A stretch of DNA of 64,000 bases, taken from NCBI GenBank assembly GCA_964369805.1, contig CAYJFM010000002.1, positions 3,376-67,375 of the forward strand. Reading direction: 5' to 3'. The position numbers and the translations under genes were made by a program. How positions within the stretch are numbered: the first letter of the stretch is position 1; the number at the start of each line of letters is the position of its first letter. The notes beneath the pieces are model-generated. The model was not told where the DNA came from. It made no database searches and saw nothing but the letters and a program-made list of their open reading frames with translations. Source of the DNA: an uncultured Oscillospiraceae bacterium. Lineage in GTDB: Bacteria > Bacillota > Clostridia > Peptostreptococcales > Anaerovoracaceae. Of this stretch, positions 1 to 64,000 are shown in pieces.

Positions 1-350
1 ATATCTTTTTTCGGACTTAACAAGTTCACAATTTTCTCTTCATTTAAGCTCTGAGGTAAGGGTCTCAATAGTAGAACTCCTCCTATATCTGCTCTTTTGT
101 TAACTTCTATTATCAAGTTTTCCATTCTTTCTTGAGTTACATCATCCGGTTCTACAAGTCTCTCAACTTTAATCCCTAATGTAGTTGCTTTTTTTATAGC
201 TGAATTTTCATAATATATATCATCAGCCTTTTCTCCTACACGTATAATTGCAAGAGCTTTATCTCTTCCTTCTGCAACCAACTCTTCCTGCTTCGCCTTT
301 GTTTTTACATCAATAGCCTCAGTTACCGGCTTTCCTAATAATTCTCTCAT
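1..350 (-). CDS. folD: Methylenetetrahydrofolate dehydrogenase/cyclohydrolase FolD, N-terminal part (3' end outside window)
   Basis: Not in the ORF track because it runs off the window. My hand translation of the reverse strand from the ATG at 348-350 gives MRELLGKPVTEAIDVKTKAKQEELVAEGRDKALAIIRVGEKADDIYYENSAIKKATTLGIKVE...IGGVLLLRPLPQSLNEEKIVNLLSPKKD. This fits the FolD pattern (LAxIxVG, xLLxxPLP, P-KD). It lies 75 nt downstream of fhs on the same strand. Confidence 0.85.
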   Translation of the reverse strand, partial: MRELLGKPVTEAIDVKTKAKQEELVAEGRDKALAIIRVGEKADDIYYENSAIKKATTLGIKVERLVEPDDVTQERMENLIIEVNKRADIGGVLLLRPLPQSLNEEKIVNLLSPKKD

Positions 351-424
351 TTCGCTTCCTCATAATCTAATTTTAAAAACGGCTCAGTTGTTTTAACCAA
401 GCCATTAATTTTCTTCGTTTTAAG

Positions 425-2101
425 TTAGAACAATCCAGATATTTTGCCTGAACTGTCAACATCAATTTTCTCCGCTGATGGTACCTTCGGTAAACCCGGC
501 ATAGTCATCACATCTCCAGTTAAGGCCACAATAAATCCCGCCCCAGCTGATACTTTTAAATTTCTAACAGTCAAAGTGAAGTCTGTTGGAGCCTTAAGCA
601 ACTTTGGATCATCAGAAAAACTGTACTGTGTTTTAGCCATGCATATCGGTAAGTCACCAAATCCCAAAGTATTAAGTTGTTCCATCTGCTTTCTTGCTGC
701 TGGTGTAATATTTACATCCTTTGCTCTATATATTTTTTGTGCAATTTTGTTTATTTTCTCTTCCATTGTATCTTCAAGGTCATAGCAATATGTAAAATCA
801 CTTTCTTTTTCACAAAGAGCAACTACTTCTTCTGCAAGTTTCGCTCCGCCTTCTCCACCTTTTGCCCATACTTGGCTTAAAGCAACATTAACACCTAGTT
901 CTTTGCATTTTTCTTCTACTAATTTTACTTCCGCATCTGTATCTAGTGGGAATTCATTAATTGCCACTACTGCAGGTAGCCCATAAACCTTTGTAATATT
1001 CTCAACATGTCTTAACAGATTAGGTAAGCCTCTCTCTAGGGCTTCTAAGTTTTCTTTTCCTAAATCTTCTTTAGCAACACCTCCATGATGCTTAAGAGCC
1101 CTTACAGTGGCAACCACAACTACAGCTGACGGTTTAATTCCTGCCATCCTACATTTGATATCAAGAAATTTCTCTGCCCCAAGATCTGCCCCAAAGCCAG
1201 CTTCTGTAACCACATAGTCCGCCATTTTCAACGCCATCTTAGTTGCCATAATCGAGTTACAGCCATGGGCAATGTTAGCAAATGGGCCACCATGAACAAA
1301 TGCAGGAGTTTGCTCTAAAGTTTGAACCAAGTTAGGTTTTAGCGCATCTTTAAGAAGGGCTGCTGCAGCACCATGAGCTTTTATCTCTCCAGCCGTTACT
1401 GGTTTATCATCATAAGTGTATCCTAAAACTATTCTTGCTAGCCTTGCTTTTAAATCATCTATGTCATTTGCCAAGCAAAGGATCGCCATTATTTCGCTTG
1501 CTACAGTAATGTCATATCCGTCTTCTCTAGGTACTCCATTTACTTTTCCACCTAACCCATCAACTACAAAACGTAGTTGTCTGTCATTCATGTCAACAAC
1601 TCTCCTCCAAGTTATCTTCCTCGGGTCAATATTTAAGCTATTTCCTTGATATATATGATTATCTAGCATCGCAGCAATTAAGTTGTTCGCTGCGCCAATA
1701 GCATGCATATCACCTGTGAAGTGAAGATTTATATCTTCCATCGGTACAATTTGCGCATATCCTCCACCTGCAGCTCCACCTTTAACACCAAATACCGGTC
1801 CTAGAGAAGGCTCTCTCAAAGCAACAAATACATCCTTGCCAATCGTTTTCAACCCATCGGAAAGTCCAACAGTAGTTGTAGTTTTCCCCTCTCCAGCTGG
1901 AGTAGGCGTAATAGCTGTTACAAGAATTAACTTTCCATCCTTCACATTTTCTTTATCTGTAAAAAGATTATAATCTACCTTAGCTTTATAGCTGCCATAA
2001 TATTCAACATATTTTTCATCAATACCTGCTTTTTCAGCTATTTTAGAAATATGTTCTAGTGTAGTTTCTTGTGCGATTTCAATGTCAGATTTGTAACTCA
2101 T
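425..2101 (-). CDS. fhs: Formate--tetrahydrofolate ligase
   Basis: 558 aa. P-loop [15 protein letters not shown], full-length FTHFS-type sequence, GGAG RBS upstream. Confidence 0.97.
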
Positions 2102-2150
2102 TTTTTCTCCTTTTTATCATTCAAAAAATAATAATGTTTACTTGGAATTT

Positions 2151-2159
2151 ATTATACCA
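2151..2159 (-). promoter_or_regulatory. Candidate extended -10 promoter for fhs-folD
   Basis: The reverse strand reads TGGTATAAT (TGn + TATAAT) about 45 nt upstream of the fhs ATG. The -35 is weak. Confidence 0.4.
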
Positions 2160-2390
2160 AATTACAAGCAAACTATGTTGCTAATATTAGTTTTGATTTT
2201 TGCTCTTACTTTTCAAAACCACCTGAGAACTAATTATATCAAATTTATTCGGATTTTTTAAGTTATTATATCTTATTCTTCATTTTAATATATTAAGTGC
2301 TTTTTCTGATTTTTAGTTGGTTTTCTTTGATTTTTCAAAGTTTATGCTAGTTATTTTTTCTGATTTCAGTCTTTTGTTTTCGTACAATTT

Positions 2391-2416
2391 AAAATACGAA
2401 CTCTTTTATAGTTCGC
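2391..2416 (-). terminator. Weak intrinsic terminator after rnhB
   Basis: Stem CGAACT/AGTTCG (6 bp, 7-nt loop), followed on the minus strand by TATTTT. It lies 25 nt past the rnhB stop. Confidence 0.35.
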
Positions 2417-2439
2417 ATTTTCTTTATTCATATATGTTT

Positions 2440-3123
2440 TTAGTATTTTATATTCTTTAAAAAAGTTTTTCGATGAATCGGGCTAATTCCAACTTTAGCA
2501 ATCCCTTCATAGTGAGCCTTAGTGCCATAACCCTTATTTGAATCAAATGAATAATCCGGAAAAGCTTTATGGAAATCTTTCATCATATCATCCCTTATTA
2601 CTTTCGCCAGAATAGATGCCGCTGCTATAGATACACTATTAGAATCTCCTCTGATAATAGATGTTTGAGGTATTTTTACATCTTTAAGAGATACTGCATC
2701 AATTAGAAGCCTATCAATTTTCAACTTTTCCAGCCCTTCTCTCTCTGCTTTTTCTTTTAGATGTTCTTCTAAACTTTTTACAGCTTCTTTCATCGCAAGC
2801 TTTGTGGCCTCAAGAATATTCACTTCATCAATAATCTCTGCATCACACACGCCCACACCATAGGCTATAGCTTCTTCTTTTATTTGCACAAATAGTTTTT
2901 CCCTATTTTTTTCAGTTACTTTCTTCGAATCATCTACTCCAAGAACAGCAAAGTCCTTTGGTAATATTACTGCTGCTGCTACTACCGGCCCAGCTAAAGG
3001 CCCTCTGCCAACTTCATCAACGCCTGCAATATATACATCCCCTTGAGCATAGTATTTTTCTTCAAATTTTTTAAGTTCTATAAGCCTTTCTTTTAATAAT
3101 GCTTCTTTCTCTTCCTTTTTCAT
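2440..3123 (-). CDS. rnhB: Ribonuclease HII
   Basis: 227 aa. VDEVGRGPLAGPVVAAAV catalytic DE motif region and typical RNase HII length. Confidence 0.93.
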   Translation of the reverse strand: MKKEEKEALLKERLIELKKFEEKYYAQGDVYIAGVDEVGRGPLAGPVVAAAVILPKDFAVLGVDDSKKVTEKNREKLFVQIKEEAIAYGVGVCDAEIIDEVNILEATKLAMKEAVKSLEEHLKEKAEREGLEKLKIDRLLIDAVSLKDVKIPQTSIIRGDSNSVSIAAASILAKVIRDDMMKDFHKAFPDYSFDSNKGYGTKAHYEGIAKVGISPIHRKTFLKNIKY

Positions 3124-3136
3124 TTTTCCTCAGTCC

Positions 3137-3973
3137 TTATTTCGGTATTTCCAAAGTAATTCTGCCAAGCTTACCTGCCCTGAATTCATCAAGAAGTGTT
3201 TTTGCTAACCTCTCATAGTCTACTAAGCCTTTCTTCTTAATAAATCCTCTCTTTTCTCCAATAGCTTCATAGGTTTCAAGTGGATTGTCTTGAATTTCTA
3301 TACCATACCTATCAACTAAATTATCAGGATATCTATCTTGTAGTACCTTCAACAATTCAAATGCTAGTTCAGATAAATCCATTATCTCATCTTTGATTGA
3401 CCCACAAAACGCTAGATTAAGCCCCACATTAGGGTCTTCGAATTTGGGCCATAAGATTCCAGGCGTGTCCAATAACTGCATTCCATTTTTTAACGAAATC
3501 CACTGTTTACCTTTTGTCACTCCTGGTCTATCTCCCGTCTGCGTACTTTTCTTGCCAGTCATTCTGTTAATTAGTGATGACTTTCCAACATTTGGAACCC
3601 CTACAATCATCAATCTCAGAGGCTTATTCCTATTTTTCGCCTCGTTAATCTTATCTTGTTCTTTGCTGAGCATTGCAAATAACTGTTTCATTCCATCGCC
3701 AAGCATACAATTTCCCAAAAGAACTCTTGTGTTTTCATCAGTTAAAAACTCTTCCCATCTTCTGTTCATTTCACTATCAGCTAAATCTTTTTTATTTAGT
3801 AAAACTATTCTTTTTTTGCCTTTTATTAACTCATCAATGATTGGATTTCTACTGGAATCAGGAATCCTAGCATCTAATACCTCAACCACAATATCTACCA
3901 TCTTTAAATTGGCTTCAATTAGCTCCCTAGTTTTTTTCATATGACCTGGATACCAGTTTATATTTCCTATCAT
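3137..3973 (-). CDS. rbgA: Ribosome biogenesis GTPase A (YlqF/RbgA, circularly permuted GTPase)
   Basis: 278 aa. NINWYPGHMKK start; NKKDL (G4) precedes GVPNVGKSSLIN (G1), which is the permuted order. Confidence 0.92.
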   Translation of the reverse strand: MIGNINWYPGHMKKTRELIEANLKMVDIVVEVLDARIPDSSRNPIIDELIKGKKRIVLLNKKDLADSEMNRRWEEFLTDENTRVLLGNCMLGDGMKQLFAMLSKEQDKINEAKNRNKPLRLMIVGVPNVGKSSLINRMTGKKSTQTGDRPGVTKGKQWISLKNGMQLLDTPGILWPKFEDPNVGLNLAFCGSIKDEIMDLSELAFELLKVLQDRYPDNLVDRYGIEIQDNPLETYEAIGEKRGFIKKKGLVDYERLAKTLLDEFRAGKLGRITLEIPK

Positions 3974-4002
3974 TCATCTCTCTCTTTCATCTTAATACTT
4001 AC

Positions 4003-4929
4003 CTAGAATAAATCTGTAGATAAATACCTCTCCCCTGTATCTGGCAATATCACCACTATATTTTTCTCTTTATTCTCTTGATTCATGCCTTCTTTGATTG
4101 CCACTGCAAGTGCCGCTCCTGATGATATCCCTGCTAAAATCCCCTCTTCTCTAGCAAGCATTCTTGTAGCTTCAAAGGACTCTTCCCATCCAACAGTCCT
4201 TACTTCATCATAAACTTTTGGGTCTAACACATCAGGCAAGAATCCCGCCCCAATTCCTTGAATTTTATGCGGGCCTTTTTCTCCTTTAGAAAGTATAGGT
4301 GAATCTTTTGGTTCAACCGCAATAATTTTTATATTTGGATTTTTCCCCTTTAAGTAAATGCCAGTCCCAGTTATCGTTCCTCCTGTTCCTACACCTGCTA
4401 CAAGTATATCAATCGCACCATTTGTAGCTTCCCAAATTTCAGGCCCTGTAGTTTCCAGGTGTGCCTTTGGATTTGAAGGGTTTTCAAATTGAGAAGGCAT
4501 GTATGAATTCGGTATTTCTTTTAGCAAATCTTTTGCCTTCTCAATAGCTCCTCCCATACCTAAAGCTCCTTCAGTTAGAATAATTTCCGCTCCATATGCC
4601 CTCAATAATTTTTGCCTCTCTACAGACATTGTTTCTGGCATAGTGAAAATTGTCTTGTATCCTCTAGCTGCTGCAATTAAGGCTATTCCAATCCCAGTAT
4701 TTCCACTGGTAGGTTCAATAATCACGCTGTTCTTATTTATTAATCCACTTATTTCAGCATCATCGAGCATCTGTTTACCAATTCTAGTCTTGATGCTTCC
4801 CCCTGGATTAAGCATTTCAAGCTTTCCTAAAATATTCGCTTCTATTCTCATCGAGCTTTTAATATTCCCTAAGAACACCATCGGTGTATTCCCAGTTACT
4901 TCTGTCACATTTTTGTACACTTTCGCCAT
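4003..4929 (-). CDS. cysK: Cysteine synthase A (O-acetylserine sulfhydrylase)
   Basis: The ORF track gives 4003..4944. I prefer the internal ATG (MAKVYKNVTEVTGNTPMV) because GAGGAG lies 8 nt upstream of it. PLP-Lys context NPGGSIKTR; GTGGT loop VGTGGTITG. Confidence 0.9.
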   Translation of the reverse strand: MAKVYKNVTEVTGNTPMVFLGNIKSSMRIEANILGKLEMLNPGGSIKTRIGKQMLDDAEISGLINKNSVIIEPTSGNTGIGIALIAAARGYKTIFTMPETMSVERQKLLRAYGAEIILTEGALGMGGAIEKAKDLLKEIPNSYMPSQFENPSNPKAHLETTGPEIWEATNGAIDILVAGVGTGGTITGTGIYLKGKNPNIKIIAVEPKDSPILSKGEKGPHKIQGIGAGFLPDVLDPKVYDEVRTVGWEESFEATRMLAREEGILAGISSGAALAVAIKEGMNQENKEKNIVVILPDTGERYLSTDLF

Positions 4930-5218
4930 ATTAAATCTCCTCATCTTTCCGCTTCATAAGCGCTAATCGCTTTTAATAATTATACTTAGTCTTTAGTATA
5001 CCCAATATTTCCTTTTTTTACAAGTTGAACAAAGTATTAATCAATGCTAGCCATCTACCATGATCTATTTTATAACCTTCTGTTATTCCTATCCTCTTCT
5101 CATTACACAGTTGGTGTTTTCCAGTTGCTGTTTTCTTCTTTTTCCTTATTTCCCCCTATAACAAACACTTATTTATATGCTATAATTAGTTCACTAATAT
5201 TAAAATACAAGGACGCAT

Positions 5219-6691
5219 ATGAAAAATATAACAAATTATAAATATAACCATTTCCGTGATAATAATAACTCCGCTTTAGAAGGAAGCAGCAAAACGTCAA
5301 AGAAAGTAGCCAAATTTATGATGCTGCTTGCACTGCTGCTTTTCTTTGTTTTATCTACTTTTACCATTTTACTTAACGACGGAAAATTCTCTACCTTTTA
5401 CGAATTAGACCCCACCTTACAAAGTTCTAATACAAATTCTTCATATAAAGGCTCTTTGATTTCTGCAAACCCTAGAGTTGTTCACTATCCAAAAGTGGAA
5501 AATGCGAAACTTCAATCGGTTTTGTCAAATAATGCAAATTATATTCTCTATAACTTGGATTCTGCAACATCCCAATCAGTAGATTATACTGCAACAGAAT
5601 ATAACAATAAATATATTGGCGTTTCCTATGAATATAATAATGAAATAAATACATCTTTTCATAGTCTTAGCGGTGAGTCTCTCAATGCTGATCTATCAAT
5701 CTTTGATGACTATTTAAAAACTCAAATTATTTTTAGCACTAGAGCAGCAGCCAAACAAAATCCTAAGCTTTCAGATTTTGCACATAGTACAGATTTTGCG
5801 TTAAAATCTGCGGAAGGTTTTTATAAGTATACTTTCACCTTTATAGATGATAACCTTCGTATCACCTATCCAGATATCTATGAGAATATAGACCTTACAT
5901 TTGACATGCCGCTTTCCAAATACGCAAACCATATTCAACTGGACTTAGGTGTAGAGCAGCCCTTAGAAACTTCAGTTCTTTCTATTCCGGAGCGATATGT
6001 AGATCCCTCCAAACCGATGATAGCATTAACTTACGATGATGGTCCAGCTAGCGATTACACTACTAAAATAATCGATCAGTTATACAAATATGACGGAGCT
6101 GCCACTTTTTATATGTTAGGTGATAGAGCATTCCGTGAAGATCAAAAACAGATTATCTTTGATGTGATAAACGGCGGTAATGAGATTGGCGCTCACAGTG
6201 ATAGCCATCCATATTTACCAAGTATATCTGCTAAACTTTCTCCTGAAGGCTCCGCATTCATAATAGGTTCATCAAAAAAAGAACTAACGCCTAAGGATAA
6301 GAAAGTGAAATCCTCTCTCGAGTATGAATTAAATTCTGTGCAAAACTATATTAGCAAAATAACAAAAGGTGAATATACAGTTTCTACTTATAGGGCTCCT
6401 TACGGTGCTACCGATAAAGTAATTCAGGAGTTATCCAATTCTCCATTCATTTACTGGACAATTGATACTGAAGACTGGAAAACAAAGGATCCCCAAAAGA
6501 TCTATAATCATGTCATGGATAATGTGGAAGATGGTGATATTATACTTATGCATGATATTCATAAGCAATCTGTAGACGCTTCACTAGACTTAATACCCGC
6601 TTTAAAAAAGGAAGGTTATCAGCTTGTAACTGTTAGTGAGCTTTTCAAAGCAAAAGGAATCACGATGATTCCAGGAAAAACCTACCCTTAA
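5219..6691 (+). CDS. Membrane-anchored polysaccharide deacetylase (NodB/CE4 domain) with a ~260-aa N-terminal region of unknown function
   Basis: 490 aa. One TM helix (FMMLLALLLFFVLSTFTILL). C-terminal NodB motifs LTYDDGP and HSDSH, then RAPYG and ILMHD. Confidence 0.8.
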   Translation: MKNITNYKYNHFRDNNNSALEGSSKTSKKVAKFMMLLALLLFFVLSTFTILLNDGKFSTFYELDPTLQSSNTNSSYKGSLISANPRVVHYPKVENAKLQSVLSNNANYILYNLDSATSQSVDYTATEYNNKYIGVSYEYNNEINTSFHSLSGESLNADLSIFDDYLKTQIIFSTRAAAKQNPKLSDFAHSTDFALKSAEGFYKYTFTFIDDNLRITYPDIYENIDLTFDMPLSKYANHIQLDLGVEQPLETSVLSIPERYVDPSKPMIALTYDDGPASDYTTKIIDQLYKYDGAATFYMLGDRAFREDQKQIIFDVINGGNEIGAHSDSHPYLPSISAKLSPEGSAFIIGSSKKELTPKDKKVKSSLEYELNSVQNYISKITKGEYTVSTYRAPYGATDKVIQELSNSPFIYWTIDTEDWKTKDPQKIYNHVMDNVEDGDIILMHDIHKQSVDASLDLIPALKKEGYQLVTVSELFKAKGITMIPGKTYP

Positions 6692-6711
6692 GTTTTCGAA
6701 TTGTTTTAAAT

Positions 6712-6743
6712 AAAAAAAGAATCTCCGAAGAGATTCTTTTTTA
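6712..6743. terminator. Bidirectional intrinsic terminator between the deacetylase gene (+) and rplS (-)
   Basis: AAAAAAAGAATCTC-CGAA-GAGATTCTTTTTT: 8-bp stem flanked by an A-run and a T-run. Confidence 0.85.
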
Positions 6744-6760
6744 TTTTTTCTTTACCGAGA

Positions 6761-7108
6761 TTAGTGCAGTTCTTTAGACTTGATTCTAGCTGATTTACCA
6801 GATCTTTGTCTCATGTAGTTTAGCTTAGCTCTTCTAACATCTCCCTTTCTCACAATTTCAACCTTTTCGATTTTTGGTGAGTGAATTGGGAATGTCTTTT
6901 CAACACCAACGCCAGAAGCAATTCTTCTAACTGTAAATGTTTCGCTAACTCCACCGCCTTGTTTCTTTAGGATAAATCCTTCAAAAACTTGTACTCTTTC
7001 TCTTGATCCTTCTTTGATTTTAATGTGTACTTTTACTGTATCACCAACTTGGATCGCAGGGACATCTTGCTTTTTGTACTCTTCAGTAATTTGTTGTAAT
7101 AGGTTCAT
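6761..7108 (-). CDS. rplS: 50S ribosomal protein L19
   Basis: 115 aa. [26 protein letters not shown] is the canonical L19 core. Confidence 0.97.
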
Positions 7109-7179
7109 TTTGTTTCTCCTTTTCCCTTCATGACGTTCTTAATATCTTGTACCAGAGGACCGCCCGTTCTAACTCAACT

Positions 7180-7209
7180 AGTATAGCACATCTAAGCTTC
7201 GTAAATCAA
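7180..7209 (-). promoter_or_regulatory. Candidate sigma-A promoter for rplS
   Basis: The reverse strand reads TTGATT-N18-TATACT with TGC immediately upstream of the -10 (extended -10). It sits in the 109-nt gap after the nitroreductase stop, leaving a ~70-nt leader. Confidence 0.5.
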
Positions 7210-7217
7210 GTATTTTT

Positions 7218-7880
7218 TTAGAACCCTACAAAGGAGGCACCTTCCTCTATTGTTACTCTCTCACTTTTCAATTTATTGGCAGGATGCTCTATATCCTCAT
7301 ATCCCACAGCAATACTTGTGACTATTTCTTCATTTTCACTAATTCCAAGTTTTTCAATTAGCGCCTTATGGTATGTTGCCCCTTGTTTACTTATACATGT
7401 CCCTAGGCCTTTTTCTTCGCAAGCAAGGCATAAGCTTTGAACGACCATACCACAAGATAGGTATGGAAACTCTGTCTTGGCTAATCCTTTGTCTGTAGTA
7501 ACGATTATTGCTACTGGCGCCTCAAAATATCTGAATCCATTTCTATACCACTCATTTCTTTTATCCTTATCTTCTCTTTTTATGTCAAGTAGCTTGAATA
7601 ATTCTACAGCTAGATCTTTTCTTCTTTCTTTGTAAACCCCTGATAGTTCAGGGTCAATCAGATCTTCGTCCATATTTTTAAGAAAAGCTTCTTCATTTGC
7701 ATTTTTAATATACTCTAGTGCCTCTCCTGTCGCTATATACAGTTTCCACGGTTGGATGTTAGTAGATGAAGGCGATTTCAAAGATGCCTCCACAATTTCC
7801 ATTAATAATTCCTTGCTAACTTCTTTATCTAAATATCCTCTAGTACTTTTTCTAAGTTCCATCGCTTTAATTACATTCAT
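7218..7880 (-). CDS. Nitroreductase-family flavoprotein
   Basis: 220 aa. RKSTRGY and PSSTNIQPW motifs. A clear paralogue is at 34261..34917. Confidence 0.85.
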   Translation of the reverse strand: MNVIKAMELRKSTRGYLDKEVSKELLMEIVEASLKSPSSTNIQPWKLYIATGEALEYIKNANEEAFLKNMDEDLIDPELSGVYKERRKDLAVELFKLLDIKREDKDKRNEWYRNGFRYFEAPVAIIVTTDKGLAKTEFPYLSCGMVVQSLCLACEEKGLGTCISKQGATYHKALIEKLGISENEEIVTSIAVGYEDIEHPANKLKSERVTIEEGASFVGF

Positions 7881-8030
7881 TTCTTTCCTCCTTTACGCGT
7901 ATTATAATTTTACCACAAGAATATGTCTTGAATCTTCCCCTTATGATTTTTTGTATTAATTTTTTCTTTGTCTTTGCAAAGAACTCTTTTGCTATTTAAT
8001 TTAGTGATCATTATTAAAATAATGTGCTAC

Positions 8031-8069
8031 AAAAAAGAAAAAGGGGCCGATGTTTCACAACATCCACCC
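8031..8069 (-). terminator. Intrinsic terminator of the 11352..8214 operon
   Basis: The minus strand reads GGGTGGATGTT-GTGA-AACATCGGCCC (10 of 11 positions paired, including one G-U, with one mismatch), followed by CTTTTTCTTTTTT. It lies ~145 nt past the stop, implying a long 3' UTR. Confidence 0.7.
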
Positions 8070-8160
8070 TCAATATATATAATGTGATTTTAGAAGACTT
8101 TTTAATCGCAACTCTCTGTTGCTTATGTATTCATATTAACATATGCTAACCCTTTTGTAC

Positions 8161-8183
8161 CTACCCGCTTGGGGTAGTTTTTT
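8161..8183 (+). terminator. Orphan plus-strand intrinsic terminator
   Basis: CTACCC-GCTTG-GGGTAG followed by TTTTTT on the plus strand only. There is no plus-strand gene upstream. See the sRNA finding. Confidence 0.4.
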
Positions 8184-8213
8184 CTATCAAATTTCTTTAG
8201 ATCTTCAAATAGG

Positions 8214-9170
8214 CTACTTGCAAAGTTTTGCAATTAAATCACCATCTATGTTACCTCCAGATATTATTAATGCGATTTCTTTTCCACCAATTCTCTCTCT
8301 ATACTCTCTTACTGCAGCTACAGTTGCGCAACTACCAGCCTCGGCTACATATTTTTCCTCTTGGATTAAAAAGGCAGTTGCCTCCCCAATAGCTTCCTCA
8401 CTAACTTCAATAATGTCATCTACATAGTCTTTCGCCATTTCATAGCAAAGCTCGCCTATCCCTCCAACTAAACAATCGCATAATGACTCCTTGGTTGGAT
8501 ATTCTCCGTAGCAAACACCATCCTTGTAAGACTTTATCAAAGCTGGGCATGCTTCAGTTTGTACTCCAATTACTCTAATTTGAGGATTCACACCTTTAGC
8601 TGCTACTGCAACACCAGTTAGAAGTCCCCCTCCGCCTACTGGCACAACAATTGTATCTATATTTGGATTTTGCTCTAATATCTCAAGGGCCACTGTTCCT
8701 TGCCCCGCATAAACTACAGGGTCCTTATCATAAGGATCTATATATGTCATACCATTTTTCTCAATGTGCTCCATGCCTTGTCTATGGGCTTCGTCATAGT
8801 TTTCACCAAGTAGCATTACCTTTGCACCGAAGTATTGAATTTTATCTACTTTCGATTTCGGTGTGGTTCTTGGCACAATCACTTGTACGTTCTCAATATC
8901 CAATAATTTGGATGCGTAACTTACGGCACTTCCATTATTTCCTGAAGATATTGTTGCTACCCCATTTGCTCGTTCTTCTTCTGTAAGAACACTCATCCTA
9001 TTTACAGCGCCTCTTATCTTAAAACTCTTCGCCCTTTGCATAGACTCTAGCTTAAAGAAATATTTTGTTTCACCATCTCCTAAATAATATGATTCTTCTA
9101 GTGGGGTAACTCTAACCTTAGACTTTATTCTTTCTTTTGCCTCTACTACATCTTTAAATGTAAAACTCAT
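8214..9170 (-). CDS. PLP-dependent fold-type II enzyme, threonine/serine dehydratase (or racemase)-like
   Basis: 318 aa. PLP-lysine motif SFKIRGA and glycine loop VPVGGGGLLTG. No C-terminal ACT regulatory domain. Confidence 0.8.
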   Translation of the reverse strand: MSFTFKDVVEAKERIKSKVRVTPLEESYYLGDGETKYFFKLESMQRAKSFKIRGAVNRMSVLTEEERANGVATISSGNNGSAVSYASKLLDIENVQVIVPRTTPKSKVDKIQYFGAKVMLLGENYDEAHRQGMEHIEKNGMTYIDPYDKDPVVYAGQGTVALEILEQNPNIDTIVVPVGGGGLLTGVAVAAKGVNPQIRVIGVQTEACPALIKSYKDGVCYGEYPTKESLCDCLVGGIGELCYEMAKDYVDDIIEVSEEAIGEATAFLIQEEKYVAEAGSCATVAAVREYRERIGGKEIALIISGGNIDGDLIAKLCK

Positions 9171-9171
9171 T

Positions 9172-10305
9172 TTACTTTACCTCATAATTTTGAAAAAATT
9201 CGCCTAATTTTTCAAGACCTGCTTCCATGATTTCCGGATTATTGCAGTATCCCATTCTTAAATAGCCTTCTACATCTAAAGCTGACCCAGGTAGTAGCAT
9301 TACTCCCGTTTTCTCTAAAATTTCTAAGCATAAGTCTACCGAGCTTATCTTAATATCATATTTAATGAAAGCTGTTGTTCCGCCTTTTGGCTTCACATAA
9401 CTTAACAGAGGTTGCTTTTCCATCCATGCATCTAATAGCCTTGCATTATTTCTTGCAATTTCAAGGTTTCTTTCCATTACTTTTTCTTTATTTTCAAGAA
9501 TTATTGTCGCAAGGAGGTCATCAATTACACCACAACTTATTACGTGATAGTCTCTTTGTTTATTTACTCTAGCAATATATTCTTCTGGGCCAACAGTCCA
9601 ACCAAGCCTTACGCCAGCAGCAGAGAAAGTTTTTGACATACTAGCATTGCTTATCCCCTTTTCATATAGGTCGACAATTGAAGTTGTAAAGCTCTCTTCA
9701 CAAGCATGGCTAAGGCCTCTATATGCCTCGTCACAAATTAGGTATGCATCTACACTTCTAGCTATTTCAGCTATTTCCTTTAACATCTCCTCATCCATAA
9801 CTGAGCCTGAAGGGTTATTCGGGTTATTGATACAAATTAGTTTTGTATCTTGAGTTGCCATTTTCCTAAGTTCATTAAGGTCTGGCAACCAACCATTCTC
9901 TTCTTTTAATCTAAGAATGTGAACATCAGCTCCTATTGATTCTGGAATTGAATAATGCTGCTGATATGTAGGTAGGACTGAAATCACTTTGTCTCCAGGT
10001 TCTACTATTGTCATTATCGCTATAGCATTCGCACCTATTGCACCATGTGTAACTGTGATATTTTCTAATTTCGGCGCTGATTTATATAATTTTGAAATTT
10101 CTCCTCTAAGGGCTACTGACCCTTCTATTTCTCCATAGCCTAGCCTTATTGATTTTAATTCTTCAAAAAATTCATCACCTTTGCCAGCTAGTTCAAGCAC
10201 TTCTCCTACTTTTAGTGATTCTACACAAGTTTCAGCTAGGTTGTACTCGCAATTATTTTCATACAGGTTCATCCATATTTCTACACCAAAGTCTTTGATT
10301 TTCAT
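9172..10305 (-). CDS. Class I/II PLP aminotransferase
   Basis: 377 aa. SMSKTFSAAGVRLGW (SxSK...GxRxGW lysine motif) and NNPNNPSG. Its stop is 1 nt from the next gene's start. Confidence 0.85.
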   Translation of the reverse strand: MKIKDFGVEIWMNLYENNCEYNLAETCVESLKVGEVLELAGKGDEFFEELKSIRLGYGEIEGSVALRGEISKLYKSAPKLENITVTHGAIGANAIAIMTIVEPGDKVISVLPTYQQHYSIPESIGADVHILRLKEENGWLPDLNELRKMATQDTKLICINNPNNPSGSVMDEEMLKEIAEIARSVDAYLICDEAYRGLSHACEESFTTSIVDLYEKGISNASMSKTFSAAGVRLGWTVGPEEYIARVNKQRDYHVISCGVIDDLLATIILENKEKVMERNLEIARNNARLLDAWMEKQPLLSYVKPKGGTTAFIKYDIKISSVDLCLEILEKTGVMLLPGSALDVEGYLRMGYCNNPEIMEAGLEKLGEFFQNYEVK

Positions 10306-10332
10306 TCTATATTACTCCTTCTCTTTCAAACA

Positions 10333-11352
10333 TTATAGTGTTATCACTACACCTAAGTCTTCTTTTTCTGCTGCTACCAGTGCTTGCTTTCCTGTTACAA
10401 GGTCAAGAAGAGCTGTGCCTGTTGCATCATATACCGTTATTTCTTCATCATTTTCTCTTCCCTTTGTAGCTCCGATAATCACGTGCCCTAGTTCACTGAT
10501 AATGTCTTCAGCTTTGATTACCCCTTCTTTAATTGGAACTTCTATTTCGCCTACATTTATATTTTGAGCTAAATCATCAACATATACCTTTGCATCTGCA
10601 AGTATTGCACTTTCAATTTCTTGCTTATCACCCATGTCTGCACCTATACAGCTAATATGTGTCCCTGGTTTTAGCCATGCCTTCTTTATTAATGGTGCCT
10701 TAGACGGAGTCACTGTTATAATAACATCTGCTAACCTTGTAGCATCTTCTAGGCTCTCAACTGCCTCAACAGTTACGCCTTCTGGAATTTCCATATTTAG
10801 TTCTTCTTTTAAGATTCCCTCAAGCCCTTCTACCATTTTTTTTGCACCTTCAAATTTTATCGGATCCACTATCATCACTTTTTTTATGCTAGGCATTAAT
10901 TCTAGTACTCCTGCAACTTGGAAAGAAGAAACATGCCCAGCTCCAACAACTAATAGTGTTTCCGAATCTTTTCTTGCTAGGTATTTTGCGCCAAGTGCAC
11001 CTGATGCTCCTGTTCTAATTCCTGTAACATAAGCTCCATCAAGCATTCCAATAGGCTCTCCTGTTTCATCATCACATACAATAACAGTACCTACTAGCAT
11101 AGGCTTGCCTTTAGCCGCATTATTTCCAAACCAAGATACTAGCTTTAGCCCAAAAATGCCCGAGCCCTTAACCCATCCTGATTTAATATCCATATCTGCA
11201 ACACCAGGGTCAAATTCATGAAATACAAGAGGAAAAACCTCAGTATCACCTTTTGCCTTATCTACATATACACTCTCAACTGCAGCAATTACATCTTTCA
11301 TTGTTAATAACTCTTTAGTTTGCTCTGCATTTAATACTCTAATTTCTGCCAT
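10333..11352 (-). CDS. Ornithine cyclodeaminase / mu-crystallin family NAD(P) enzyme
   Basis: 339 aa. Rossmann LLVVGAGHVS, TGIRTGA motif, family-typical length. Confidence 0.85.
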   Translation of the reverse strand: MAEIRVLNAEQTKELLTMKDVIAAVESVYVDKAKGDTEVFPLVFHEFDPGVADMDIKSGWVKGSGIFGLKLVSWFGNNAAKGKPMLVGTVIVCDDETGEPIGMLDGAYVTGIRTGASGALGAKYLARKDSETLLVVGAGHVSSFQVAGVLELMPSIKKVMIVDPIKFEGAKKMVEGLEGILKEELNMEIPEGVTVEAVESLEDATRLADVIITVTPSKAPLIKKAWLKPGTHISCIGADMGDKQEIESAILADAKVYVDDLAQNINVGEIEVPIKEGVIKAEDIISELGHVIIGATKGRENDEEITVYDATGTALLDLVTGKQALVAAEKEDLGVVITL

Positions 11353-11597
11353 AATTCCTCCTTATTGGTGTTTTCTGCACCTGTTTCACTTCATAATTTA
11401 TATTATCATCTAACAACTTACCATGCAATGGTATGTATTACTAAACTGCACATGCCAAATTGTTGATTTTACAATTACCTTGTTTAAATTGTACTTCAAG
11501 CAAGTGCATTTTAATATAAAAATATTATCATTTTATGTAATAATATTATCTACTTATTTTTTATTCATGTACAATGAATGTAGTTTGTAGGAGCTTC

Positions 11598-11658
11598 AAA
11601 TCAAAACATCCCTCTACAGATTAGCTTTTCACTGAAAGTCTAATTTTGTAGAGGGATG
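11598..11658 (-). terminator. Intrinsic terminator after hslU
   Basis: CATCCCTCTACA..ATTAG / CTAAT..TGTAGAGGGATG long stem (12 + 5 bp), followed on the minus strand by TTTTGATTT. Confidence 0.8.
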
Positions 11659-11709
11659 TAAGTTTTAAAGTTTTAGATAGCCCTTTTATTTCAAGGACAC
11701 TCCACACGT

Positions 11710-13146
11710 CTAAAGTATAAATTGATCTATATCTTCAGGTTTCAACTTTTCATCAAACTTGTTTTTTACATATTCTTCGTCGATAACGATTTTTTCTTCT
11801 TCCATTTCTGGAATGTTAAATGAAATTTCTTCAAGTAATTTTTCTAGAATTGTATGAAGCCTTCTTGCTCCAATATTTTCAGTTTGTTCATTCATTAAGA
11901 ATGCCATCCTTGCAATTTCTTCAATACATTTTTCAGTAAATTCAATTTCAACACCCTCTGTTTCTAACAAAGCTTTTTGCTGCTTCAAAATTGCATTTTC
12001 TGGTACTGTTAGAATTTTTAAGAAAGTTTCTTCTGTTAAGCTTTCTAACTCAACTCTAATTGGGAAACGTCCTTGAAGTTCTGGAATTAAATCTGTTGGC
12101 TTCGCCGTATGGAAAGCACCTGCACCAATAAACAAAATGTGGTCTGTTTTAATTGGTCCATGTTTTGTGTTAACTACACTTCCCTCAACTATAGGCAAAA
12201 TATCTCTTTGAACACCTTCTCTAGATACATCTGCTCCAGATCTAAGCGAGGATCCTGAGGCAATTTTATCAATTTCATCTATGAAGATAATCCCGTTTTG
12301 CTCTGCATTTCTAAGTGCATCTTCAATTACTTCATCCATGTCCAGTAGATTTTGAGCTTCTTCTTCTCTTAGAATTTTTCTAGCATCTTTAACCTTAACT
12401 GTTTTATCTTTTTTCTTCTTAGGCATGTCCCCAAAAATATTTCCAATGGCAATGCTCATGCCTTCATTACCCATATCTAGTTGGTTTGATTTGTCAGCTT
12501 CAGTTACTTGAATTTCAATAAATTGTTCTTCAAGCAATCCCTCTTTTAGCTGTTGCCTTACTTGCTCTCTAGCTAGCTCCATCTCACTTTTATCTTCAGA
12601 GTTACTCTCTTCCTTAGCTAAGTTTTCTTCATAAAGTTGCTTTTGTGACTTGTAACCACCTGAGTTCATCATTGCAGCAAAAGGATTTGTAGAATCACTA
12701 TTTGTATTTTTTTTATTGCCTCCAGGTATAATTGCCTCAATTATTTTCTCTTCAGCAAGCTCCTCAGCTATAGTGTATTTTTCTTCTAGTCTATTTTGCT
12801 TTGTTAATCTAATTGCAGCCTCCGCTAAATCTCTTATCATCGAGTCAACGTCTCTTCCAACGTATCCAACTTCTGTAAATTTAGTAGCTTCTACCTTTAC
12901 AAAAGGTGCATCCATAAGTTTTGATAGCCTTCTCGCTATTTCTGTTTTACCAACCCCTGTCGGTCCCATCATTAAAATATTTTTTGGTGTTATTTCTTCT
13001 CTCATTTCATCAGAAAGTAAGCTTCGCCTGTATCTATTACGTAATGCAATTGCTACTGATTTTTTCGCTTCTTCTTGACCTATGATATATAAATCTAGTT
13101 TTTCAACAATCTCTTTTGGAGTCATATTATATAGTTTTCCTGACAT
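11710..13146 (-). CDS. hslU: ATP-dependent protease ATPase subunit HslU
   Basis: 478 aa. Walker A GPTGVGKTEIARRL and the full HslU architecture, including the I-domain insert. Confidence 0.96.
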   Translation of the reverse strand: MSGKLYNMTPKEIVEKLDLYIIGQEEAKKSVAIALRNRYRRSLLSDEMREEITPKNILMMGPTGVGKTEIARRLSKLMDAPFVKVEATKFTEVGYVGRDVDSMIRDLAEAAIRLTKQNRLEEKYTIAEELAEEKIIEAIIPGGNKKNTNSDSTNPFAAMMNSGGYKSQKQLYEENLAKEESNSEDKSEMELAREQVRQQLKEGLLEEQFIEIQVTEADKSNQLDMGNEGMSIAIGNIFGDMPKKKKDKTVKVKDARKILREEEAQNLLDMDEVIEDALRNAEQNGIIFIDEIDKIASGSSLRSGADVSREGVQRDILPIVEGSVVNTKHGPIKTDHILFIGAGAFHTAKPTDLIPELQGRFPIRVELESLTEETFLKILTVPENAILKQQKALLETEGVEIEFTEKCIEEIARMAFLMNEQTENIGARRLHTILEKLLEEISFNIPEMEEEKIVIDEEYVKNKFDEKLKPEDIDQFIL

Positions 13147-13156
13147 TTTTCCCTCC

Positions 13157-13696
13157 CTAAAGTTTTTCTACAGAAATGTTTTCATTTGTGTACACACAAA
13201 TTGAAGCTGCAATTTCCAGTGATTTTCTTGCAATATCTTCTGCTCCTAAGTCCGTGTTATTGAATAGGGCATTTGCCGCTGCGTATGCATAGTTACCACC
13301 AGATCCAATTGCTAAAAAATCTTGGTCTGGTTCAATCACTTCACCATTACCTGAAATTAATAGCATAGACTCTTTATCTACTGCAATCATCAAAGCTTCA
13401 AGATTTCTCATTACTTTGTCTGTTCTCCATAACTGTGCTAATGCTACGGCTGCTCTCTTTAGATTTCCGCCATGCTCTTCAAGCTTTTTCTCAAACTTTT
13501 CTGTTAGCGAAAAAGCGTCTGCCACAGAGCCTGCAAAACCTGTTAGTACTTGTCCTTTATAAATTCTTCTTACTTTTTTTGCATGAGCTTTCATAACAGT
13601 GCTCTGCCCCATAGTCACTTGTCCATCACCTGCTATGCAAATGTCATCTTCTCCCCTTCTTATCGCTACTATTGTAGTTGCATGAAATGTTGTCAT
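13157..13696 (-). CDS. hslV: ATP-dependent protease subunit HslV
   Basis: The track gives 13157..13708. The internal ATG ([14 protein letters not shown]) is preceded by GGAGGA at a 5-nt spacing. N-terminal Thr-type protease sequence. Confidence 0.93.
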
Positions 13697-13708
13697 CTTT
13701 TCCTCCAT

Positions 13709-15805
13709 TTACTCTTTGTATTTACATTCTTTGTTCGAACATGAAATTGTTGTATCTTTGAGTTTTTTAGATACTAGCTGCTCTCCGCAGTCTGGGCAAA
13801 GCTTGTCTACTGGTTTGTCCCAATAAACTTGATTGCAGTCTGGGTATCCACTGCATCCATAGAATACTTTCCCACGCTTGCTTTTTCTTTCAATTAATTC
13901 TTTACCACATTTAGGACAATTTACTCCTGTTTTCTTTATGATAGGTTTTGTTGTCTTACATTCTGGATAGTCTGAACAGGCTAAAAACTTACCGAATCTA
14001 CCTTCTTTTATTGCCATTTGTTTTCCGCAGTTTTCGCAAAGTTCCTCTGTTAAAACTACAGGGATTTCAATTTTTTCTATTTCTTCTTCTGCCCTAGCTA
14101 AGTCTTTTTCAAATACTACATAGAACTTTCTAATAATTTCTTTCCACTCTGTCCCTTGCTCTTCAACATTATCAAGCCCTGCTTCCATCTCAGCTGTAAA
14201 AGATGCATCTACGACCTCTTTGAAGTAGTCTTCCATCATGTCTGTAACAATAAAGCCAAGTTCCGTTGGGATTAATGTTTTCTTTTCTCTTTTAATATAT
14301 TTTCTATCTGTAAGTGTTGATACTATAGGTGCATATGTACTTGGTCTTCCAATATCTTTTTCTTCAAGATATTTAATCAGGGAAGCTTCCGTAAATCTAG
14401 GCGGTGGAGATGTGAAGTTCTGATTGCCTATTACTTCTTTTTCCTCTAGTTTTTGCCCATCTTCTAGCAATGGCATCTTCATTTCATCCTCAGTTCCAGC
14501 ATTGTAAACTCTCAAAAATCCGTCAAATTTCAACGTTGAACCTGTTGCTCTAAATACATATTTACCATTAATGATATTTGCTGAAACACTGTCATATACA
14601 GCTGGAGCCATTTGACTTGCAAGAAATCTAGTCCATATCAGCTTATACAATTTATATTGGTCATTTGATAATGATTCTTTAATTTTCTCTGGATCTATGT
14701 CCACATAAGATGGCCTAATCGCCTCATGAGCATCTTGAATGTCCTTTTTCTTACTGGAATAAACATTATCTGACCAATATTTTTCTCCTAGGTGATGTTC
14801 AATGTACTCTTTTGCTTGAGCCTTTGCCTCATTTGAGATTCTTACCGAGTCAGTTCTAAGGTAAGTAATCAGTCCAACAGTTCCTTTTGTAGGAATGTTT
14901 ATTCCTTCATAAAGTTCTTGGGCTACTTTCATCGTTTTTCTTGGGTTGAAATTTAATTTGCTTGATGCATCTTGTTGCAAACTACTTGTTGTAAATGGTG
15001 CATAAGCTTTTCTTTTTCTATCCTTCTTTGTTGCATCGGCTACGGTATAATCCCCAGTCTTCAGTTCAGCTAAAATGGTATCTGCCTCTGCCTTATTTCC
15101 AATTTTAATTTTCTTCTTATTATATAGTACCAGGTTAGCCTCAAATTCCTTAACACGGTCTTCTTCATTTGGATTTTTGAAAGTACCTATAATATTCCAG
15201 AATTCTTCTGGGATAAAACTTGTAATAGCTTTCTCTCTATCACATATTATTTTTAGAGCTGCTGACTGCACCCTGCCTGCACTAAGTCCAGTTTTAATTT
15301 TTTTCCATAGTAATGGACTAATTTTATATCCTACTAGTCTGTCTAGTACTCTTCTTGCTTGCTGCGCATCAACAAGTTTGATATCTATTTTTCTTGGGTG
15401 ACTAACTGCGTTTTTAACAGCTTCTTTTGTGATTTCATTAAAAACAATTCTACATTCTTCTTCTTGATCGATTCCTAGTAGAAAGGCTAAGTGCCAAGAT
15501 ATAGCTTCCCCCTCCCTATCAGGGTCAGTTGCCAGGTATATTTTCGAAGCTTTTTTTCCTTCTTTTTTTAATTCTTTTATTAGATCTCCCTTGCCCCTTA
15601 TATTTATATATCTCGGTTCAAAATCATTTTCTATATCAATTCCAATTTGGCTTTTTGGTAAATCTCTAACATGGCCTACAGAGGCTATAACTTTATATGA
15701 ACTCCCCAGAAACTTCCCTATGGTCTTTGCCTTTGAGGGAGATTCTACTATCACTAATTTCTTTTTTGGTGCCGCTTTTTTTGGTGCCGCTTTTTTCGTC
15801 GCCAT
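13709..15805 (-). CDS. topA: DNA topoisomerase I
   Basis: The track gives 13709..15841. The probable start is MATKKAAPKK, with GGAGAG 6 nt upstream. Toprim LVIVESPSKAKTIGKFLG; C-terminal CxxC zinc ribbons. Confidence 0.95.
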   Translation of the reverse strand: MATKKAAPKKAAPKKKLVIVESPSKAKTIGKFLGSSYKVIASVGHVRDLPKSQIGIDIENDFEPRYINIRGKGDLIKELKKEGKKASKIYLATDPDREGEAISWHLAFLLGIDQEEECRIVFNEITKEAVKNAVSHPRKIDIKLVDAQQARRVLDRLVGYKISPLLWKKIKTGLSAGRVQSAALKIICDREKAITSFIPEEFWNIIGTFKNPNEEDRVKEFEANLVLYNKKKIKIGNKAEADTILAELKTGDYTVADATKKDRKRKAYAPFTTSSLQQDASSKLNFNPRKTMKVAQELYEGINIPTKGTVGLITYLRTDSVRISNEAKAQAKEYIEHHLGEKYWSDNVYSSKKKDIQDAHEAIRPSYVDIDPEKIKESLSNDQYKLYKLIWTRFLASQMAPAVYDSVSANIINGKYVFRATGSTLKFDGFLRVYNAGTEDEMKMPLLEDGQKLEEKEVIGNQNFTSPPPRFTEASLIKYLEEKDIGRPSTYAPIVSTLTDRKYIKREKKTLIPTELGFIVTDMMEDYFKEVVDASFTAEMEAGLDNVEEQGTEWKEIIRKFYVVFEKDLARAEEEIEKIEIPVVLTEELCENCGKQMAIKEGRFGKFLACSDYPECKTTKPIIKKTGVNCPKCGKELIERKSKRGKVFYGCSGYPDCNQVYWDKPVDKLCPDCGEQLVSKKLKDTTISCSNKECKYKE

Positions 15806-15883
15806 AAGGCTCTCCATCCTTTCCGTGGGTGTTATCCTCAATTATGTAAATATTTTCTATTACGAATTGATTATACTAGTTTT

Positions 15884-16735
15884 TTATAATTTTGCAACAA
15901 AAATTTTGCCTAAAGCGGTGAAAACTGCCCCTTTTATCTCCAAAACAGTAATAATACCATTAATTTTCGCTATATCCATCTTTAAAACTCTATGGAGTTT
16001 ATTTATTTCTATAGATCCTTCTTTACGAACTATTTCCATAATCTTTAGTTCTTCTTGCCCAAAATTACTATTATCAAATGGTGCTAACGGATTTAGTTCT
16101 AAATCTAGTATTAATTCATCCAGTATGACTAGTGGTGTACATCCATCCTTTATAAGCTTATTGGTTCCTAGGCTGCAAGTGCTGTTAATATTTCCTGGAA
16201 CAGCATATACTTCTCGATTTTGCTCTGCAGCTATCTCTGCTGTTAGCACCGCTCCACTTTTTGCTCCACCTTCCACTACTACCGTCTTTTCACAAAGTCC
16301 CGAGATTATTCTATTCCTCTTTGGAAAATTGAATCGATCAGCCTTGATATGATCTTCAAACTCAGTTAAGACCAGCCCTTTTTGTTCGATTATTTTTCTT
16401 ATCTCTCTATTTGCTGCTGGATAGTTTATATCAAGTCCTGCTCCAAGTACAGCTATTGTACTACCTTCCCCTTTAACTGCACCCAAATGTGCTTCCTTAT
16501 CAATTCCAACAGCAAGCCCTGAGACAACAGTTACATTAACTTTTGAAAGTTTTTCGCCTAAAGTTCTGCTCACCCATCTTCCATAATCTGTGGTTTTCCT
16601 TGAGCCAACAATTGCTACTTTTCGATTTTTTAATAATTCCCAGTTTCCCATTCCATATAGTGCCTTGGGAGGGTTTTCGATTTCCTTTAATAATTTAGGG
16701 TATATTTCATCGTCTATGGTTATTTTTCTTTTCAC
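15884..16735 (-). CDS. dprA: DNA-processing protein DprA (Smf)
   Basis: 283 aa. GLAVGIDKEAHLGA Rossmann-like DprA motif. Confidence 0.9.
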   Translation of the reverse strand: MKRKITIDDEIYPKLLKEIENPPKALYGMGNWELLKNRKVAIVGSRKTTDYGRWVSRTLGEKLSKVNVTVVSGLAVGIDKEAHLGAVKGEGSTIAVLGAGLDINYPAANREIRKIIEQKGLVLTEFEDHIKADRFNFPKRNRIISGLCEKTVVVEGGAKSGAVLTAEIAAEQNREVYAVPGNINSTCSLGTNKLIKDGCTPLVILDELILDLELNPLAPFDNSNFGQEELKIMEIVRKEGSIEINKLHRVLKMDIAKINGIITVLEIKGAVFTALGKIFVAKL

Positions 16736-18264
16736 TACCTTTCACACCCCTTCTGCCTATATTGTAAAGCTTCCGAAATGTGTATAGCAGCTATTTCTTC
16801 ACATGAATCTAGGTCTGCAATAGTTCTCGCGATTTTTTTGACTTTTTCATAAGATCTTATCGATAAATTCATCTTTTCATATGCCATTGTAAGAAGGGCT
16901 TTCCCCTCCTCATTAACTCTCGCATATTTATCCAATTGTTCTCCATATAATTCTGAGTTCAAGCTAATTTCTTCATTAATGTATCTATCTTTTTGAATTT
17001 CCCTAGCCGCTTCAATTCTACTTCTCATTTTACTAGAACTATAATAAGCACCTTGGCTTTCTTTATACATATCCAACTCGCTAATTTTCACAGAGTTTAA
17101 ACTTACATGCAAATCAATTCTATCTAATATTGGTGATGAAAATTTGTTGTGAAAACTTGCAATCTGACCAGCTGTGCATTTACATTCTTTATTTGGGTTT
17201 CCTAAGTTTCCGCACTTGCAAGGATTAGTTGCTGCTACTAATAATGCCTTTGCAGGAAACTCTGCTCTACCTCCTAGTCTACTTATGGTTATTCTTCCTT
17301 CTTCAAGAGGTTCTCTTAAGCCGTCAATTGCACTTATATCAAAGTGTGCGAATTCGTCTAAAAATAGTACTCCATTATGGGCTAAACTTATCTCCCCTAC
17401 AGTAGCTCTATAGCCTCCTCCAATAAGGGCTTTTCTAGTAGTACTATGATGAGGACATCTAACTGGCCTTTCAGATACAACCGGTGTATCCTCTGATAAC
17501 AGGCCAGCTACACTGTAAATTTTTGTAGTTTCCAGAATTTCCTCCTTTGACATTGCTGGTAAAATACCTCCAATACGCCTAGCCATCATGGTCTTCCCAA
17601 CGCCAGGCCCTCCATACATCATTATGCCATGGCAACCTGCTGCTCCAATCTCAAAGGCTCTTTTCCCTACATCTTGCCCACATACATCGCTAAAGTCTAT
17701 CCTTTTTTCACTATTAGCTTCAAATTCTAAATCCCTTCGACCTTCCATAAGTCCCCTGCCAGCAAAAATTCCTGCCACTTGCCCAATGTTTTCTACAGGA
17801 AAAAACTTCCCTCCATCAACCAACGAAACTTCTTTTAAGTTCCCTTCGGGCAATACAATATTAGTTTTTCCTTCCTCAATTAACTTAAGACAAATAGGAA
17901 GAGCTCCCCTTACAGGATTAACCTTCCCATCCAAGGAAACCTCTCCTAATACTCCAAACTCATTCAAAAACTCCATTCCCATTTCCATTTCTGCAGCAAT
18001 AATCCCCATTGCTATGGGCAAATCAAAATGGCTACCCTCTTTTCTTCTCCCTGCTGGTACCAGGTTAACCGTTATTTTTCTTTTGGGAAATTCTATCCCC
18101 ATGTTTATAAAGGCAGGCTTGATTCTAAGGCCACTCTCTTTTATAGCCAGCCCAGCAAGTCCCACGATATTATAAGATGGAATTCCATTGTTTATAGCTA
18201 CCTCAACTTTGACCAGCTCACCTTCAATTCCCATTAAATTTGCAGTATAAATGCTTGCAATCAT
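16735..18264 (-). CDS. comM: YifB/ComM-family Mg-chelatase-like AAA+ ATPase
   Basis: 509 aa. N-terminal Lon-protease-like domain, Walker A GGPGVGKT, and VLFLDEF. Confidence 0.9.
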   Translation of the reverse strand: MIASIYTANLMGIEGELVKVEVAINNGIPSYNIVGLAGLAIKESGLRIKPAFINMGIEFPKRKITVNLVPAGRRKEGSHFDLPIAMGIIAAEMEMGMEFLNEFGVLGEVSLDGKVNPVRGALPICLKLIEEGKTNIVLPEGNLKEVSLVDGGKFFPVENIGQVAGIFAGRGLMEGRRDLEFEANSEKRIDFSDVCGQDVGKRAFEIGAAGCHGIMMYGGPGVGKTMMARRIGGILPAMSKEEILETTKIYSVAGLLSEDTPVVSERPVRCPHHSTTRKALIGGGYRATVGEISLAHNGVLFLDEFAHFDISAIDGLREPLEEGRITISRLGGRAEFPAKALLVAATNPCKCGNLGNPNKECKCTAGQIASFHNKFSSPILDRIDLHVSLNSVKISELDMYKESQGAYYSSSKMRSRIEAAREIQKDRYINEEISLNSELYGEQLDKYARVNEEGKALLTMAYEKMNLSIRSYEKVKKIARTIADLDSCEEIAAIHISEALQYRQKGCER

Positions 18265-18593
18265 AACTCTAAATCCTCCCTATGTGATATCAAAACTTCT
18301 ACAACATCTACCCTAGTTGTAATATCCCAAAGACTATGCTTTGCCTTATAGCCTTCCGCAGCCTTAAAAATATTCTTCAGTTTCTTTTTGTCCACTGCTT
18401 CTATGGGCTCACCAAATTCAATAGTTGTTCTTGTTTTAACTTCAACAAAAATATATGTATTCCCCTTCCTTCCAATGATATCTACTTCGTAGCGTTTCTC
18501 TCTGAAATTGCGCGCCAAAATAGTAAACCCTTTAGTTCTTAGGAAGTCTGACGCCATATTCTCACCAATTCGTCCTAGCTTTACATTATCCAT
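18261..18593 (-). CDS. yraN: YraN-family (UPF0102) endonuclease-like protein
   Basis: 110 aa. GENMASDFLRTKGFTILARNFR...EVDIIG...FVEVKTR. Overlaps the comM start by 4 nt. Confidence 0.85.
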   Translation of the reverse strand: MDNVKLGRIGENMASDFLRTKGFTILARNFREKRYEVDIIGRKGNTYIFVEVKTRTTIEFGEPIEAVDKKKLKNIFKAAEGYKAKHSLWDITTRVDVVEVLISHREDLEL

Positions 18594-18647
18594 ACCCCCA
18601 TGCCTTTCTTTTGCCTTCTTCAGTGTATCCCCTCACCGTTTTTCTTT

Positions 18648-18676
18648 ATTATGTCATTTTTGTAAAATTATGTCAA
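18648..18676 (-). promoter_or_regulatory. Candidate sigma-A promoter for yraN-comM-dprA
   Basis: The reverse strand reads TTGACA-N17-CATAAT, ~50 nt upstream of the yraN ATG. Confidence 0.55.
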
Positions 18677-18747
18677 TATTTATAGTTGGCGAGGATTGCC
18701 TTTTCATTTTGCTTATAATTACTTCTTGTCTATTTTGATTTTTAGCA

Positions 18748-18779
18748 TAAAAAATAGCGCAGCGACTCGCTGCACTATT
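18748..18779 (-). terminator. Intrinsic terminator after the MBL-HAD gene
   Basis: ATAGCGCAGCG-ACT-CGCTGCACTAT (10 of 11 bp), followed on the minus strand by TTTTTT. Confidence 0.8.
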
Positions 18780-18827
18780 TGTAACTTCTTTTTCCCTACT
18801 ATTCTATATGACCCCTTTTAATTTTAC

Positions 18828-20240
18828 TTATAAGGCAAATCTTTCTATCGCCTCTGATACTCCGTCAAATTCATTGGTAGACACGATGTATTGCGCTACC
18901 TTTTTAACCTCTGGATTACCATTACCCATTGCTATTTTAATTCCTGCAAGCTTAAGCATTGCAATATCATTGCTATTATCCCCGCAAGCCATCACTTCAC
19001 TTTTACTTATATTAAACTTCTTCATTAAAACTTTCAGTGCAGATGCCTTACTAGTTGTCTTGCCGCCTATTTCCCAATTGCTTCCTAAAGAGGTTGTTAT
19101 AGTTACCTCTGGAATTCTATCAAGACCAGTTTTAGCCGCAGCCCTTTCGTCTAAATCGTTATAGAAAATATTTATATTCTCAATATCCTCACTATTTTCT
19201 CTTATGAATTGAAAAATATTATCAAGAGGTGTTCTTGTATCTAAAACATACTGCCTATGTCTATATGTTATTCCTCCATTTTTAATTTCTTCATATTTTT
19301 CTCTTTCCATGTAGGCCTCCCCATCTACAAAGACCTCTATCATATTTTTATTTCCTTGAAGAGCAGAGATTACGCCTTCAATTGCGTCTTTATCAATGCA
19401 GTTTTTTTCTACGGTTTTACCAGTTGACAATTCTTTTGTCAAACCTCCATTTGATGTCACTACATACTCTATACCATCAAATTCTTTAACCTCATCTGGT
19501 ATAGCACTAAAGCACCTACCTGTCGCAACTACTACATGAATTCCTTTCTCCACAGCCTTCTTCAGTGTCTCCTTATTCTTTTGAGATAGTTTTCCTTCTT
19601 TGTTTAATGTTGTTCCATCTAGATCTAGGGCTATTAGCTTTATTTCATTTTTCTTTGCAGTTTTCATTATTTCATTATATTCATTGTTAATATTTCTTAC
19701 TTTTTTCATAGTGCAGCCGTCACCATGTCCAGGGTTAATAAACATTTCATTACTCCAAATTGAAATAATATCTGTAATTGATTTTTCCATTTCATTTTGG
19801 TTTCCGTCTTCTAGATCAGTTCTTCCTAGGTCTACATTAAAAATTGTGTCTCCCGTAAAAACCTGATTAGCTTTTTTATTTAAGAAACAGCTACTCCCCC
19901 AGGTATGGCCTGGTGTATTGACTACAATGAACTCTTCGCTTCCAATAGAAAACGTTTCCAAATGTTCTAAATAATGCGCTGGGTGTTGGTACATGTCCCC
20001 ATCTAATCTATGTATGAAAACAGGGCAGGAAAACTCATTTTTTATCTTTTCTACACCCCCAACGTGGTCGTAATGATGATGGGTTAAGTATATTCCTTTC
20101 AATTTATAACCTTCTTTTTTTATTATTTCAATAAAACTATCAGGGTTGTATCCTGGGTCAATAATTATAGCTTCTCCTGAGTCTGAAACAATGTATCCAT
20201 TTGCTTCATAAGTCCCCCCAATAAGTCGTTTGATTTTCAT
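18828..20240 (-). CDS. Fusion protein: N-terminal MBL-fold metallo-hydrolase plus C-terminal Cof-type HAD-IIB phosphatase
   Basis: The track gives 18828..20261. MKIKRLIGG is the likelier start. MBL motif THHHYDHVGG; HAD motif I IALDLDGTTLN; motif IV MACGDNSNDIAML. Confidence 0.85.
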   Translation of the reverse strand: MKIKRLIGGTYEANGYIVSDSGEAIIIDPGYNPDSFIEIIKKEGYKLKGIYLTHHHYDHVGGVEKIKNEFSCPVFIHRLDGDMYQHPAHYLEHLETFSIGSEEFIVVNTPGHTWGSSCFLNKKANQVFTGDTIFNVDLGRTDLEDGNQNEMEKSITDIISIWSNEMFINPGHGDGCTMKKVRNINNEYNEIMKTAKKNEIKLIALDLDGTTLNKEGKLSQKNKETLKKAVEKGIHVVVATGRCFSAIPDEVKEFDGIEYVVTSNGGLTKELSTGKTVEKNCIDKDAIEGVISALQGNKNMIEVFVDGEAYMEREKYEEIKNGGITYRHRQYVLDTRTPLDNIFQFIRENSEDIENINIFYNDLDERAAAKTGLDRIPEVTITTSLGSNWEIGGKTTSKASALKVLMKKFNISKSEVMACGDNSNDIAMLKLAGIKIAMGNGNPEVKKVAQYIVSTNEFDGVSEAIERFAL

Positions 20241-20337
20241 TTTTGCTTTTCCTTTCCACATTTTTTATGTACCTCTTATTTTATCACAAAAAATCAAGGT
20301 TTTTTTGCACTATTTTCCTTTAACTTTCAAATACTCC

Positions 20338-20365
20338 TTGATAATTTGTGTAATAGTGCTACAAT
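20338..20365 (+). promoter_or_regulatory. Candidate sigma-A promoter for trkA-trkH-trkH
   Basis: TTGATA-N16-TACAAT with TGC upstream of the -10, ~75 nt before the trkA ATG. Confidence 0.5.
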
Positions 20366-20441
20366 ACTATAGTACAAATGTAATTATTACGTAATGTATA
20401 GATATAAATGATGAGTTTTCTCATCTAGAAAGAAGGAAAAA

Positions 20442-21788
20442 ATGAAGATAGTCATAGTGGGTGCAGGCAAGCTTGGGCTAAGAGTAGCAGAAGCTCTTAT
20501 CGGTGGCGACCACTCAATTACAATGATAGATAATGATGAGGCAGCATTAAATAACCTCTCATCACAACTTGATGTAATGACAGTTTTCGCTAATGGTAAA
20601 CAAATCTCTGTATTAAAGGATATTCATATAGATTCCTATGATTTTCTTATTGCAACTACAGATAGTGATGAAACAAATATTTTAATCTGTAATTTTGCAA
20701 AAAAACTTGGTTGTGAAAGGGTTATAGCTAGAGTGCGCGACCCAGAACATGTAAATCAATTAGGTTTTATAAAGGAAGCAACTGGAATTGATCATATAAT
20801 AAATCCTGACTATTCTATTGCTGTGGAAATCTATAAGTTCTTAGCAGAAAAATATACTCTCAGTGGTGGTGTCTATACCAATGGTAAGGTAGCCCTTGCA
20901 GAGATTCGTACATATAAAATGCCAAAGCTAATTGGGACAACTCCAAGTGATATACGTATCGCCCTAAAAAATGCTCAAATTGCTGCGATTTCCAGAAACG
21001 GTAAAGTTATCATCCCAACTAAAGACATAGTCATAGAAAGCGAAGACGAGCTTTATGTAATAGGTGCAAGAGATGATATTCTAAAGCTAAATTCAAAAGT
21101 AAAAGAAAGAGGCAAGTATACTGACCTTCAAAAGGTTATGATTATTGGTGGTGGAAAAACCGCCCTATTCCTTTCTCAAAAATTAAGCGATTTTGGTGCC
21201 TCTGTAAAAATTATCGAACGGAATAAGGCAAGATGTCATTATTTATCTGAGCATCTTGAGGATGTTATGATTTTGCATGGTGATGGCTCTGACCTTACCC
21301 TTTTAGAGGAAGAAAATCTAGAAGAAATGGACGCTTTTGTAACAACAACGGGCTTCGATGAAGATAACTTACTACTAGCATTAGTAGCAAAAAGGCATGG
21401 TATAGAAGATGTAATTGCAAAAGTAAGCCGTGACATTTACGAAGATATTGTATCTAGTTTAGGCGTAGATATGGCTCTTAACCCTCTAGACATTACTGCT
21501 AGTGAAATACTCAGAAAAATTCAAGGTACTAGCAAAGTTATCAGTTCTCAACTAATTCAAGGGCAGGCTGAAACAATTGAAATTATAGCAACTAGTAGCA
21601 TGAAGCTCACTGGCAAGCCAATTAGATATGTTGGGCTTCCTTCTGGAGCTTTTGTTGCTGCTATAACAAGGGGCTCTGAGGTTATCATACCTACAGGAGA
21701 TAGCATAATTCAGGCCGGTGATAGGCTTAATATTTTATGCTTACTACATGACTTAGATTTACTAGAAAGATTACTAAGGACAAACTAA
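20442..21788 (+). CDS. trkA: Trk potassium uptake system NAD-binding subunit TrkA (two RCK modules)
   Basis: 448 aa. KIVIVGAGKLG and a second IIGGGKTA Rossmann motif. Confidence 0.93.
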   Translation: MKIVIVGAGKLGLRVAEALIGGDHSITMIDNDEAALNNLSSQLDVMTVFANGKQISVLKDIHIDSYDFLIATTDSDETNILICNFAKKLGCERVIARVRDPEHVNQLGFIKEATGIDHIINPDYSIAVEIYKFLAEKYTLSGGVYTNGKVALAEIRTYKMPKLIGTTPSDIRIALKNAQIAAISRNGKVIIPTKDIVIESEDELYVIGARDDILKLNSKVKERGKYTDLQKVMIIGGGKTALFLSQKLSDFGASVKIIERNKARCHYLSEHLEDVMILHGDGSDLTLLEEENLEEMDAFVTTTGFDEDNLLLALVAKRHGIEDVIAKVSRDIYEDIVSSLGVDMALNPLDITASEILRKIQGTSKVISSQLIQGQAETIEIIATSSMKLTGKPIRYVGLPSGAFVAAITRGSEVIIPTGDSIIQAGDRLNILCLLHDLDLLERLLRTN

Positions 21789-23257
21789 TGGATCTGCATT
21801 TACGAGTACACTTAAAAATAATGGGCATGCTATTTATTGTGCTAGGGATTGCCATGGTCTTCCCTGCTATAGTGGGCATAATTTATGGAGAGAGTGAAAC
21901 AGTTTACTCTTTTCTTGCTGTCTCTTTCTTTGCAATATTTGCTGGCTTTTCAGTTCTTTTCTTTGTTGGAGACCCTAAAGAAAGGAAAAAATTCAAATTA
22001 AGGGATGGTCTTTTAATTGTTAGTGAAACTTGGCTAATTGCTTCACTAATCGGGGCCCTTCCCTTTTATATTTCTGGCTCTATTCCTAGCTTTGTTGATG
22101 CTTTTTTTGAAACTGCATCTGGTCTTAGTACTACAGGTGCCTCTATCCTAAGTGATATCGAGGCATTACCAAAAAGCATGTTATTTTGGCGTACCTTCAC
22201 TCATTGGATTGGCGGTATGGGTATAATTGTGCTTGCTGTTGCTATTTTGCCTGCTCTTGGAATCGGTGGGCAGTTTATTATGCAAGCAGAAACTACTGGG
22301 CCTACTTTATCAAAGGTTTTGCCAAAAATTAAGGATACTGCAAAGGTTTTATATATTCTATATTTCAGTTTAACTGTTTTAGAAACCTTGTTACTATGGG
22401 CTGGTGGTATGTCTGCGTTTGATGCTATTTGTCATTCTTTTGCTACTGTTGGAACAGGTGGCTTTGCAAATTATAACGCAGGATTAGGTCATTTCGATAG
22501 TGCCTATATTGATGGTGTAGTAACACTTTTCATGTTTATTTGTGGCGCAAGCTTTTCTTTGCATTTCCTTGCATTTTCAAAGGGCCCTAAAATTTATTTT
22601 AAAGATAGCGAATTTAAGGGGTATTTTTTTATTGTTTTAGTTATTACTATTGTTCTAACTTTCTACCTCTTTTCTTTCGGTACATATTCACAGTTGGCAG
22701 AATCCTTTAGGTACTCTGTTTTTCAGGTGGTTTCAATTGTCACCACTACTGGTTTTGCAACTACAGATTATATCCTTTGGCCAATGTTCGCGCAGTTCCT
22801 ATTACTGTTATTATTTTTTACGGGAGCCTGCTCTTCATCCACTGCTGGAGGTATAAAAATAATTCGTATATTAGTCATGGGTAAGTTCATACAAAGAACT
22901 ACAGCTCTTAAATTACATCCTAATCATATTGCTACCATTAAACTTGATGGTAAGCCAGTTAGTAATGAAACAGTTTCTAATATTACTAGTTTGATTATGC
23001 TTTATTTTCTAACTTTAGCAATAGGAACTATCCTTGTTTCTTTCGATGGTCATGATTTAGTTACTACATTCACCGCAGTGGCTTCGTCTGTGGGAAATGT
23101 TGGTCCAGGGTTTAATGATGTGGGTCCTATGTTTAACTATGGTGATTTTTCCGATTTCTCTAAGATAGTTCTTTCACTTCTTATGATTGCAGGGAGGCTT
23201 GAAATATATACATTCTTCATGCTTCTTTCAACTAAGTTTTGGAATCCATATAAGTAA
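21788..23257 (+). CDS. trkH: Trk potassium transporter membrane subunit TrkH (copy 1)
   Basis: 489 aa. Multi-TM; selectivity-filter-like repeats SGLSTTGAS, TVGTGGF, TTTGFAT. Start overlaps the trkA stop. Confidence 0.92.
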   Translation: MDLHLRVHLKIMGMLFIVLGIAMVFPAIVGIIYGESETVYSFLAVSFFAIFAGFSVLFFVGDPKERKKFKLRDGLLIVSETWLIASLIGALPFYISGSIPSFVDAFFETASGLSTTGASILSDIEALPKSMLFWRTFTHWIGGMGIIVLAVAILPALGIGGQFIMQAETTGPTLSKVLPKIKDTAKVLYILYFSLTVLETLLLWAGGMSAFDAICHSFATVGTGGFANYNAGLGHFDSAYIDGVVTLFMFICGASFSLHFLAFSKGPKIYFKDSEFKGYFFIVLVITIVLTFYLFSFGTYSQLAESFRYSVFQVVSIVTTTGFATTDYILWPMFAQFLLLLLFFTGACSSSTAGGIKIIRILVMGKFIQRTTALKLHPNHIATIKLDGKPVSNETVSNITSLIMLYFLTLAIGTILVSFDGHDLVTTFTAVASSVGNVGPGFNDVGPMFNYGDFSDFSKIVLSLLMIAGRLEIYTFFMLLSTKFWNPYK

Positions 23258-23268
23258 GGAGGGTTATA

Positions 23269-24753
23269 GTGAGTTTTAATTACAAGGCACTTGCAAAAGT
23301 ACTTTCAATAATTTTCTTGGTAAATGGAGTTGCTCTGCTAACACCTATTCCTTTTGCTATCTATTATGATGATTTACCTGTTTCCACCTTTTTAGGGCCA
23401 GCTGCAGTCTCATTAGCCTTAGCTTCAATAGGGTATAGTATCTTTAGAGGTGTATCATCAGCTCTTCGAATTAGAGATGCTTATCTGGCAGTAATATTTT
23501 GCTGGTTAGTGTGGTCAGTTTTTGGTGCCTTTCCATATTACACCTCTGGCCTTTCCGAGACTTACATAGACGCTTATTTTGAAGCAGTTTCAGGCTACAC
23601 AACTACTGGAGCGACCTTGCTCCATGAATGGACCTTTCCTCATAGCTTAGCATTTTGGCGAGTGCTAACACATTGGCTTGGGGGAATGGGTATTCTAATA
23701 TTTATTATTTCTGTCCTTCCTTCTTTTGGGGTAGGTAGCCAACGGATTGCAGCTGCAGAAGCTCCTGGTCCTGGTTTTAACAAGACTTCAGCAAAGATGG
23801 GAGATCTGGCTAGACAATTATATTTAATCTATGTAGCCTTAACACTTATAGTCTTTTTACTCTTTGTTTTTGCCCCAGGGAAGCCAATGGATGTGTTTGA
23901 TGCTTTAATAAATGCTATGGGTTGTGTAAGTACAGCTGGTCTCTTCCTCCATGCGGAAGGAATAGCCTACTATGATAGTATCTATATTGAAACAGTAATT
24001 TCTATTTTCACTATTCTATCTGCTATTAACTTTGTACTTTACCTTCACATTCTGCAAAAGAATTTCTCGGATCTTAAGTCAAATGTTGAAATAAAAGTTT
24101 TTCTTCTAATGATTGCTGTTATGGGTTTAATTGTTTCACTAGCTCTTTGGATTTCAGGGACTTACCCTACTATGCTTGAGTCCTTTAGGCATGGTCTCTT
24201 CCAGACTATTTCGTTTATTACTACCACAGGTTATACTCTCGGGGACTACACTCAGTGGCCTACAATTGCTATGGCGGTACTGTTCTCAACCTTATTTATA
24301 GGAGGGTGCGCCGCTTCTACCAGTGGCTCTGTTAAGGTGATTCGTGTTATTGTCGCTTTTAAGCTTATTTCGAGGGGATTTTATAAAAGACTACACCCTA
24401 GAGCTGTTAGAAGTATAAGGCTTGGTGGAAAAAATATATCTTCACCAATGGTTAACTCAATCTCCGCTTTTATCATTATGTTTTTTGGAACTTTTATAAT
24501 TGGGAGCCTAGTTCTTTCACTTCAAAATCTAGATATGGAAACTACACTTAGTGCCACCGCTTCCTTAATGTCAAGTACTGGGATTTCTTTTGGTGAGATC
24601 GGAGGAAGTGCTAATTACGCTATTTTTGATTCTCAGCTTCTTAGACTGTTTATGACACTGTTGATGATAGTTGGTAGATTGGAACTATTTACAGTTTTCT
24701 TATTGTTTATGCCTAGTTTCTGGGATCCTGATAGGACTAGTACTAATCGATAG
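23269..24753 (+). CDS. trkH: TrkH-family potassium transporter (copy 2, GTG start)
   Basis: 494 aa paralogue (SGYTTTGAT, TTTGYTL). GGAGGG RBS before the GTG. Confidence 0.9.
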   Translation: MSFNYKALAKVLSIIFLVNGVALLTPIPFAIYYDDLPVSTFLGPAAVSLALASIGYSIFRGVSSALRIRDAYLAVIFCWLVWSVFGAFPYYTSGLSETYIDAYFEAVSGYTTTGATLLHEWTFPHSLAFWRVLTHWLGGMGILIFIISVLPSFGVGSQRIAAAEAPGPGFNKTSAKMGDLARQLYLIYVALTLIVFLLFVFAPGKPMDVFDALINAMGCVSTAGLFLHAEGIAYYDSIYIETVISIFTILSAINFVLYLHILQKNFSDLKSNVEIKVFLLMIAVMGLIVSLALWISGTYPTMLESFRHGLFQTISFITTTGYTLGDYTQWPTIAMAVLFSTLFIGGCAASTSGSVKVIRVIVAFKLISRGFYKRLHPRAVRSIRLGGKNISSPMVNSISAFIIMFFGTFIIGSLVLSLQNLDMETTLSATASLMSSTGISFGEIGGSANYAIFDSQLLRLFMTLLMIVGRLELFTVFLLFMPSFWDPDRTSTNR

Positions 24754-24771
24754 TTATTAAATATAGTAATT

Positions 24772-24801
24772 AAAAAAGAAGCCTTTTAAAGCTTCTTTTT
24801 T
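24772..24801. terminator. Bidirectional terminator between trkH2 (+) and the EamA gene (-)
   Basis: AAAAAAGAAGC-CTTTTAAA-GCTTCTTTTTT. Confidence 0.75.
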
Positions 24802-24835
24802 AGTAAAATACTAATATAAGGCTACCTGCATTACG

Positions 24836-25750
24836 TTATCTTTTATGACTTTTTCTTAAAAATTCAAATTTGGTTTCTGAACATATTATAGCTATAAAGA
24901 TTAACACAAAGCCGATAATCATTCTTGAGTTTGGATCATCTAGACCTACTATGATTGATATGATTACTGCAAAGGGTCCCTCTAAGGAAAATATAATTCC
25001 TGCTGTTGATGGGTTTGTATACCTTTGAGTTAAATTTTGAATTAAAAATGCTAATACAGATGAAAATATAACCAAAAATAATATCTGAAAAATAGTTTCA
25101 GCTGGTATGGATTTTGGCATCTCGCTTGTGAATGTAGTTGCTATGATTCCAAATAACGCCACAAATCCAAATTGAACAGTAGTTATTAGGAGTACATCGT
25201 TATCTTTTATTAGCTTTCCTACAGAAATAATTGTACATGCAAAGAAAAAAGCTACCATTATGCCAAGCACTGTTCCAAGGCCTCCAGTTATGTTCCCAGT
25301 CAAGGAAATAAACCCAATTCCAATCACCGCTAATATACTGCCAATTATATTATATTTATTTGGTCTTTTTTTATCCACAAGCCAATATAAGAATGGTACC
25401 ATTATGCAGTATATGCTAGTTAAAAAGCCCGTTGTTCCTGGAGTTGTAATATCGAGTGTTAATATTTGCGTTGCATATGTCAGAAATAAAAAAGTTCCAA
25501 TTATTGCGCCTTTCCAAATATATTCAACATTGATTTTTTTCCATCGTTTCCCTGTAATAACTGCCAAAATAAGAAACGCAGCTGAAAACCTTACGGCAAT
25601 TAATGCTAAAGGGTCTAAGACCTCTAAAACGCCTTTTGAAACTACAACTGCGCTAGCCCATAATATAGGTGCTAAAATCAATAAATTTTTAGGGTTGAAT
25701 TTACCTTCAACCCTATTTATAGTATATGTATCTTTCATGAGAAACCTCAA
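24836..25750 (-). CDS. DMT-superfamily (EamA-type) transporter
   Basis: 304 aa, ~10 TM helices with two EamA-like halves. It lies 53 nt downstream of the thioesterase on the same strand. Confidence 0.8.
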   Translation of the reverse strand: MRFLMKDTYTINRVEGKFNPKNLLILAPILWASAVVVSKGVLEVLDPLALIAVRFSAAFLILAVITGKRWKKINVEYIWKGAIIGTFLFLTYATQILTLDITTPGTTGFLTSIYCIMVPFLYWLVDKKRPNKYNIIGSILAVIGIGFISLTGNITGGLGTVLGIMVAFFFACTIISVGKLIKDNDVLLITTVQFGFVALFGIIATTFTSEMPKSIPAETIFQILFLVIFSSVLAFLIQNLTQRYTNPSTAGIIFSLEGPFAVIISIIVGLDDPNSRMIIGFVLIFIAIICSETKFEFLRKSHKR

Positions 25751-25803
25751 TCCTATTAGATTAACTTCTAATTATATGTTAAGTTCTTATTTTAATCTGT
25801 AAA

Positions 25804-26217
25804 CTACTCTCCGAAAATTTTTCTCATTAACTTGCCAAAAGGTTTACTTTTTCTATTAACTGAGTCATAGCTAACAAATATAGATTCTAACCTAACCAAG
25901 GCATCATCTTCTCCCTCTCTAAAAATTTCAAATAGCATTGTTACGCTTGAATTTCCAAGGCGAAGGATTTTCATCCCAATATCCAAATCATCCCCTTCAA
26001 AAGCACTAGAAATATATTCTATAGTATTTTTTCTATGACAAATTTCAGCTTCATGATTTACCACTAACTCTTTATAAGTATACCCTTTACTTCTAAAGTA
26101 ACTTTCTATTGCTTCTTCTGTATATATTATATAGTTTGCATTATGAACTATTCCTTGAGGGTCTGCTTCATTAAATCTGACTCTTACTGATGTAAAAAAA
26201 TCAAAGTCTTTCCTCAT
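25804..26217 (-). CDS. 4HBT/YbgC-type hot-dog acyl-CoA thioesterase
   Basis: 137 aa. VRVRFNEADPQGIVHNANY is the YbgC-like catalytic Asp motif. The start overlaps the ferredoxin gene by 17 nt. Confidence 0.85.
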   Translation of the reverse strand: MRKDFDFFTSVRVRFNEADPQGIVHNANYIIYTEEAIESYFRSKGYTYKELVVNHEAEICHRKNTIEYISSAFEGDDLDIGMKILRLGNSSVTMLFEIFREGEDDALVRLESIFVSYDSVNRKSKPFGKLMRKIFGE

Positions 26218-26479
26218 CTTCTGTTCTCCTTTGCTTCATTAATGCTGCATACCTTTTATTTGCAGCTCTAGTACTAGTAGAAGCTTTTCTAACTTTATGA
26301 TGAAAAGCTTTAACATCGCAAATATCTACACAGTAACCACAGTTAATACATAGTTTGAAAGAGTCCACTGTAGGGGTTGGGCAAGCTTCCTTAGAAGCTT
26401 CAATAACCCCTTGAGGGCAAACAACTACACACTTATTACATCTAGTGCATTTTTTTGTGTCAACTGTAAATAGTTTCAT
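26201..26479 (-). CDS. Small 2x[4Fe-4S] ferredoxin-domain protein with a basic C-terminal tail
   Basis: 92 aa. CTRCNKCVVVCP and CINCGYCVDIC cluster motifs. The tail is RKASTSTRAANKRYAALMKQRR. Confidence 0.85.
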   Translation of the reverse strand: MKLFTVDTKKCTRCNKCVVVCPQGVIEASKEACPTPTVDSFKLCINCGYCVDICDVKAFHHKVRKASTSTRAANKRYAALMKQRRTEDEERL

Positions 26480-26495
26480 TTTTTCTCCCTTATAC

Positions 26496-27695
26496 TTAGG
26501 CTTGGTGCACAGCTCCTGATTCTAATAGTTCATTTATTCTTTCCTCAGTATAGCCTGCTTCACGTAGAATTTCAATGCTTTGGGCCCCAGGGAAATTTGA
26601 TGCTGGATTATATGGGTCCACTGGAGTCTTACTAAATTTTATTGGAGTATTTATAGCCATCATTTTTCCAACTGTTGGTTGCTCTATTTCTACAGCAACA
26701 TCTAGTTCTTTAGTTTGTGGAATATTTAAAAACTCAACAACGGTTTGAACTACTGATGCTGGTACCATTACATCCTTCAATTTTTTCTCCATATCTGCTT
26801 TGCATTGCTTAATAGTTGCAAGCTCGATAGCTTCAATTAAAACTTCCCTGTTAGCATTTCTCTCTTCATTACAAGCAAATCTTTCATCTCCAAGTAGTTC
26901 CTCAAGACCCATAGCCATGCAGAATCTCTTCCACTCTTCTTCTTTTGTTATTGCAACAGCGATATGTCCATCAGCGGCTGTAAACTCTCCAAAAGGAGCA
27001 AACCATGGATGGTGGTTTCCTGTTCTTGGAGTAAATTCACCCTTAACAGAATGTTCTAGAACTGCTCCCTCACACATGTAAAAAGCACAATCTAGCATTG
27101 CAATATCTACTCTAGTTCCTTCCCCAGTTTTTTGTCTATTTAGTAAAGCCATTGATAATCCGCGCAACAAGTTTAAGCCTGCCCATGTATCACACATTGA
27201 GAATCCAGGTTTAATTGGAACTTGTCCCTCATTTCCAGTTTGCCCAATGAGCCCGCTTCTTGCTGCTGCTATAATATCCATACAAGGTAGATGTGATAAT
27301 GGCCCGTAAGTACCAAAGCCTGCAATAGATCCATATATTATTTTTGGATTCACTTTGATCATTTCTTCATAACCTAGCCCTAATTTTTCTAAGGTTCCAG
27401 ACTTAAAGTTTTCAATAACTATATCTACATCCTTAACTAGCTCCATAACTAATTTTTTGCCTTCCTCAGAACGCATATCTATAGCTATCCCTTTTTTCCC
27501 TCTATTATACTGGCAAAAGTATAGACTCACATCGTTTACATATGGTCCATATTCTCTTGATAAGTCCCCTCCGCCTGGTCTTTCAATTTTTATCATTTCA
27601 GCACCTAGGTCAGCAAGGAGCATTCCACAAAACGGCGCTGCTAATACTTGAGAAAAGTCTAATATTTTTATTCCTTCTAGCAGTTTTTTATTCAT
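26496..27695 (-). CDS. Family III (CaiB/BaiF-type) CoA-transferase, paralogue 1
   Basis: The track gives 26496..27701 (MCMNKK...). LEGIKILDFSQVLAAPFCGMLLADLGAEMIKIERPGGGD N-terminal signature. Asp in PGFSMCDTWAG aligns by eye with the CaiB catalytic Asp. Confidence 0.9.
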   Translation of the reverse strand: MNKKLLEGIKILDFSQVLAAPFCGMLLADLGAEMIKIERPGGGDLSREYGPYVNDVSLYFCQYNRGKKGIAIDMRSEEGKKLVMELVKDVDIVIENFKSGTLEKLGLGYEEMIKVNPKIIYGSIAGFGTYGPLSHLPCMDIIAAARSGLIGQTGNEGQVPIKPGFSMCDTWAGLNLLRGLSMALLNRQKTGEGTRVDIAMLDCAFYMCEGAVLEHSVKGEFTPRTGNHHPWFAPFGEFTAADGHIAVAITKEEEWKRFCMAMGLEELLGDERFACNEERNANREVLIEAIELATIKQCKADMEKKLKDVMVPASVVQTVVEFLNIPQTKELDVAVEIEQPTVGKMMAINTPIKFSKTPVDPYNPASNFPGAQSIEILREAGYTEERINELLESGAVHQA

Positions 27696-27770
27696 ACACA
27701 TAATTGCTAAGCCCTACATTTAATAGTAATGGCTACGCACTCCTTTCTTCGTTACAATCCCATCCATTTC

Positions 27771-28949
27771 CTATATGACACCTTTTGTCTTAAGATCTTC
27801 TAAATCGCTCGTTGCAATATTAATAGAACAATAAATATCTTCATTATTTTCGCCAAGCTTTGGTGCTGGAAGAATATCACTTTCTATCTCACCTATAAAT
27901 TTTATTGGTCTTCCTGGCATTTGTACCTTACCAATTAAAGGGTTTTCAATTTCATGAAGCATATTTCTCTCATGAAGTTGAGGATCTGTTAGGGCTTGTT
28001 CAGTTGTTCCACACATTGTACCTGGAATTAATATCTCATCACAAATATCAGAAAACTCTTTCATTGTGTAGTCTTCTAATAGCTTTTCTAACTTTACTCT
28101 AAGGTCACCAAAGTAGTTTTGCCCTCTATATAAATTTGAACTATACTTTTCATCAGAAGCCCACTCTGGATGGCCAAAACGTATAGATAACTTCTTCCAT
28201 TGATCGTCAGAAGATGCACCAATTGCAACATATCCATCTTTGCACTTTAATACATCATACGGATTAATATTTGGATGGGCATTTCCAGTACGCATAGGGT
28301 CTCTTCCTGTTGCACTATAAGTAATTACCTTATCTTCAGATATAGCAAGTAATGTAGCGCATAATGCGGTTTCTACTAATTGTCCCTCTCCAGTTTCTTT
28401 CATGTGCATAATTGCTAGGGTAATTCCTGCTGACAAGAAAGTTGCTGAGTATCTCTCTCCAATTGAAAATCCGATTCTGGTTGGAGGTGCATCTGGGAAA
28501 CCTGTAACATGCATAGCTCCACTTTTTGCTTGAGCAAGCAGTTCTATTTGGGGGAAGTCATTCCCCTCTCCAGTAGATCCATATCCTGTAGTTCTTCCAT
28601 ATATTATTGCAGGTTTTAGTTTAGCCATATCCTCATATCCAAGGCCTATAGCTTCCAATGTGCCAATAGGGAAGTTCTCTAAAACAACATCCGCTGTTTT
28701 AACCAATTCCTTAAAAATTTCCTGGCCTTCTTTTTTAAATAGATTTAATGTGATGCTTTTCTTTCCTCTATCTCGAAAGGCGTGATGAGGACTGCTTCCG
28801 TTTACTACTGGCAGCAGTTTCCTTAACTCATCTCCTTCTTCTGGCATTTCTACTTTTATTACTTCTGCCCCGTAGTCAGCTAATTCCATTCCACAGTATC
28901 CAGAAAGAGTCATCAAATCTAACACTCTTATTCCTTTTAAAGGCTCCAT
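27771..28949 (-). CDS. Family III (CaiB/BaiF-type) CoA-transferase, paralogue 2
   Basis: The track gives 27771..28991. The start at MEPLKGIRVLDL is preferred because AAGGAG lies 7 nt upstream. LKGIRVLDLMTLSGYCGMELADYGAEVIKVEMPEEGD. Confidence 0.9.
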   Translation of the reverse strand: MEPLKGIRVLDLMTLSGYCGMELADYGAEVIKVEMPEEGDELRKLLPVVNGSSPHHAFRDRGKKSITLNLFKKEGQEIFKELVKTADVVLENFPIGTLEAIGLGYEDMAKLKPAIIYGRTTGYGSTGEGNDFPQIELLAQAKSGAMHVTGFPDAPPTRIGFSIGERYSATFLSAGITLAIMHMKETGEGQLVETALCATLLAISEDKVITYSATGRDPMRTGNAHPNINPYDVLKCKDGYVAIGASSDDQWKKLSIRFGHPEWASDEKYSSNLYRGQNYFGDLRVKLEKLLEDYTMKEFSDICDEILIPGTMCGTTEQALTDPQLHERNMLHEIENPLIGKVQMPGRPIKFIGEIESDILPAPKLGENNEDIYCSINIATSDLEDLKTKGVI

Positions 28950-29044
28950 AACATTTCTCCTTTCATCAGGTAAAATTTTCTCTATCAGCAAAGGCCCCTA
29001 TAAAATATTCTTTTAAGAGCCTCTGCTTAATTATTTATATGCTA

Positions 29045-30688
29045 TTACTTATCTTTTTCTTCAGACTCAGCATAAAAAGTTTCACTTTTCTTAGCTACTT
29101 CTTCTAGAAGTTCCTTTTCCTGTAATTCTAAATTTCTTTTATGTACTCCATTTCTAGAGTCTTCTTTAAGCCATTTGAATAGTCCAATTTCTACCCCGAT
29201 AACAATTATCATAAATGGTACCGAAATAATTATTGCTAAATATTTAATCGCATCAAACCCAGTTCCTGTCAATACAATCGTCATAGGGATTATAGCTAGT
29301 AAAACGCAGAAGAACATTCTTACTTTCATTGGAGGAGTTCCTTTTTTTGTTGCAGTCTCAGCTAGTGCTAAAGAAGCTGAATCTAAAGATGGAACTAAGA
29401 AGCATACTATAAGTACTAAGATAATAATCGGCCCAAGGATTGCTCCAAGTGGTAGTGCATTTAATACTTCAAATACAATTCCTTCGCCTATTGCTTCTTG
29501 TCCGTTTGTTCCGTTTACTAACCCTGGAACATCCACAATTCCTTCTACAAAAGTGCTGATTGAGAAGCTACCTAATACTCCAAAGATTATAATGCTTCCT
29601 CCAGTAATACCAAACATAGTTGCAAGTGCAAGTGCACGAATAGTTCTTCCTTTAGAGATTTTAGCTATAAAAATTCCCATCATTGCTAGGTAGTTCAAAT
29701 AGAATGCCTGGAAGTAAATTGTCCAGCCCTCTACAAATCCTGTTTGGTTAATAGGGTCAGTAAATAGTGTCATTCTTATAGAGTCTTCAATAGTGAATCC
29801 TATTGAGTTAACAATATTTTTGAAAATAAACTCTGCTGGCCCCATTAGAAGTACATATAACAAAAAGACTACTGTTAATGCTGCAGCTATATTTGAAATT
29901 ACTTTCATACCTTTATGAACACCTAAGTATGAAGTAAATGTGTATATTACACCGATTACTAAAATTACAGCAACTTGCAATACTGGTGTTACCTCAACAC
30001 CTGTTATTATAGAGAATGCATTTGAAGCTAAAGGAACCCCTAGTCCTAAAGAAGAGCTTAATGCACCAAGTATCCCAAAAATAACTACAAAGTCGATTAC
30101 TTTTCCTATTGTTGATTTTCCTTTAACTTTCTCTCCTAACATAGCACTGCAAAGTGCACTTGTTTGGAAAGATGATACTTTTCTTACATAAACTCCATAA
30201 GCAATTGCTGCACCAAACACTGTATACATTGCTTGATTTACAATTCCCCAGTGATAGAATTGATAACTTAATGAAGTTTCTAGTGCTAAAGTGCTTTCTG
30301 GCTCCATTCCAAGTCCTGGTGCTGCATAGTAAAATGCCCACTCTGCAAATGACCAATAAAGTGCTGCTGACGCTAATGAAGCAAGCAACATCATTATAAT
30401 ATAACTTAATGTGCTAAACTCAGGTTTTGTATCACCAAGCCTGATTTTACCGTATTTGCTAAAGCAAAGAAATAATGCAATAATAAAAGTCGCAAATGTA
30501 AAAACTTGAAATGCAGGGCCTAATACCGCTATCATTTCCCAAAAAAATCCTGATATTGCTGTAACTGTTCCTTCTGCATTTATTATCATAAACCCTAAAA
30601 ACACTGTAAGTATAATAACACTAACAACTACTAGTCCTACTTCTATATTTACTCTAGAATTTTTCTTCTCATTCGTATTAGCATCCAT
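29045..30688 (-). CDS. BCCT-family (betaine/carnitine/choline) transporter
   Basis: 547 aa, 12 TM. BCCT signature region GWTIYFQAFYLNYLAMMGIFIAKISKGRTIR. Confidence 0.9.
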   Translation of the reverse strand: MDANTNEKKNSRVNIEVGLVVVSVIILTVFLGFMIINAEGTVTAISGFFWEMIAVLGPAFQVFTFATFIIALFLCFSKYGKIRLGDTKPEFSTLSYIIMMLLASLASAALYWSFAEWAFYYAAPGLGMEPESTLALETSLSYQFYHWGIVNQAMYTVFGAAIAYGVYVRKVSSFQTSALCSAMLGEKVKGKSTIGKVIDFVVIFGILGALSSSLGLGVPLASNAFSIITGVEVTPVLQVAVILVIGVIYTFTSYLGVHKGMKVISNIAAALTVVFLLYVLLMGPAEFIFKNIVNSIGFTIEDSIRMTLFTDPINQTGFVEGWTIYFQAFYLNYLAMMGIFIAKISKGRTIRALALATMFGITGGSIIIFGVLGSFSISTFVEGIVDVPGLVNGTNGQEAIGEGIVFEVLNALPLGAILGPIIILVLIVCFLVPSLDSASLALAETATKKGTPPMKVRMFFCVLLAIIPMTIVLTGTGFDAIKYLAIIISVPFMIIVIGVEIGLFKWLKEDSRNGVHKRNLELQEKELLEEVAKKSETFYAESEEKDK

Positions 30689-30773
30689 AAGATACTCCTT
30701 TCCCTAAAAAGTCTGTTTAATATTTTCGTTCTAGCTAAAATTCAATGGCGCTTAAGTTTAATTGTTTTTTGTT

Positions 30774-30828
30774 TTAAAAATGCCCACCTACTAACTCACT
30801 TTAGGCATTAGTTATGAGGCGGGCATTC
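30774..30828 (-). terminator. Intrinsic terminator/attenuator hairpin between the acyl-CoA dehydrogenase and BCCT genes
   Basis: The minus strand reads AATGCCCGCCT...AGGTGGGCATT (11 bp including one G-U) with an inner TAACT/AGTTA helix, followed by TTTTTAAAAC. Confidence 0.6.
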
Positions 30829-30864
30829 TAAAAAGTATGGGTAAAATACTTCTATTTTATTTTT

Positions 30865-32037
30865 TTACCATCCAGTGTAGATTTCTGGACCACGTTTTTT
30901 GATTTGACCGCTTACAACAATACGTTGAATTTCAGAAGTTCCTTCCCAAATTCTATCAACACGTGTGTCACGGAATAATCTCTCTACAGGATTTTCACGC
31001 ATATAGCCACGTCCACCTAAGATTTGAACGCCTTTATCAGCTACTCTTCCAACCATTTCAGAAGTCCATAATTTAAGAGCTGAAGCTTTTGCATGACGAA
31101 GCTTTCTATCAGCATCTGGTTGAGAAATTTCCCAACAAACACGGTAAAGCATACTTTTTGCAGCCATAATATCCATAGCCATATCAGCTAGCATAAATTC
31201 TATTGCTTGGCAATCACGGATATATTGACCATTAAATGTTTTACGAGTCGCAGCAAATTCATTTGCAACATCAAGTACACGAGTAGCTCCACCAACGCAA
31301 CGAGCCGCGATTCCTAATCTAGCTTCTACGAACCAGTCTTTTGTCATATCAAAACCTTGGCCAACTTTTCCTAAGATTTTACTTTCATCTACAACTACAT
31401 CTTCAAATACAAATTCAGGATGTTTGAATGCAAAGTGATGTGTAAATTGAGGTGTACGTTTAATACTCACTCCAGGAGCATCTTTTTCTACAAAGAATAC
31501 TGTAGCTTTGTCAACATCTCCATCTACATGTGCATGTACAAGTAGAAAGTCTGCAACATCACCAACTGTTACATACCATTTTTCACCATTAATTCTATAT
31601 CCACCATCGCATTTATCAGCTCTAGTTAGGCACATTGTAGGATCAGAACCAGCGTCTGCTTCAGTGATTGCATATGCATCTCTACGTTTGTTTTGGCAAG
31701 CTGGAATTAAGTATTCTTCGATTTGATCTTGTGTACCAAAGCACATTGGGTATGATGGTTGAGGAACTGCATCCCAAATAGCTCCTGTCGATTGTCCAAG
31801 TTGTTCACTTACTAGCATTTGTTCAAATAGTGTCATTCCTTGTCCACCGTGCTCTTTTTTATGGTTTGTTGCATTGAAACCCCAGTCCATAACCTTTTGG
31901 TTAATAATTGCATGTGTTTCTTTTGTAAGACCATCATTTTCTTCGCATTCCATTTCATAAGGGAATAAAACCTCTTGTGTAAACGCCTTTGCTTTTTCTT
32001 GTAACTCTCTATGCTCTTTGCTTAATGTAAAATCCAT
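30865..32037 (-). CDS. Acyl-CoA dehydrogenase-family flavoprotein (CaiA/BbuA-like)
   Basis: 390 aa, full ACAD fold. C-terminal IWEGTSEIQR retains the Glu of the usual catalytic-base position. No etfAB is nearby. Confidence 0.9.
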   Translation of the reverse strand: MDFTLSKEHRELQEKAKAFTQEVLFPYEMECEENDGLTKETHAIINQKVMDWGFNATNHKKEHGGQGMTLFEQMLVSEQLGQSTGAIWDAVPQPSYPMCFGTQDQIEEYLIPACQNKRRDAYAITEADAGSDPTMCLTRADKCDGGYRINGEKWYVTVGDVADFLLVHAHVDGDVDKATVFFVEKDAPGVSIKRTPQFTHHFAFKHPEFVFEDVVVDESKILGKVGQGFDMTKDWFVEARLGIAARCVGGATRVLDVANEFAATRKTFNGQYIRDCQAIEFMLADMAMDIMAAKSMLYRVCWEISQPDADRKLRHAKASALKLWTSEMVGRVADKGVQILGGRGYMRENPVERLFRDTRVDRIWEGTSEIQRIVVSGQIKKRGPEIYTGW

Positions 32038-32118
32038 AAATTGCTCCTTTCTTTCATTTATAGATAAATCTAACGTTTCGTTATTCTTTTATTTTGACTA
32101 ACGATCTAATTTAGCTAG

Positions 32119-32146
32119 ATTATATAACAGAAAAAGCCAGTGTCAA
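32119..32146 (-). promoter_or_regulatory. Strong sigma-A promoter for the acyl-CoA dehydrogenase gene
   Basis: The reverse strand reads TTGACA-N16-TATAAT, leaving a ~70-nt 5' UTR to the ATG at 32037. Confidence 0.65.
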
Positions 32147-32428
32147 TTTCTTTTTTGCCACACAATTCTGACAATTTTCCAAGCAAGATAACTTTATTTA
32201 AAATTTTAATGCCAAATATAGGTATGTTCATCTTTACTTTCCTTATATTCCCAATTGCATTTTTTTAAATGGATCAGAATTATGTTTTCCTTTGTACTTT
32301 ATATTTGCTTTGAAACTAAGCCTTTATTTACTCCAGTTTTACAATTGTTACATGTGCATATTATTCATTTTTTTGATTAATATTACATTTTTCTTAGAAA
32401 TTTTGTTCTTTTTTTAAATAGAGACATC

Positions 32429-32457
32429 TTGCATTTCATCTAATTTATATGTATAAT
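32429..32457 (+). promoter_or_regulatory. Sigma-A promoter upstream of the IS1634-like ORF
   Basis: TTGCAT-N17-TATAAT (TG abuts the -10). The predicted TSS near 32464 places the decamer repeats in the leader. Confidence 0.55.
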
Positions 32458-32505
32458 TCCCTTACAAATGAGTTTAGTTCTACAAATTATTATTAATTCT
32501 ACTTC

Positions 32506-32610
32506 TAGTGTTAAATGGTGTTATTTCAACAGATATAGTGTTAACTAGTGCTAAATTTCTTCTTAATTTTGCTATTATTTTATACATTACCTAGTGTTAA
32601 CTAGTGTTAA
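32506..32610 (+). repeat. Five direct copies of a TAGTG(T/C)TAA(A/C) decamer
   Basis: Copies at 32506-32515, 32536-32545, 32546-32555, 32591-32600 and 32601-32610, i.e. two adjacent pairs plus one single copy. A degenerate TGGTGTTAT sits at ~32516. Confidence 0.85.
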
Positions 32611-32624
32611 AAAAGGGGGATGCC

Positions 32625-34184
32625 ATGGCTTATTTTCTGAAAAAATCCAAATTAAAAAAAGGTGTATATCTTCAAATATATGAAAGTTATTACAATAAAG
32701 ATACTAAAAGCACATCAAACCGCTCATACAGGTGTATCGGCTATGTTGATGAGCTTACTACCAATGAAATCCCTGACCCAGTTTCTTACTATTCTTCTTT
32801 TGTCACAAAAATGAACGAAAAGCATAAACTGCGTAAGCAAAATAAAAAGAAAAAACAGATTTCTACTTCGCCAGTTAAACATCTAGGCTATTTCCCTTTG
32901 AAATCAATTTTAAATCGCCTTGATATTTCAAATGAAATAAATTCAATAGGAGAAAAACAACATTTTGAAACTTCTCTTTATCCCGTATTAGAAGCTGCCC
33001 TTTTTGCTAATGCCGTTAATATGCTTTCTAAAACAAGTGCTTTTCACAGCCAAATACCTAAACTATATGATACTTTTGAGCTTACACCCCATAATATCTA
33101 TTTTGGAATCGAAGCTCTTGGTAAAGATTATGAAGCAATCATAGATATAATAAATACGAAACTACTTAATAGTACTACTCCAAATAATCAGGACTTATAT
33201 TTTGTATCACATGATATCAAGTATCCCGCTTCTATGCCTAGCAAAGACTCTTCACCATATAAAAATCTTCATGCAAATTTACTTTTAGATGCTAATCTTT
33301 TGCCAATTGATCTCAAAATACTTACAGATAGCTCTGCAAATAAACCGTTTTTGGCAGACTTATTTCATAGCGCAAAAGATAGCAGATTCAAGGGTAAAAA
33401 ACTTACTTTTGTTGCAGCAGCTCACTCTGGCTTCCAAAATGTATTACATCATGCAATAAGGAATTCTTATGACTACATAATCAGTAAACCAGTCAACCTT
33501 CTCTCTCCTACAGAAAAATCTTGGCTTATTGATAGCTTAGACTATACACCTACCTATTCAAGCGATAGTAAGCTTATATCAAAATCAAAATCAGCAGTAT
33601 TTACTACCACTTATTCTTTTCCACAGCAGTTTGGAGGTTATAAATCAGTAACTTTAGAAGAAAGACACATTGCAATCTACTCTCCTTCTAGTCATGGTGC
33701 TAGCGATTGTTATACTTATTTAATATCTTCTAAAATAGACGTTGACTATCAACACCTTTATTTGAAATTTGCAAATATAATCAAAACCAAAGATGCTTAT
33801 CAAAATATGTTTTTAAGTTTACGTTCTAAGCCTATTTTCCTTGAAACTGAAAAGTCAATCAAAGGGCATATCTTAATCAGCTATATGACTACATTGCTTC
33901 TTGGTATAGCGCTTACCGAAAAACTTCGCATCTGCATTACCCCTCAAGATTTTACAAATTTCGCTAGAAGTTTCCTTGTGGTTAAAAGTGGTGATCAGGA
34001 ATATGTAAATGTTAGCAAGCATAGTGAAATAATTCAGTTTATAGCAGATACCTTAGATCTACCTTTAACCAATTACTATTTAACTAGTGATGAGGTAGCC
34101 TTAATTGCTAATGGTGATGCTTTTTTAAATGAACTTACAGATGAACTAAATACATTAATCTGTTCAAACGAGCATATGCTCTAA
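32625..34184 (+). CDS. IS1634-like (IS4 superfamily) transposase-related protein, possibly catalytically inactive
   Basis: The track starts at GTG 32604. ATG 32625 (MAYFLKKSKLKKGVYLQIYESYYNK...) follows a GGGGG RBS. The N-terminus and the C-terminal ...KGHILISYMTTLLL region resemble IS1634-family transposases as I remember them. I could not place the DDE residues. Confidence 0.6.
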   Translation: MAYFLKKSKLKKGVYLQIYESYYNKDTKSTSNRSYRCIGYVDELTTNEIPDPVSYYSSFVTKMNEKHKLRKQNKKKKQISTSPVKHLGYFPLKSILNRLDISNEINSIGEKQHFETSLYPVLEAALFANAVNMLSKTSAFHSQIPKLYDTFELTPHNIYFGIEALGKDYEAIIDIINTKLLNSTTPNNQDLYFVSHDIKYPASMPSKDSSPYKNLHANLLLDANLLPIDLKILTDSSANKPFLADLFHSAKDSRFKGKKLTFVAAAHSGFQNVLHHAIRNSYDYIISKPVNLLSPTEKSWLIDSLDYTPTYSSDSKLISKSKSAVFTTTYSFPQQFGGYKSVTLEERHIAIYSPSSHGASDCYTYLISSKIDVDYQHLYLKFANIIKTKDAYQNMFLSLRSKPIFLETEKSIKGHILISYMTTLLLGIALTEKLRICITPQDFTNFARSFLVVKSGDQEYVNVSKHSEIIQFIADTLDLPLTNYYLTSDEVALIANGDAFLNELTDELNTLICSNEHML

Positions 34185-34220
34185 TTGTAGAGAGTGTGTC
34201 TAGAATTTTATTATTTCAAT

Positions 34221-34250
34221 AAAAAGAGAAGGGTTTCCCCTTCTTTTTTT
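34221..34250. terminator. Bidirectional terminator between the IS1634-like ORF (+) and nitroreductase 2 (-)
   Basis: AAAAAGAGAAGGG-TTTC-CCCTTCTTTTTTT. Confidence 0.8.
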
Positions 34251-34260
34251 AAACTCTATA

Positions 34261-34917
34261 TTAATAGTATCTTACCAGTTCTTCCATCGATGCCCTTTTG
34301 CTAACTAATGCGTTTTCTGCTGCTTCAGTTTCCTCATATCCCATTAGTACGGCTATTAGCATAACCTCATCATCATCTAGTTTAAGGTGCCTTTTCATGA
34401 CTTCATGATATGAAGATCCTTGTTCTGTAATACAAGTAGCAACATTATATTCCATTGCTGCAAGGCAAATGGATTGAATAATCAGTCCTGCATTAAGTAC
34501 TCCCCACTTATTTTCAAAAAAGTTTTTTTCTATTGTTACAAACACTACGCAAGGCGCCTCGTAAAGCCTATTTCCTGCTAATCCCCATGCCTCTCTTTTT
34601 CCTTTATCTTCCCTTTTTATTTCTAAAAGCTGAAATAAATCTATTGCTAATTCTTTTCTACGTTGCCTAAATACAGGATTTAATTCTGGTTCAGGAACAT
34701 CAACCTCTATACCTGAATTGTACTTTTCCTCATTGTCATTTTTAATTTTCTCTAAGATTTCTCCTTTTACTATGTGTAGTTTCCAAGGCTGAACATTTGT
34801 AGCTGACGGACTTCTTAATGAAGCCATGACTATTTTCTTTATCACCTCATCTGGTAACTCTTTTTCTTGAAACTTTCTAGTGCTCTTTCTTAGTTCAATT
34901 GCTTTTATTACATCCAT
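34261..34917 (-). CDS. Nitroreductase-family flavoprotein (paralogue of 7218..7880)
   Basis: 218 aa. RKSTRKF and PSATNVQPW; co-linear similarity to the first copy along the whole length. Confidence 0.85.
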   Translation of the reverse strand: MDVIKAIELRKSTRKFQEKELPDEVIKKIVMASLRSPSATNVQPWKLHIVKGEILEKIKNDNEEKYNSGIEVDVPEPELNPVFRQRRKELAIDLFQLLEIKREDKGKREAWGLAGNRLYEAPCVVFVTIEKNFFENKWGVLNAGLIIQSICLAAMEYNVATCITEQGSSYHEVMKRHLKLDDDEVMLIAVLMGYEETEAAENALVSKRASMEELVRYY

Positions 34918-34934
34918 ATTAAACCTCCTTTTGT

Positions 34935-35777
34935 TTATAATAGCTCTACGGTGCAGTAATCTAACACCGTATCTCCACTTTTGCTATTTTCAACTTTAAA
35001 TAATGCCTTTTTATTATCTATTTTCCATATTTTGGTTTCAATGTCTGAATTCATTTCAAGTATATTAGTAAATCTAATATTTAGCTTATGGATCTTTTCT
35101 GGGTTTTGCGGGCAAAGCACCTTCACTAATGCTCTGCAAGCAAATCCTGCTATACACATTCCCATAACTATGGGAGCATTATACCCACCTAGCTTTGCAA
35201 ATTCAGGATCTATATGTAAAATGTTAGGATCATTATCAATTCTATACATAGCAACATGCGTGGAGTCAATACAGTCAAGTATCTTATAGTCTGCCTCTCT
35301 ATCAGGAAAACTTACTTTTGCATTTTCTGGTTTCAATCCTCCAAAGCCTCCTGTCGAAAGATCTACATCTTTTGTTATTAGTGTAAAAACCTTTTCACCA
35401 CTTTCGTCAAAAGCTTCTGACTTTATTACTGCTAAGCTTCCTCTTTTTTCCCCTCTATCAAAAATATCTGTGATTTCAACCGTATATTTGATCTTACCCT
35501 CTGTTGCTTTAAGTTCTTTATGGAAAACTATCTCAAATCCATAATGTAGTGTCGTTGGAATGTATTGTCCATATTCATATATATCAGTAAACTCCTTAAG
35601 GCCTAAAATAGAAGCCCAGAAAGTTGGAAGTATTTTCATGTTTTTTTCATACACATACTCTAACTCTTCTTCTACAGTTGCTCCCACGCTAAGCGCATAA
35701 AGCGCCAGTTTTTTCCAAGAATATTCTAATTCTAAAGGGCCTTTCACTACTCCTTTTTCACCAAATCTCAAGCCCAT
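34935..35777 (-). CDS. MaoC-like double hot-dog (R)-specific enoyl-CoA hydratase (hydratase-2 type)
   Basis: 280 aa. C-terminal hydratase-2-like motif YRIDNDPNILHIDPEFA (Asp and His retained), with an N-terminal pseudo hot-dog half. Confidence 0.75.
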   Translation of the reverse strand: MGLRFGEKGVVKGPLELEYSWKKLALYALSVGATVEEELEYVYEKNMKILPTFWASILGLKEFTDIYEYGQYIPTTLHYGFEIVFHKELKATEGKIKYTVEITDIFDRGEKRGSLAVIKSEAFDESGEKVFTLITKDVDLSTGGFGGLKPENAKVSFPDREADYKILDCIDSTHVAMYRIDNDPNILHIDPEFAKLGGYNAPIVMGMCIAGFACRALVKVLCPQNPEKIHKLNIRFTNILEMNSDIETKIWKIDNKKALFKVENSKSGDTVLDYCTVELL

Positions 35778-35930
35778 TCTTACCTCCTTTGACTGTCACT
35801 GTAATTATTTGCGTAATTCTATCACACTTTTTTTAATCACGCAATGTGTATTTATTCGTATAAATCAAAAGTTGCTGCTGATTTAAAAAAGATCAAAAAT
35901 GTCTAAAGCTTTAAACTAATAATTTTCTCA

Positions 35931-35980
35931 CAAAAAAGGACGTTACCTAATTTTAATTCTTAAGTAACGCCCTTATTTTT
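35931..35980. terminator. Terminator after rnr (A- and T-runs on both sides)
   Basis: GGACGTTAC...GTAACGCCC stem flanked by AAAAAA and TTATTTTT, 14 nt past the rnr stop. Confidence 0.7.
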
Positions 35981-35985
35981 ATACA

Positions 35986-37941
35986 TTAGTTATTGATATG
36001 CTTCCCTTTAGTAAGCATCATAAAATCAATTTGCCCTTTTTCAACATCAACATGGTCTACTAATACACGTACCTTATCACCAAGAGTGAAGGTTTCCCCT
36101 GTATTAATTCCTACCATAGCTTTTTGCTCTTCTTCATATTGATAATAGTCTTCGCCTATGAAGGATTCTCTAACTAGTCCTTCTATTGTATTCTCTAGCT
36201 CAACATATATTCCAAATGAAGTTATTCCACTGATTATGCCATCGTATTTTTTTCCAATTCGATACGACATATATTCTGCTTTCTTCAGTTTTTCAACTTC
36301 CCTTTCTAATTCAATTGCCAGTCTTTCTGTTTGTGATGCTTTCTTTGCTGCTACATCAGCCTTTCTTGCAAATTCTGAAGTGTCCTTTCCTTTTAGGTGT
36401 GCTTTGATTATTCTATGAATCATTAAGTCTGGATACCTTCTAATTGGCGATGTAAAATGGCAGTAGTACCTATAAGCTAATCCAAAATGTCCTTCTCCAA
36501 CAGTATCATATACAGCCTTTTGCATAGATCTTAATACTACAGTGCTAACAATATGCTCATAATTTGTTCCTGCTACATCATCTAAGATTTTACATATCAT
36601 TTTGGGATGTATATTATCAGGGCTTCCTGAAAGAGATAAATCTAGACCTTTTAGGAATAGCTTTAGTTCTTTCATTTTATCACTGTCTGGTTTTGGGTGA
36701 CTTCTATATACAAATGGAATTTGCAAATGGAAGAAATGCTCTGCAACCACCCTATTAGCCAGCAGCATAAATTGTTCAATTAACTTGTTCGCACTGCGCC
36801 TATCTGCAACTGATACTTCCACAGGGACGCCTTCATCGTTAAGCGTAATATGTGCTTCATCTAGATCAAAATCTATTCCCCCTTCTTTTTTACGCTCAGC
36901 TGCAAGCGCTAGGGCAAGCTTATTCATCTCAATAAGGTTCTCTTCTAACTCTTTTGGCCATTCTGCCTGAGAAATTTCCTTTTCAATTAAGTCTGATACC
37001 TTATCATAGGTTAACCTAAATTTTGAGTTTATTATCCCTTCATATATTCTATGGTTAACTACTTTTAAATCCTTATCAATTTCCATATCTATCGAAAGGG
37101 TTAGCCTATCTTCATTTGGATTTAAACTGCAAATGCCATTAGATAAGTTTTGTGGTAGCATTGGTAATACGCGGTCTAGAAGATAAACCGAATTACCTCT
37201 CTTAAGAGCTTCCCTGTCTAGGGCAGAGCCTTCTTTTACATAATGAGCTACGTCAGCAATGTGTACCCCCAATATCAAATTCCCATTTTCTTTTTTTTCT
37301 AATGAAACTGCATCGTCAAAGTCTTTAGAGTCGTCTCCATCGATTGTAAATAATAGTTTTTCTCTAAGATCAACTCTTTTCTTAGGCAAAATCTTTTCTT
37401 TGGACACAAAGTTAGCCTCTGCTAGTACTGAGCTTGGAAAAGTTTCCATTAACCCTTTTTCTCTAATAAGGAATTTAATATCGCTATCTGCTTGATCATT
37501 TTTTGCAATGATTTCAGAAACCCTACCCTCAGCCTTATTCTTACCATCAGGGTATTTTGTTATTTTTGCAACTACTAAGTCCCCTGTTTTGGCACCTGAT
37601 GTATTCGTGCGTGAAATGAAAACGTCGGATTTTTTTTCATTCTTTGGTACAACAAAAGCAAAGCCCTTGTTTTTTTCAAAAACACCAATGACTTCTTCTG
37701 TCTCCCTTTTCAAAACCTCAACTACAATACCTTCTTCTCTACTTCCATTCTTATGTGAAAATTCTGTAGATAAGCGAACTCTGACCTGATCATCATGCAT
37801 TGCGCCATTAATATTGTTTCTGTGAATGTATATGTCTTTAGGGCGATCTTCCACTTCTACAAAGGCAAAGCCTCTGCTAGTCATTTTAATAATGCCTATA
37901 AGTGTTTTATTTTTTTTGTTTTTTGTTTTTTTATTCTTCAT
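35986..37941 (-). CDS. rnr: Ribonuclease R (compact form)
   Basis: 651 aa. Cold-shock-like RGFAFV repeats, RNB catalytic domain (IDGDDSKDFDDAVS), C-terminal S1 domain. The N-terminus is a Lys-rich tail, MKNKKTKNKKNK. Confidence 0.9.
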   Translation of the reverse strand: MKNKKTKNKKNKTLIGIIKMTSRGFAFVEVEDRPKDIYIHRNNINGAMHDDQVRVRLSTEFSHKNGSREEGIVVEVLKRETEEVIGVFEKNKGFAFVVPKNEKKSDVFISRTNTSGAKTGDLVVAKITKYPDGKNKAEGRVSEIIAKNDQADSDIKFLIREKGLMETFPSSVLAEANFVSKEKILPKKRVDLREKLLFTIDGDDSKDFDDAVSLEKKENGNLILGVHIADVAHYVKEGSALDREALKRGNSVYLLDRVLPMLPQNLSNGICSLNPNEDRLTLSIDMEIDKDLKVVNHRIYEGIINSKFRLTYDKVSDLIEKEISQAEWPKELEENLIEMNKLALALAAERKKEGGIDFDLDEAHITLNDEGVPVEVSVADRRSANKLIEQFMLLANRVVAEHFFHLQIPFVYRSHPKPDSDKMKELKLFLKGLDLSLSGSPDNIHPKMICKILDDVAGTNYEHIVSTVVLRSMQKAVYDTVGEGHFGLAYRYYCHFTSPIRRYPDLMIHRIIKAHLKGKDTSEFARKADVAAKKASQTERLAIELEREVEKLKKAEYMSYRIGKKYDGIISGITSFGIYVELENTIEGLVRESFIGEDYYQYEEEQKAMVGINTGETFTLGDKVRVLVDHVDVEKGQIDFMMLTKGKHINN

Positions 37942-38046
37942 TCCATTATTCTAACATAAACGCGATAATAAGTATGTATGTTACAGCATTTAATTAAATT
38001 TTTCCTGCATCTATTCTGTGTAAAATTCCCACATTACTCGGCACAC

Positions 38047-38079
38047 CAAAAAGAGAGTTGGACCTTAGTCCAACTCTCC
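38047..38079 (-). terminator. Intrinsic terminator after the thiolase gene
   Basis: Perfect 11-bp stem GAGAGTTGGAC-CTTA-GTCCAACTCTC, followed on the minus strand by TTTTT. Confidence 0.85.
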
Positions 38080-38124
38080 AAAATTCTGTTTTATATATGG
38101 CTAATTTAGCTTATATAACAATTC

Positions 38125-39303
38125 TTATCTTTCTACGATAAGTGCTGTTCCCATTCCACCACCGATGCAAAGTGTAGCAAGACCTGTTTTTGAGTCTCTC
38201 TTTTCCATTTCGTGGATTAGTGTAATAAGAATTCTTGTTCCTGATGCTCCAATTGGGTGTCCAATTGCAATAGCTCCACCATTTACATTTAGAATATCTT
38301 TGTTAATTCCTAAGTCTTCACCTACAGCTAGTGCTTGAGCTGCGAAAGCTTCGTTAGCTTCGATTAGGTCTAGGTCTTTCATTTCAATTCCTGCTGTTGC
38401 TAAAGCTTTTTGTGTTGCTGGAACTGGTCCGATTCCCATGATTGATGGGTCAACACCTGCAGAAGCGTATGATTTAATTGTGCAAAGTGGTTTTAGTCCT
38501 AGTTCGTCAGCTTTTTCTTTTGACATAACTACGATAGCTGCACCTGCATCATTGATTCCAGAAGCGTTAGCTGCTGTAACTGAACCGTCTTTTTTGAAAG
38601 CTGGTCTTAGTTTAGCAAGTCCTTCAGCAACAACTCCATCTTTAGGATATTCATCTGTATCAAATACGATTGGATCTCCTTTTCTTTGAGGAATTTCTAC
38701 TGGAACGATTTCGTCTTTAAATTTTCCTTCTTTGATTGCTGCAATTGCTTTTTGTTGCGAGCTAGCTGCAAATTCATCTTGAGCTTCTCTTGTGATTCCA
38801 TATTTTTCCACTAAGTTTTCAGCAGTGATTCCCATGTGATATCCAGCAAAAGCATCTGTTAGGCCGTCTCCAACCATCATGTCTACCATTTTTGCATCGC
38901 CCATTCTTGCTCCCCATCTAGCTTGTGGAACTACGTATCCAGCTTGAGACATATTTTCTGCACCACCTGCAACGATAATATCAGCATCTCCTGCTTTTAT
39001 AATTGAAGCCGCTAGGCCAACCGCTCTTAGACCTGAACCACATACTTTGTTGATTGTCATTGCTGGAACCTCTTGTGGAAGACCTGCATCAATTGCAATT
39101 TGTCTTGCAACGTTTTGCCCTTGTCCACCTTGAAGTACGCAACCCATGATTACTTCATCAACTTGCTCGCCAGCTACTCCAGCCCTTACTAAAGCTTCTT
39201 TTACTGCGATTGCACCTAAAGTTCTAGCTGCTGTTCCTTTTAGAGTTCCTCCAAAAGATCCTATCGGTGTTCTAACTGCACTTACGATTACTACATCTCT
39301 CAT
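38125..39303 (-). CDS. thlA: Acetyl-CoA acetyltransferase (biosynthetic/degradative thiolase II)
   Basis: 392 aa. Active-site Cys context [11 protein letters not shown]; C-terminal [17 protein letters not shown] and CIGGGMG. Confidence 0.95.
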
Positions 39304-39421
39304 TATTTGCCTCCTATTAAAATTTGTATCAATATACGATTAACTAAATATATTCTATCATAATTCTTTTGTTTTTTTTATTTTTTTTGTACAACACAAA
39401 ATAGTTCTACTATTCGTGCAA

Positions 39422-39439
39422 TTGTTTATTTTCTAACAT
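39422..39439. promoter_or_regulatory. Possible Rex-type operator upstream of thiolase
   Basis: TTGTTTATTTTCTAACAT compared with the clostridial Rex consensus TTGTTAANNNNTTAACAA as I recall it (3 mismatches in the defined positions), ~120 nt upstream of the thlA ATG. Confidence 0.3.
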
Positions 39440-39452
39440 TCTTCTATGTATA

Positions 39453-39499
39453 CAAAAAGTGAATTCTCTGTTTTTAATTCGAAACACGAAAATTCACTT
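39453..39499 (-). terminator. Intrinsic terminator after the DUF2156 gene
   Basis: AGTGAATT...AATTCACT outer stem plus an inner TGTTT/AAACA helix, followed on the minus strand by TTTTTG. Confidence 0.6.
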
Positions 39500-39570
39500 A
39501 TTTGTTTTAAAATATTATTTATTTGTTTTATTGCATATTTATACTTTTTTAAATTTTATTTTTTGGTATT

Positions 39571-40518
39571 TTATGCTTTGTCAAAATTTAATTTTATTAT
39601 ATACTTTTCTACTAATTCAATAGGTTTATATGAGAATTTCGCTCTTCTGAGATTAAGTAGCCCCATGTCTTCTTCTCTATTCATAAATTTAATCTCAGCT
39701 GGCATAGCTTTGCAGAACTCATTATTAATTGCTTGATACAAGCCTCTAATATGTTTATTTGCCTTTTCAATATGTACAGTACATATATTCTTTCCTAGCT
39801 TTCCACCAACGCTTACCGCCTCAATTTGTCCATCAATCAGTATTGCTCCTCCGTAGTAGCCAACTTTCTCAATATTATCAAAAACATCCCTCATAGCTTC
39901 TTCTTCATTTTTGAGAAGCGCCATCTCATTTTCTGGAAGATCTTTTTCTGCATTAAACCTATCTATAAATTCCATTACATCATCTGCCATATCTGCAGTT
40001 AGTTTAACATATTCATATTCAGTATTGTTTTTCAGGTAATTAAGATGGTTTTTTTTGCTATGGTATGCCTTCCCTTTAAGCTCAATTAAGTCTGCCTTGT
40101 TGTATAAGTAGTCGTAATTCGGCCTATCTTCAATCCACTCAAATTCTTTTGGGAAGGCTTTTTGAATTTCTTCCAGTAAATTAAATGGTACTAATCTTAA
40201 GGAAAACTCATAGCCCTTTGTCTCAAAAATTTCTTTTGCCTTTATTATAGTTTCTCTAAGGCTTTCTTTTTCATACTTACCATTTTTTGAAATTGGCGGA
40301 AATAGAAAAGGCTCTAATACTCCTCGTTCCATTTCTAAGTGACTTATACCTGCAATGCAAAGATAGTCCCCTATCTCTTCCCAGCAAAACTGGTTTATAT
40401 CACGCCACATATATAAAGCTGAAAAAGACAGTCCCGAAGTCTTGTACTGATATCCCTTGAGATATTCCTCTAACTTAGCTTTATTCTCTATGGTGATTTC
40501 ATTTTTTAACATGAACAT
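39571..40518 (-). CDS. DUF2156-family protein (stand-alone homologue of the MprF/LysX C-terminal aminoacyl-lipid synthase domain, GNAT-like)
   Basis: 315 aa. The N-terminal ...SGLSFSALYMWRD... region and overall length match the DUF2156 family as I recall it. Confidence 0.6.
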   Translation of the reverse strand: MFMLKNEITIENKAKLEEYLKGYQYKTSGLSFSALYMWRDINQFCWEEIGDYLCIAGISHLEMERGVLEPFLFPPISKNGKYEKESLRETIIKAKEIFETKGYEFSLRLVPFNLLEEIQKAFPKEFEWIEDRPNYDYLYNKADLIELKGKAYHSKKNHLNYLKNNTEYEYVKLTADMADDVMEFIDRFNAEKDLPENEMALLKNEEEAMRDVFDNIEKVGYYGGAILIDGQIEAVSVGGKLGKNICTVHIEKANKHIRGLYQAINNEFCKAMPAEIKFMNREEDMGLLNLRRAKFSYKPIELVEKYIIKLNFDKA

Positions 40519-40550
40519 ATTTTGTTTGCCTTTCTTCTATATAAAATAAA

Positions 40551-41111
40551 CTATTTTATTATTTTCGATACTTCTTTGAAAGCTTCTGCCTTTGCATGTA
40601 ACATAACTTCAAACAGTACTGATTCTACTGTAGTAGCAATTACGCCTGCATCTCTCATTCTTCTAACAGCAACTGCTTTATCGTTTAAGTTTCTAGAACT
40701 TACACAGTCCTCTGCGACATAAACTTTATACCCAAGTTCCACTAAATCTAACGCCGTTTGTGTAACGCAAATATGAGATTCAATTCCGCAAATTACAATT
40801 TCTTTTATTCCTTTACCTTCAGCTTCAAGAAATTCTACGAACCCTTCTTCTCTAGCCGCGCTAAAAGCTGTCTTTTCAAAGTACTTTGCCTTACCATCAA
40901 ATGCGGCATTAATTGGTTCGATTGTAGCCCCCAAGCCCTTCTTATATTGTTCTGTTACTAAGATTGGTAAGTCAAGTACTGCTGCGCCCTTTGCCAACCT
41001 AACAGTTTTATCAACAAGTGCATCTACCTCTGCAATTGCAGGGATTAGTCTCTCTTGGAAATCCACAAATAGTATTACTCTTTCCGCTTTTTCAATATTC
41101 ATATTTTTCAT
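40551..41111 (-). CDS. Isochorismatase-family cysteine hydrolase
   Basis: The track gives 40551..41144. The start at MKNMNIEK follows an AGGAGG RBS and removes the overlap with surE. ILFVDFQ Asp motif; catalytic Cys in ICGIESHICV. Confidence 0.85.
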   Translation of the reverse strand: MKNMNIEKAERVILFVDFQERLIPAIAEVDALVDKTVRLAKGAAVLDLPILVTEQYKKGLGATIEPINAAFDGKAKYFEKTAFSAAREEGFVEFLEAEGKGIKEIVICGIESHICVTQTALDLVELGYKVYVAEDCVSSRNLNDKAVAVRRMRDAGVIATTVESVLFEVMLHAKAEAFKEVSKIIK

Positions 41112-41121
41112 TTTTTCCTCC

Positions 41122-41880
41122 TTAAATCCACTCTTTAATTTCATTTATTTTTTCATGGTCTGTTAAATCAAATTTCAATGGTGTAATACTTGCATAGCCT
41201 TCTTGGTCTGCAATTACATCAATATTTGTATTAGTGCTATCATATTTTCTTGGTTCACCTTTGTATTTATATTCTGTTACATCAGAAGGTGGCGCTAGTG
41301 GTGTGAACCACTCTCTATACTCTCTTATGCCTAGCCTTGTGAACTTTATCCCTTTAACCTCTTCTTTTGGCAAGTGAGGTACATTTATATTTAGCACCGT
41401 CCCAGCCTTAAGATTTTTACTAATATTATCAAAAGTACTTTCAATCAGTTCCTCTATATATTCAAAGTGCACTGGCTCATGACTGTTCACTGATAAAGCC
41501 ACCGCAGGAATTTTGCATAGAGCTCCCTCAACAGCTGCAGAAACTGTCCCTGAATAAAGAGTGTCTGTGCCTAGGTTTCCTCCGTGATTAATTCCAGAAT
41601 ATACGAAATTAAATTTTATTCCTAACGATTCATAGTATTTTTGACCAAGCTTAACGCAGTCTGCTGGAAGTCCTGTGCATTCAACTGCCATTTTAGCTCC
41701 TTCAAAATTCACCTTTGTCATTGTTATAGGTTTTCCCACTGTAATTCCATGACCTGTAGCACTTCTTTGATCGTGTGGCGCCGATATATATACTTCTGCT
41801 TTTTTACTAAGGGCCTTTACTAAAATCTTTATGCCTTCTGCATTTATTCCATCATCATTTGTTACTAATATTTTATACAT
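41122..41880 (-). CDS. surE: 5'/3'-nucleotidase SurE
   Basis: 252 aa. ILVTNDDGINAEGI N-terminal signature. Confidence 0.93.
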   Translation of the reverse strand: MYKILVTNDDGINAEGIKILVKALSKKAEVYISAPHDQRSATGHGITVGKPITMTKVNFEGAKMAVECTGLPADCVKLGQKYYESLGIKFNFVYSGINHGGNLGTDTLYSGTVSAAVEGALCKIPAVALSVNSHEPVHFEYIEELIESTFDNISKNLKAGTVLNINVPHLPKEEVKGIKFTRLGIREYREWFTPLAPPSDVTEYKYKGEPRKYDSTNTNIDVIADQEGYASITPLKFDLTDHEKINEIKEWI

Positions 41881-41957
41881 TTTTCCTCCATTTTATGTCT
41901 ACTCTATAAAGGATACGTAGAAAAGACCATTTTGTCAAATGAAATTCATAGTTTTTG

Positions 41958-41985
41958 TTGAAAATTCAAATAATTTTGATAAAAT
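41958..41985 (+). promoter_or_regulatory. Candidate promoter for the patatin triplet
   Basis: TTGAAA-N16-TAAAAT with TGA upstream of the -10 (extended -10), ~45 nt before the TTG start. Confidence 0.45.
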
Positions 41986-42029
41986 GATTATAGTTTAAAT
42001 CACATTTTTTTCAACAAGGAGGTCTGCTG

Positions 42030-43217
42030 TTGAAAACTGCATTAGTACTCGGAGGGGGAGGCTCAAAAGGGAGCTATCAAATAGGTGTCTGGAAAGCACT
42101 CAAAGAACTGGGTGTTTCTATTGATATGGTCTTTGGCTCTTCAATAGGCTCTCTTAACGGTATGCTAATCGCACAAGATGATTATAATAAAGCAATCAAG
42201 CTTTGGTCTACTCAAAACACAAAAGATATTTTTGGTATTAAAGCTAATGACAGCATCACCCCTACATTTCCTATTCGTGCAGTAGCAGGTATGCCTATAG
42301 ATGAAGTATTTGGCTATGCAAATGAAATAATAAAAGGTGGTGTAGCCAATGATTTATTATCTCAAATAATAGAGGATTTGTTAAATGAAGATGCCTTAAG
42401 ATCTTCTAAGGTTAGCTTTGGTTTAATTATGACTAACGCTAATAGTCTCACTCATAAATATGTTTATCTGAAAGACATTCCTAATGGCGAAATCGGCTCC
42501 TACATTCTTGCATCCTCTTCCGTTTTCCCCGTTCTTCATTCAGTGCTAATTGATGATGCCTACTATATTGATGGCGGGTTTTCAGATAATCTTCCTGTTA
42601 CAATGGCTTCTGATATGGGTGCTGAAAAAGTTATATGCGTGGATTTAAAAAATGTAGGAATAATTCCTCAAAAAAGGATTAATTTGGTTAGAGACCTTTC
42701 AAAAGAATTCGTATATATTGCTCCAAAATGGGACTTGGGTAATATGTTGCATTTTAACGAAAAATTAGCCATGAGAAATATCAAGCTTGGTTATTTGGAT
42801 GCTATGAAAGCCTTCGGAGTTTATGATGGAGAACTATTCACTTTTTCAAAAGGCGCTTTCTCTGCTGACAATATTTTGCTACCCTCTTCAGAACTTAAAG
42901 AAGAATACCTTAGAATTATTGAGCTACTAGGTGAGGTTTTTCAAGTATCTCCTTACAAATTATATGATAAGGATAGCTTCGATAGAGTCCTCAGGGCCAA
43001 TACAGAAGAATACCTCATGCATTTTGGTAAAGATAAAAGTTCTTTCTCTTATCTACTCGAAAGTATGTTAAAGTTATCCCGAAAAGATCGTATCTCACAA
43101 ATAGCTCTAGATTTAAAAAGTAATAGCGCAAAAAGCAAGTTTCTCAACCCGAAAATCTATAACTTAATTCGAGATGATGTTCTAGCAGCAACTTACATAT
43201 ATCAGAATTTGCTATAA
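42030..43217 (+). CDS. Patatin-like phospholipase, paralogue 1 (TTG start)
   Basis: 395 aa. Oxyanion GGGGSKG, nucleophile elbow GSSIGS, catalytic DGG (YIDGGFSDNLPV). AGGAGG RBS 7 nt before the TTG. Confidence 0.9.
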   Translation: MKTALVLGGGGSKGSYQIGVWKALKELGVSIDMVFGSSIGSLNGMLIAQDDYNKAIKLWSTQNTKDIFGIKANDSITPTFPIRAVAGMPIDEVFGYANEIIKGGVANDLLSQIIEDLLNEDALRSSKVSFGLIMTNANSLTHKYVYLKDIPNGEIGSYILASSSVFPVLHSVLIDDAYYIDGGFSDNLPVTMASDMGAEKVICVDLKNVGIIPQKRINLVRDLSKEFVYIAPKWDLGNMLHFNEKLAMRNIKLGYLDAMKAFGVYDGELFTFSKGAFSADNILLPSSELKEEYLRIIELLGEVFQVSPYKLYDKDSFDRVLRANTEEYLMHFGKDKSSFSYLLESMLKLSRKDRISQIALDLKSNSAKSKFLNPKIYNLIRDDVLAATYIYQNLL

Positions 43218-43277
43218 GTTTACGGTAATACAAAGATTCGTATAGTACATAGTCTCATTATCAAAAAGGAGTTTGAA

Positions 43278-44453
43278 ATGAAAACAGGTTTAGTGCTCGG
43301 CGGTGGTGGGGCAAAAGGAAGTTATCAGATTGGAGTTTGGAAAGGACTTCGAGAATTAGGTATAAAGATAGACTGCGTAGCTGGTTCATCTGTTGGTTCT
43401 CTAAACGGTGTTCTCGTTGCTCAAGATTCCTATGAAAAAGCCCTAAAAATTTGGAATACAAATACTAGTGCTGGTATATTCTCAATTGATACGCCTACAG
43501 AATATGCAGAATTTACCCCTGTAAAAGCTGTTGCCGGTCTACCAATTGAGGAAGTCTTTGGCTACGCAAATGAAGTTGCAAAAGGAGGCGCACAGCCAAC
43601 TGGTCTACAAGAAATTATGACTAATAATCTTGATGAAGATGTTTTAAGAAATTCAGGTATAGATTTTGGCCTTTGTATAACAAATACCAAAACAGGCTCT
43701 AGCAAATATGTTCACCTCAAAGATATTCCAAAAGGTGAGGTGAGCAAGTACATATTAGCTTCTTCGGCCTGCTTCCCTGTAGCTCACACCGTAGACATAG
43801 ATAATGTAACTTATGCTGACGGCGGCTTTACTGACAACCTACCAGTTACTATAGTTTCTGACATGGGTGCTGAGCGAATAATTTGTGTTGACTTAAAAGC
43901 TGTCGGCTACATTCCTCCCCACAGGGTTGAACTTGTCAAAGATATTTCCAAGGAATTTATATATATAGAACCAAAGTGGGACCTTGGTAATATGCTTTAC
44001 TTTAATAGTGAAATTGCCGAAAAAAATATTCAACTTGGCTACCTAGATTGCATGAAAGCTTTTGGGAAATATGCTGGAAGTTCATTCACCTTTGAGCGAG
44101 ATAGCTTTGTGAAAGATGGGACAGGAGACCTAAAAAATCTTATTATTAGAGCAGCCGATCATTTAGGTGTTGTTTTTGAGTTGGATCCTTATGTACTATA
44201 TGACAAGAAATCCTTCGATATAGCTCTGAGAGCAAAGGCTGAAGACTATTTAAATGTACAAAGACATGAGACACTTTCCTTAAACACAATACTAGAAAAC
44301 TCTGGTAAATTATCAATAAAAGATAGGATAGCAAGGATTGCTATAGACTTCAAAGCTAAGGAAGAGGAAAGCAAGTACTTATCTCCCACACTCTATAAAC
44401 TTATTGAGGATGACATCCTTGCAGCAACCTATCTATATTATTACTTAATATAA
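43278..44453 (+). CDS. Patatin-like phospholipase, paralogue 2
   Basis: 391 aa. GGGGAKG, GSSVGS, YADGGFTDNLPV. Confidence 0.9.
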   Translation: MKTGLVLGGGGAKGSYQIGVWKGLRELGIKIDCVAGSSVGSLNGVLVAQDSYEKALKIWNTNTSAGIFSIDTPTEYAEFTPVKAVAGLPIEEVFGYANEVAKGGAQPTGLQEIMTNNLDEDVLRNSGIDFGLCITNTKTGSSKYVHLKDIPKGEVSKYILASSACFPVAHTVDIDNVTYADGGFTDNLPVTIVSDMGAERIICVDLKAVGYIPPHRVELVKDISKEFIYIEPKWDLGNMLYFNSEIAEKNIQLGYLDCMKAFGKYAGSSFTFERDSFVKDGTGDLKNLIIRAADHLGVVFELDPYVLYDKKSFDIALRAKAEDYLNVQRHETLSLNTILENSGKLSIKDRIARIAIDFKAKEEESKYLSPTLYKLIEDDILAATYLYYYLI

Positions 44454-44564
44454 ATTCTGCATTACAAATTCCAAAATGATGTACCTACTTAACGGTTCTC
44501 GTTAAACATGTAGTGCACGAATATAATAGTTAAATTAACGTATACAACAAAAGGAGACCAAAAA

Positions 44565-45746
44565 ATGAAAACAGCACTAGTTCTTGGTGGCGGCGGCGGA
44601 AAAGGCGCTTATCAAATCGGAGTGTGGAAAGCTTTGCGCGATATGAAAATTGAGATTAATATGGTTTACGGCTCCTCTGTAGGCGCTTTAAATGGTATTT
44701 TGGTTGCCCAAAACTCATACAATGAAGCAGTTGACATTTGGCTTTCAAATACTACCACTAAAATTTTTTCCATTAACCCATCTGAGGATGTCCCCCTAGT
44801 AATTCCTTTTAAAGATATTTCTGGTCTCCCTATGGAAGAGATTTTTGGATATGCTCAAGGTATCGTAAATGGAGGTGCTGACTCTAGTGGCCTCAGAGAA
44901 ATAATTGAAAAAGCTTTAGATGAAAATACATTGAGAAATTCAACAATAGATTTTGGTATCAACATCACTACAGCTTCTTCCATGAAAAAAAACTACACAT
45001 ATTTAAGTGACATACCTCATGGAAAAGTAATTGACTACATTCTTGCTTCTGCAGCTTGCTTTCCTGTTGCCCACTCTGTATCCATTGATGGTGTTTCCTA
45101 TGTAGATGGTGGCCTTTCTGACAACCTTCCTGTAACCATGGCTGTAGATATGGGTGCAGATCAAATTATTTGTGTTGACTTATATACAGTCGGTCTTATT
45201 CCAAAGCAGAGAATAGAACTTGCAAAAGATTTAGCAAAAGATTTTAAATATATTAAGCCTAAATGGGACATAGGCAATGTGCTTTTTTTTGATGAAAAAG
45301 TCTCTAGGCAAAGTATTGTACTTGGGTATATTGATTGTATGAAAAGCTTTGGAAAGCTTATTGGGGACAAATATGCCTTTAAACTTGATACTTTTAAATC
45401 TCATAACACTAACAAGGTTATAGTAGAAAGTCAAATGCTCTCGATTTTTGAGCACCTAGCTGCCGTTTTTGAGTTTTCGCCTTTTAAAGTCTATGATATG
45501 TTTACTTTCAATGAAACTCTTAGCAAAAAAATCAAACCCTGGCTAAATACTGATAAGTTTAGCAAGCAACACGTTCTCAGCCTAGTTGATAGCATTGGCC
45601 TACTCTCCAGCAAAGAAAGAGTTTGTAGGATTGCCGTCGATATTAGAGCACTGGGCAAAGGGAGTGTATATTTGACTAGCCCCCTTTATAAGTTTATTCA
45701 AGATGATATAGCCGCAGCTGAATATCTAGCTTATAACTTACTGTAA
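44565..45746 (+). CDS. Patatin-like phospholipase, paralogue 3
   Basis: 393 aa. GGGGGKG, GSSVGA, YVDGGLSDNLPV. Confidence 0.9.
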   Translation: MKTALVLGGGGGKGAYQIGVWKALRDMKIEINMVYGSSVGALNGILVAQNSYNEAVDIWLSNTTTKIFSINPSEDVPLVIPFKDISGLPMEEIFGYAQGIVNGGADSSGLREIIEKALDENTLRNSTIDFGINITTASSMKKNYTYLSDIPHGKVIDYILASAACFPVAHSVSIDGVSYVDGGLSDNLPVTMAVDMGADQIICVDLYTVGLIPKQRIELAKDLAKDFKYIKPKWDIGNVLFFDEKVSRQSIVLGYIDCMKSFGKLIGDKYAFKLDTFKSHNTNKVIVESQMLSIFEHLAAVFEFSPFKVYDMFTFNETLSKKIKPWLNTDKFSKQHVLSLVDSIGLLSSKERVCRIAVDIRALGKGSVYLTSPLYKFIQDDIAAAEYLAYNLL

Positions 45747-45804
45747 TCATGCAGGATGGTTTTAGGCTTGCATTCTAAGTTCTTAGTAAAATTATAACCA
45801 GAAT

Positions 45805-45832
45805 TAAAAAAAGGCCTTAGCAGCCTTTTTTT
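45805..45832. terminator. Bidirectional terminator between patatin 3 (+) and rluB (-)
   Basis: AAAAAAAGGC-CTTAGCA-GCCTTTTTTT. It overlaps the last codons of rluB. Confidence 0.75.
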
Positions 45833-46524
45833 AACATCTCTATTTCTTCTCTCGTTAGCTTTCTATAATGTCCTTCTTTTAATCTTCCTAAAAGAATCCC
45901 CCCAATAGCTATCCTTTGCAGTTCAACAACTTTATTTCCAACAGCTTTGCACATTTTTCTAACCTGTCTATTCTTTCCCTCTGTTATTTCGATTTCAAGA
46001 ATAGCTTGGTTTCTTTTCTGCATAATAATATCAACTCTTGCCTTTGATGTTACATATCCGCCTATATCAACACCGTTTCTCAGCTTAAAAAGGCTATCCT
46101 TTGACACAGTACCGCTTACTAAAACTCTGTATTTCTTAGGAACCTTATTGGTTGGATGCATAACCTCATTGAACAAATCACCATCATTTGTCATCAGAAG
46201 TAGTCCTGATGTTTCATAATCTAGTCTGCCAATTGGGAAGATCCTAGTTGTAATATCTGTAGTAAGGTCCATTACAGTCGGCCTTCCTTGTTCATCAGAA
46301 ACAGTAGTTATATAACCCTTTGGTTTGTTCATAGCTATATAAATTTTCTTCTTCGTTGGTGTTATATCAATTCCATTAACATTTACTATGTCTCCATCTT
46401 GAACTTGATATCCCATCTCGTTTACTGTCTTCCCATTTATCTTTACGTTCCCGTTCTTTGTTAATTCATCTGCTTTTCTTCTGCTGCATACTCCAGATTC
46501 AGCAATATATTTATTAAGTCTCAT
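45817..46524 (-). CDS. rluB: 23S rRNA pseudouridine synthase, RluB/RsuA family
   Basis: 235 aa. N-terminal S4 domain MRLNKYIAESGVCSRRKADEL; catalytic GRLDYETSGLLL. Confidence 0.85.
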   Translation of the reverse strand: MRLNKYIAESGVCSRRKADELTKNGNVKINGKTVNEMGYQVQDGDIVNVNGIDITPTKKKIYIAMNKPKGYITTVSDEQGRPTVMDLTTDITTRIFPIGRLDYETSGLLLMTNDGDLFNEVMHPTNKVPKKYRVLVSGTVSKDSLFKLRNGVDIGGYVTSKARVDIIMQKRNQAILEIEITEGKNRQVRKMCKAVGNKVVELQRIAIGGILLGRLKEGHYRKLTREEIEMLKKGC

Positions 46525-46607
46525 TTTATTTCCTTTCCTTATTCACATAGTCAGTCTACCATATCTATCTAAAATGTGCTACAATTTACTAGAAGAAAGG
46601 ACTATTT

Positions 46608-47393
46608 ATGAATAATTTACTAGAAAAAAAAGTACTGACCTTAGCTGTAACAGCTGGTGAGTTGATGATGAAAAACGGCGCTGAAGTATACAGGGTTGAG
46701 GATACAGTTCATAGAATATGTAAGGCATGCAGAATGGATAACGTTGGTGTCTTTACAACTTTAACAGGTATCTTTGTTTCTGTATCTAGGGATGCCAACG
46801 ATTCACAAGCTTCAACGCTTATTAGAAGGGTTAAGTCAAACACCCTTGACTTAAATAAAATATCTGAACTTAATTCTTTCGCAAGAGAGTTTACTACTAC
46901 TGATTTATCAATCGACGAAGGTCTAGAAGTTTTAAAAACTATTGACAGGGAAAAATCTTATCCCCTTCCACTTAGAATACTAGGGGCAGGTTGTATTGCT
47001 GCTTTCTTTTCAATAATTGCAGGGGGCCTTCCTATGGATGGGATTCTCGCCTTCCTTGCTGGCAGTCTTACTTATTTATTGAATATTCTTATGGACAAAG
47101 CTGAAACCAACTACTTCCTCAACGGATTTTTTTGTACTGCTTTTTCTGCCATAACCTGTATGGCACTTGCTCACTTTTCTTTCATAGGAAATGCTAGCTC
47201 TGCTATTATTGGAATAATCATGTTGCTAGTACCTGGGTATGCTATTACAGCTTCTATGCGAGATTTCCTATCTGGAGATATGCTATCGGGACTTACTCGG
47301 CTAGCTGAAGCTCTAACTATTGCTGCTTCTCTAGCTACAGGAACCGCCTTAGGCCTTCAGATTTGGAGTTATATTATAGGAGGGCTCATTTAA
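46608..47393 (+). CDS. Threonine/serine exporter family protein (ThrE/DUF1212 half)
   Basis: 261 aa. N-terminal soluble region GAEVYRVEDTV followed by 5 TM helices. Confidence 0.8.
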   Translation: MNNLLEKKVLTLAVTAGELMMKNGAEVYRVEDTVHRICKACRMDNVGVFTTLTGIFVSVSRDANDSQASTLIRRVKSNTLDLNKISELNSFAREFTTTDLSIDEGLEVLKTIDREKSYPLPLRILGAGCIAAFFSIIAGGLPMDGILAFLAGSLTYLLNILMDKAETNYFLNGFFCTAFSAITCMALAHFSFIGNASSAIIGIIMLLVPGYAITASMRDFLSGDMLSGLTRLAEALTIAASLATGTALGLQIWSYIIGGLI

Positions 47394-47857
47394 TGATATC
47401 TAATATTATTTTATTTCCTATACTGGTTTTTTTTGTTGCTGCTGGCTTTTGCTTCCTTTTTCATAGTCCAAAGAAAGCTATTATACCATCTTGTTTAGTT
47501 TGCTCAATCAGCTATTTATGCTATATGTTGGCTGATAATGTTGTTGAAAGTAGCATAATTGCATCTTTTGTAGGAGCTCTAGTTCTAGGCTTCACCTGTG
47601 ACATATCTGCTAGAATTTTTAAAGAGGCTGCAATCGTATTTATTGCACCAGCCATGATTCCTTTTGTACCAGGAACAAAACTTTACTCAACAGTAGTAGC
47701 CCTATTAGACCAAAATTATATCGAAGCTGCATCACTTGGAAGCGAGACTATTTTTATTGCTGGCGCCTTGGCATTAGGCTTAGTTGTCTCTGGTTCAATA
47801 TCAAATATAATAATTCTAATCTATAGATCAATAAAAAAGCCTACTCGTAAAGAGTAA
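47393..47857 (+). CDS. Threonine/serine exporter family protein (DUF3815 half)
   Basis: The track gives 47363..47857. The ATG at 47393 overlaps the upstream stop (TAATG) and follows GGAGGG. Small 4-5 TM protein. Confidence 0.75.
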   Translation: MISNIILFPILVFFVAAGFCFLFHSPKKAIIPSCLVCSISYLCYMLADNVVESSIIASFVGALVLGFTCDISARIFKEAAIVFIAPAMIPFVPGTKLYSTVVALLDQNYIEAASLGSETIFIAGALALGLVVSGSISNIIILIYRSIKKPTRKE

Positions 47858-47867
47858 GCTTTTTTTA
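47833..47867. terminator. Bidirectional terminator between the thrE pair (+) and scpB (-)
   Basis: AAAAAGCCTACTC-GTAAA-GAGTAAGCTTTTT (one mismatch) with flanking A- and T-runs. Confidence 0.7.
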
Positions 47868-47880
47868 TATCTGCTATTTT

Positions 47881-48462
47881 TTATTCCTTCAAAAAGTCCC
47901 CAATTTCCATCTGCCCTGCTAACGCATCTTCATACTCAAAAATTTGTTCTATCTCTTCGATTGGTGGTAGCTCCTTTATTGAACTGTATCCAAAATATCT
48001 TAAGAAATCATCAGTTGTCCCAAAAAGAATTGGCCTTCCTATGCCCTCTGATCTTCCAACTTCTGCCACTAGTCCTTTTGCAGTAAGTCCTTCAATAACC
48101 CTATCACATTTTATTCCTCTAATAGCTTCGATTTCTCCTCTTGTCACCGGCTGCTTATATGCAATAATTGCAAGAACTTCCAAAGCAGACCGACTCAACC
48201 TTCTTTGCCTAACTGGTGTACAAAGTCTTTCGATATACTCTACATTATCTGCAAAGGTAACAAACTGAAAGGTTCTACTTATCTCTCTAATTCTAATACC
48301 CCTATCATTTTCCTCGTATTCTACCATAAGTTCTCTAAAATATTCTAAGGCTTCTTTAACATCTATATTTAGAACATCAGCCACATCCTTTGCCTCCAAA
48401 GGTTCCCCCCATACAAAAAGCATAGACTCAAGTGCCGATTTTATACTTCTCTCACCTGCCAT
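47881..48462 (-). CDS. scpB: Segregation and condensation protein B
   Basis: 193 aa. LESMLFVWGEPL start and winged-helix repeat with QPVTRGEIEAIRG. Confidence 0.92.
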   Translation of the reverse strand: MAGERSIKSALESMLFVWGEPLEAKDVADVLNIDVKEALEYFRELMVEYEENDRGIRIREISRTFQFVTFADNVEYIERLCTPVRQRRLSRSALEVLAIIAYKQPVTRGEIEAIRGIKCDRVIEGLTAKGLVAEVGRSEGIGRPILFGTTDDFLRYFGYSSIKELPPIEEIEQIFEYEDALAGQMEIGDFLKE

Positions 48463-49280
48463 TAATTCTCCCCTTCTACTTTAACTGTACTTGCAGTTTT
48501 TGCCTCAACAATTCTTTTATCCAGCTTTTTTGCCAGTTCCTTATATGATTCCGTGGCTCCTATTTCAATATCTCCAAATTGAATCTTCTGATCCGCCCAA
48601 ATAGTATCTTTCTTTACTAGTTCAAGCATTGATGAGAATGTTAAAGCCATATCAAAGCGATCATTTTCCCCTTTTACTAAGTCGAAAAAATCTACAGTTT
48701 TACTGCCATCAAGTAAAAACATCTCCTTAATGAACTCAATTTTTGCTTCACTAGTAATACGCATTTTCTCTTTTTGTTCATATCGCTTTTTAATATCAGT
48801 CTCTTTTTTCTTTTTCAAGATAAACTGATTGAAGGCTGACACAAACTGATCGATTTCTAATACTAAATATTCATCTGGCTCATTGGTGTATTCTGTTAAG
48901 TCCTCCTTCGGCTTAGTAAAAATACTCCTGCCATAAAGTTCTCTTTCCCCTAGCATTTCAGATAAATTTTTAAACTTTCTATATTCTAACAGCTTTTCTA
49001 CAAGCTCTGTTCTTGGATCTTCACTCTCAATTTCATTTCCACTGTCCGTGTATCTAGGAAGAAGCATTTTTGATTTTATCTCAAGAAGACTCGCAGCAAG
49101 TATCATAAATTCCGAGGCTACATCCACATTAGGTTCTGCCATTTCTTCTATGTAGTCAATATATTGATTTGTAATTTCACTAATTTTTATATCATAAATG
49201 CTCATTTTGGCATGTTCGATTAAATATACTAGTAAATCAAAAGGACCCTCAAATTGATGAAGTTTAACCTTATATGACAT
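48462..49280 (-). CDS. scpA: Segregation and condensation protein A
   Basis: 272 aa. FEGPFDLLVYLI signature. Its stop overlaps the scpB start. Confidence 0.92.
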   Translation of the reverse strand: MSYKVKLHQFEGPFDLLVYLIEHAKMSIYDIKISEITNQYIDYIEEMAEPNVDVASEFMILAASLLEIKSKMLLPRYTDSGNEIESEDPRTELVEKLLEYRKFKNLSEMLGERELYGRSIFTKPKEDLTEYTNEPDEYLVLEIDQFVSAFNQFILKKKKETDIKKRYEQKEKMRITSEAKIEFIKEMFLLDGSKTVDFFDLVKGENDRFDMALTFSSMLELVKKDTIWADQKIQFGDIEIGATESYKELAKKLDKRIVEAKTASTVKVEGEN

Positions 49281-49415
49281 CCACTGCCTCCTTACTCTTT
49301 TTGTCTAAAACTAACTACTACTGATTATAATTGATATAGGCACCTATTACAAGCTACCCTAAGTCTTCTATTCTTAGACTTGCAGATTCCATAGTTTCTG
49401 TAAGAACTGATTTAC

Positions 49416-50300
49416 CTAATCTTGCTCGTGATAGTTATAGTATAGAAGCCCAATAATTACCACAATTCCTCCAGTTATCTGCCAAACAGTAGGGATTTCT
49501 GCAAAAAGTAATAAGGCCATTAATGCCCCTACTACAATTTCTCCCGTATCTACTGCGGATACATACAGAGAGGGAACATATGCCATACTCCAGTTAAATA
49601 CTGCGTGAGCTCCTAGCTGGCAAACTAGCATCATTACTACCATCCAAAAATAAGATTCCGTACTATAACCTAAAACAGGAGTACTAGTAATAACCGTTGC
49701 CAAGGCAAAGCACAGGAAACACATTCCAAATACTATACATAAATATACAGCAGAAACAACCTTTTGCCTCACAACAGTTCCTATTGAAAAGTACACTCCA
49801 ATTCCAAGGCAAGATATAAAGGCCATCATATCGCCATACATTGAACCACCACCAGAGAAATTCCCTCCAACTACAATTACCCCACCTAAAATTGCAATTC
49901 CAATTCCAATTACTGCCTTAAGTGATACCCTTTGCTTCCACACAAAGTAAGTCATAAATACAACTACTAAGGGATTAAGTGATACCAAAACTAATGCACT
50001 TGCAATCTCCGTTTCTTTTATTGCAATAAACCATGTCAAAAAATGTGCAAATAGAAAAAATCCTGAAACAAGTGCTAAAATCAATTCCTTCTTCTTTATA
50101 GCAAAAAGTTCTGGCCTATATTTTACTAAAACCGGGATTATAAAAAAGGGTAAAGCTAACAGAAGCCTATAGAATCCGATGACCATTGATGGGGCATCAA
50201 TCATTCTCCCTATAATTCCAGACATACTTCCAGCAACCACACCACAAAGAACAACTACCTTTGCATTCCTTTGAAAAATATTTAAATGTTCATTTTCCAT
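49416..50300 (-). CDS. DMT-superfamily (EamA-type) transporter
   Basis: 294 aa, 10 predicted TM helices in two EamA halves. Confidence 0.8.
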   Translation of the reverse strand: MENEHLNIFQRNAKVVVLCGVVAGSMSGIIGRMIDAPSMVIGFYRLLLALPFFIIPVLVKYRPELFAIKKKELILALVSGFFLFAHFLTWFIAIKETEIASALVLVSLNPLVVVFMTYFVWKQRVSLKAVIGIGIAILGGVIVVGGNFSGGGSMYGDMMAFISCLGIGVYFSIGTVVRQKVVSAVYLCIVFGMCFLCFALATVITSTPVLGYSTESYFWMVVMMLVCQLGAHAVFNWSMAYVPSLYVSAVDTGEIVVGALMALLLFAEIPTVWQITGGIVVIIGLLYYNYHEQD

Positions 50301-50347
50301 TTTGCACCTCGAATCAAATTTGAATAAACTCCAAATGGCTAGCTATT

Positions 50348-51439
50348 TTATTTCTCCATTATTTTTCTAAAGCCTTCATCGAAAGGAGGCCTTATAATTC
50401 CCTTTTCTGTTACATATGCAGTAATATACTTATGATCAGTTACATCAAAAGCAGGGTTAAATTTTTTTACACCACTAGCCGTCATTGGCTCTTTATACCA
50501 CATTTCGCCAATTTCTGCCCCATCTCTCTCTTCTATTTCAATATCAGCTCCAGTCTTGGTTTCCATATCAATTGTACTAGTTGGAGCAAACATATAAAAT
50601 GGTATCCCAAACTCTTTGGCCATAATTGCAACTTGCATCGTTCCAATCTTATTAGCCCCATCTCCATTGGCAGCAGCCCTATCGCAGCCTACTACCACCG
50701 CTTGAATTTTCCCCTGTTTCATAACAGTTGCAGCCATATTGTCACAGATTAAGGTTACATCTACTCCTGCCTTATCTAATTCAAAAGCTGTCAGCCTTGC
50801 CCCTTGTAGCAACGGCCTTGTTTCATCAGCAAACACTTTAAAGTCATAACCCTTTTCTGCACCTAGATAAATCGGTGCTATACAGGTTCCATATTTTGCA
50901 GTAGCTAAGGTTCCTGCATTGCAGTGAGTAAGAATCCCCATTCCTGGTTCAAGCAAAGTTAGCCCATACTCTCCCATTTTGATTGAGGCCTCTATATCTT
51001 CCCTTTTTATGGCTTCCGCTTCTTTTTTTAATTCTTCAATAATATACTCTACTCTTTGCGAAGCTGTCTGCTCTATGCAAAGTCCTTCCTCTAAAGCTTC
51101 TGCTTTCCTTATCATTCTATCTGCTGCCCAGAATAAGTTGACAGCTGTAGGTCTTGCAGTCTTTAGGTACTCACCAGTTTCCTTAACTCTAGAAATAACA
51201 TCCTTAGGTGCTTCGAGAGTCCCCCCACCCCCTTCGGTAAGCAGGTCTATGTATATGCCAAATCCAGCACAAACACCAATGGCAGGTGCACCTCTAACTC
51301 TTAACTTTTTTATCGCTTCCCAAACATCTTCTCTATTTCTAAGCTCAATATACTCCTCCCTACCTGGAAGAAGTGTTTGATCTATAATGATAAGTTTATC
51401 ATTTTCTAATATTACAGGCTCTATTGCGTTAATTTTCAT
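50348..51439 (-). CDS. mtnA: S-methyl-5-thioribose-1-phosphate isomerase (eIF-2B alpha/beta/delta-like)
   Basis: 363 aa. LRVRGAPAIGV, CNAGTLAT and GCDRAAANGD motifs. Confidence 0.9.
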   Translation of the reverse strand: MKINAIEPVILENDKLIIIDQTLLPGREEYIELRNREDVWEAIKKLRVRGAPAIGVCAGFGIYIDLLTEGGGGTLEAPKDVISRVKETGEYLKTARPTAVNLFWAADRMIRKAEALEEGLCIEQTASQRVEYIIEELKKEAEAIKREDIEASIKMGEYGLTLLEPGMGILTHCNAGTLATAKYGTCIAPIYLGAEKGYDFKVFADETRPLLQGARLTAFELDKAGVDVTLICDNMAATVMKQGKIQAVVVGCDRAAANGDGANKIGTMQVAIMAKEFGIPFYMFAPTSTIDMETKTGADIEIEERDGAEIGEMWYKEPMTASGVKKFNPAFDVTDHKYITAYVTEKGIIRPPFDEGFRKIMEK

Positions 51440-51719
51440 TTTTATTTCCTTTGCAAATACTTTATATCACTAGTTTTGACACAGCTTATTATATACTTAT
51501 TTAGTCTACTTTCTCAGCACCTTTGAGTATACAGTATTTGGTATTAATACTCAAGATTATTAGGAAAGCAACTATAATGCGAATTCTTACAGCTATAGCC
51601 ATCCTTTAAAAGAAATACTATCACCCAATATACATATTTTCATTTTAAGTTCATTCACATTATTATATAATTTAATTTAACATTAAGCTACGTTCACATG
51701 GCAAAGGAGAGTTTGAATT

Positions 51720-51983
51720 ATGAAAGAAAAAAATATGGGTTATTCACCTGAAAAATTAATAGAAATATTGTCTGAAATGGAATCGTTAAAACAGCTTTCT
51801 CAAAATAGTTTTTCTTACAAAAGTGTTACTTTAACTGTTGAACCTTTACCCCCAGACGACTACAATACTCATGATAATATCCTTAAAATCAAAAGATCTT
51901 TACTTTTCATTGAAGGGAAGACTGAAGATGAAGAAGCGTTTTATATGAAATTTCTACTAAATAATTTGACAATGGGGGGGTAA
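51720..51983 (+). CDS. Hypothetical 87-aa protein ending in Gly-Gly
   Basis: AAGGAGA RBS 8-9 nt upstream of the ATG. No recognisable family. The C-terminus is ...NNLTMGG-stop. Confidence 0.5.
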   Translation: MKEKNMGYSPEKLIEILSEMESLKQLSQNSFSYKSVTLTVEPLPPDDYNTHDNILKIKRSLLFIEGKTEDEEAFYMKFLLNNLTMGG

Positions 51984-52073
51984 TACGTCTGTAACTAATT
52001 ATATGTAAAAGCGATATATTATTCACTATTTTGTCCAAATTGTCAAAACACTCAGTCATTAAGTGGAAACGTG

Positions 52074-52102
52074 TTGACAACTCATTTTTGCTGTAGTAGT
52101 AT
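52074..52102 (+). promoter_or_regulatory. Candidate promoter for the riboswitch-aor transcript
   Basis: TTGACA-N17-TAGTAT, placing the TSS just before the AAAATCCGAG element. Confidence 0.45.
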
Positions 52103-52110
52103 GATTTCAT

Positions 52111-52193
52111 AAAATCCGAGTTTAACTTGTATGGAGTTAAACCGATGGGCATCATCCGTAAATTTGAGGCCTCCCGTGTTTGGAAAGGGTTTA
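52111..52193 (+). promoter_or_regulatory. Candidate molybdenum/tungsten cofactor (Moco RNA motif) riboswitch
   Basis: AAAUCCGAG ... hairpin UUUAACU/AGUUAAA ... CGAUGGGCAUCAUCCG ... GAGGCCUCCCG ... UGGAAAGGGUUU. The conserved CCGAG, GCCUCCC and GGAAAGG blocks of the Moco motif, as I recall them, occur in the right order. The closing helix is AAAUCC/GGGUUU. It lies directly upstream of a W/Mo-pterin enzyme gene. Confidence 0.6.
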
Positions 52194-52292
52194 CTGGTTA
52201 ATTTAAAACCGAAACCTATCTTGTATATTTATATTTTAGCTCTGTTTAAGGTATTCGTGCGAGATATTTCCAAAATGAAGGAGGTAATTTTT

Positions 52293-54089
52293 ATGTCTAT
52301 TTCTTATCAAGGTAAACTTGCTAGAATTAATTTGTCTAGTGGTGAAGTTAAAATTGAAAAATTAAATTTAGAAGATGCAGTTAAATTTATTGGAGGAAGG
52401 GGCCTTGGTACAAAGATTTTATACGATGAAGGTGTTGCCAAAGTGGATCCATTATCAGAGAAAAATAAGTTGATTTATCTAACAGGACCAATTACTGGTA
52501 CCGCTGCACCTACTGCTGGTCGTTATATGGTAGTCACAAAGTCTCCTCTAACTGGTATGATAGCTTCTTCTAACTCTGGTGGAGTTTGGGGTGCCAAGTT
52601 AAAATATGCCGGGTGGGATGGTCTTATTATTGAAGGTAAGTCAAAAGAACCGGTTTATATAAATATTCATGATGATAATATTGAGATTCTTCCAGCTGAG
52701 GAGTATTTAGGTATGAAAAGTGAAGAGTTAGATGAAACTTTGAAAGAAAAATATCCTAAATCTTCAGTTCTATCAATTGGTCCTGCTGGTGAGAATGAGT
52801 CCCTATTAGCAGCTATTATGAATGACACAGATAGAGCTGCTGGTCGTGGAGGTGTCGGAGCAGTAATGGGTAGCAAAAGGCTAAAGGCAATTACAGTTAC
52901 TGCTACAGAAACCATAGTTAAGCCTTCAAACGTAGATAGTCTAAAAGACGTAAATAGAAATTGTCTTAAAATGCTTAAGGAAAACCCAGTTACTGGGACA
53001 GGCCTTCCAACCTATGGCACGGCAGTACTTGTAAACATAATAAATAATACCGGATCTTTCCCGACTAGAAACTGGCAAGAGTCTTATTTTGAAACTGCAG
53101 ATTCCACTTCTGGAGAAACTCTAGTAGATACTAACTTTGTTAAACAAGGTTATTGCCATAGATGTTCTATAGGTTGTGGACGTGTAATCGACATGAATGG
53201 AAAAGAAGTCGGAGGACCAGAGTATGAGCCTCTATGGGCATATGGCGGCAACTGTGGAGTAGATGACATTGTGGCTATAAGTGAGGCTAATTACTGGTGT
53301 AACGAATATGGCTTAGATGCTATATCTACCCCATGTACGATAGCTGCTGCTATGGAACTTTATCAGTTAGGGGCAATCACTGATGTGGACTGTGAAGGAG
53401 TGCCTCTCAAGTGGGGCAGTGCAGAGGCAATAGTGGAATGGACCAAGAAAATGGGAGAAGGAAAGTCTCAATTAGCAAAGCTAATGGCTGATGGAAGCTA
53501 TAGACTTTGTGAACACTATGGGCACCCTGAAGTTTCAATTAGCGTAAAAAAACAAGAACTCCCAGCTTATGATCCTAGGGGAATTCAAGGTATAGGTATA
53601 ACTTATGCAACAAGTAACAGAGGTGGCTGTCATGTAAGAGGATATCTGATATCTCCAGAAGTTCTTGGTTTACCAGAGCAGCTAGATCGTACAGCTACAG
53701 AAGGTAAAGCTCTTTGGTGTAAAATTTTCCAAGATTTAACTGCCGTAATAGATAGTATGGGAATGTGCCTCTTCTCCTCATTTGCATTAGGCGCTCCTCA
53801 ATATGCAGAAATTCTAAATGCAGCTACTGGCACAAATTATACAGTAGAAGAGCTCTTGGAAGTAGGAGAGCGAATCTATAATATTGAGCGTCTCTTCAAT
53901 AAAGAGGCTGGAATGCAAAAGGAAGATGATAAACTCCCTAAACGATTATTAGAAGAGCCTATTACAAACGGACCTTCTAAAGGAATGACAAGTCAGCTTT
54001 CAATAACTCTACCTGACTATTATCAGGTACGTGGCTGGGTAGATGCTTTCCCAACACAAGAAACCCTAGAAAGACTTAACCTTAATTAA
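52293..54089 (+). CDS. aor: Aldehyde:ferredoxin oxidoreductase (tungsto/molybdopterin AOR family)
   Basis: The track ORF starts at 52131, but AAGGAGG lies 7 nt before ATG 52293 (MSISYQGKLARINLSSGEV, the typical AOR N-terminus). GGRGLG motif; [4Fe-4S] motif CHRCSIGC. Confidence 0.93.
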   Translation: MSISYQGKLARINLSSGEVKIEKLNLEDAVKFIGGRGLGTKILYDEGVAKVDPLSEKNKLIYLTGPITGTAAPTAGRYMVVTKSPLTGMIASSNSGGVWGAKLKYAGWDGLIIEGKSKEPVYINIHDDNIEILPAEEYLGMKSEELDETLKEKYPKSSVLSIGPAGENESLLAAIMNDTDRAAGRGGVGAVMGSKRLKAITVTATETIVKPSNVDSLKDVNRNCLKMLKENPVTGTGLPTYGTAVLVNIINNTGSFPTRNWQESYFETADSTSGETLVDTNFVKQGYCHRCSIGCGRVIDMNGKEVGGPEYEPLWAYGGNCGVDDIVAISEANYWCNEYGLDAISTPCTIAAAMELYQLGAITDVDCEGVPLKWGSAEAIVEWTKKMGEGKSQLAKLMADGSYRLCEHYGHPEVSISVKKQELPAYDPRGIQGIGITYATSNRGGCHVRGYLISPEVLGLPEQLDRTATEGKALWCKIFQDLTAVIDSMGMCLFSSFALGAPQYAEILNAATGTNYTVEELLEVGERIYNIERLFNKEAGMQKEDDKLPKRLLEEPITNGPSKGMTSQLSITLPDYYQVRGWVDAFPTQETLERLNLN

Positions 54090-54105
54090 AGCAAGATAAA
54101 CTTAA

Positions 54106-54142
54106 TTTTAGATAATACAGCTAGTAGTTGTATTATCTAAAA
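54106..54142 (+). other. Perfect 14-bp AT-rich inverted repeat between aor and the moaD-like gene
   Basis: TTTTAGATAATACA-GCTAGTAGT-TGTATTATCTAAAA. No T-run follows. Confidence 0.7.
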
Positions 54143-54167
54143 TAGTTTAATATGAAAAGGAGCTTTC

Positions 54168-54389
54168 ATGATAGAAGTTAGATTATTTGCAACCCTACGC
54201 AAAGGGCGAGATAAAATTCTCATGTTAGATTCAAAAGAATATGCCACGGCCCTAGAAATTATTAACCACTTAGGTATAGAAAGGCAAGAAGTTGCTATCT
54301 GCCTAATTAATGGCTTTCATAGTAAGGTAGAAGATGAAGTAAAAGATGGTGATATTATTGCAATCTTTCCCCCAGTTGGTGGTGGTTAA
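54168..54389 (+). CDS. MoaD/ThiS-family ubiquitin-like sulfur-carrier protein
   Basis: 73 aa. MIEVRLFATLR start and the C-terminus ...IAIFPPVGGG-stop (diglycine end). Confidence 0.75.
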   Translation: MIEVRLFATLRKGRDKILMLDSKEYATALEIINHLGIERQEVAICLINGFHSKVEDEVKDGDIIAIFPPVGGG

Positions 54390-54454
54390 ACTGCTGAACA
54401 TACTTGCAGGAACACCCTATAATATAAAATGCAGCAGTGTACGCTATTGTGTAG

Positions 54455-54488
54455 CCCATAATTTGAAAAATCAAATTATGGGTTTTTT
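54455..54488 (+). terminator. Intrinsic terminator of the aor-moaD-like operon
   Basis: CCCATAATTTG-AAAAAT-CAAATTATGGG followed by TTTTTT. Confidence 0.85.
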
Positions 54489-54612
54489 ATTTCAATTCAT
54501 TTAGTCTTCCATGTATAATATATAAGAATTAATTCTTAATAATTTCTTAAGAACTTCCCTACTATAACCTTAATGGGACTTTGGCGTACAATAACTTTAG
54601 GAGGTAAAGATT

Positions 54613-55317
54613 ATGTATAATGTTTTAATATGTGATGATGAGAGAGATATTGTAAATGCTTTAAAAATTTACTTAGGCAATGAAGGCTACAATCTAATAG
54701 AGGCTTTTAATGGAAAGGACGCTCTTGAGATTATTAACAAAGAGGAAGTCCACCTAATACTTATGGATATTATGATGCCTATTATGGATGGCATGGAAGC
54801 GACGCTAAAGATCCGTGAAATTTCTAATGCACCTGTAATATTCCTTACAGCTAAGGGAGAGGATATGGATAAGATTATGGGATTAAGTATTGGTGCTGAT
54901 GACTATATAACAAAGCCCTTTAATCCACTAGAAGTCGTTGCTCGTACAAAGTCACAGCTAAGAAGATATACTCTTCTTGGTAGTGTTAAACCTAGTAGTG
55001 ACTTGCTTATTGCAGGCGGCCTTGAGCTAAATTATAAGAAAAAAGAAGTTGTTCTAGATGGAGAAGAAGTATTCCTTACACCTTTGGAACTTGAAGTTTT
55101 GAAGCTACTCATGGAGGGAAAAGGGCAAGTTTTCTCACCAAAAGAAATCTATAGTAAAGTTTGGGGAGACTGCCTTGTTGGAAGTGAAAATACTGTAGCT
55201 GTCCATATAAGACATCTCCGTGAAAAAATTGAAATAAACCCTAAGGAACCTAGATATATTAAAGTTGTCTGGGGACAAGGGTATAAAATTGAGGAAGGTG
55301 ATTTTTATGAAAAATAA
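54613..55317 (+). CDS. OmpR/PhoB-family response regulator
   Basis: 234 aa. Receiver domain (DDERD, LILMDIMMP, TAKG) plus winged-helix output (VHIRHLREKI, VWGQGYK). Confidence 0.92.
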   Translation: MYNVLICDDERDIVNALKIYLGNEGYNLIEAFNGKDALEIINKEEVHLILMDIMMPIMDGMEATLKIREISNAPVIFLTAKGEDMDKIMGLSIGADDYITKPFNPLEVVARTKSQLRRYTLLGSVKPSSDLLIAGGLELNYKKKEVVLDGEEVFLTPLELEVLKLLMEGKGQVFSPKEIYSKVWGDCLVGSENTVAVHIRHLREKIEINPKEPRYIKVVWGQGYKIEEGDFYEK

Positions 55318-57325
55318 TATAATAATTAAAGTCTCTGCCTTTGTATTAACGGTAGTATTTTTAATTGTGTTTGCTGGGTTTAGCGCTTTTAGCCTAGTGG
55401 GACATAATTCAGAACTTTTTCAAATTAGCAAAGAAGATGCCCTACGTAATGCTCTCACTTTAGAGACATATAGTCACTCTTTTTTATATGAGCACTTAAG
55501 TGCAGCAGATAGCCATGATACTATAGAGGATTCCAACCTTAAGGGAACAGCCATAAGTGTTACAAGCAAAGATGAAAAAGGGAAAGTAGACTATAATCGT
55601 AGCACATTGACTATATCCGAAAATGAAGCTGCTACTAAGTATGACATCATTACAACCTATGATTCTGTAGACGTTCCCTATATTTACCCAAATGACACAA
55701 TCGTAGAGCAAGATGAGAATGGTGTACCCACTAGAGTTTATACAATTACGGCATACATAGACTCATCTGAATATAGGTCCTCGATTATAAGTGTAATTGG
55801 AATTTTTTATGAAATAAAGCCTTACCTGCTACCAGTATTGATCATTTCCTTTATTTTAGGTCTTATCACTTTTGTAATTTTAATCCGATCTACTGGCAAT
55901 AACATAGAGAGGCCTGGTTGGTACTCTAAGTTTCCAATGGAATTGATGATTGCTACCACATTCTTGTTAATTGCCTTCCCTCTTAATATCAGCTACTCCT
56001 ACATGGATTCTTATTTTGAATTTTCAGCCGACAGCTTTTACTACGGACTTTTGCTTTGTGCTGTATTTCTTATTGCGTCTATAATAGTTGCCCAAGCTTG
56101 GCTGTTTTGTAGGGCTATCAAAATGAATTACTTATGGAAAAACTCTTTGTTAAACCTAATTACCCGTGGGATTATTAAAGTTTTTAAGCTCTTTGCCAAG
56201 GGAGGGAAAAGTCTAGGAACATCTAGTAAAACTGTGTTTTCTAAGTCAGAGCAGTATTTAAAAGAGCAGCTAAATCAAAGCCGTGAACATGAAAGCTCAA
56301 AGTACAATGAAAAACTTGTAGTTATGTGGGTATCCATCGCTTTAGGCTTTATAGCTTTCTTAAACTTTGTTATATTAGGCGGTATACTTACTAGCTGGGT
56401 CTATGGGCCTTACCTCTTTTTAGCATTAACTCAAATTTTCGTTAATGTACTTATCTTAGCCTTTGGTATTTACATGATTAACAAAACAATACCAATTATA
56501 GAAAGTATCAAAAAGCTTGCCTCAGGTGAGTTTAGCCATAAAATCAATCTTGACACTATGCCTCTTGGTCTTTACCATCATGCAAAGGATATCAATGAGA
56601 TTGGAAATACTATTAACATTGTAGTTGATGAAGCTATGAAAAATGAAAGGTTAAAAACACAATTAATTACTAATGTCTCACATGATATAAAAACTCCCCT
56701 AACCTCTATAATTAACTATACTGACTTAATCAGCAAGGTTGAGAATAAGGGTGAACAGCTAGATGAGTATGTTGAAGTTTTACAAAGGCAATCGGAAAAG
56801 CTCAAAAGGTTAATTGAAGATTTAGTTGAAGCTTCTAAGGCTAGTAGTGGATCAGTCCAAGCCAATGTTGCCTCTATGGATCTTAATCTATTAATCAGCC
56901 AAGTAACCTGTGAATTTGAAGAAAAACTTAAAGATTCAAAAATCGATCTTATAGTAAAGCCTGCTATAGACACAGACGGAACCGCCCCTCACATTAACGC
57001 AGATGGAAAACTTATGATTAGAGTTTTGGATAACTTACTAACTAACATATCGAAATATGCCCTCGAAAACACAAGAGCCTATATAACAACTGAGCTTACT
57101 GATCAGAATATAAACCTGATATTCAAAAACGTTTCTAAGGAGCAACTAGACATCTCCCCTGATGAGCTTAAAGAGAGGTTTATCCGCGGGGATAAATCAA
57201 GACATACTGATGGCAACGGTCTTGGCCTGTCAATAGCAGAAAGCCTTATGCATGTTCAAGGAGGCACTCTGGACCTTGAAATTGATGGAGATTTATTTAA
57301 AGTAACCTTAGGTTTTACAAGGTAA
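55307..57325 (+). CDS. Sensor histidine kinase with a large multi-TM N-terminal sensor region
   Basis: The track gives 55265..57325. ATG 55307 (MKNNIIIKV) overlaps the regulator stop. About 6 TM helices, a ~140-aa extracytoplasmic loop, HAMP, H-box SHDIKTPLTSI, N-box DNLLTNISKYA, G-box GNGLGLSIAE. Confidence 0.9.
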   Translation: MKNNIIIKVSAFVLTVVFLIVFAGFSAFSLVGHNSELFQISKEDALRNALTLETYSHSFLYEHLSAADSHDTIEDSNLKGTAISVTSKDEKGKVDYNRSTLTISENEAATKYDIITTYDSVDVPYIYPNDTIVEQDENGVPTRVYTITAYIDSSEYRSSIISVIGIFYEIKPYLLPVLIISFILGLITFVILIRSTGNNIERPGWYSKFPMELMIATTFLLIAFPLNISYSYMDSYFEFSADSFYYGLLLCAVFLIASIIVAQAWLFCRAIKMNYLWKNSLLNLITRGIIKVFKLFAKGGKSLGTSSKTVFSKSEQYLKEQLNQSREHESSKYNEKLVVMWVSIALGFIAFLNFVILGGILTSWVYGPYLFLALTQIFVNVLILAFGIYMINKTIPIIESIKKLASGEFSHKINLDTMPLGLYHHAKDINEIGNTINIVVDEAMKNERLKTQLITNVSHDIKTPLTSIINYTDLISKVENKGEQLDEYVEVLQRQSEKLKRLIEDLVEASKASSGSVQANVASMDLNLLISQVTCEFEEKLKDSKIDLIVKPAIDTDGTAPHINADGKLMIRVLDNLLTNISKYALENTRAYITTELTDQNINLIFKNVSKEQLDISPDELKERFIRGDKSRHTDGNGLGLSIAESLMHVQGGTLDLEIDGDLFKVTLGFTR

Positions 57326-57347
57326 TCATAAAAAATTAGTACATCTA

Positions 57348-57385
57348 AACCCGCTACGGAAATTTCTGTGGCGGGTTATTTTTTC
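57348..57385 (+). terminator. Intrinsic terminator after the two-component system
   Basis: AACCCGCTAC-loop-GTGGCGGGTT followed by ATTTTTT. Confidence 0.85.
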
Positions 57386-57447
57386 CCAAAAGTTTTCCTG
57401 CAAAAGTTTTTGGCAAAAGTTTTTACAGACTTTTTTTATAAACTCTA

Positions 57448-57507
57448 TTGACAAACTTCCTAGCAAGGTTTATCATACAATCATAGTATGTTAGTTGAGT
57501 AACATAC
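57448..57507 (+). promoter_or_regulatory. Promoter plus palindromic operator of the ytrA-like ABC operon
   Basis: TTGACA-N17-TATCAT (57448-57476), then the inverted repeat GTATGTTA-GTTGAG-TAACATAC at 57486-57507 near the predicted TSS. Confidence 0.65.
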
Positions 57508-57529
57508 CCAACCACTAAAGGAGGTTACT

Positions 57530-57901
57530 ATGATTATCAATTTTGATGTTGATACACCCATATTTCAGCAAGTAGCTGACGAGCTATCCAATGGAATTAT
57601 GATAGGCGCCTTCCTGGAAGAAGAAAAGGTTCCATCAGTTGCCGATCTTGCAGTTATGCTCAAGATTAATCCCGCTACAGCGCTTAAGGGAATAAATATC
57701 TTGGTAGATGACGGCATCCTCTATAAAAAAAGAGGCCTGGGAATGTTTGTTTCTACAGGAGCAAAGGAAAAGCTTTTTGCACAGAGAAAAGAAAACTTCT
57801 ATTCCAAATATATAAAGGAAGTTCTAGCCGAAGGTGAAAGGCTTAATATCTCAAAGGAGGAAATCGCTTCTATGATACTTGGAGGTAAGAAAGATGAATG
57901 A
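57530..57901 (+). CDS. GntR-family transcriptional regulator, YtrA subfamily (short effector domain)
   Basis: 123 aa. Winged HTH (PSVADLAVMLKINPATALKGINILVDDGILYKKRGLGMFV) with only a short helical C-terminus. Confidence 0.88.
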   Translation: MIINFDVDTPIFQQVADELSNGIMIGAFLEEEKVPSVADLAVMLKINPATALKGINILVDDGILYKKRGLGMFVSTGAKEKLFAQRKENFYSKYIKEVLAEGERLNISKEEIASMILGGKKDE

Positions 57902-58775
57902 AATAGAAATAAAAAATGTGACAAAGTACTATAAGTCTGCGAAGGCTTTAGATGGAGTAAGCCTAACTTTTGAAAAAGGAAAGATTTATGGTCTGCTTGG
58001 GAGAAATGGTGCAGGCAAGTCTACCCTAATTAAAGCAATATGCAATAAAATTTTCATAAGCAATGGAGAAATACTGATTGACGGCATCCCTAGTGAAGAA
58101 AACGAGCGAGCGCAGTGCAAAGTGCAGGTAATGAGCGAAACCAATATCATGCCTAATTTTAAGATTAAAGATGCTTTCAAACTAGCTATGATACTCAACC
58201 CCAACTTTGATATTGAATATGCTGAAAAATTAGCAAATCTGTTCGCCCTTGACCTAAAGAAAAAAGTAAAAACCCTATCCACAGGATATAGCTCCATATT
58301 AAAATTTATTTTAGCAATGAGCTCAAATGCGCCATATATTTTCCTTGACGAGCCTGTGTTAGGTCTTGATGCAACTCATAGGGAGTTTGTGTATAAGGTA
58401 ATTATTTCAGTAAATATGAACACAGGTGCAGCTATAATTATATCAACACACATAATTGAAGAAATTTCAAATTTAATTGAAGACATCGTGATACTAACTG
58501 ATGGAAAAGTTATTGAGAAGTCTGACAAGCAATCACTTGTTAATAGCTACTATTTAGTAAGCGGACCTTCTTCTCTAGTTGAGGAGTTTTCCCTTGGGAA
58601 AAAGGTAGTATCCGAACAAACTTTATGCGGTCTTGCTAACAAGTATATCAAAGGGCCCTTCCCAACTGAAAATGTTTCTGAATTAACTTTTTCAAAAGTC
58701 AATCTTCAGGAATTATTTGTAAAAATTGGCGGTGGCAAAGAGGAGGAATATTATGAATCTATTATCAACATGTAA
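57894..58775 (+). CDS. ABC transporter ATP-binding protein
   Basis: The track gives 57879..58775. ATG 57894 follows GGAGG. Walker A GRNGAGKST, signature LSTGYSS, Walker B IFLDEP. Confidence 0.9.
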   Translation: MNEIEIKNVTKYYKSAKALDGVSLTFEKGKIYGLLGRNGAGKSTLIKAICNKIFISNGEILIDGIPSEENERAQCKVQVMSETNIMPNFKIKDAFKLAMILNPNFDIEYAEKLANLFALDLKKKVKTLSTGYSSILKFILAMSSNAPYIFLDEPVLGLDATHREFVYKVIISVNMNTGAAIIISTHIIEEISNLIEDIVILTDGKVIEKSDKQSLVNSYYLVSGPSSLVEEFSLGKKVVSEQTLCGLANKYIKGPFPTENVSELTFSKVNLQELFVKIGGGKEEEYYESIINM

Positions 58776-59460
58776 GCTTCAATGGTTTTATCGAAAAAAA
58801 GACTTACTAATATTATTTTTAATCTTATCAACAATGCTTATCGTAGCTACTGTTTTAATCCTAAACGCAACCTTTAATACAATGCAGCTAACCTTTGACT
58901 TTGCTTTATACGCATATCTTTTCGTTGGTGGCCTTATGCAAAGTGACCTACTATCCATTTGTATTCAAAACGGTATTTCTAGGAAAAGTTTTTATCTTTC
59001 TCATGCCATTAGCACTTTGCTTATTTCCGTTCTTCTGTCTGCCTATATGCTTATATTTCAAATGGTTTTGAACGCAATAACTTCTAGTATAGGTCACAGC
59101 ACTTTACGAATAACTTCCAGCTTGACAGGACAGTTTTCAGATAATTATCTAAGTCTATTCTTATATTTCCTTGCAGGAGCTATCTTCGCTGGTGGACTGG
59201 GAACTTTCCTTGGCAGTATGAACGTGAGAACAACCAAAACGCAAAAGATAATCATTTATGCTTCTGGATTTGCACTAAGCTTAATTAGTTTTTATGTTAT
59301 TAGTGGTTATTTATGGGACTCTAATTTTGTTAAAGAGGTCACTTCTTTTCTTGAAAAAATGTACAGTAATATATCTATCTTCGTTCCAATTAATTTAGTT
59401 TTTGCAGTCCTTGCTCTTGCCACTGGATGGTTATTTATTAGAAGATCCGAACTAAAGTAA
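58753..59460 (+). CDS. Integral membrane protein, putative permease partner of the ABC ATPase
   Basis: The track gives 58726..59460. ATG 58753 follows AGGAGG. About 6 TM helices and no recognisable motif. Confidence 0.65.
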   Translation: MNLLSTCKLQWFYRKKDLLILFLILSTMLIVATVLILNATFNTMQLTFDFALYAYLFVGGLMQSDLLSICIQNGISRKSFYLSHAISTLLISVLLSAYMLIFQMVLNAITSSIGHSTLRITSSLTGQFSDNYLSLFLYFLAGAIFAGGLGTFLGSMNVRTTKTQKIIIYASGFALSLISFYVISGYLWDSNFVKEVTSFLEKMYSNISIFVPINLVFAVLALATGWLFIRRSELK

Positions 59461-59492
59461 TCTATTGAATTTGAATTTTTTATACTAAAGTT

Positions 59493-59528
59493 AATAGTGT
59501 AGTTACGAAAGTTTCTACACTATTTTTA
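59493..59528 (+). terminator. Intrinsic terminator of the ytrA-ABC operon
   Basis: AATAGTGTAG-loop-CTACACTATT followed by TTTT. Confidence 0.8.
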
Positions 59529-59654
59529 TATAAATATCAATTTTTCATATACGCTCCAGTGGCTTTTTCTGAAATTTGTCTTCTTTGATTTTCTATATGT
59601 AAATTAAAGTGCAATTTCCTTAAAAGAAATGGTTAAGGGAAATACCTAAAAGAA

Positions 59655-59716
59655 ATTGTATACATGTATACAATGCTATTGACAGCCCCATCGCAAACAA
59701 TGTATACTCATATACA
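59655..59716 (+). promoter_or_regulatory. Promoter of acn-icd-gntR bracketed by TGTATACA-type palindromic operators
   Basis: A 20-bp perfect palindrome ATTGTATACATGTATACAAT (59655-59674) is two abutting TGTATACA boxes. The promoter is -35 TTGACA (59679-59684), N18, -10 TATACT (59703-59708). A second inverted repeat TGTATA-CTCA-TATACA (59701-59716) covers the -10. Confidence 0.7.
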
Positions 59717-59790
59717 AGATACTTTGCTTAGAAAACTAAACAAAGTAAAATACATTTATTAAATATACAATTATTAGGAGGAAATAGTTA

Positions 59791-61731
59791 ATGGGCAAAA
59801 CACTAGCGCACAAAATCTTAGAAAACCACCTCATTGAAGGCGAAATGACAAAAGGCTCTGAAATCGTAATTAAAATCGACCAGACTCTGACTCAAGACTC
59901 AACAGGTACTATGGTATACCTACAGCTAGAAGCAATGGAAGTAGATAAAGTACAAACAGAACTTTCAGTAGCATATATCGACCACAACACACTTCAAACA
60001 GGCTTTGAAAATGCAGATGATCATGCATTCATAAAAAGCGTAGCTAAAAGACATGGAGTGCTTTTCTCTAAACCAGGTAATGGAATTTGTCACCAGTTAC
60101 AACTAGAAAACTACGGAAAGCCAGGCAAAACTCTAATTGGCTCTGATAGCCACACACCTACAGGTGGCGGTCTTGGAATGATTGCAATAGGAGCAGGTGG
60201 TCTTGATGTTGCTGTAGCAATGGCAAAGGGAACATATAGCATTAAAGTTCCAAACGTTGTTGGTGTTAAACTAGTCGGTGAGCTTAAGCCATGGTCATCA
60301 GCAAAGGATGTAATCCTTAAAGTACTAAGAACTCTAACTGTAAAAGGTGGAGTTGGAAATATTATCGAATACTATGGCGAAGGAGTTAAGTCTCTTTCTG
60401 TAACTGATAGAGCTACTATTACAAATATGGGTGCAGAACTTGGAGCAACAACTTCAGTATTCCCTAGTGATGAAAATACAAGAGTCTTTCTTAAGGAACA
60501 AGGAAGAGAAGATGACTATGTGGCACTTTCAGCTGATGAAGACGCTGTTTATGATCATACTATCACAATTGATCTTTCGGAGCTTTCTCCACAAGCAGCA
60601 ATGCCTCACAGCCCTGATAATGTAGAAGATATTTCAGTTATAGGTAGAATCAAAGTTGACCAAGTTGCAATTGGTAGCTGTACTAACTCATCTTATACAG
60701 ACTTAATGAAGGTTGCAAAGATTCTTGATGGCAAGAAGGTGCATGAAGATGTAAGCCTTGTTATCTCTCCAGGATCAAGCAAAATTTTAGATAAACTTGC
60801 ACAAAATGGAGCACTTGCTAGTATGATTTCTGCGGGAGCTAGAATCATCGAGAATGCTTGCGGACCATGTATTGGTATGGGGCAGTCACCAAGATCAGGT
60901 GCTGTATCTCTAAGAACTTTTAACAGAAACTTCAAAGGAAGATCTGGTACAATTGATGCTGATGTTTATCTAGTAAGCCCTGAAACTGCAGCAATTTCGG
61001 CAATTGAGGGTGTGCTAATTGACGGTTCAGAAATGAGCGGCAAAGGTGTATATACTGATGAAATGGTAAATGTTGAGTCAACAGATTTTAAATTCAACGA
61101 TAACTTTATCGTTTATCCAAATGGTGCTAACAAAGAAAATACGCCAGTTGAAATGGGTCCAAACATAAAGCCTTTCCCAAGAAACACAGCGCTTACAGAT
61201 ACAGTTGAAGGTGAAGTCACTCTTGTAACAGGCGACAATATTACAACAGACGATATTATGCCATCAGATTCAAGACTACTTCCATATCGTTCAAATGTGC
61301 CTTACCTTTCAAACTTCTGCTTCGAGAAAATCGATGGAGACTTTGCGAAGAGATGTTCAGTGGCAAAGGAATGTATTATTATCGGTGGTGATAACTATGG
61401 ACAAGGAAGCTCAAGAGAGCATGCTGCCCTAGCTCCACTGCATCTAGGAGTTAAGTTTGTAATCGCAAAATCATTTGCTAGAATTCATAGGTCTAACCTA
61501 ATCAACAGCGGAATTATACCTTTTGAATTCGCTGACACAGCAGATTACGATAATCTAGTAGTTGGTGATAAACTAGTAATTAAAAATGCTTTATCACAAA
61601 TTGAAAACCCATCGATTATTATCCAAAACCGATCAAATGGTAAAGAAATCGCTGTACACGCAAAACTTTCACCACTAGAAAAAGATATGATTTTAGCTGG
61701 TGGGAAAATCAACTATATTAAAGGTCAATAA
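59791..61731 (+). CDS. Aconitate hydratase (compact ~640-aa clostridial type)
   Basis: 646 aa. Fe-S ligand contexts IGSDSHT, IGSCTNSS, NACGPCIGMG. The swivel domain carries GDNYGQGSSREHAA. Confidence 0.92.
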   Translation: MGKTLAHKILENHLIEGEMTKGSEIVIKIDQTLTQDSTGTMVYLQLEAMEVDKVQTELSVAYIDHNTLQTGFENADDHAFIKSVAKRHGVLFSKPGNGICHQLQLENYGKPGKTLIGSDSHTPTGGGLGMIAIGAGGLDVAVAMAKGTYSIKVPNVVGVKLVGELKPWSSAKDVILKVLRTLTVKGGVGNIIEYYGEGVKSLSVTDRATITNMGAELGATTSVFPSDENTRVFLKEQGREDDYVALSADEDAVYDHTITIDLSELSPQAAMPHSPDNVEDISVIGRIKVDQVAIGSCTNSSYTDLMKVAKILDGKKVHEDVSLVISPGSSKILDKLAQNGALASMISAGARIIENACGPCIGMGQSPRSGAVSLRTFNRNFKGRSGTIDADVYLVSPETAAISAIEGVLIDGSEMSGKGVYTDEMVNVESTDFKFNDNFIVYPNGANKENTPVEMGPNIKPFPRNTALTDTVEGEVTLVTGDNITTDDIMPSDSRLLPYRSNVPYLSNFCFEKIDGDFAKRCSVAKECIIIGGDNYGQGSSREHAALAPLHLGVKFVIAKSFARIHRSNLINSGIIPFEFADTADYDNLVVGDKLVIKNALSQIENPSIIIQNRSNGKEIAVHAKLSPLEKDMILAGGKINYIKGQ

Positions 61732-61744
61732 GAAAGCAAAGACT

Positions 61745-61776
61745 ATAACAGAAAATCGATATCGGTTTTCTGTTAT
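61745..61776 (+). other. Intercistronic hairpin between the aconitase and dehydrogenase genes
   Basis: ATAACAGAAAA-TCGATATCGG-TTTTCTGTTAT: 11-bp stem plus an inner CG/CG pair. No T-run follows, so it is not a classical terminator. Confidence 0.6.
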
Positions 61777-61837
61777 ATCTCAAGTATTGATATAACTTAG
61801 AAACCATAGTAACAAAATATATAAAGGAGAAATAAAA

Positions 61838-62974
61838 ATGGATATCCAACAACACGTACAAGCTATTATAGATCACCAACTTGGTAGAATTGAAGCTATG
61901 AAAAAAGGTGAAGATTTTGTAGATTATCAAAGCCTAGATAAAATCATTATTGGAGTTATCGGAGGAGATGGTATCGGACCTGCAATTACAGGTCATGCTC
62001 ACAGAGTTTTAGAAACTCTTCTTGCTGATAAAGTAGCTAAGGGCAAAGTTGAATTTAGAGTAATAGATGGATGTACTATTGAAAACAGAGCAGCTGCAGG
62101 AAAAGCTATTCCAGACGATGTTCTAGCTGAAATCAAAAAATGCAACGTACTTCTAAAAGGGCCTACAACAACACCTAGAAAAGGTGATGCTTGGGCAAAT
62201 GTTGAGAGTGCCAATGTAGCTATGAGAAAAGAACTTGATTTATTTGCAAGTGTAAGACCTGTTAAGGTTCCAGAACTTGGTATCGACTGGACATTCTTCA
62301 GGGAAAATACTGAGTGCCTTTACGCTTTAGGTAGTCAAGGAATCTCGATAGGGGAAGATTTGACTATGGACTTTAGAGTAATAACTACACAAGGTACTGA
62401 AAGAATCGCAAGACTTGCTTTCGAATATGCAAAAGCAAATGGCAAGAAAAAAGTCACTATTGTAACTAAGGCAAATGTAGTAAAAACTACAGACGGAAAG
62501 TTCCTAGATACTTGCAAAGAAGTTGCAAAAGAGTACCCTGGTATTGCAGTTGATGACTGGTACATTGATATTATGACAGCTAAACTAATTGATGAAAAAA
62601 GAAGAGGCGAGTTTGAAGTATTCATTCTTCCGAACCTATATGGTGACATCCTAACTGATGAGGCAGCTGAATTCCAAGGTGGTGTTGGTACTGCAGGAAG
62701 CTCGAACTTAGGTAAAAGATACTCTATGTTTGAAGCTGTACATGGCTCAGCTCCTAGAATGGTTGAAGAAGGTAGAGACATCTATGCTGACCCTTGCAGC
62801 GTTATCAGAGCAGGAGCTATGCTACTTTCTCACATCGGATTCCAAGCTGAGGCTGATAAGCTATATGCAGCAATCGAAGAATGCACTATTACAGAGAAAA
62901 AACTTGTACTAACAGGTAGATCCGATGGTGCAACTGGAGCTGAGTTCGCTGACTACATTCTATCAAAGATTTAA
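61838..62974 (+). CDS. icd: Isocitrate dehydrogenase (NAD(P)-dependent; isocitrate/isopropylmalate dehydrogenase family)
   Basis: 378 aa. Family signature NLYGDILTDEAAEFQGGVGTAGS. The isocitrate assignment rests on the pairing with aconitase and is not proven. Confidence 0.75.
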   Translation: MDIQQHVQAIIDHQLGRIEAMKKGEDFVDYQSLDKIIIGVIGGDGIGPAITGHAHRVLETLLADKVAKGKVEFRVIDGCTIENRAAAGKAIPDDVLAEIKKCNVLLKGPTTTPRKGDAWANVESANVAMRKELDLFASVRPVKVPELGIDWTFFRENTECLYALGSQGISIGEDLTMDFRVITTQGTERIARLAFEYAKANGKKKVTIVTKANVVKTTDGKFLDTCKEVAKEYPGIAVDDWYIDIMTAKLIDEKRRGEFEVFILPNLYGDILTDEAAEFQGGVGTAGSSNLGKRYSMFEAVHGSAPRMVEEGRDIYADPCSVIRAGAMLLSHIGFQAEADKLYAAIEECTITEKKLVLTGRSDGATGAEFADYILSKI

Positions 62975-62992
62975 GTTAGAGGAGATGTTAAT

Positions 62993-63670
62993 ATGATAAC
63001 TAAACTACTTTCTTTAGATGGAGTATCTCCTGGTGCAAAATCTTTAAATAAGAATTTATCTCACCAGATAAAAAATGACATTCTAGATGAAAGGTTTAAG
63101 CGTGGGCAAAAGCTTACAGAGCAAGAAATATGCGAAAAATATAATGTTAGTCGTACACCTGTTAGAGAGGCTTTCTTTCAGCTGGAATCGGAAGGCTTAA
63201 TAGAAATTATTCCAAACCGAGGAGCCTTTGTTGTGGGTCTTTCTGCGCAGGACAGGGTTGATATCCATATAATGAGAAGTGCCTATGAAGTTCAGGCTAC
63301 TGAATGGGCAATTGAGAGGATAACTCCTACTCAGCTTGATGACTTAACAGAAACCCTTGAATTTATGGAGTTTTATACAATGAAAGAAGACTACACAAAA
63401 ATGCTAACGATAAACTCGCATTTTCACCAGATAATCTATATCGCATCTGGGAATAGACTTCTTCAACATGTATTAACATTACTTCACACCTATGTTAGTG
63501 AGTTCGTAGATCATGAAGCAGGCAAAAAGTACCTGCCTGAAATACTTGAAGAACATAAAGAGATTTATCATGCCTTCCTTACAAAAGATCCAATTAAAGG
63601 AGGCGAGGCAATGAAAGCCCACATAGAAAACTCCGCAAAACGTAAAGTTATTTATAAATCAAATAGCTAG
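62993..63670 (+). CDS. GntR-family transcriptional regulator, FadR/FCD subfamily
   Basis: 225 aa. HTH (LTEQEICEKYNVSRTPVREAFFQLESEGLIEIIPNRGAFV) plus an all-helical FCD-type C-terminal domain with His residues (HFHQIIY, HKEIYHAF). Confidence 0.88.
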   Translation: MITKLLSLDGVSPGAKSLNKNLSHQIKNDILDERFKRGQKLTEQEICEKYNVSRTPVREAFFQLESEGLIEIIPNRGAFVVGLSAQDRVDIHIMRSAYEVQATEWAIERITPTQLDDLTETLEFMEFYTMKEDYTKMLTINSHFHQIIYIASGNRLLQHVLTLLHTYVSEFVDHEAGKKYLPEILEEHKEIYHAFLTKDPIKGGEAMKAHIENSAKRKVIYKSNS

Positions 63671-63690
63671 AATCAATCTAAATATACGAA

Positions 63691-63731
63691 AAAATAGACT
63701 GAGCGTCAAAGCTCAGTCTATTTAAATTTTT
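63691..63731. terminator. Bidirectional terminator after gntR (+) and the convergent partial ORF (-)
   Basis: ATAGACTGAGC-GTCAAA-GCTCAGTCTAT with AAAAA upstream and TTTAAATTTTT downstream. Confidence 0.8.
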
Positions 63732-63768
63732 CTTCCTTTTCTTTTTGAGATTATAACTAACCGTTGCT

Positions 63769-64000
63769 TTACACCTTCTCATAGTAGTCACTCATCCAAG
63801 GTGCATAGTTTGGAGTATGATTTGGCCACCCAGCAGGTAATTCTTTAATCATTTTATATTCTTGTCCCCCATGCCAAACTACGTCTCCTGTCGTGTATTT
63901 GTTGTGGCTATTAAAAATCACGGTGTCTTTATCAGGCTTAATGATAGTGCCCTTGTTTTCATCTGTTATTTCAGTCCAGTCAGCTGATATATTGTTAAAT
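63769..64000 (-). CDS. C-terminal 76 codons of an unidentified protein (5' part outside window)
   Basis: Hand translation of the reverse strand: FNNISADWTEITDENKGTIIKPDKDTVIFNSHNKYTTGDVVWHGGQEYKMIKELPAGWPNHTPNYAPWMSDYYEKV-stop. It is an open frame to the window edge, with no family recognised. Confidence 0.45.
   Translation of the reverse strand, partial: FNNISADWTEITDENKGTIIKPDKDTVIFNSHNKYTTGDVVWHGGQEYKMIKELPAGWPNHTPNYAPWMSDYYEKV

Follow-up and report, generated by a model that had tools for sequence, protein, structure and literature searches.

The bacterial conversion of gamma-butyrobetaine to trimethylamine (TMA) has been shown experimentally in Emergencia timonensis, E. minutum, and A. 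desmolans. The bbu cluster, by which anaerobic Clostridia split gamma-butyrobetaine, comprises genes for an acyl-CoA dehydrogenase (ACAD)-like TMA-lyase (bbuA), a pair of CoA transferases of class III (bbuB, bbuC), a di-[4Fe-4S] ferredoxin (bbuD), a BCCT transporter (bbuE), and a thioesterase (bbuF) (PMC8364193, Rajakovich et al. 2021); gbu is an alternative name for the same cluster (PMC10653785). The biochemistry of BbuA and BbuB/C has been described, genes A, B, C, and E have been found to suffice, and the expression of soluble, active BbuA was reported to need GroEL/ES (PMC8364193, PMC10653785). Known carriers are few, amounting to seven species in a UHGG survey (PMC10989800). TMA formed from carnitine-derived gamma-butyrobetaine gives rise to hepatic TMAO, which is associated with cardiovascular risk.

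Two other systems invite comparison. The E. coli caiTABCDE/fixABCX genes likewise combine a BCCT with a flavoenzyme of the ACAD fold and a CoA transferase of class III, acting on trimethylammonium acyl-CoA thioesters. However, the cai operon needs the CaiC ligase, the CaiD hydratase, and electron input through Fix/ETF, and its endpoint is gamma-butyrobetaine, without C-N cleavage. The other is 4-hydroxybutyryl-CoA dehydratase (AbfD) of GABA-fermenting clostridia, which also carries a [4Fe-4S] cluster. This ACAD-superfamily flavoenzyme catalyzes an analogous C4 elimination on a butyryl-CoA derivative, giving crotonyl-CoA, a parallel drawn in PMC8364193, where the sequence identity is put at about 10%; we regard the resemblance as one of chemistry, not of family.

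Gene content and orthology

We examined a 64-kb stretch of DNA (the window), for which an earlier note had named the six-gene bbu/gbu set of E. timonensis and described a similar set of co-directional genes. Its account of the E. timonensis set agrees with PMC8364193, and all six window genes were found as intact minus-strand ORFs at 25804–32037. The first, bbuA/gbuA (30865–32037; 390 aa), encodes an FAD-dependent ACAD-fold protein with the motif RIWEGTSEIQR, a predicted gamma-butyrobetainyl-CoA TMA-lyase. It is followed by bbuE (29045–30688; 547 aa), whose product is a BCCT-family transporter with an ISKGRTIR signature (Pfam BCCT, E = 7e-106) that presumably takes up gamma-butyrobetaine, and by bbuB (27771–28949; 392 aa) and bbuC (26496–27701; 401 aa), which encode class III CoA transferase subunits of the CoA_transf_3 family. 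The last two are bbuD (26201–26479; 92 aa), for a 2x[4Fe-4S] ferredoxin of the Fer4 families with two CxxCxxCxxxC motifs, and bbuF (25804–26217; 137 aa), for a YbgC/FadM-type hot-dog acyl-CoA thioesterase (TIGR00051, 71 bits against a cut-off of 68.7). A gene for an EamA/DMT-family transporter (24836–25750, minus strand; Pfam EamA) forms a lineage-specific seventh member.

Pfam and NCBIfam searches confirmed every family assignment in the cluster, from ACAD to EamA, as first called from the letters. The 17-nt overlap of the ferredoxin and thioesterase genes and the 53 nt between the thioesterase and EamA genes were also as first described. The description of the genes as tightly packed fails after the first gene, where a 176-nt spacer separates bbuA from bbuE. 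The start of the first transferase gene had been placed at TTG 28991, to which the ORF extends, but is most likely ATG 28949, because AAAGGAG lies 7 nt upstream of this codon and the resulting 392 aa equal the length of E. timonensis BbuB.

The window ACAD was 79.5% identical to E. timonensis BbuA over 390 aa (reference sequence from Dataset S6 of PMC8364193), 78.7% to A. desmolans BbuA, and 77.2% to E. minutum BbuA. Identity reached 83.6% with a protein from an Epulopiscium MAG (locus L012, which PMC8364193 lists among its BbuAs as 'ENun') and 96% with BbuA of another MAG (locus L001). In contrast, identity to E. coli CaiA was 27%, and the CaiA equivalog model gave 147 bits against a cut-off of 540. 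BbuA membership has been defined as >70% identity to the E. timonensis enzyme (PMC8364193); the window protein lies above this value, and because proteobacterial proteins reach 70–71%, the margin matters. In a tree with 84 relatives, built by neighbor-joining only rather than by maximum likelihood, the window protein fell inside a Clostridial BbuA clade, apart from CaiA and other ACADs (bootstrap 100/100). Both the comparison and the phylogeny that the earlier note had proposed place the enzyme with BbuA, not with CaiA. All members of this clade carry the whole cluster. Within it, the window lay outside a subclade (83/100) in which all validated enzymes fall, those of E. timonensis, E. minutum, and A. 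desmolans; the nearest basal lineages were L001, L002, L003, and L012. The catalytic Glu365 of IWEGTSE was conserved in window BbuA and in 81 of 81 relatives. Mean column identity in the family was 80% (16 sequences), and the segments aligning with the MCAD acyl pocket (W88-D89 and D234-W235-F236) were invariant or nearly so.

Each of the other five window proteins was the best match of one Bbu protein, BbuB to BbuF, and the lengths agreed with those of the E. timonensis proteins to within a few residues. The bbuB product was 62% identical to E. timonensis BbuB and 32% to BbuC, the bbuC product 69% to BbuC and 32% to BbuB, and the two window proteins 35% to each other. With cross-matches at only about 32%, the transferases could be assigned unambiguously; in the bbu system, BbuB and BbuC share about 30% identity. 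Asp171 of window BbuC aligns with the catalytic Asp169 of CaiB and was Asp in 34 of 34 orthologues, while window BbuB has Glu at this position. The transporter shared 66% identity with E. timonensis BbuE over 528 aa but 29% with CaiT and is hence not placed with the glycine-betaine or choline carriers among the BCCTs, a placement that would have told against the original proposal. Window ferredoxin and thioesterase were 50% and 54% identical to BbuD and BbuF, respectively, each with the same length as its counterpart.

Synteny, flanks, and expression signals

The same six genes were clustered in 37 Clostridial loci, including those of E. timonensis SN18 (L022), E. minutum (L034), and A. desmolans (L030). 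As in the window, the six orthologous genes of E. timonensis SN18 are co-directional with bbuA first, the catalytic position is Asp in BbuC and Glu in BbuB, ETF, ligase, and crotonase genes are missing (for the window, among the ORFs scanned), and a divergent transposase-family gene lies upstream. The synteny comparison proposed in the earlier note showed shared gene content, with the gene order A-E-B-C-D-F in the window and A-B-C-D-E-F in E. timonensis. The window further differs in the appended EamA gene, a terminator-like hairpin after bbuA, an unrelated 5′ leader, and a different, degenerate IS1634 lineage upstream.

Together with the identities of the six proteins, this synteny bears out the proposal that the locus is orthologous to the TMA-releasing bbu/gbu pathway. 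Complete and intact, the locus repeats a cluster published in 2021–2022 and does not form a new system; the window adds a further carrier, a relative of Emergencia. Judged from its sequence, the locus probably serves as a functional bbu/gbu gamma-butyrobetaine utilization cluster in a Clostridium related to the Anaerovoracaceae.

The gene order A-E-B-C-D-F-EamA was identical in L012 (Epulopiscium sp. Nuni2H_MBin003) and L001 (MAG ERP123703_co1_81). EamA homologues followed the thioesterase gene in L001 (53% identity), L012 (47%), and L003 (39%), whereas none was found at this place in E. timonensis-type loci. Among the closest relatives, EamA is thus conserved as a seventh gene of the cluster; that it might export a product is a guess. 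Apart from bbuA, the genes of L001 and L012 were only 42–78% identical to those of the window, and their flanks were not syntenic with the window flanks. GroEL is encoded upstream in both, accompanied by a MerR-like regulator in L001, whereas the window has a transposase-like ORF there. GroEL-like genes accompany several other loci; neither a GroEL gene nor a regulator adjoined the window cluster.

The divergent ORF upstream (32604–34184, plus strand; 526 aa) is a degenerate IS1634-family transposase-like gene, whose membership in the system is uncertain. It scored 46 bits against NF033559 (cut-off 100), matching positions 2–290 of 483, the N-terminal 60% of the model. It had no Pfam hit, including none to a DDE domain; its nearest database relatives were 29–37% identical, and no close copies were found in the protein database. 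No inverted repeats flanked it. An active IS1634 insertion sequence was rejected on account of the score below cut-off, the partial model coverage, and the lack of inverted repeats. In 11 further bbu loci, this position is taken by full-length IS1634 transposase genes.

A sigma-70-type promoter, TTGACA-N16-TATAAT, is predicted at 32119–32146 (minus strand), 81 nt upstream of the bbuA start codon. The promoter already pointed out in the earlier note is indeed present, as the sole 12/12 match within 24.5–32.7 kb. Weaker promoter-like sites were not enriched, numbering 34 against 32 expected from shuffled sequence, and we therefore gave weight to the perfect match only. Transcription would start at this promoter (32146–32119). 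The 5′ leader of bbuA (32038–32118, minus strand) contains two CGTTAG repeats and the ribosome-binding site AAAGGAG. An Rfam search with this sequence returned no match, and it bears no similarity to the leader conserved in the E. timonensis group. In the bbuA-bbuE spacer, RNA folding predicted a terminator-like hairpin with a U-run (about 30772–30829, minus strand; dG −20.6 kcal/mol, then TTTT), and similar hairpins follow bbuA in L001, L003, L013, and L014. In E. timonensis RNA-seq data, bbuA reads were 4–10 times those of the downstream genes. The hairpin is likely a partial terminator or mRNA stabilizer, by which bbuA mRNA would probably be more abundant than the downstream message.

Predicted pathway and alternative readings

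By homology to E. timonensis, gamma-butyrobetaine would be taken up by the BCCT carrier BbuE. A heteromeric class III CoA transferase, BbuB/BbuC, would then transfer CoA to it from acetyl-CoA or another short acyl-CoA, in which BbuC has the canonical catalytic Asp and BbuB has Glu at that position. BbuA with oxidized FAD would eliminate TMA from C4 in a redox-neutral step, yielding crotonyl-CoA. Housekeeping enzymes encoded elsewhere would convert crotonyl-CoA to acetyl-CoA, yielding carbon and ATP, and to butyryl-CoA, as an electron sink. The ferredoxin BbuD and the thioesterase BbuF are accessory; both were dispensable in heterologous reconstitution.

The three families shared with the E. 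coli cai operon could instead indicate carnitine/crotonobetaine respiration, in which the ACAD would be a CaiA-type crotonobetainyl-CoA reductase and gamma-butyrobetaine, not TMA, would be made. We find this scarcely credible. Identities to the E. coli proteins were only 24–29% (CaiA 27%, CaiB 24–26%, CaiT 29%), and NCBIfam scores remained far under the equivalog cut-offs for CaiB (102 and 163 against 413) and CaiT (328 against 541), as they did for CaiA. Our ORF scan took in some 46 of the window's roughly 50 plausible genes; among the ORFs of 110 aa or more that it covered, no ETF, FixABCX, Bcd, CaiC-type ligase, CaiD crotonase, or CaiE was found. For the cluster itself, the earlier note had stated that etfAB/fixABCX, CaiC, and CaiD are lacking. 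The missing ETF, ligase, and crotonase are as expected for the bbu pathway, unlike the cai pathway, and the window proteins are orthologous to the Bbu set instead.

The bbu reading itself leaves room for variation. As BbuB, BbuC, and BbuE are only 62–69% identical to the characterized proteins, substrate specificity could differ, and a basal lineage might apply the same machinery and chemistry, CoA activation followed by flavin-dependent loss of a leaving group, to another quaternary ammonium or related onium acid. The position outside the subclade of validated enzymes, the different gene order, and the extra EamA transporter are compatible with this, as is the origin of the relative L012 in a surgeonfish gut, a different chemical environment. 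However, the BbuA family is extremely conserved, including its acyl-pocket segments, and the Epulopiscium protein belongs to the authors' own BbuA set (PMC8364193), with all six genes retained; we consider another substrate improbable. A related scenario, speculative and only slightly less doubtful, is a basal bbu lineage (A-E-B-C-D-F with an EamA exporter) whose specificity or product handling may be unlike that of E. timonensis, and in which the transposase-family gene recurring divergently upstream of bbuA may be a domesticated regulator or a vehicle carrying the cluster between Clostridia. It is very unlikely that the cluster is silent or decaying, with its native regulatory region or regulator removed by an insertion and its enzymes misfolding for want of a dedicated chaperonin. 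The IS1634-like ORF lies 566 nt upstream, the flanks contain no regulator or GroEL gene, and BbuA is reported to depend on GroEL/ES (PMC8364193, PMC10653785); nevertheless, the six ORFs are full-length with conserved catalytic residues, the promoter is perfect and the ribosome-binding sites are good, and E. timonensis, which also has a transposase gene there and no adjacent GroEL, expresses its cluster strongly.

BbuA-like enzymes in ligase-type clusters

Proteobacteria, Bacilli, and other phyla also have BbuA-like enzymes, 58–74% identical to that of the window, which lie in a cluster of another type, based on a ligase; homologs in Actinomycetota stood without the ligase-cluster neighbors. 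Ligase-type clusters, such as that of Psychrobacter fozii CECT 5889 (L039), share the invariant ACAD motifs and an adjacent BCCT gene. However, a fused ADP-forming acyl-CoA synthetase takes the place of the BbuB/C pair in activation, ferredoxin and hot-dog thioesterase are missing, and genes for an enoyl-CoA hydratase, SDR, CaiE-like protein, and AraC/GATase1 regulator join the cluster. No description of these clusters was found in the literature searched. If their enzymes also release TMA, marine and soil bacteria would harbor an unrecognized source of TMA.

The proteobacterial and Bacillus-class ligase-cluster proteins were 64–71% identical to E. timonensis BbuA. Because proteins at this level occur in quite different clusters, high ACAD identity alone is not proof of function, and a value near 70% is by itself not diagnostic. 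Every additional carrier sharpens marker sets for metagenomic quantification. With 79.5% identity, window bbuA would pass a 70% read-mapping rule, while its partners at 62–69% might escape stricter cluster screens.

Composition and identity of the cluster

We compared the window cluster with the bbu cluster of Emergencia timonensis, which was defined by Rajakovich et al. 2021 (PMC8364193). In that system, BbuA is an acyl-CoA dehydrogenase (ACAD)-like flavoenzyme that converts gamma-butyrobetainyl-CoA to crotonyl-CoA and trimethylamine (TMA) in a redox-neutral reaction requiring oxidised FAD. BbuB and BbuC are class III CoA transferases, ~30% identical to each other, which form a complex and are both required, while bbuD, bbuE and bbuF encode a di-[4Fe-4S] ferredoxin, a BCCT carrier and a thioesterase, respectively (PMC8364193). 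In a heterologous host, A, B, C and E are enough for activity if a GroES/EL pair is supplied (PMC10653785).

The six window genes lie on the minus strand, at the positions described in an earlier note, and their families were borne out by Pfam and NCBIfam. They are bbuA (30865-32037), a three-domain ACAD; bbuE (29045-30688), a BCCT carrier; bbuB (27771-28949) and bbuC (26496-27701), both CoA_transf_3 proteins; bbuD (26201-26479), encoding 92 aa with two CxxCxxCxxxC motifs; and bbuF (25804-26217), a YbgC/FadM-type hot-dog thioesterase that reaches the TIGR00051 cut-off. For the first transferase, the family assignment held but not the start at 28991, to which the ORF extends: translation very probably begins at ATG 28949, because a good RBS precedes it and the resulting 392 aa equal the length of E. 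timonensis BbuB. As claimed, an EamA transporter gene (24836-25750, same strand) follows 53 nt beyond bbuF, and bbuF shares 17 nt with the ferredoxin gene. The description "tightly packed" fails after the first gene, where bbuA and bbuE are separated by 176 nt. The larger ORFs scanned in the 64-kb window (~46 of ~50 plausible genes, each at least 110 aa) included neither an ETF or Bcd nor a crotonase or CaiC-type ligase, in agreement with the absence of ETF, ligase and crotonase noted earlier for the cluster.

The note had read these genes as a bbu/gbu-type pathway and proposed comparing the ACAD with BbuA and CaiA. Against the reference BbuA sequences (Dataset S6 of PMC8364193), the window ACAD was 79.5% identical to the E. 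timonensis enzyme, 78.7% to that of A. desmolans, 77.2% to that of E. minutum and 83.6% to an Epulopiscium MAG protein of the same set, versus 27% to E. coli CaiA. The other five proteins matched their counterparts in E. timonensis SN18 (L022) at 62% (BbuB), 69% (BbuC), 50% (BbuD), 66% (BbuE) and 54% (BbuF), and the two transferases were each assigned unambiguously, one to BbuB and one to BbuC.

Scanning one genome per species yielded 259 genomes with relatives, from which 80 loci were retrieved. The bbu set was present in all 37 Clostridial loci wherever the contig was long enough, usually with A-B-C-D first and then E-F or F-E. The window shares the six-gene set with E. timonensis but differs in order. 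Its arrangement, A-E-B-C-D-F-EamA, was common only to the window, a MAG locus (L001) and Epulopiscium sp. Nuni2H_MBin003 (L012). The BbuA of L001 was 96% identical to that of the window, and its other genes 49-78%.

A tree of 84 sequences, built by neighbour joining with CaiA as the root, separated the whole BbuA-like family from CaiA and other ACADs (100/100) and placed the window ACAD with BbuA, in a Clostridial full-cluster clade (100/100). The window ACAD is therefore a member of this clade, and its nearest tested enzyme is ~80% identical. The three experimentally validated enzymes and that of Clostridium aminobutyricum formed a clade (83/100) with the window outside it; the window paired with L001 (100/100), and these two together with L002, L003 and L012 formed a poorly resolved basal group (26/100). 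These comparisons support both the observation and its interpretation, with the window locus a further bbu/gbu carrier from a basal lineage. The bbu system itself has been known since 2021-2022, and a locus with the window's gene order (ENun) was among those compared by the authors who described it.

The window TopA had four relatives at 78-82% identity, its remaining best matches being at 64-69%, among them TopA of Anaerovorax, Ihubacter and Zhenpiania at 66-67%. The host lineage therefore lies near Anaerovoracaceae, the family of E. timonensis. None of the 80 related loci showed synteny with the flanking genes of the window, and no bbuA-like gene above 55% identity was found on plasmids in PLSDB.

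Several related loci showed features of their own. Clostridium aminobutyricum DSM 2634, a classical fermenter of GABA, has the full bbu cluster (L005, 10001-16100), with a BbuA 84% identical to that of E. timonensis. This cultured strain is not bound to a host, and it is predicted to form TMA from gamma-butyrobetaine. Two bbuA copies were present in each of the basal-group loci L002 (297 and 5192) and L003 (522 and 6737). The two copies in L003 are preceded by the same 130-nt leader, and the thioesterase gene is also present twice, both signs of a recent tandem duplication inside the cluster. In the closest relatives of the window, L001 and L012, bbuA is directly preceded by GroEL-like genes, echoing the published chaperonin dependence of BbuA, and in L001 by a MerR-like regulator as well; these upstream genes lie at 5603-7237 and 8384-9685(-) in L001 and at 3063-4718 in L012. 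Neither a GroEL-like nor a MerR-like gene was found near the window cluster.

Catalytic residues and putative substrate pocket

The catalytic glutamate of BbuA, E365 (IWEGTSE), is present in the window and kept in 81/81 relatives. At the position of CaiB Asp169, BbuC-type proteins had Asp in 34/34 loci (Asp171 in the window), whereas BbuB-type proteins had Glu (33/36), Gln (2/36) or Ser (1/36); the window BbuB has Glu165 in the 392-aa numbering. This difference fits an obligate BbuB/BbuC heteromer whose two subunits are probably not catalytically equivalent.

The PDB held no BbuA structure, the best match being a generic ACAD, so the pocket was assigned by sequence alignment with MCAD only. 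W88-D89, invariant in the BbuA family, aligns with the MCAD pocket residues Q95-T96, and D234-W235-F236 aligns with G250-A251-F252; W235 and F236 are invariant, and D234 is kept in at least 90%. With their aromatic and acidic side chains, these residues could plausibly accommodate the trimethylammonium group.

Promoter, spacer and upstream region

The consensus promoter reported earlier, TTGACA-N16-TATAAT (32146..32119, minus strand), is present and is the sole perfect match in 8 kb; weaker promoter-like matches were as frequent as in shuffled sequence. The bbuA-bbuE spacer contains a strong, terminator-like hairpin followed by a U-run (30772-30829, minus strand), and a hairpin 3' of bbuA also occurs in L001, L003 and two further related loci, L013 and L014. 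Neither the bbuA leader nor the spacer gave an Rfam match at gathering thresholds. In published E. timonensis RNA-seq data, mean counts were ~510,000 for bbuA, 111,000-136,000 for B, C and E, and 42,000-48,000 for D and F. This 4- to 10-fold excess of bbuA over the genes behind it suggests that transcription is attenuated or that parts of the mRNA differ in stability. In the window, a gradient of this kind would be produced by the hairpin that follows bbuA.

In seven other loci (L005, L008, L009, L020, L022, L033 and L067), ~330 nt of intergenic region upstream of bbuA is conserved, with the motif CTGCAAAATGCCACAGAAATATTCACAAAAAAA near the start of a transposase gene. In the ~150-nt bbuA leader of these loci, GGTTTGTAG boxes recur and a stem (TGTCTTGG...CCAAGACA) is conserved. 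The region, which the window lacks, could serve as an operator or as a cis-regulatory RNA in induction by gamma-butyrobetaine.

In 11 Anaerovoracaceae-type loci, the gene immediately upstream of bbuA, and divergent from it, encodes a full-length IS1634-family transposase; this synteny holds, with the gene on the minus strand, for L022 (7931-9643), L005 (7731-9440), L009 (7552-9264) and E. minutum L034 (7899-9536), and for seven more loci. These transposases were 40-97% identical, with dN of 0.08-0.25 and saturated dS. The 11 genes are under purifying selection, and the arrangement suggests that the transposase has been domesticated, acts as a regulator or serves to spread the cluster. The equivalent position in the window (32604-34184, plus strand) is occupied by a degenerate IS1634-like ORF. 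Orthology with the E. timonensis type was considered and rejected, as this ORF is 29-37% identical to generic IS copies versus ~21% to that type. Inverted repeats delimiting an IS were sought around it and not found. Three copies of a ~20-nt direct repeat (TAGTGTTAACTAGTGYTAAA) lie at 32506-32611, just upstream of and overlapping the start of the ORF.

Clusters outside Clostridia and neighbouring window genes

BbuA-like proteins 58-74% identical to that of the window were found in Gamma-, Beta- and Alphaproteobacteria, Bacilli, Myxococcales, Rubrobacteraceae and Actinomycetota; 14 sampled proteins were 57.6-70.7% identical to E. timonensis BbuA. About 30 non-Clostridial loci (Proteobacteria, Bacilli, Myxococcales and Rubrobacteraceae) share another conserved cluster, e.g. 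in Psychrobacter fozii CECT 5889 (L039, 6527-15115) and Anaerobacillus (L054, 6679-15053). On one strand it encodes an AraC/GATase1-type regulator, a CaiE-like protein, an SDR and an enoyl-CoA hydratase, and on the divergent strand the ACAD, a fused ADP-forming acyl-CoA synthetase and a BCCT carrier. The CoA-transferase pair, ferredoxin and thioesterase are missing from these ~30 loci, and the ligase-type neighbours are missing from the Actinomycetota loci (L072-L080).

The ACADs of the ligase-type set (L037-L071) are 64-71% identical to E. timonensis BbuA. In Sinorhizobium meliloti, bco encodes a gamma-butyrobetainyl-CoA dehydrogenase. By its gene content, the ligase-type cluster would provide either a ligase-dependent TMA-lyase route to acetoacetyl-CoA or a BcoC-like dehydrogenase route; in the former case, TMA may be formed outside the gut by a route not recognised so far. 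No description of it was found in the literature searched. A Psychrobacter plasmid "CAI module" was rejected as a BbuA-like case, since it carries ordinary CaiA/CaiB homologues.

Past the transposase-like ORF, which separates them from the bbu cluster, the minus strand of the window (34261-35777 and 38125-39303) encodes a nitroreductase, a double hot-dog MaoC-type enoyl-CoA hydratase (34935-35777) and a thiolase (38125-39303). The hydratase and thiolase, a few kb upstream of the cluster, could act on crotonyl-CoA; they showed no synteny with bbu in the 80 related loci. Elsewhere on the plus strand, a Moco/tungsten-cofactor riboswitch (RF01055, 52102-52206; 40.7 bits, above the gathering score) stands before an aldehyde:ferredoxin oxidoreductase-like gene (52131-54089), and three tandem paralogous patatin-like phospholipase genes (42030-45746) encode 395, 391 and 393 aa.
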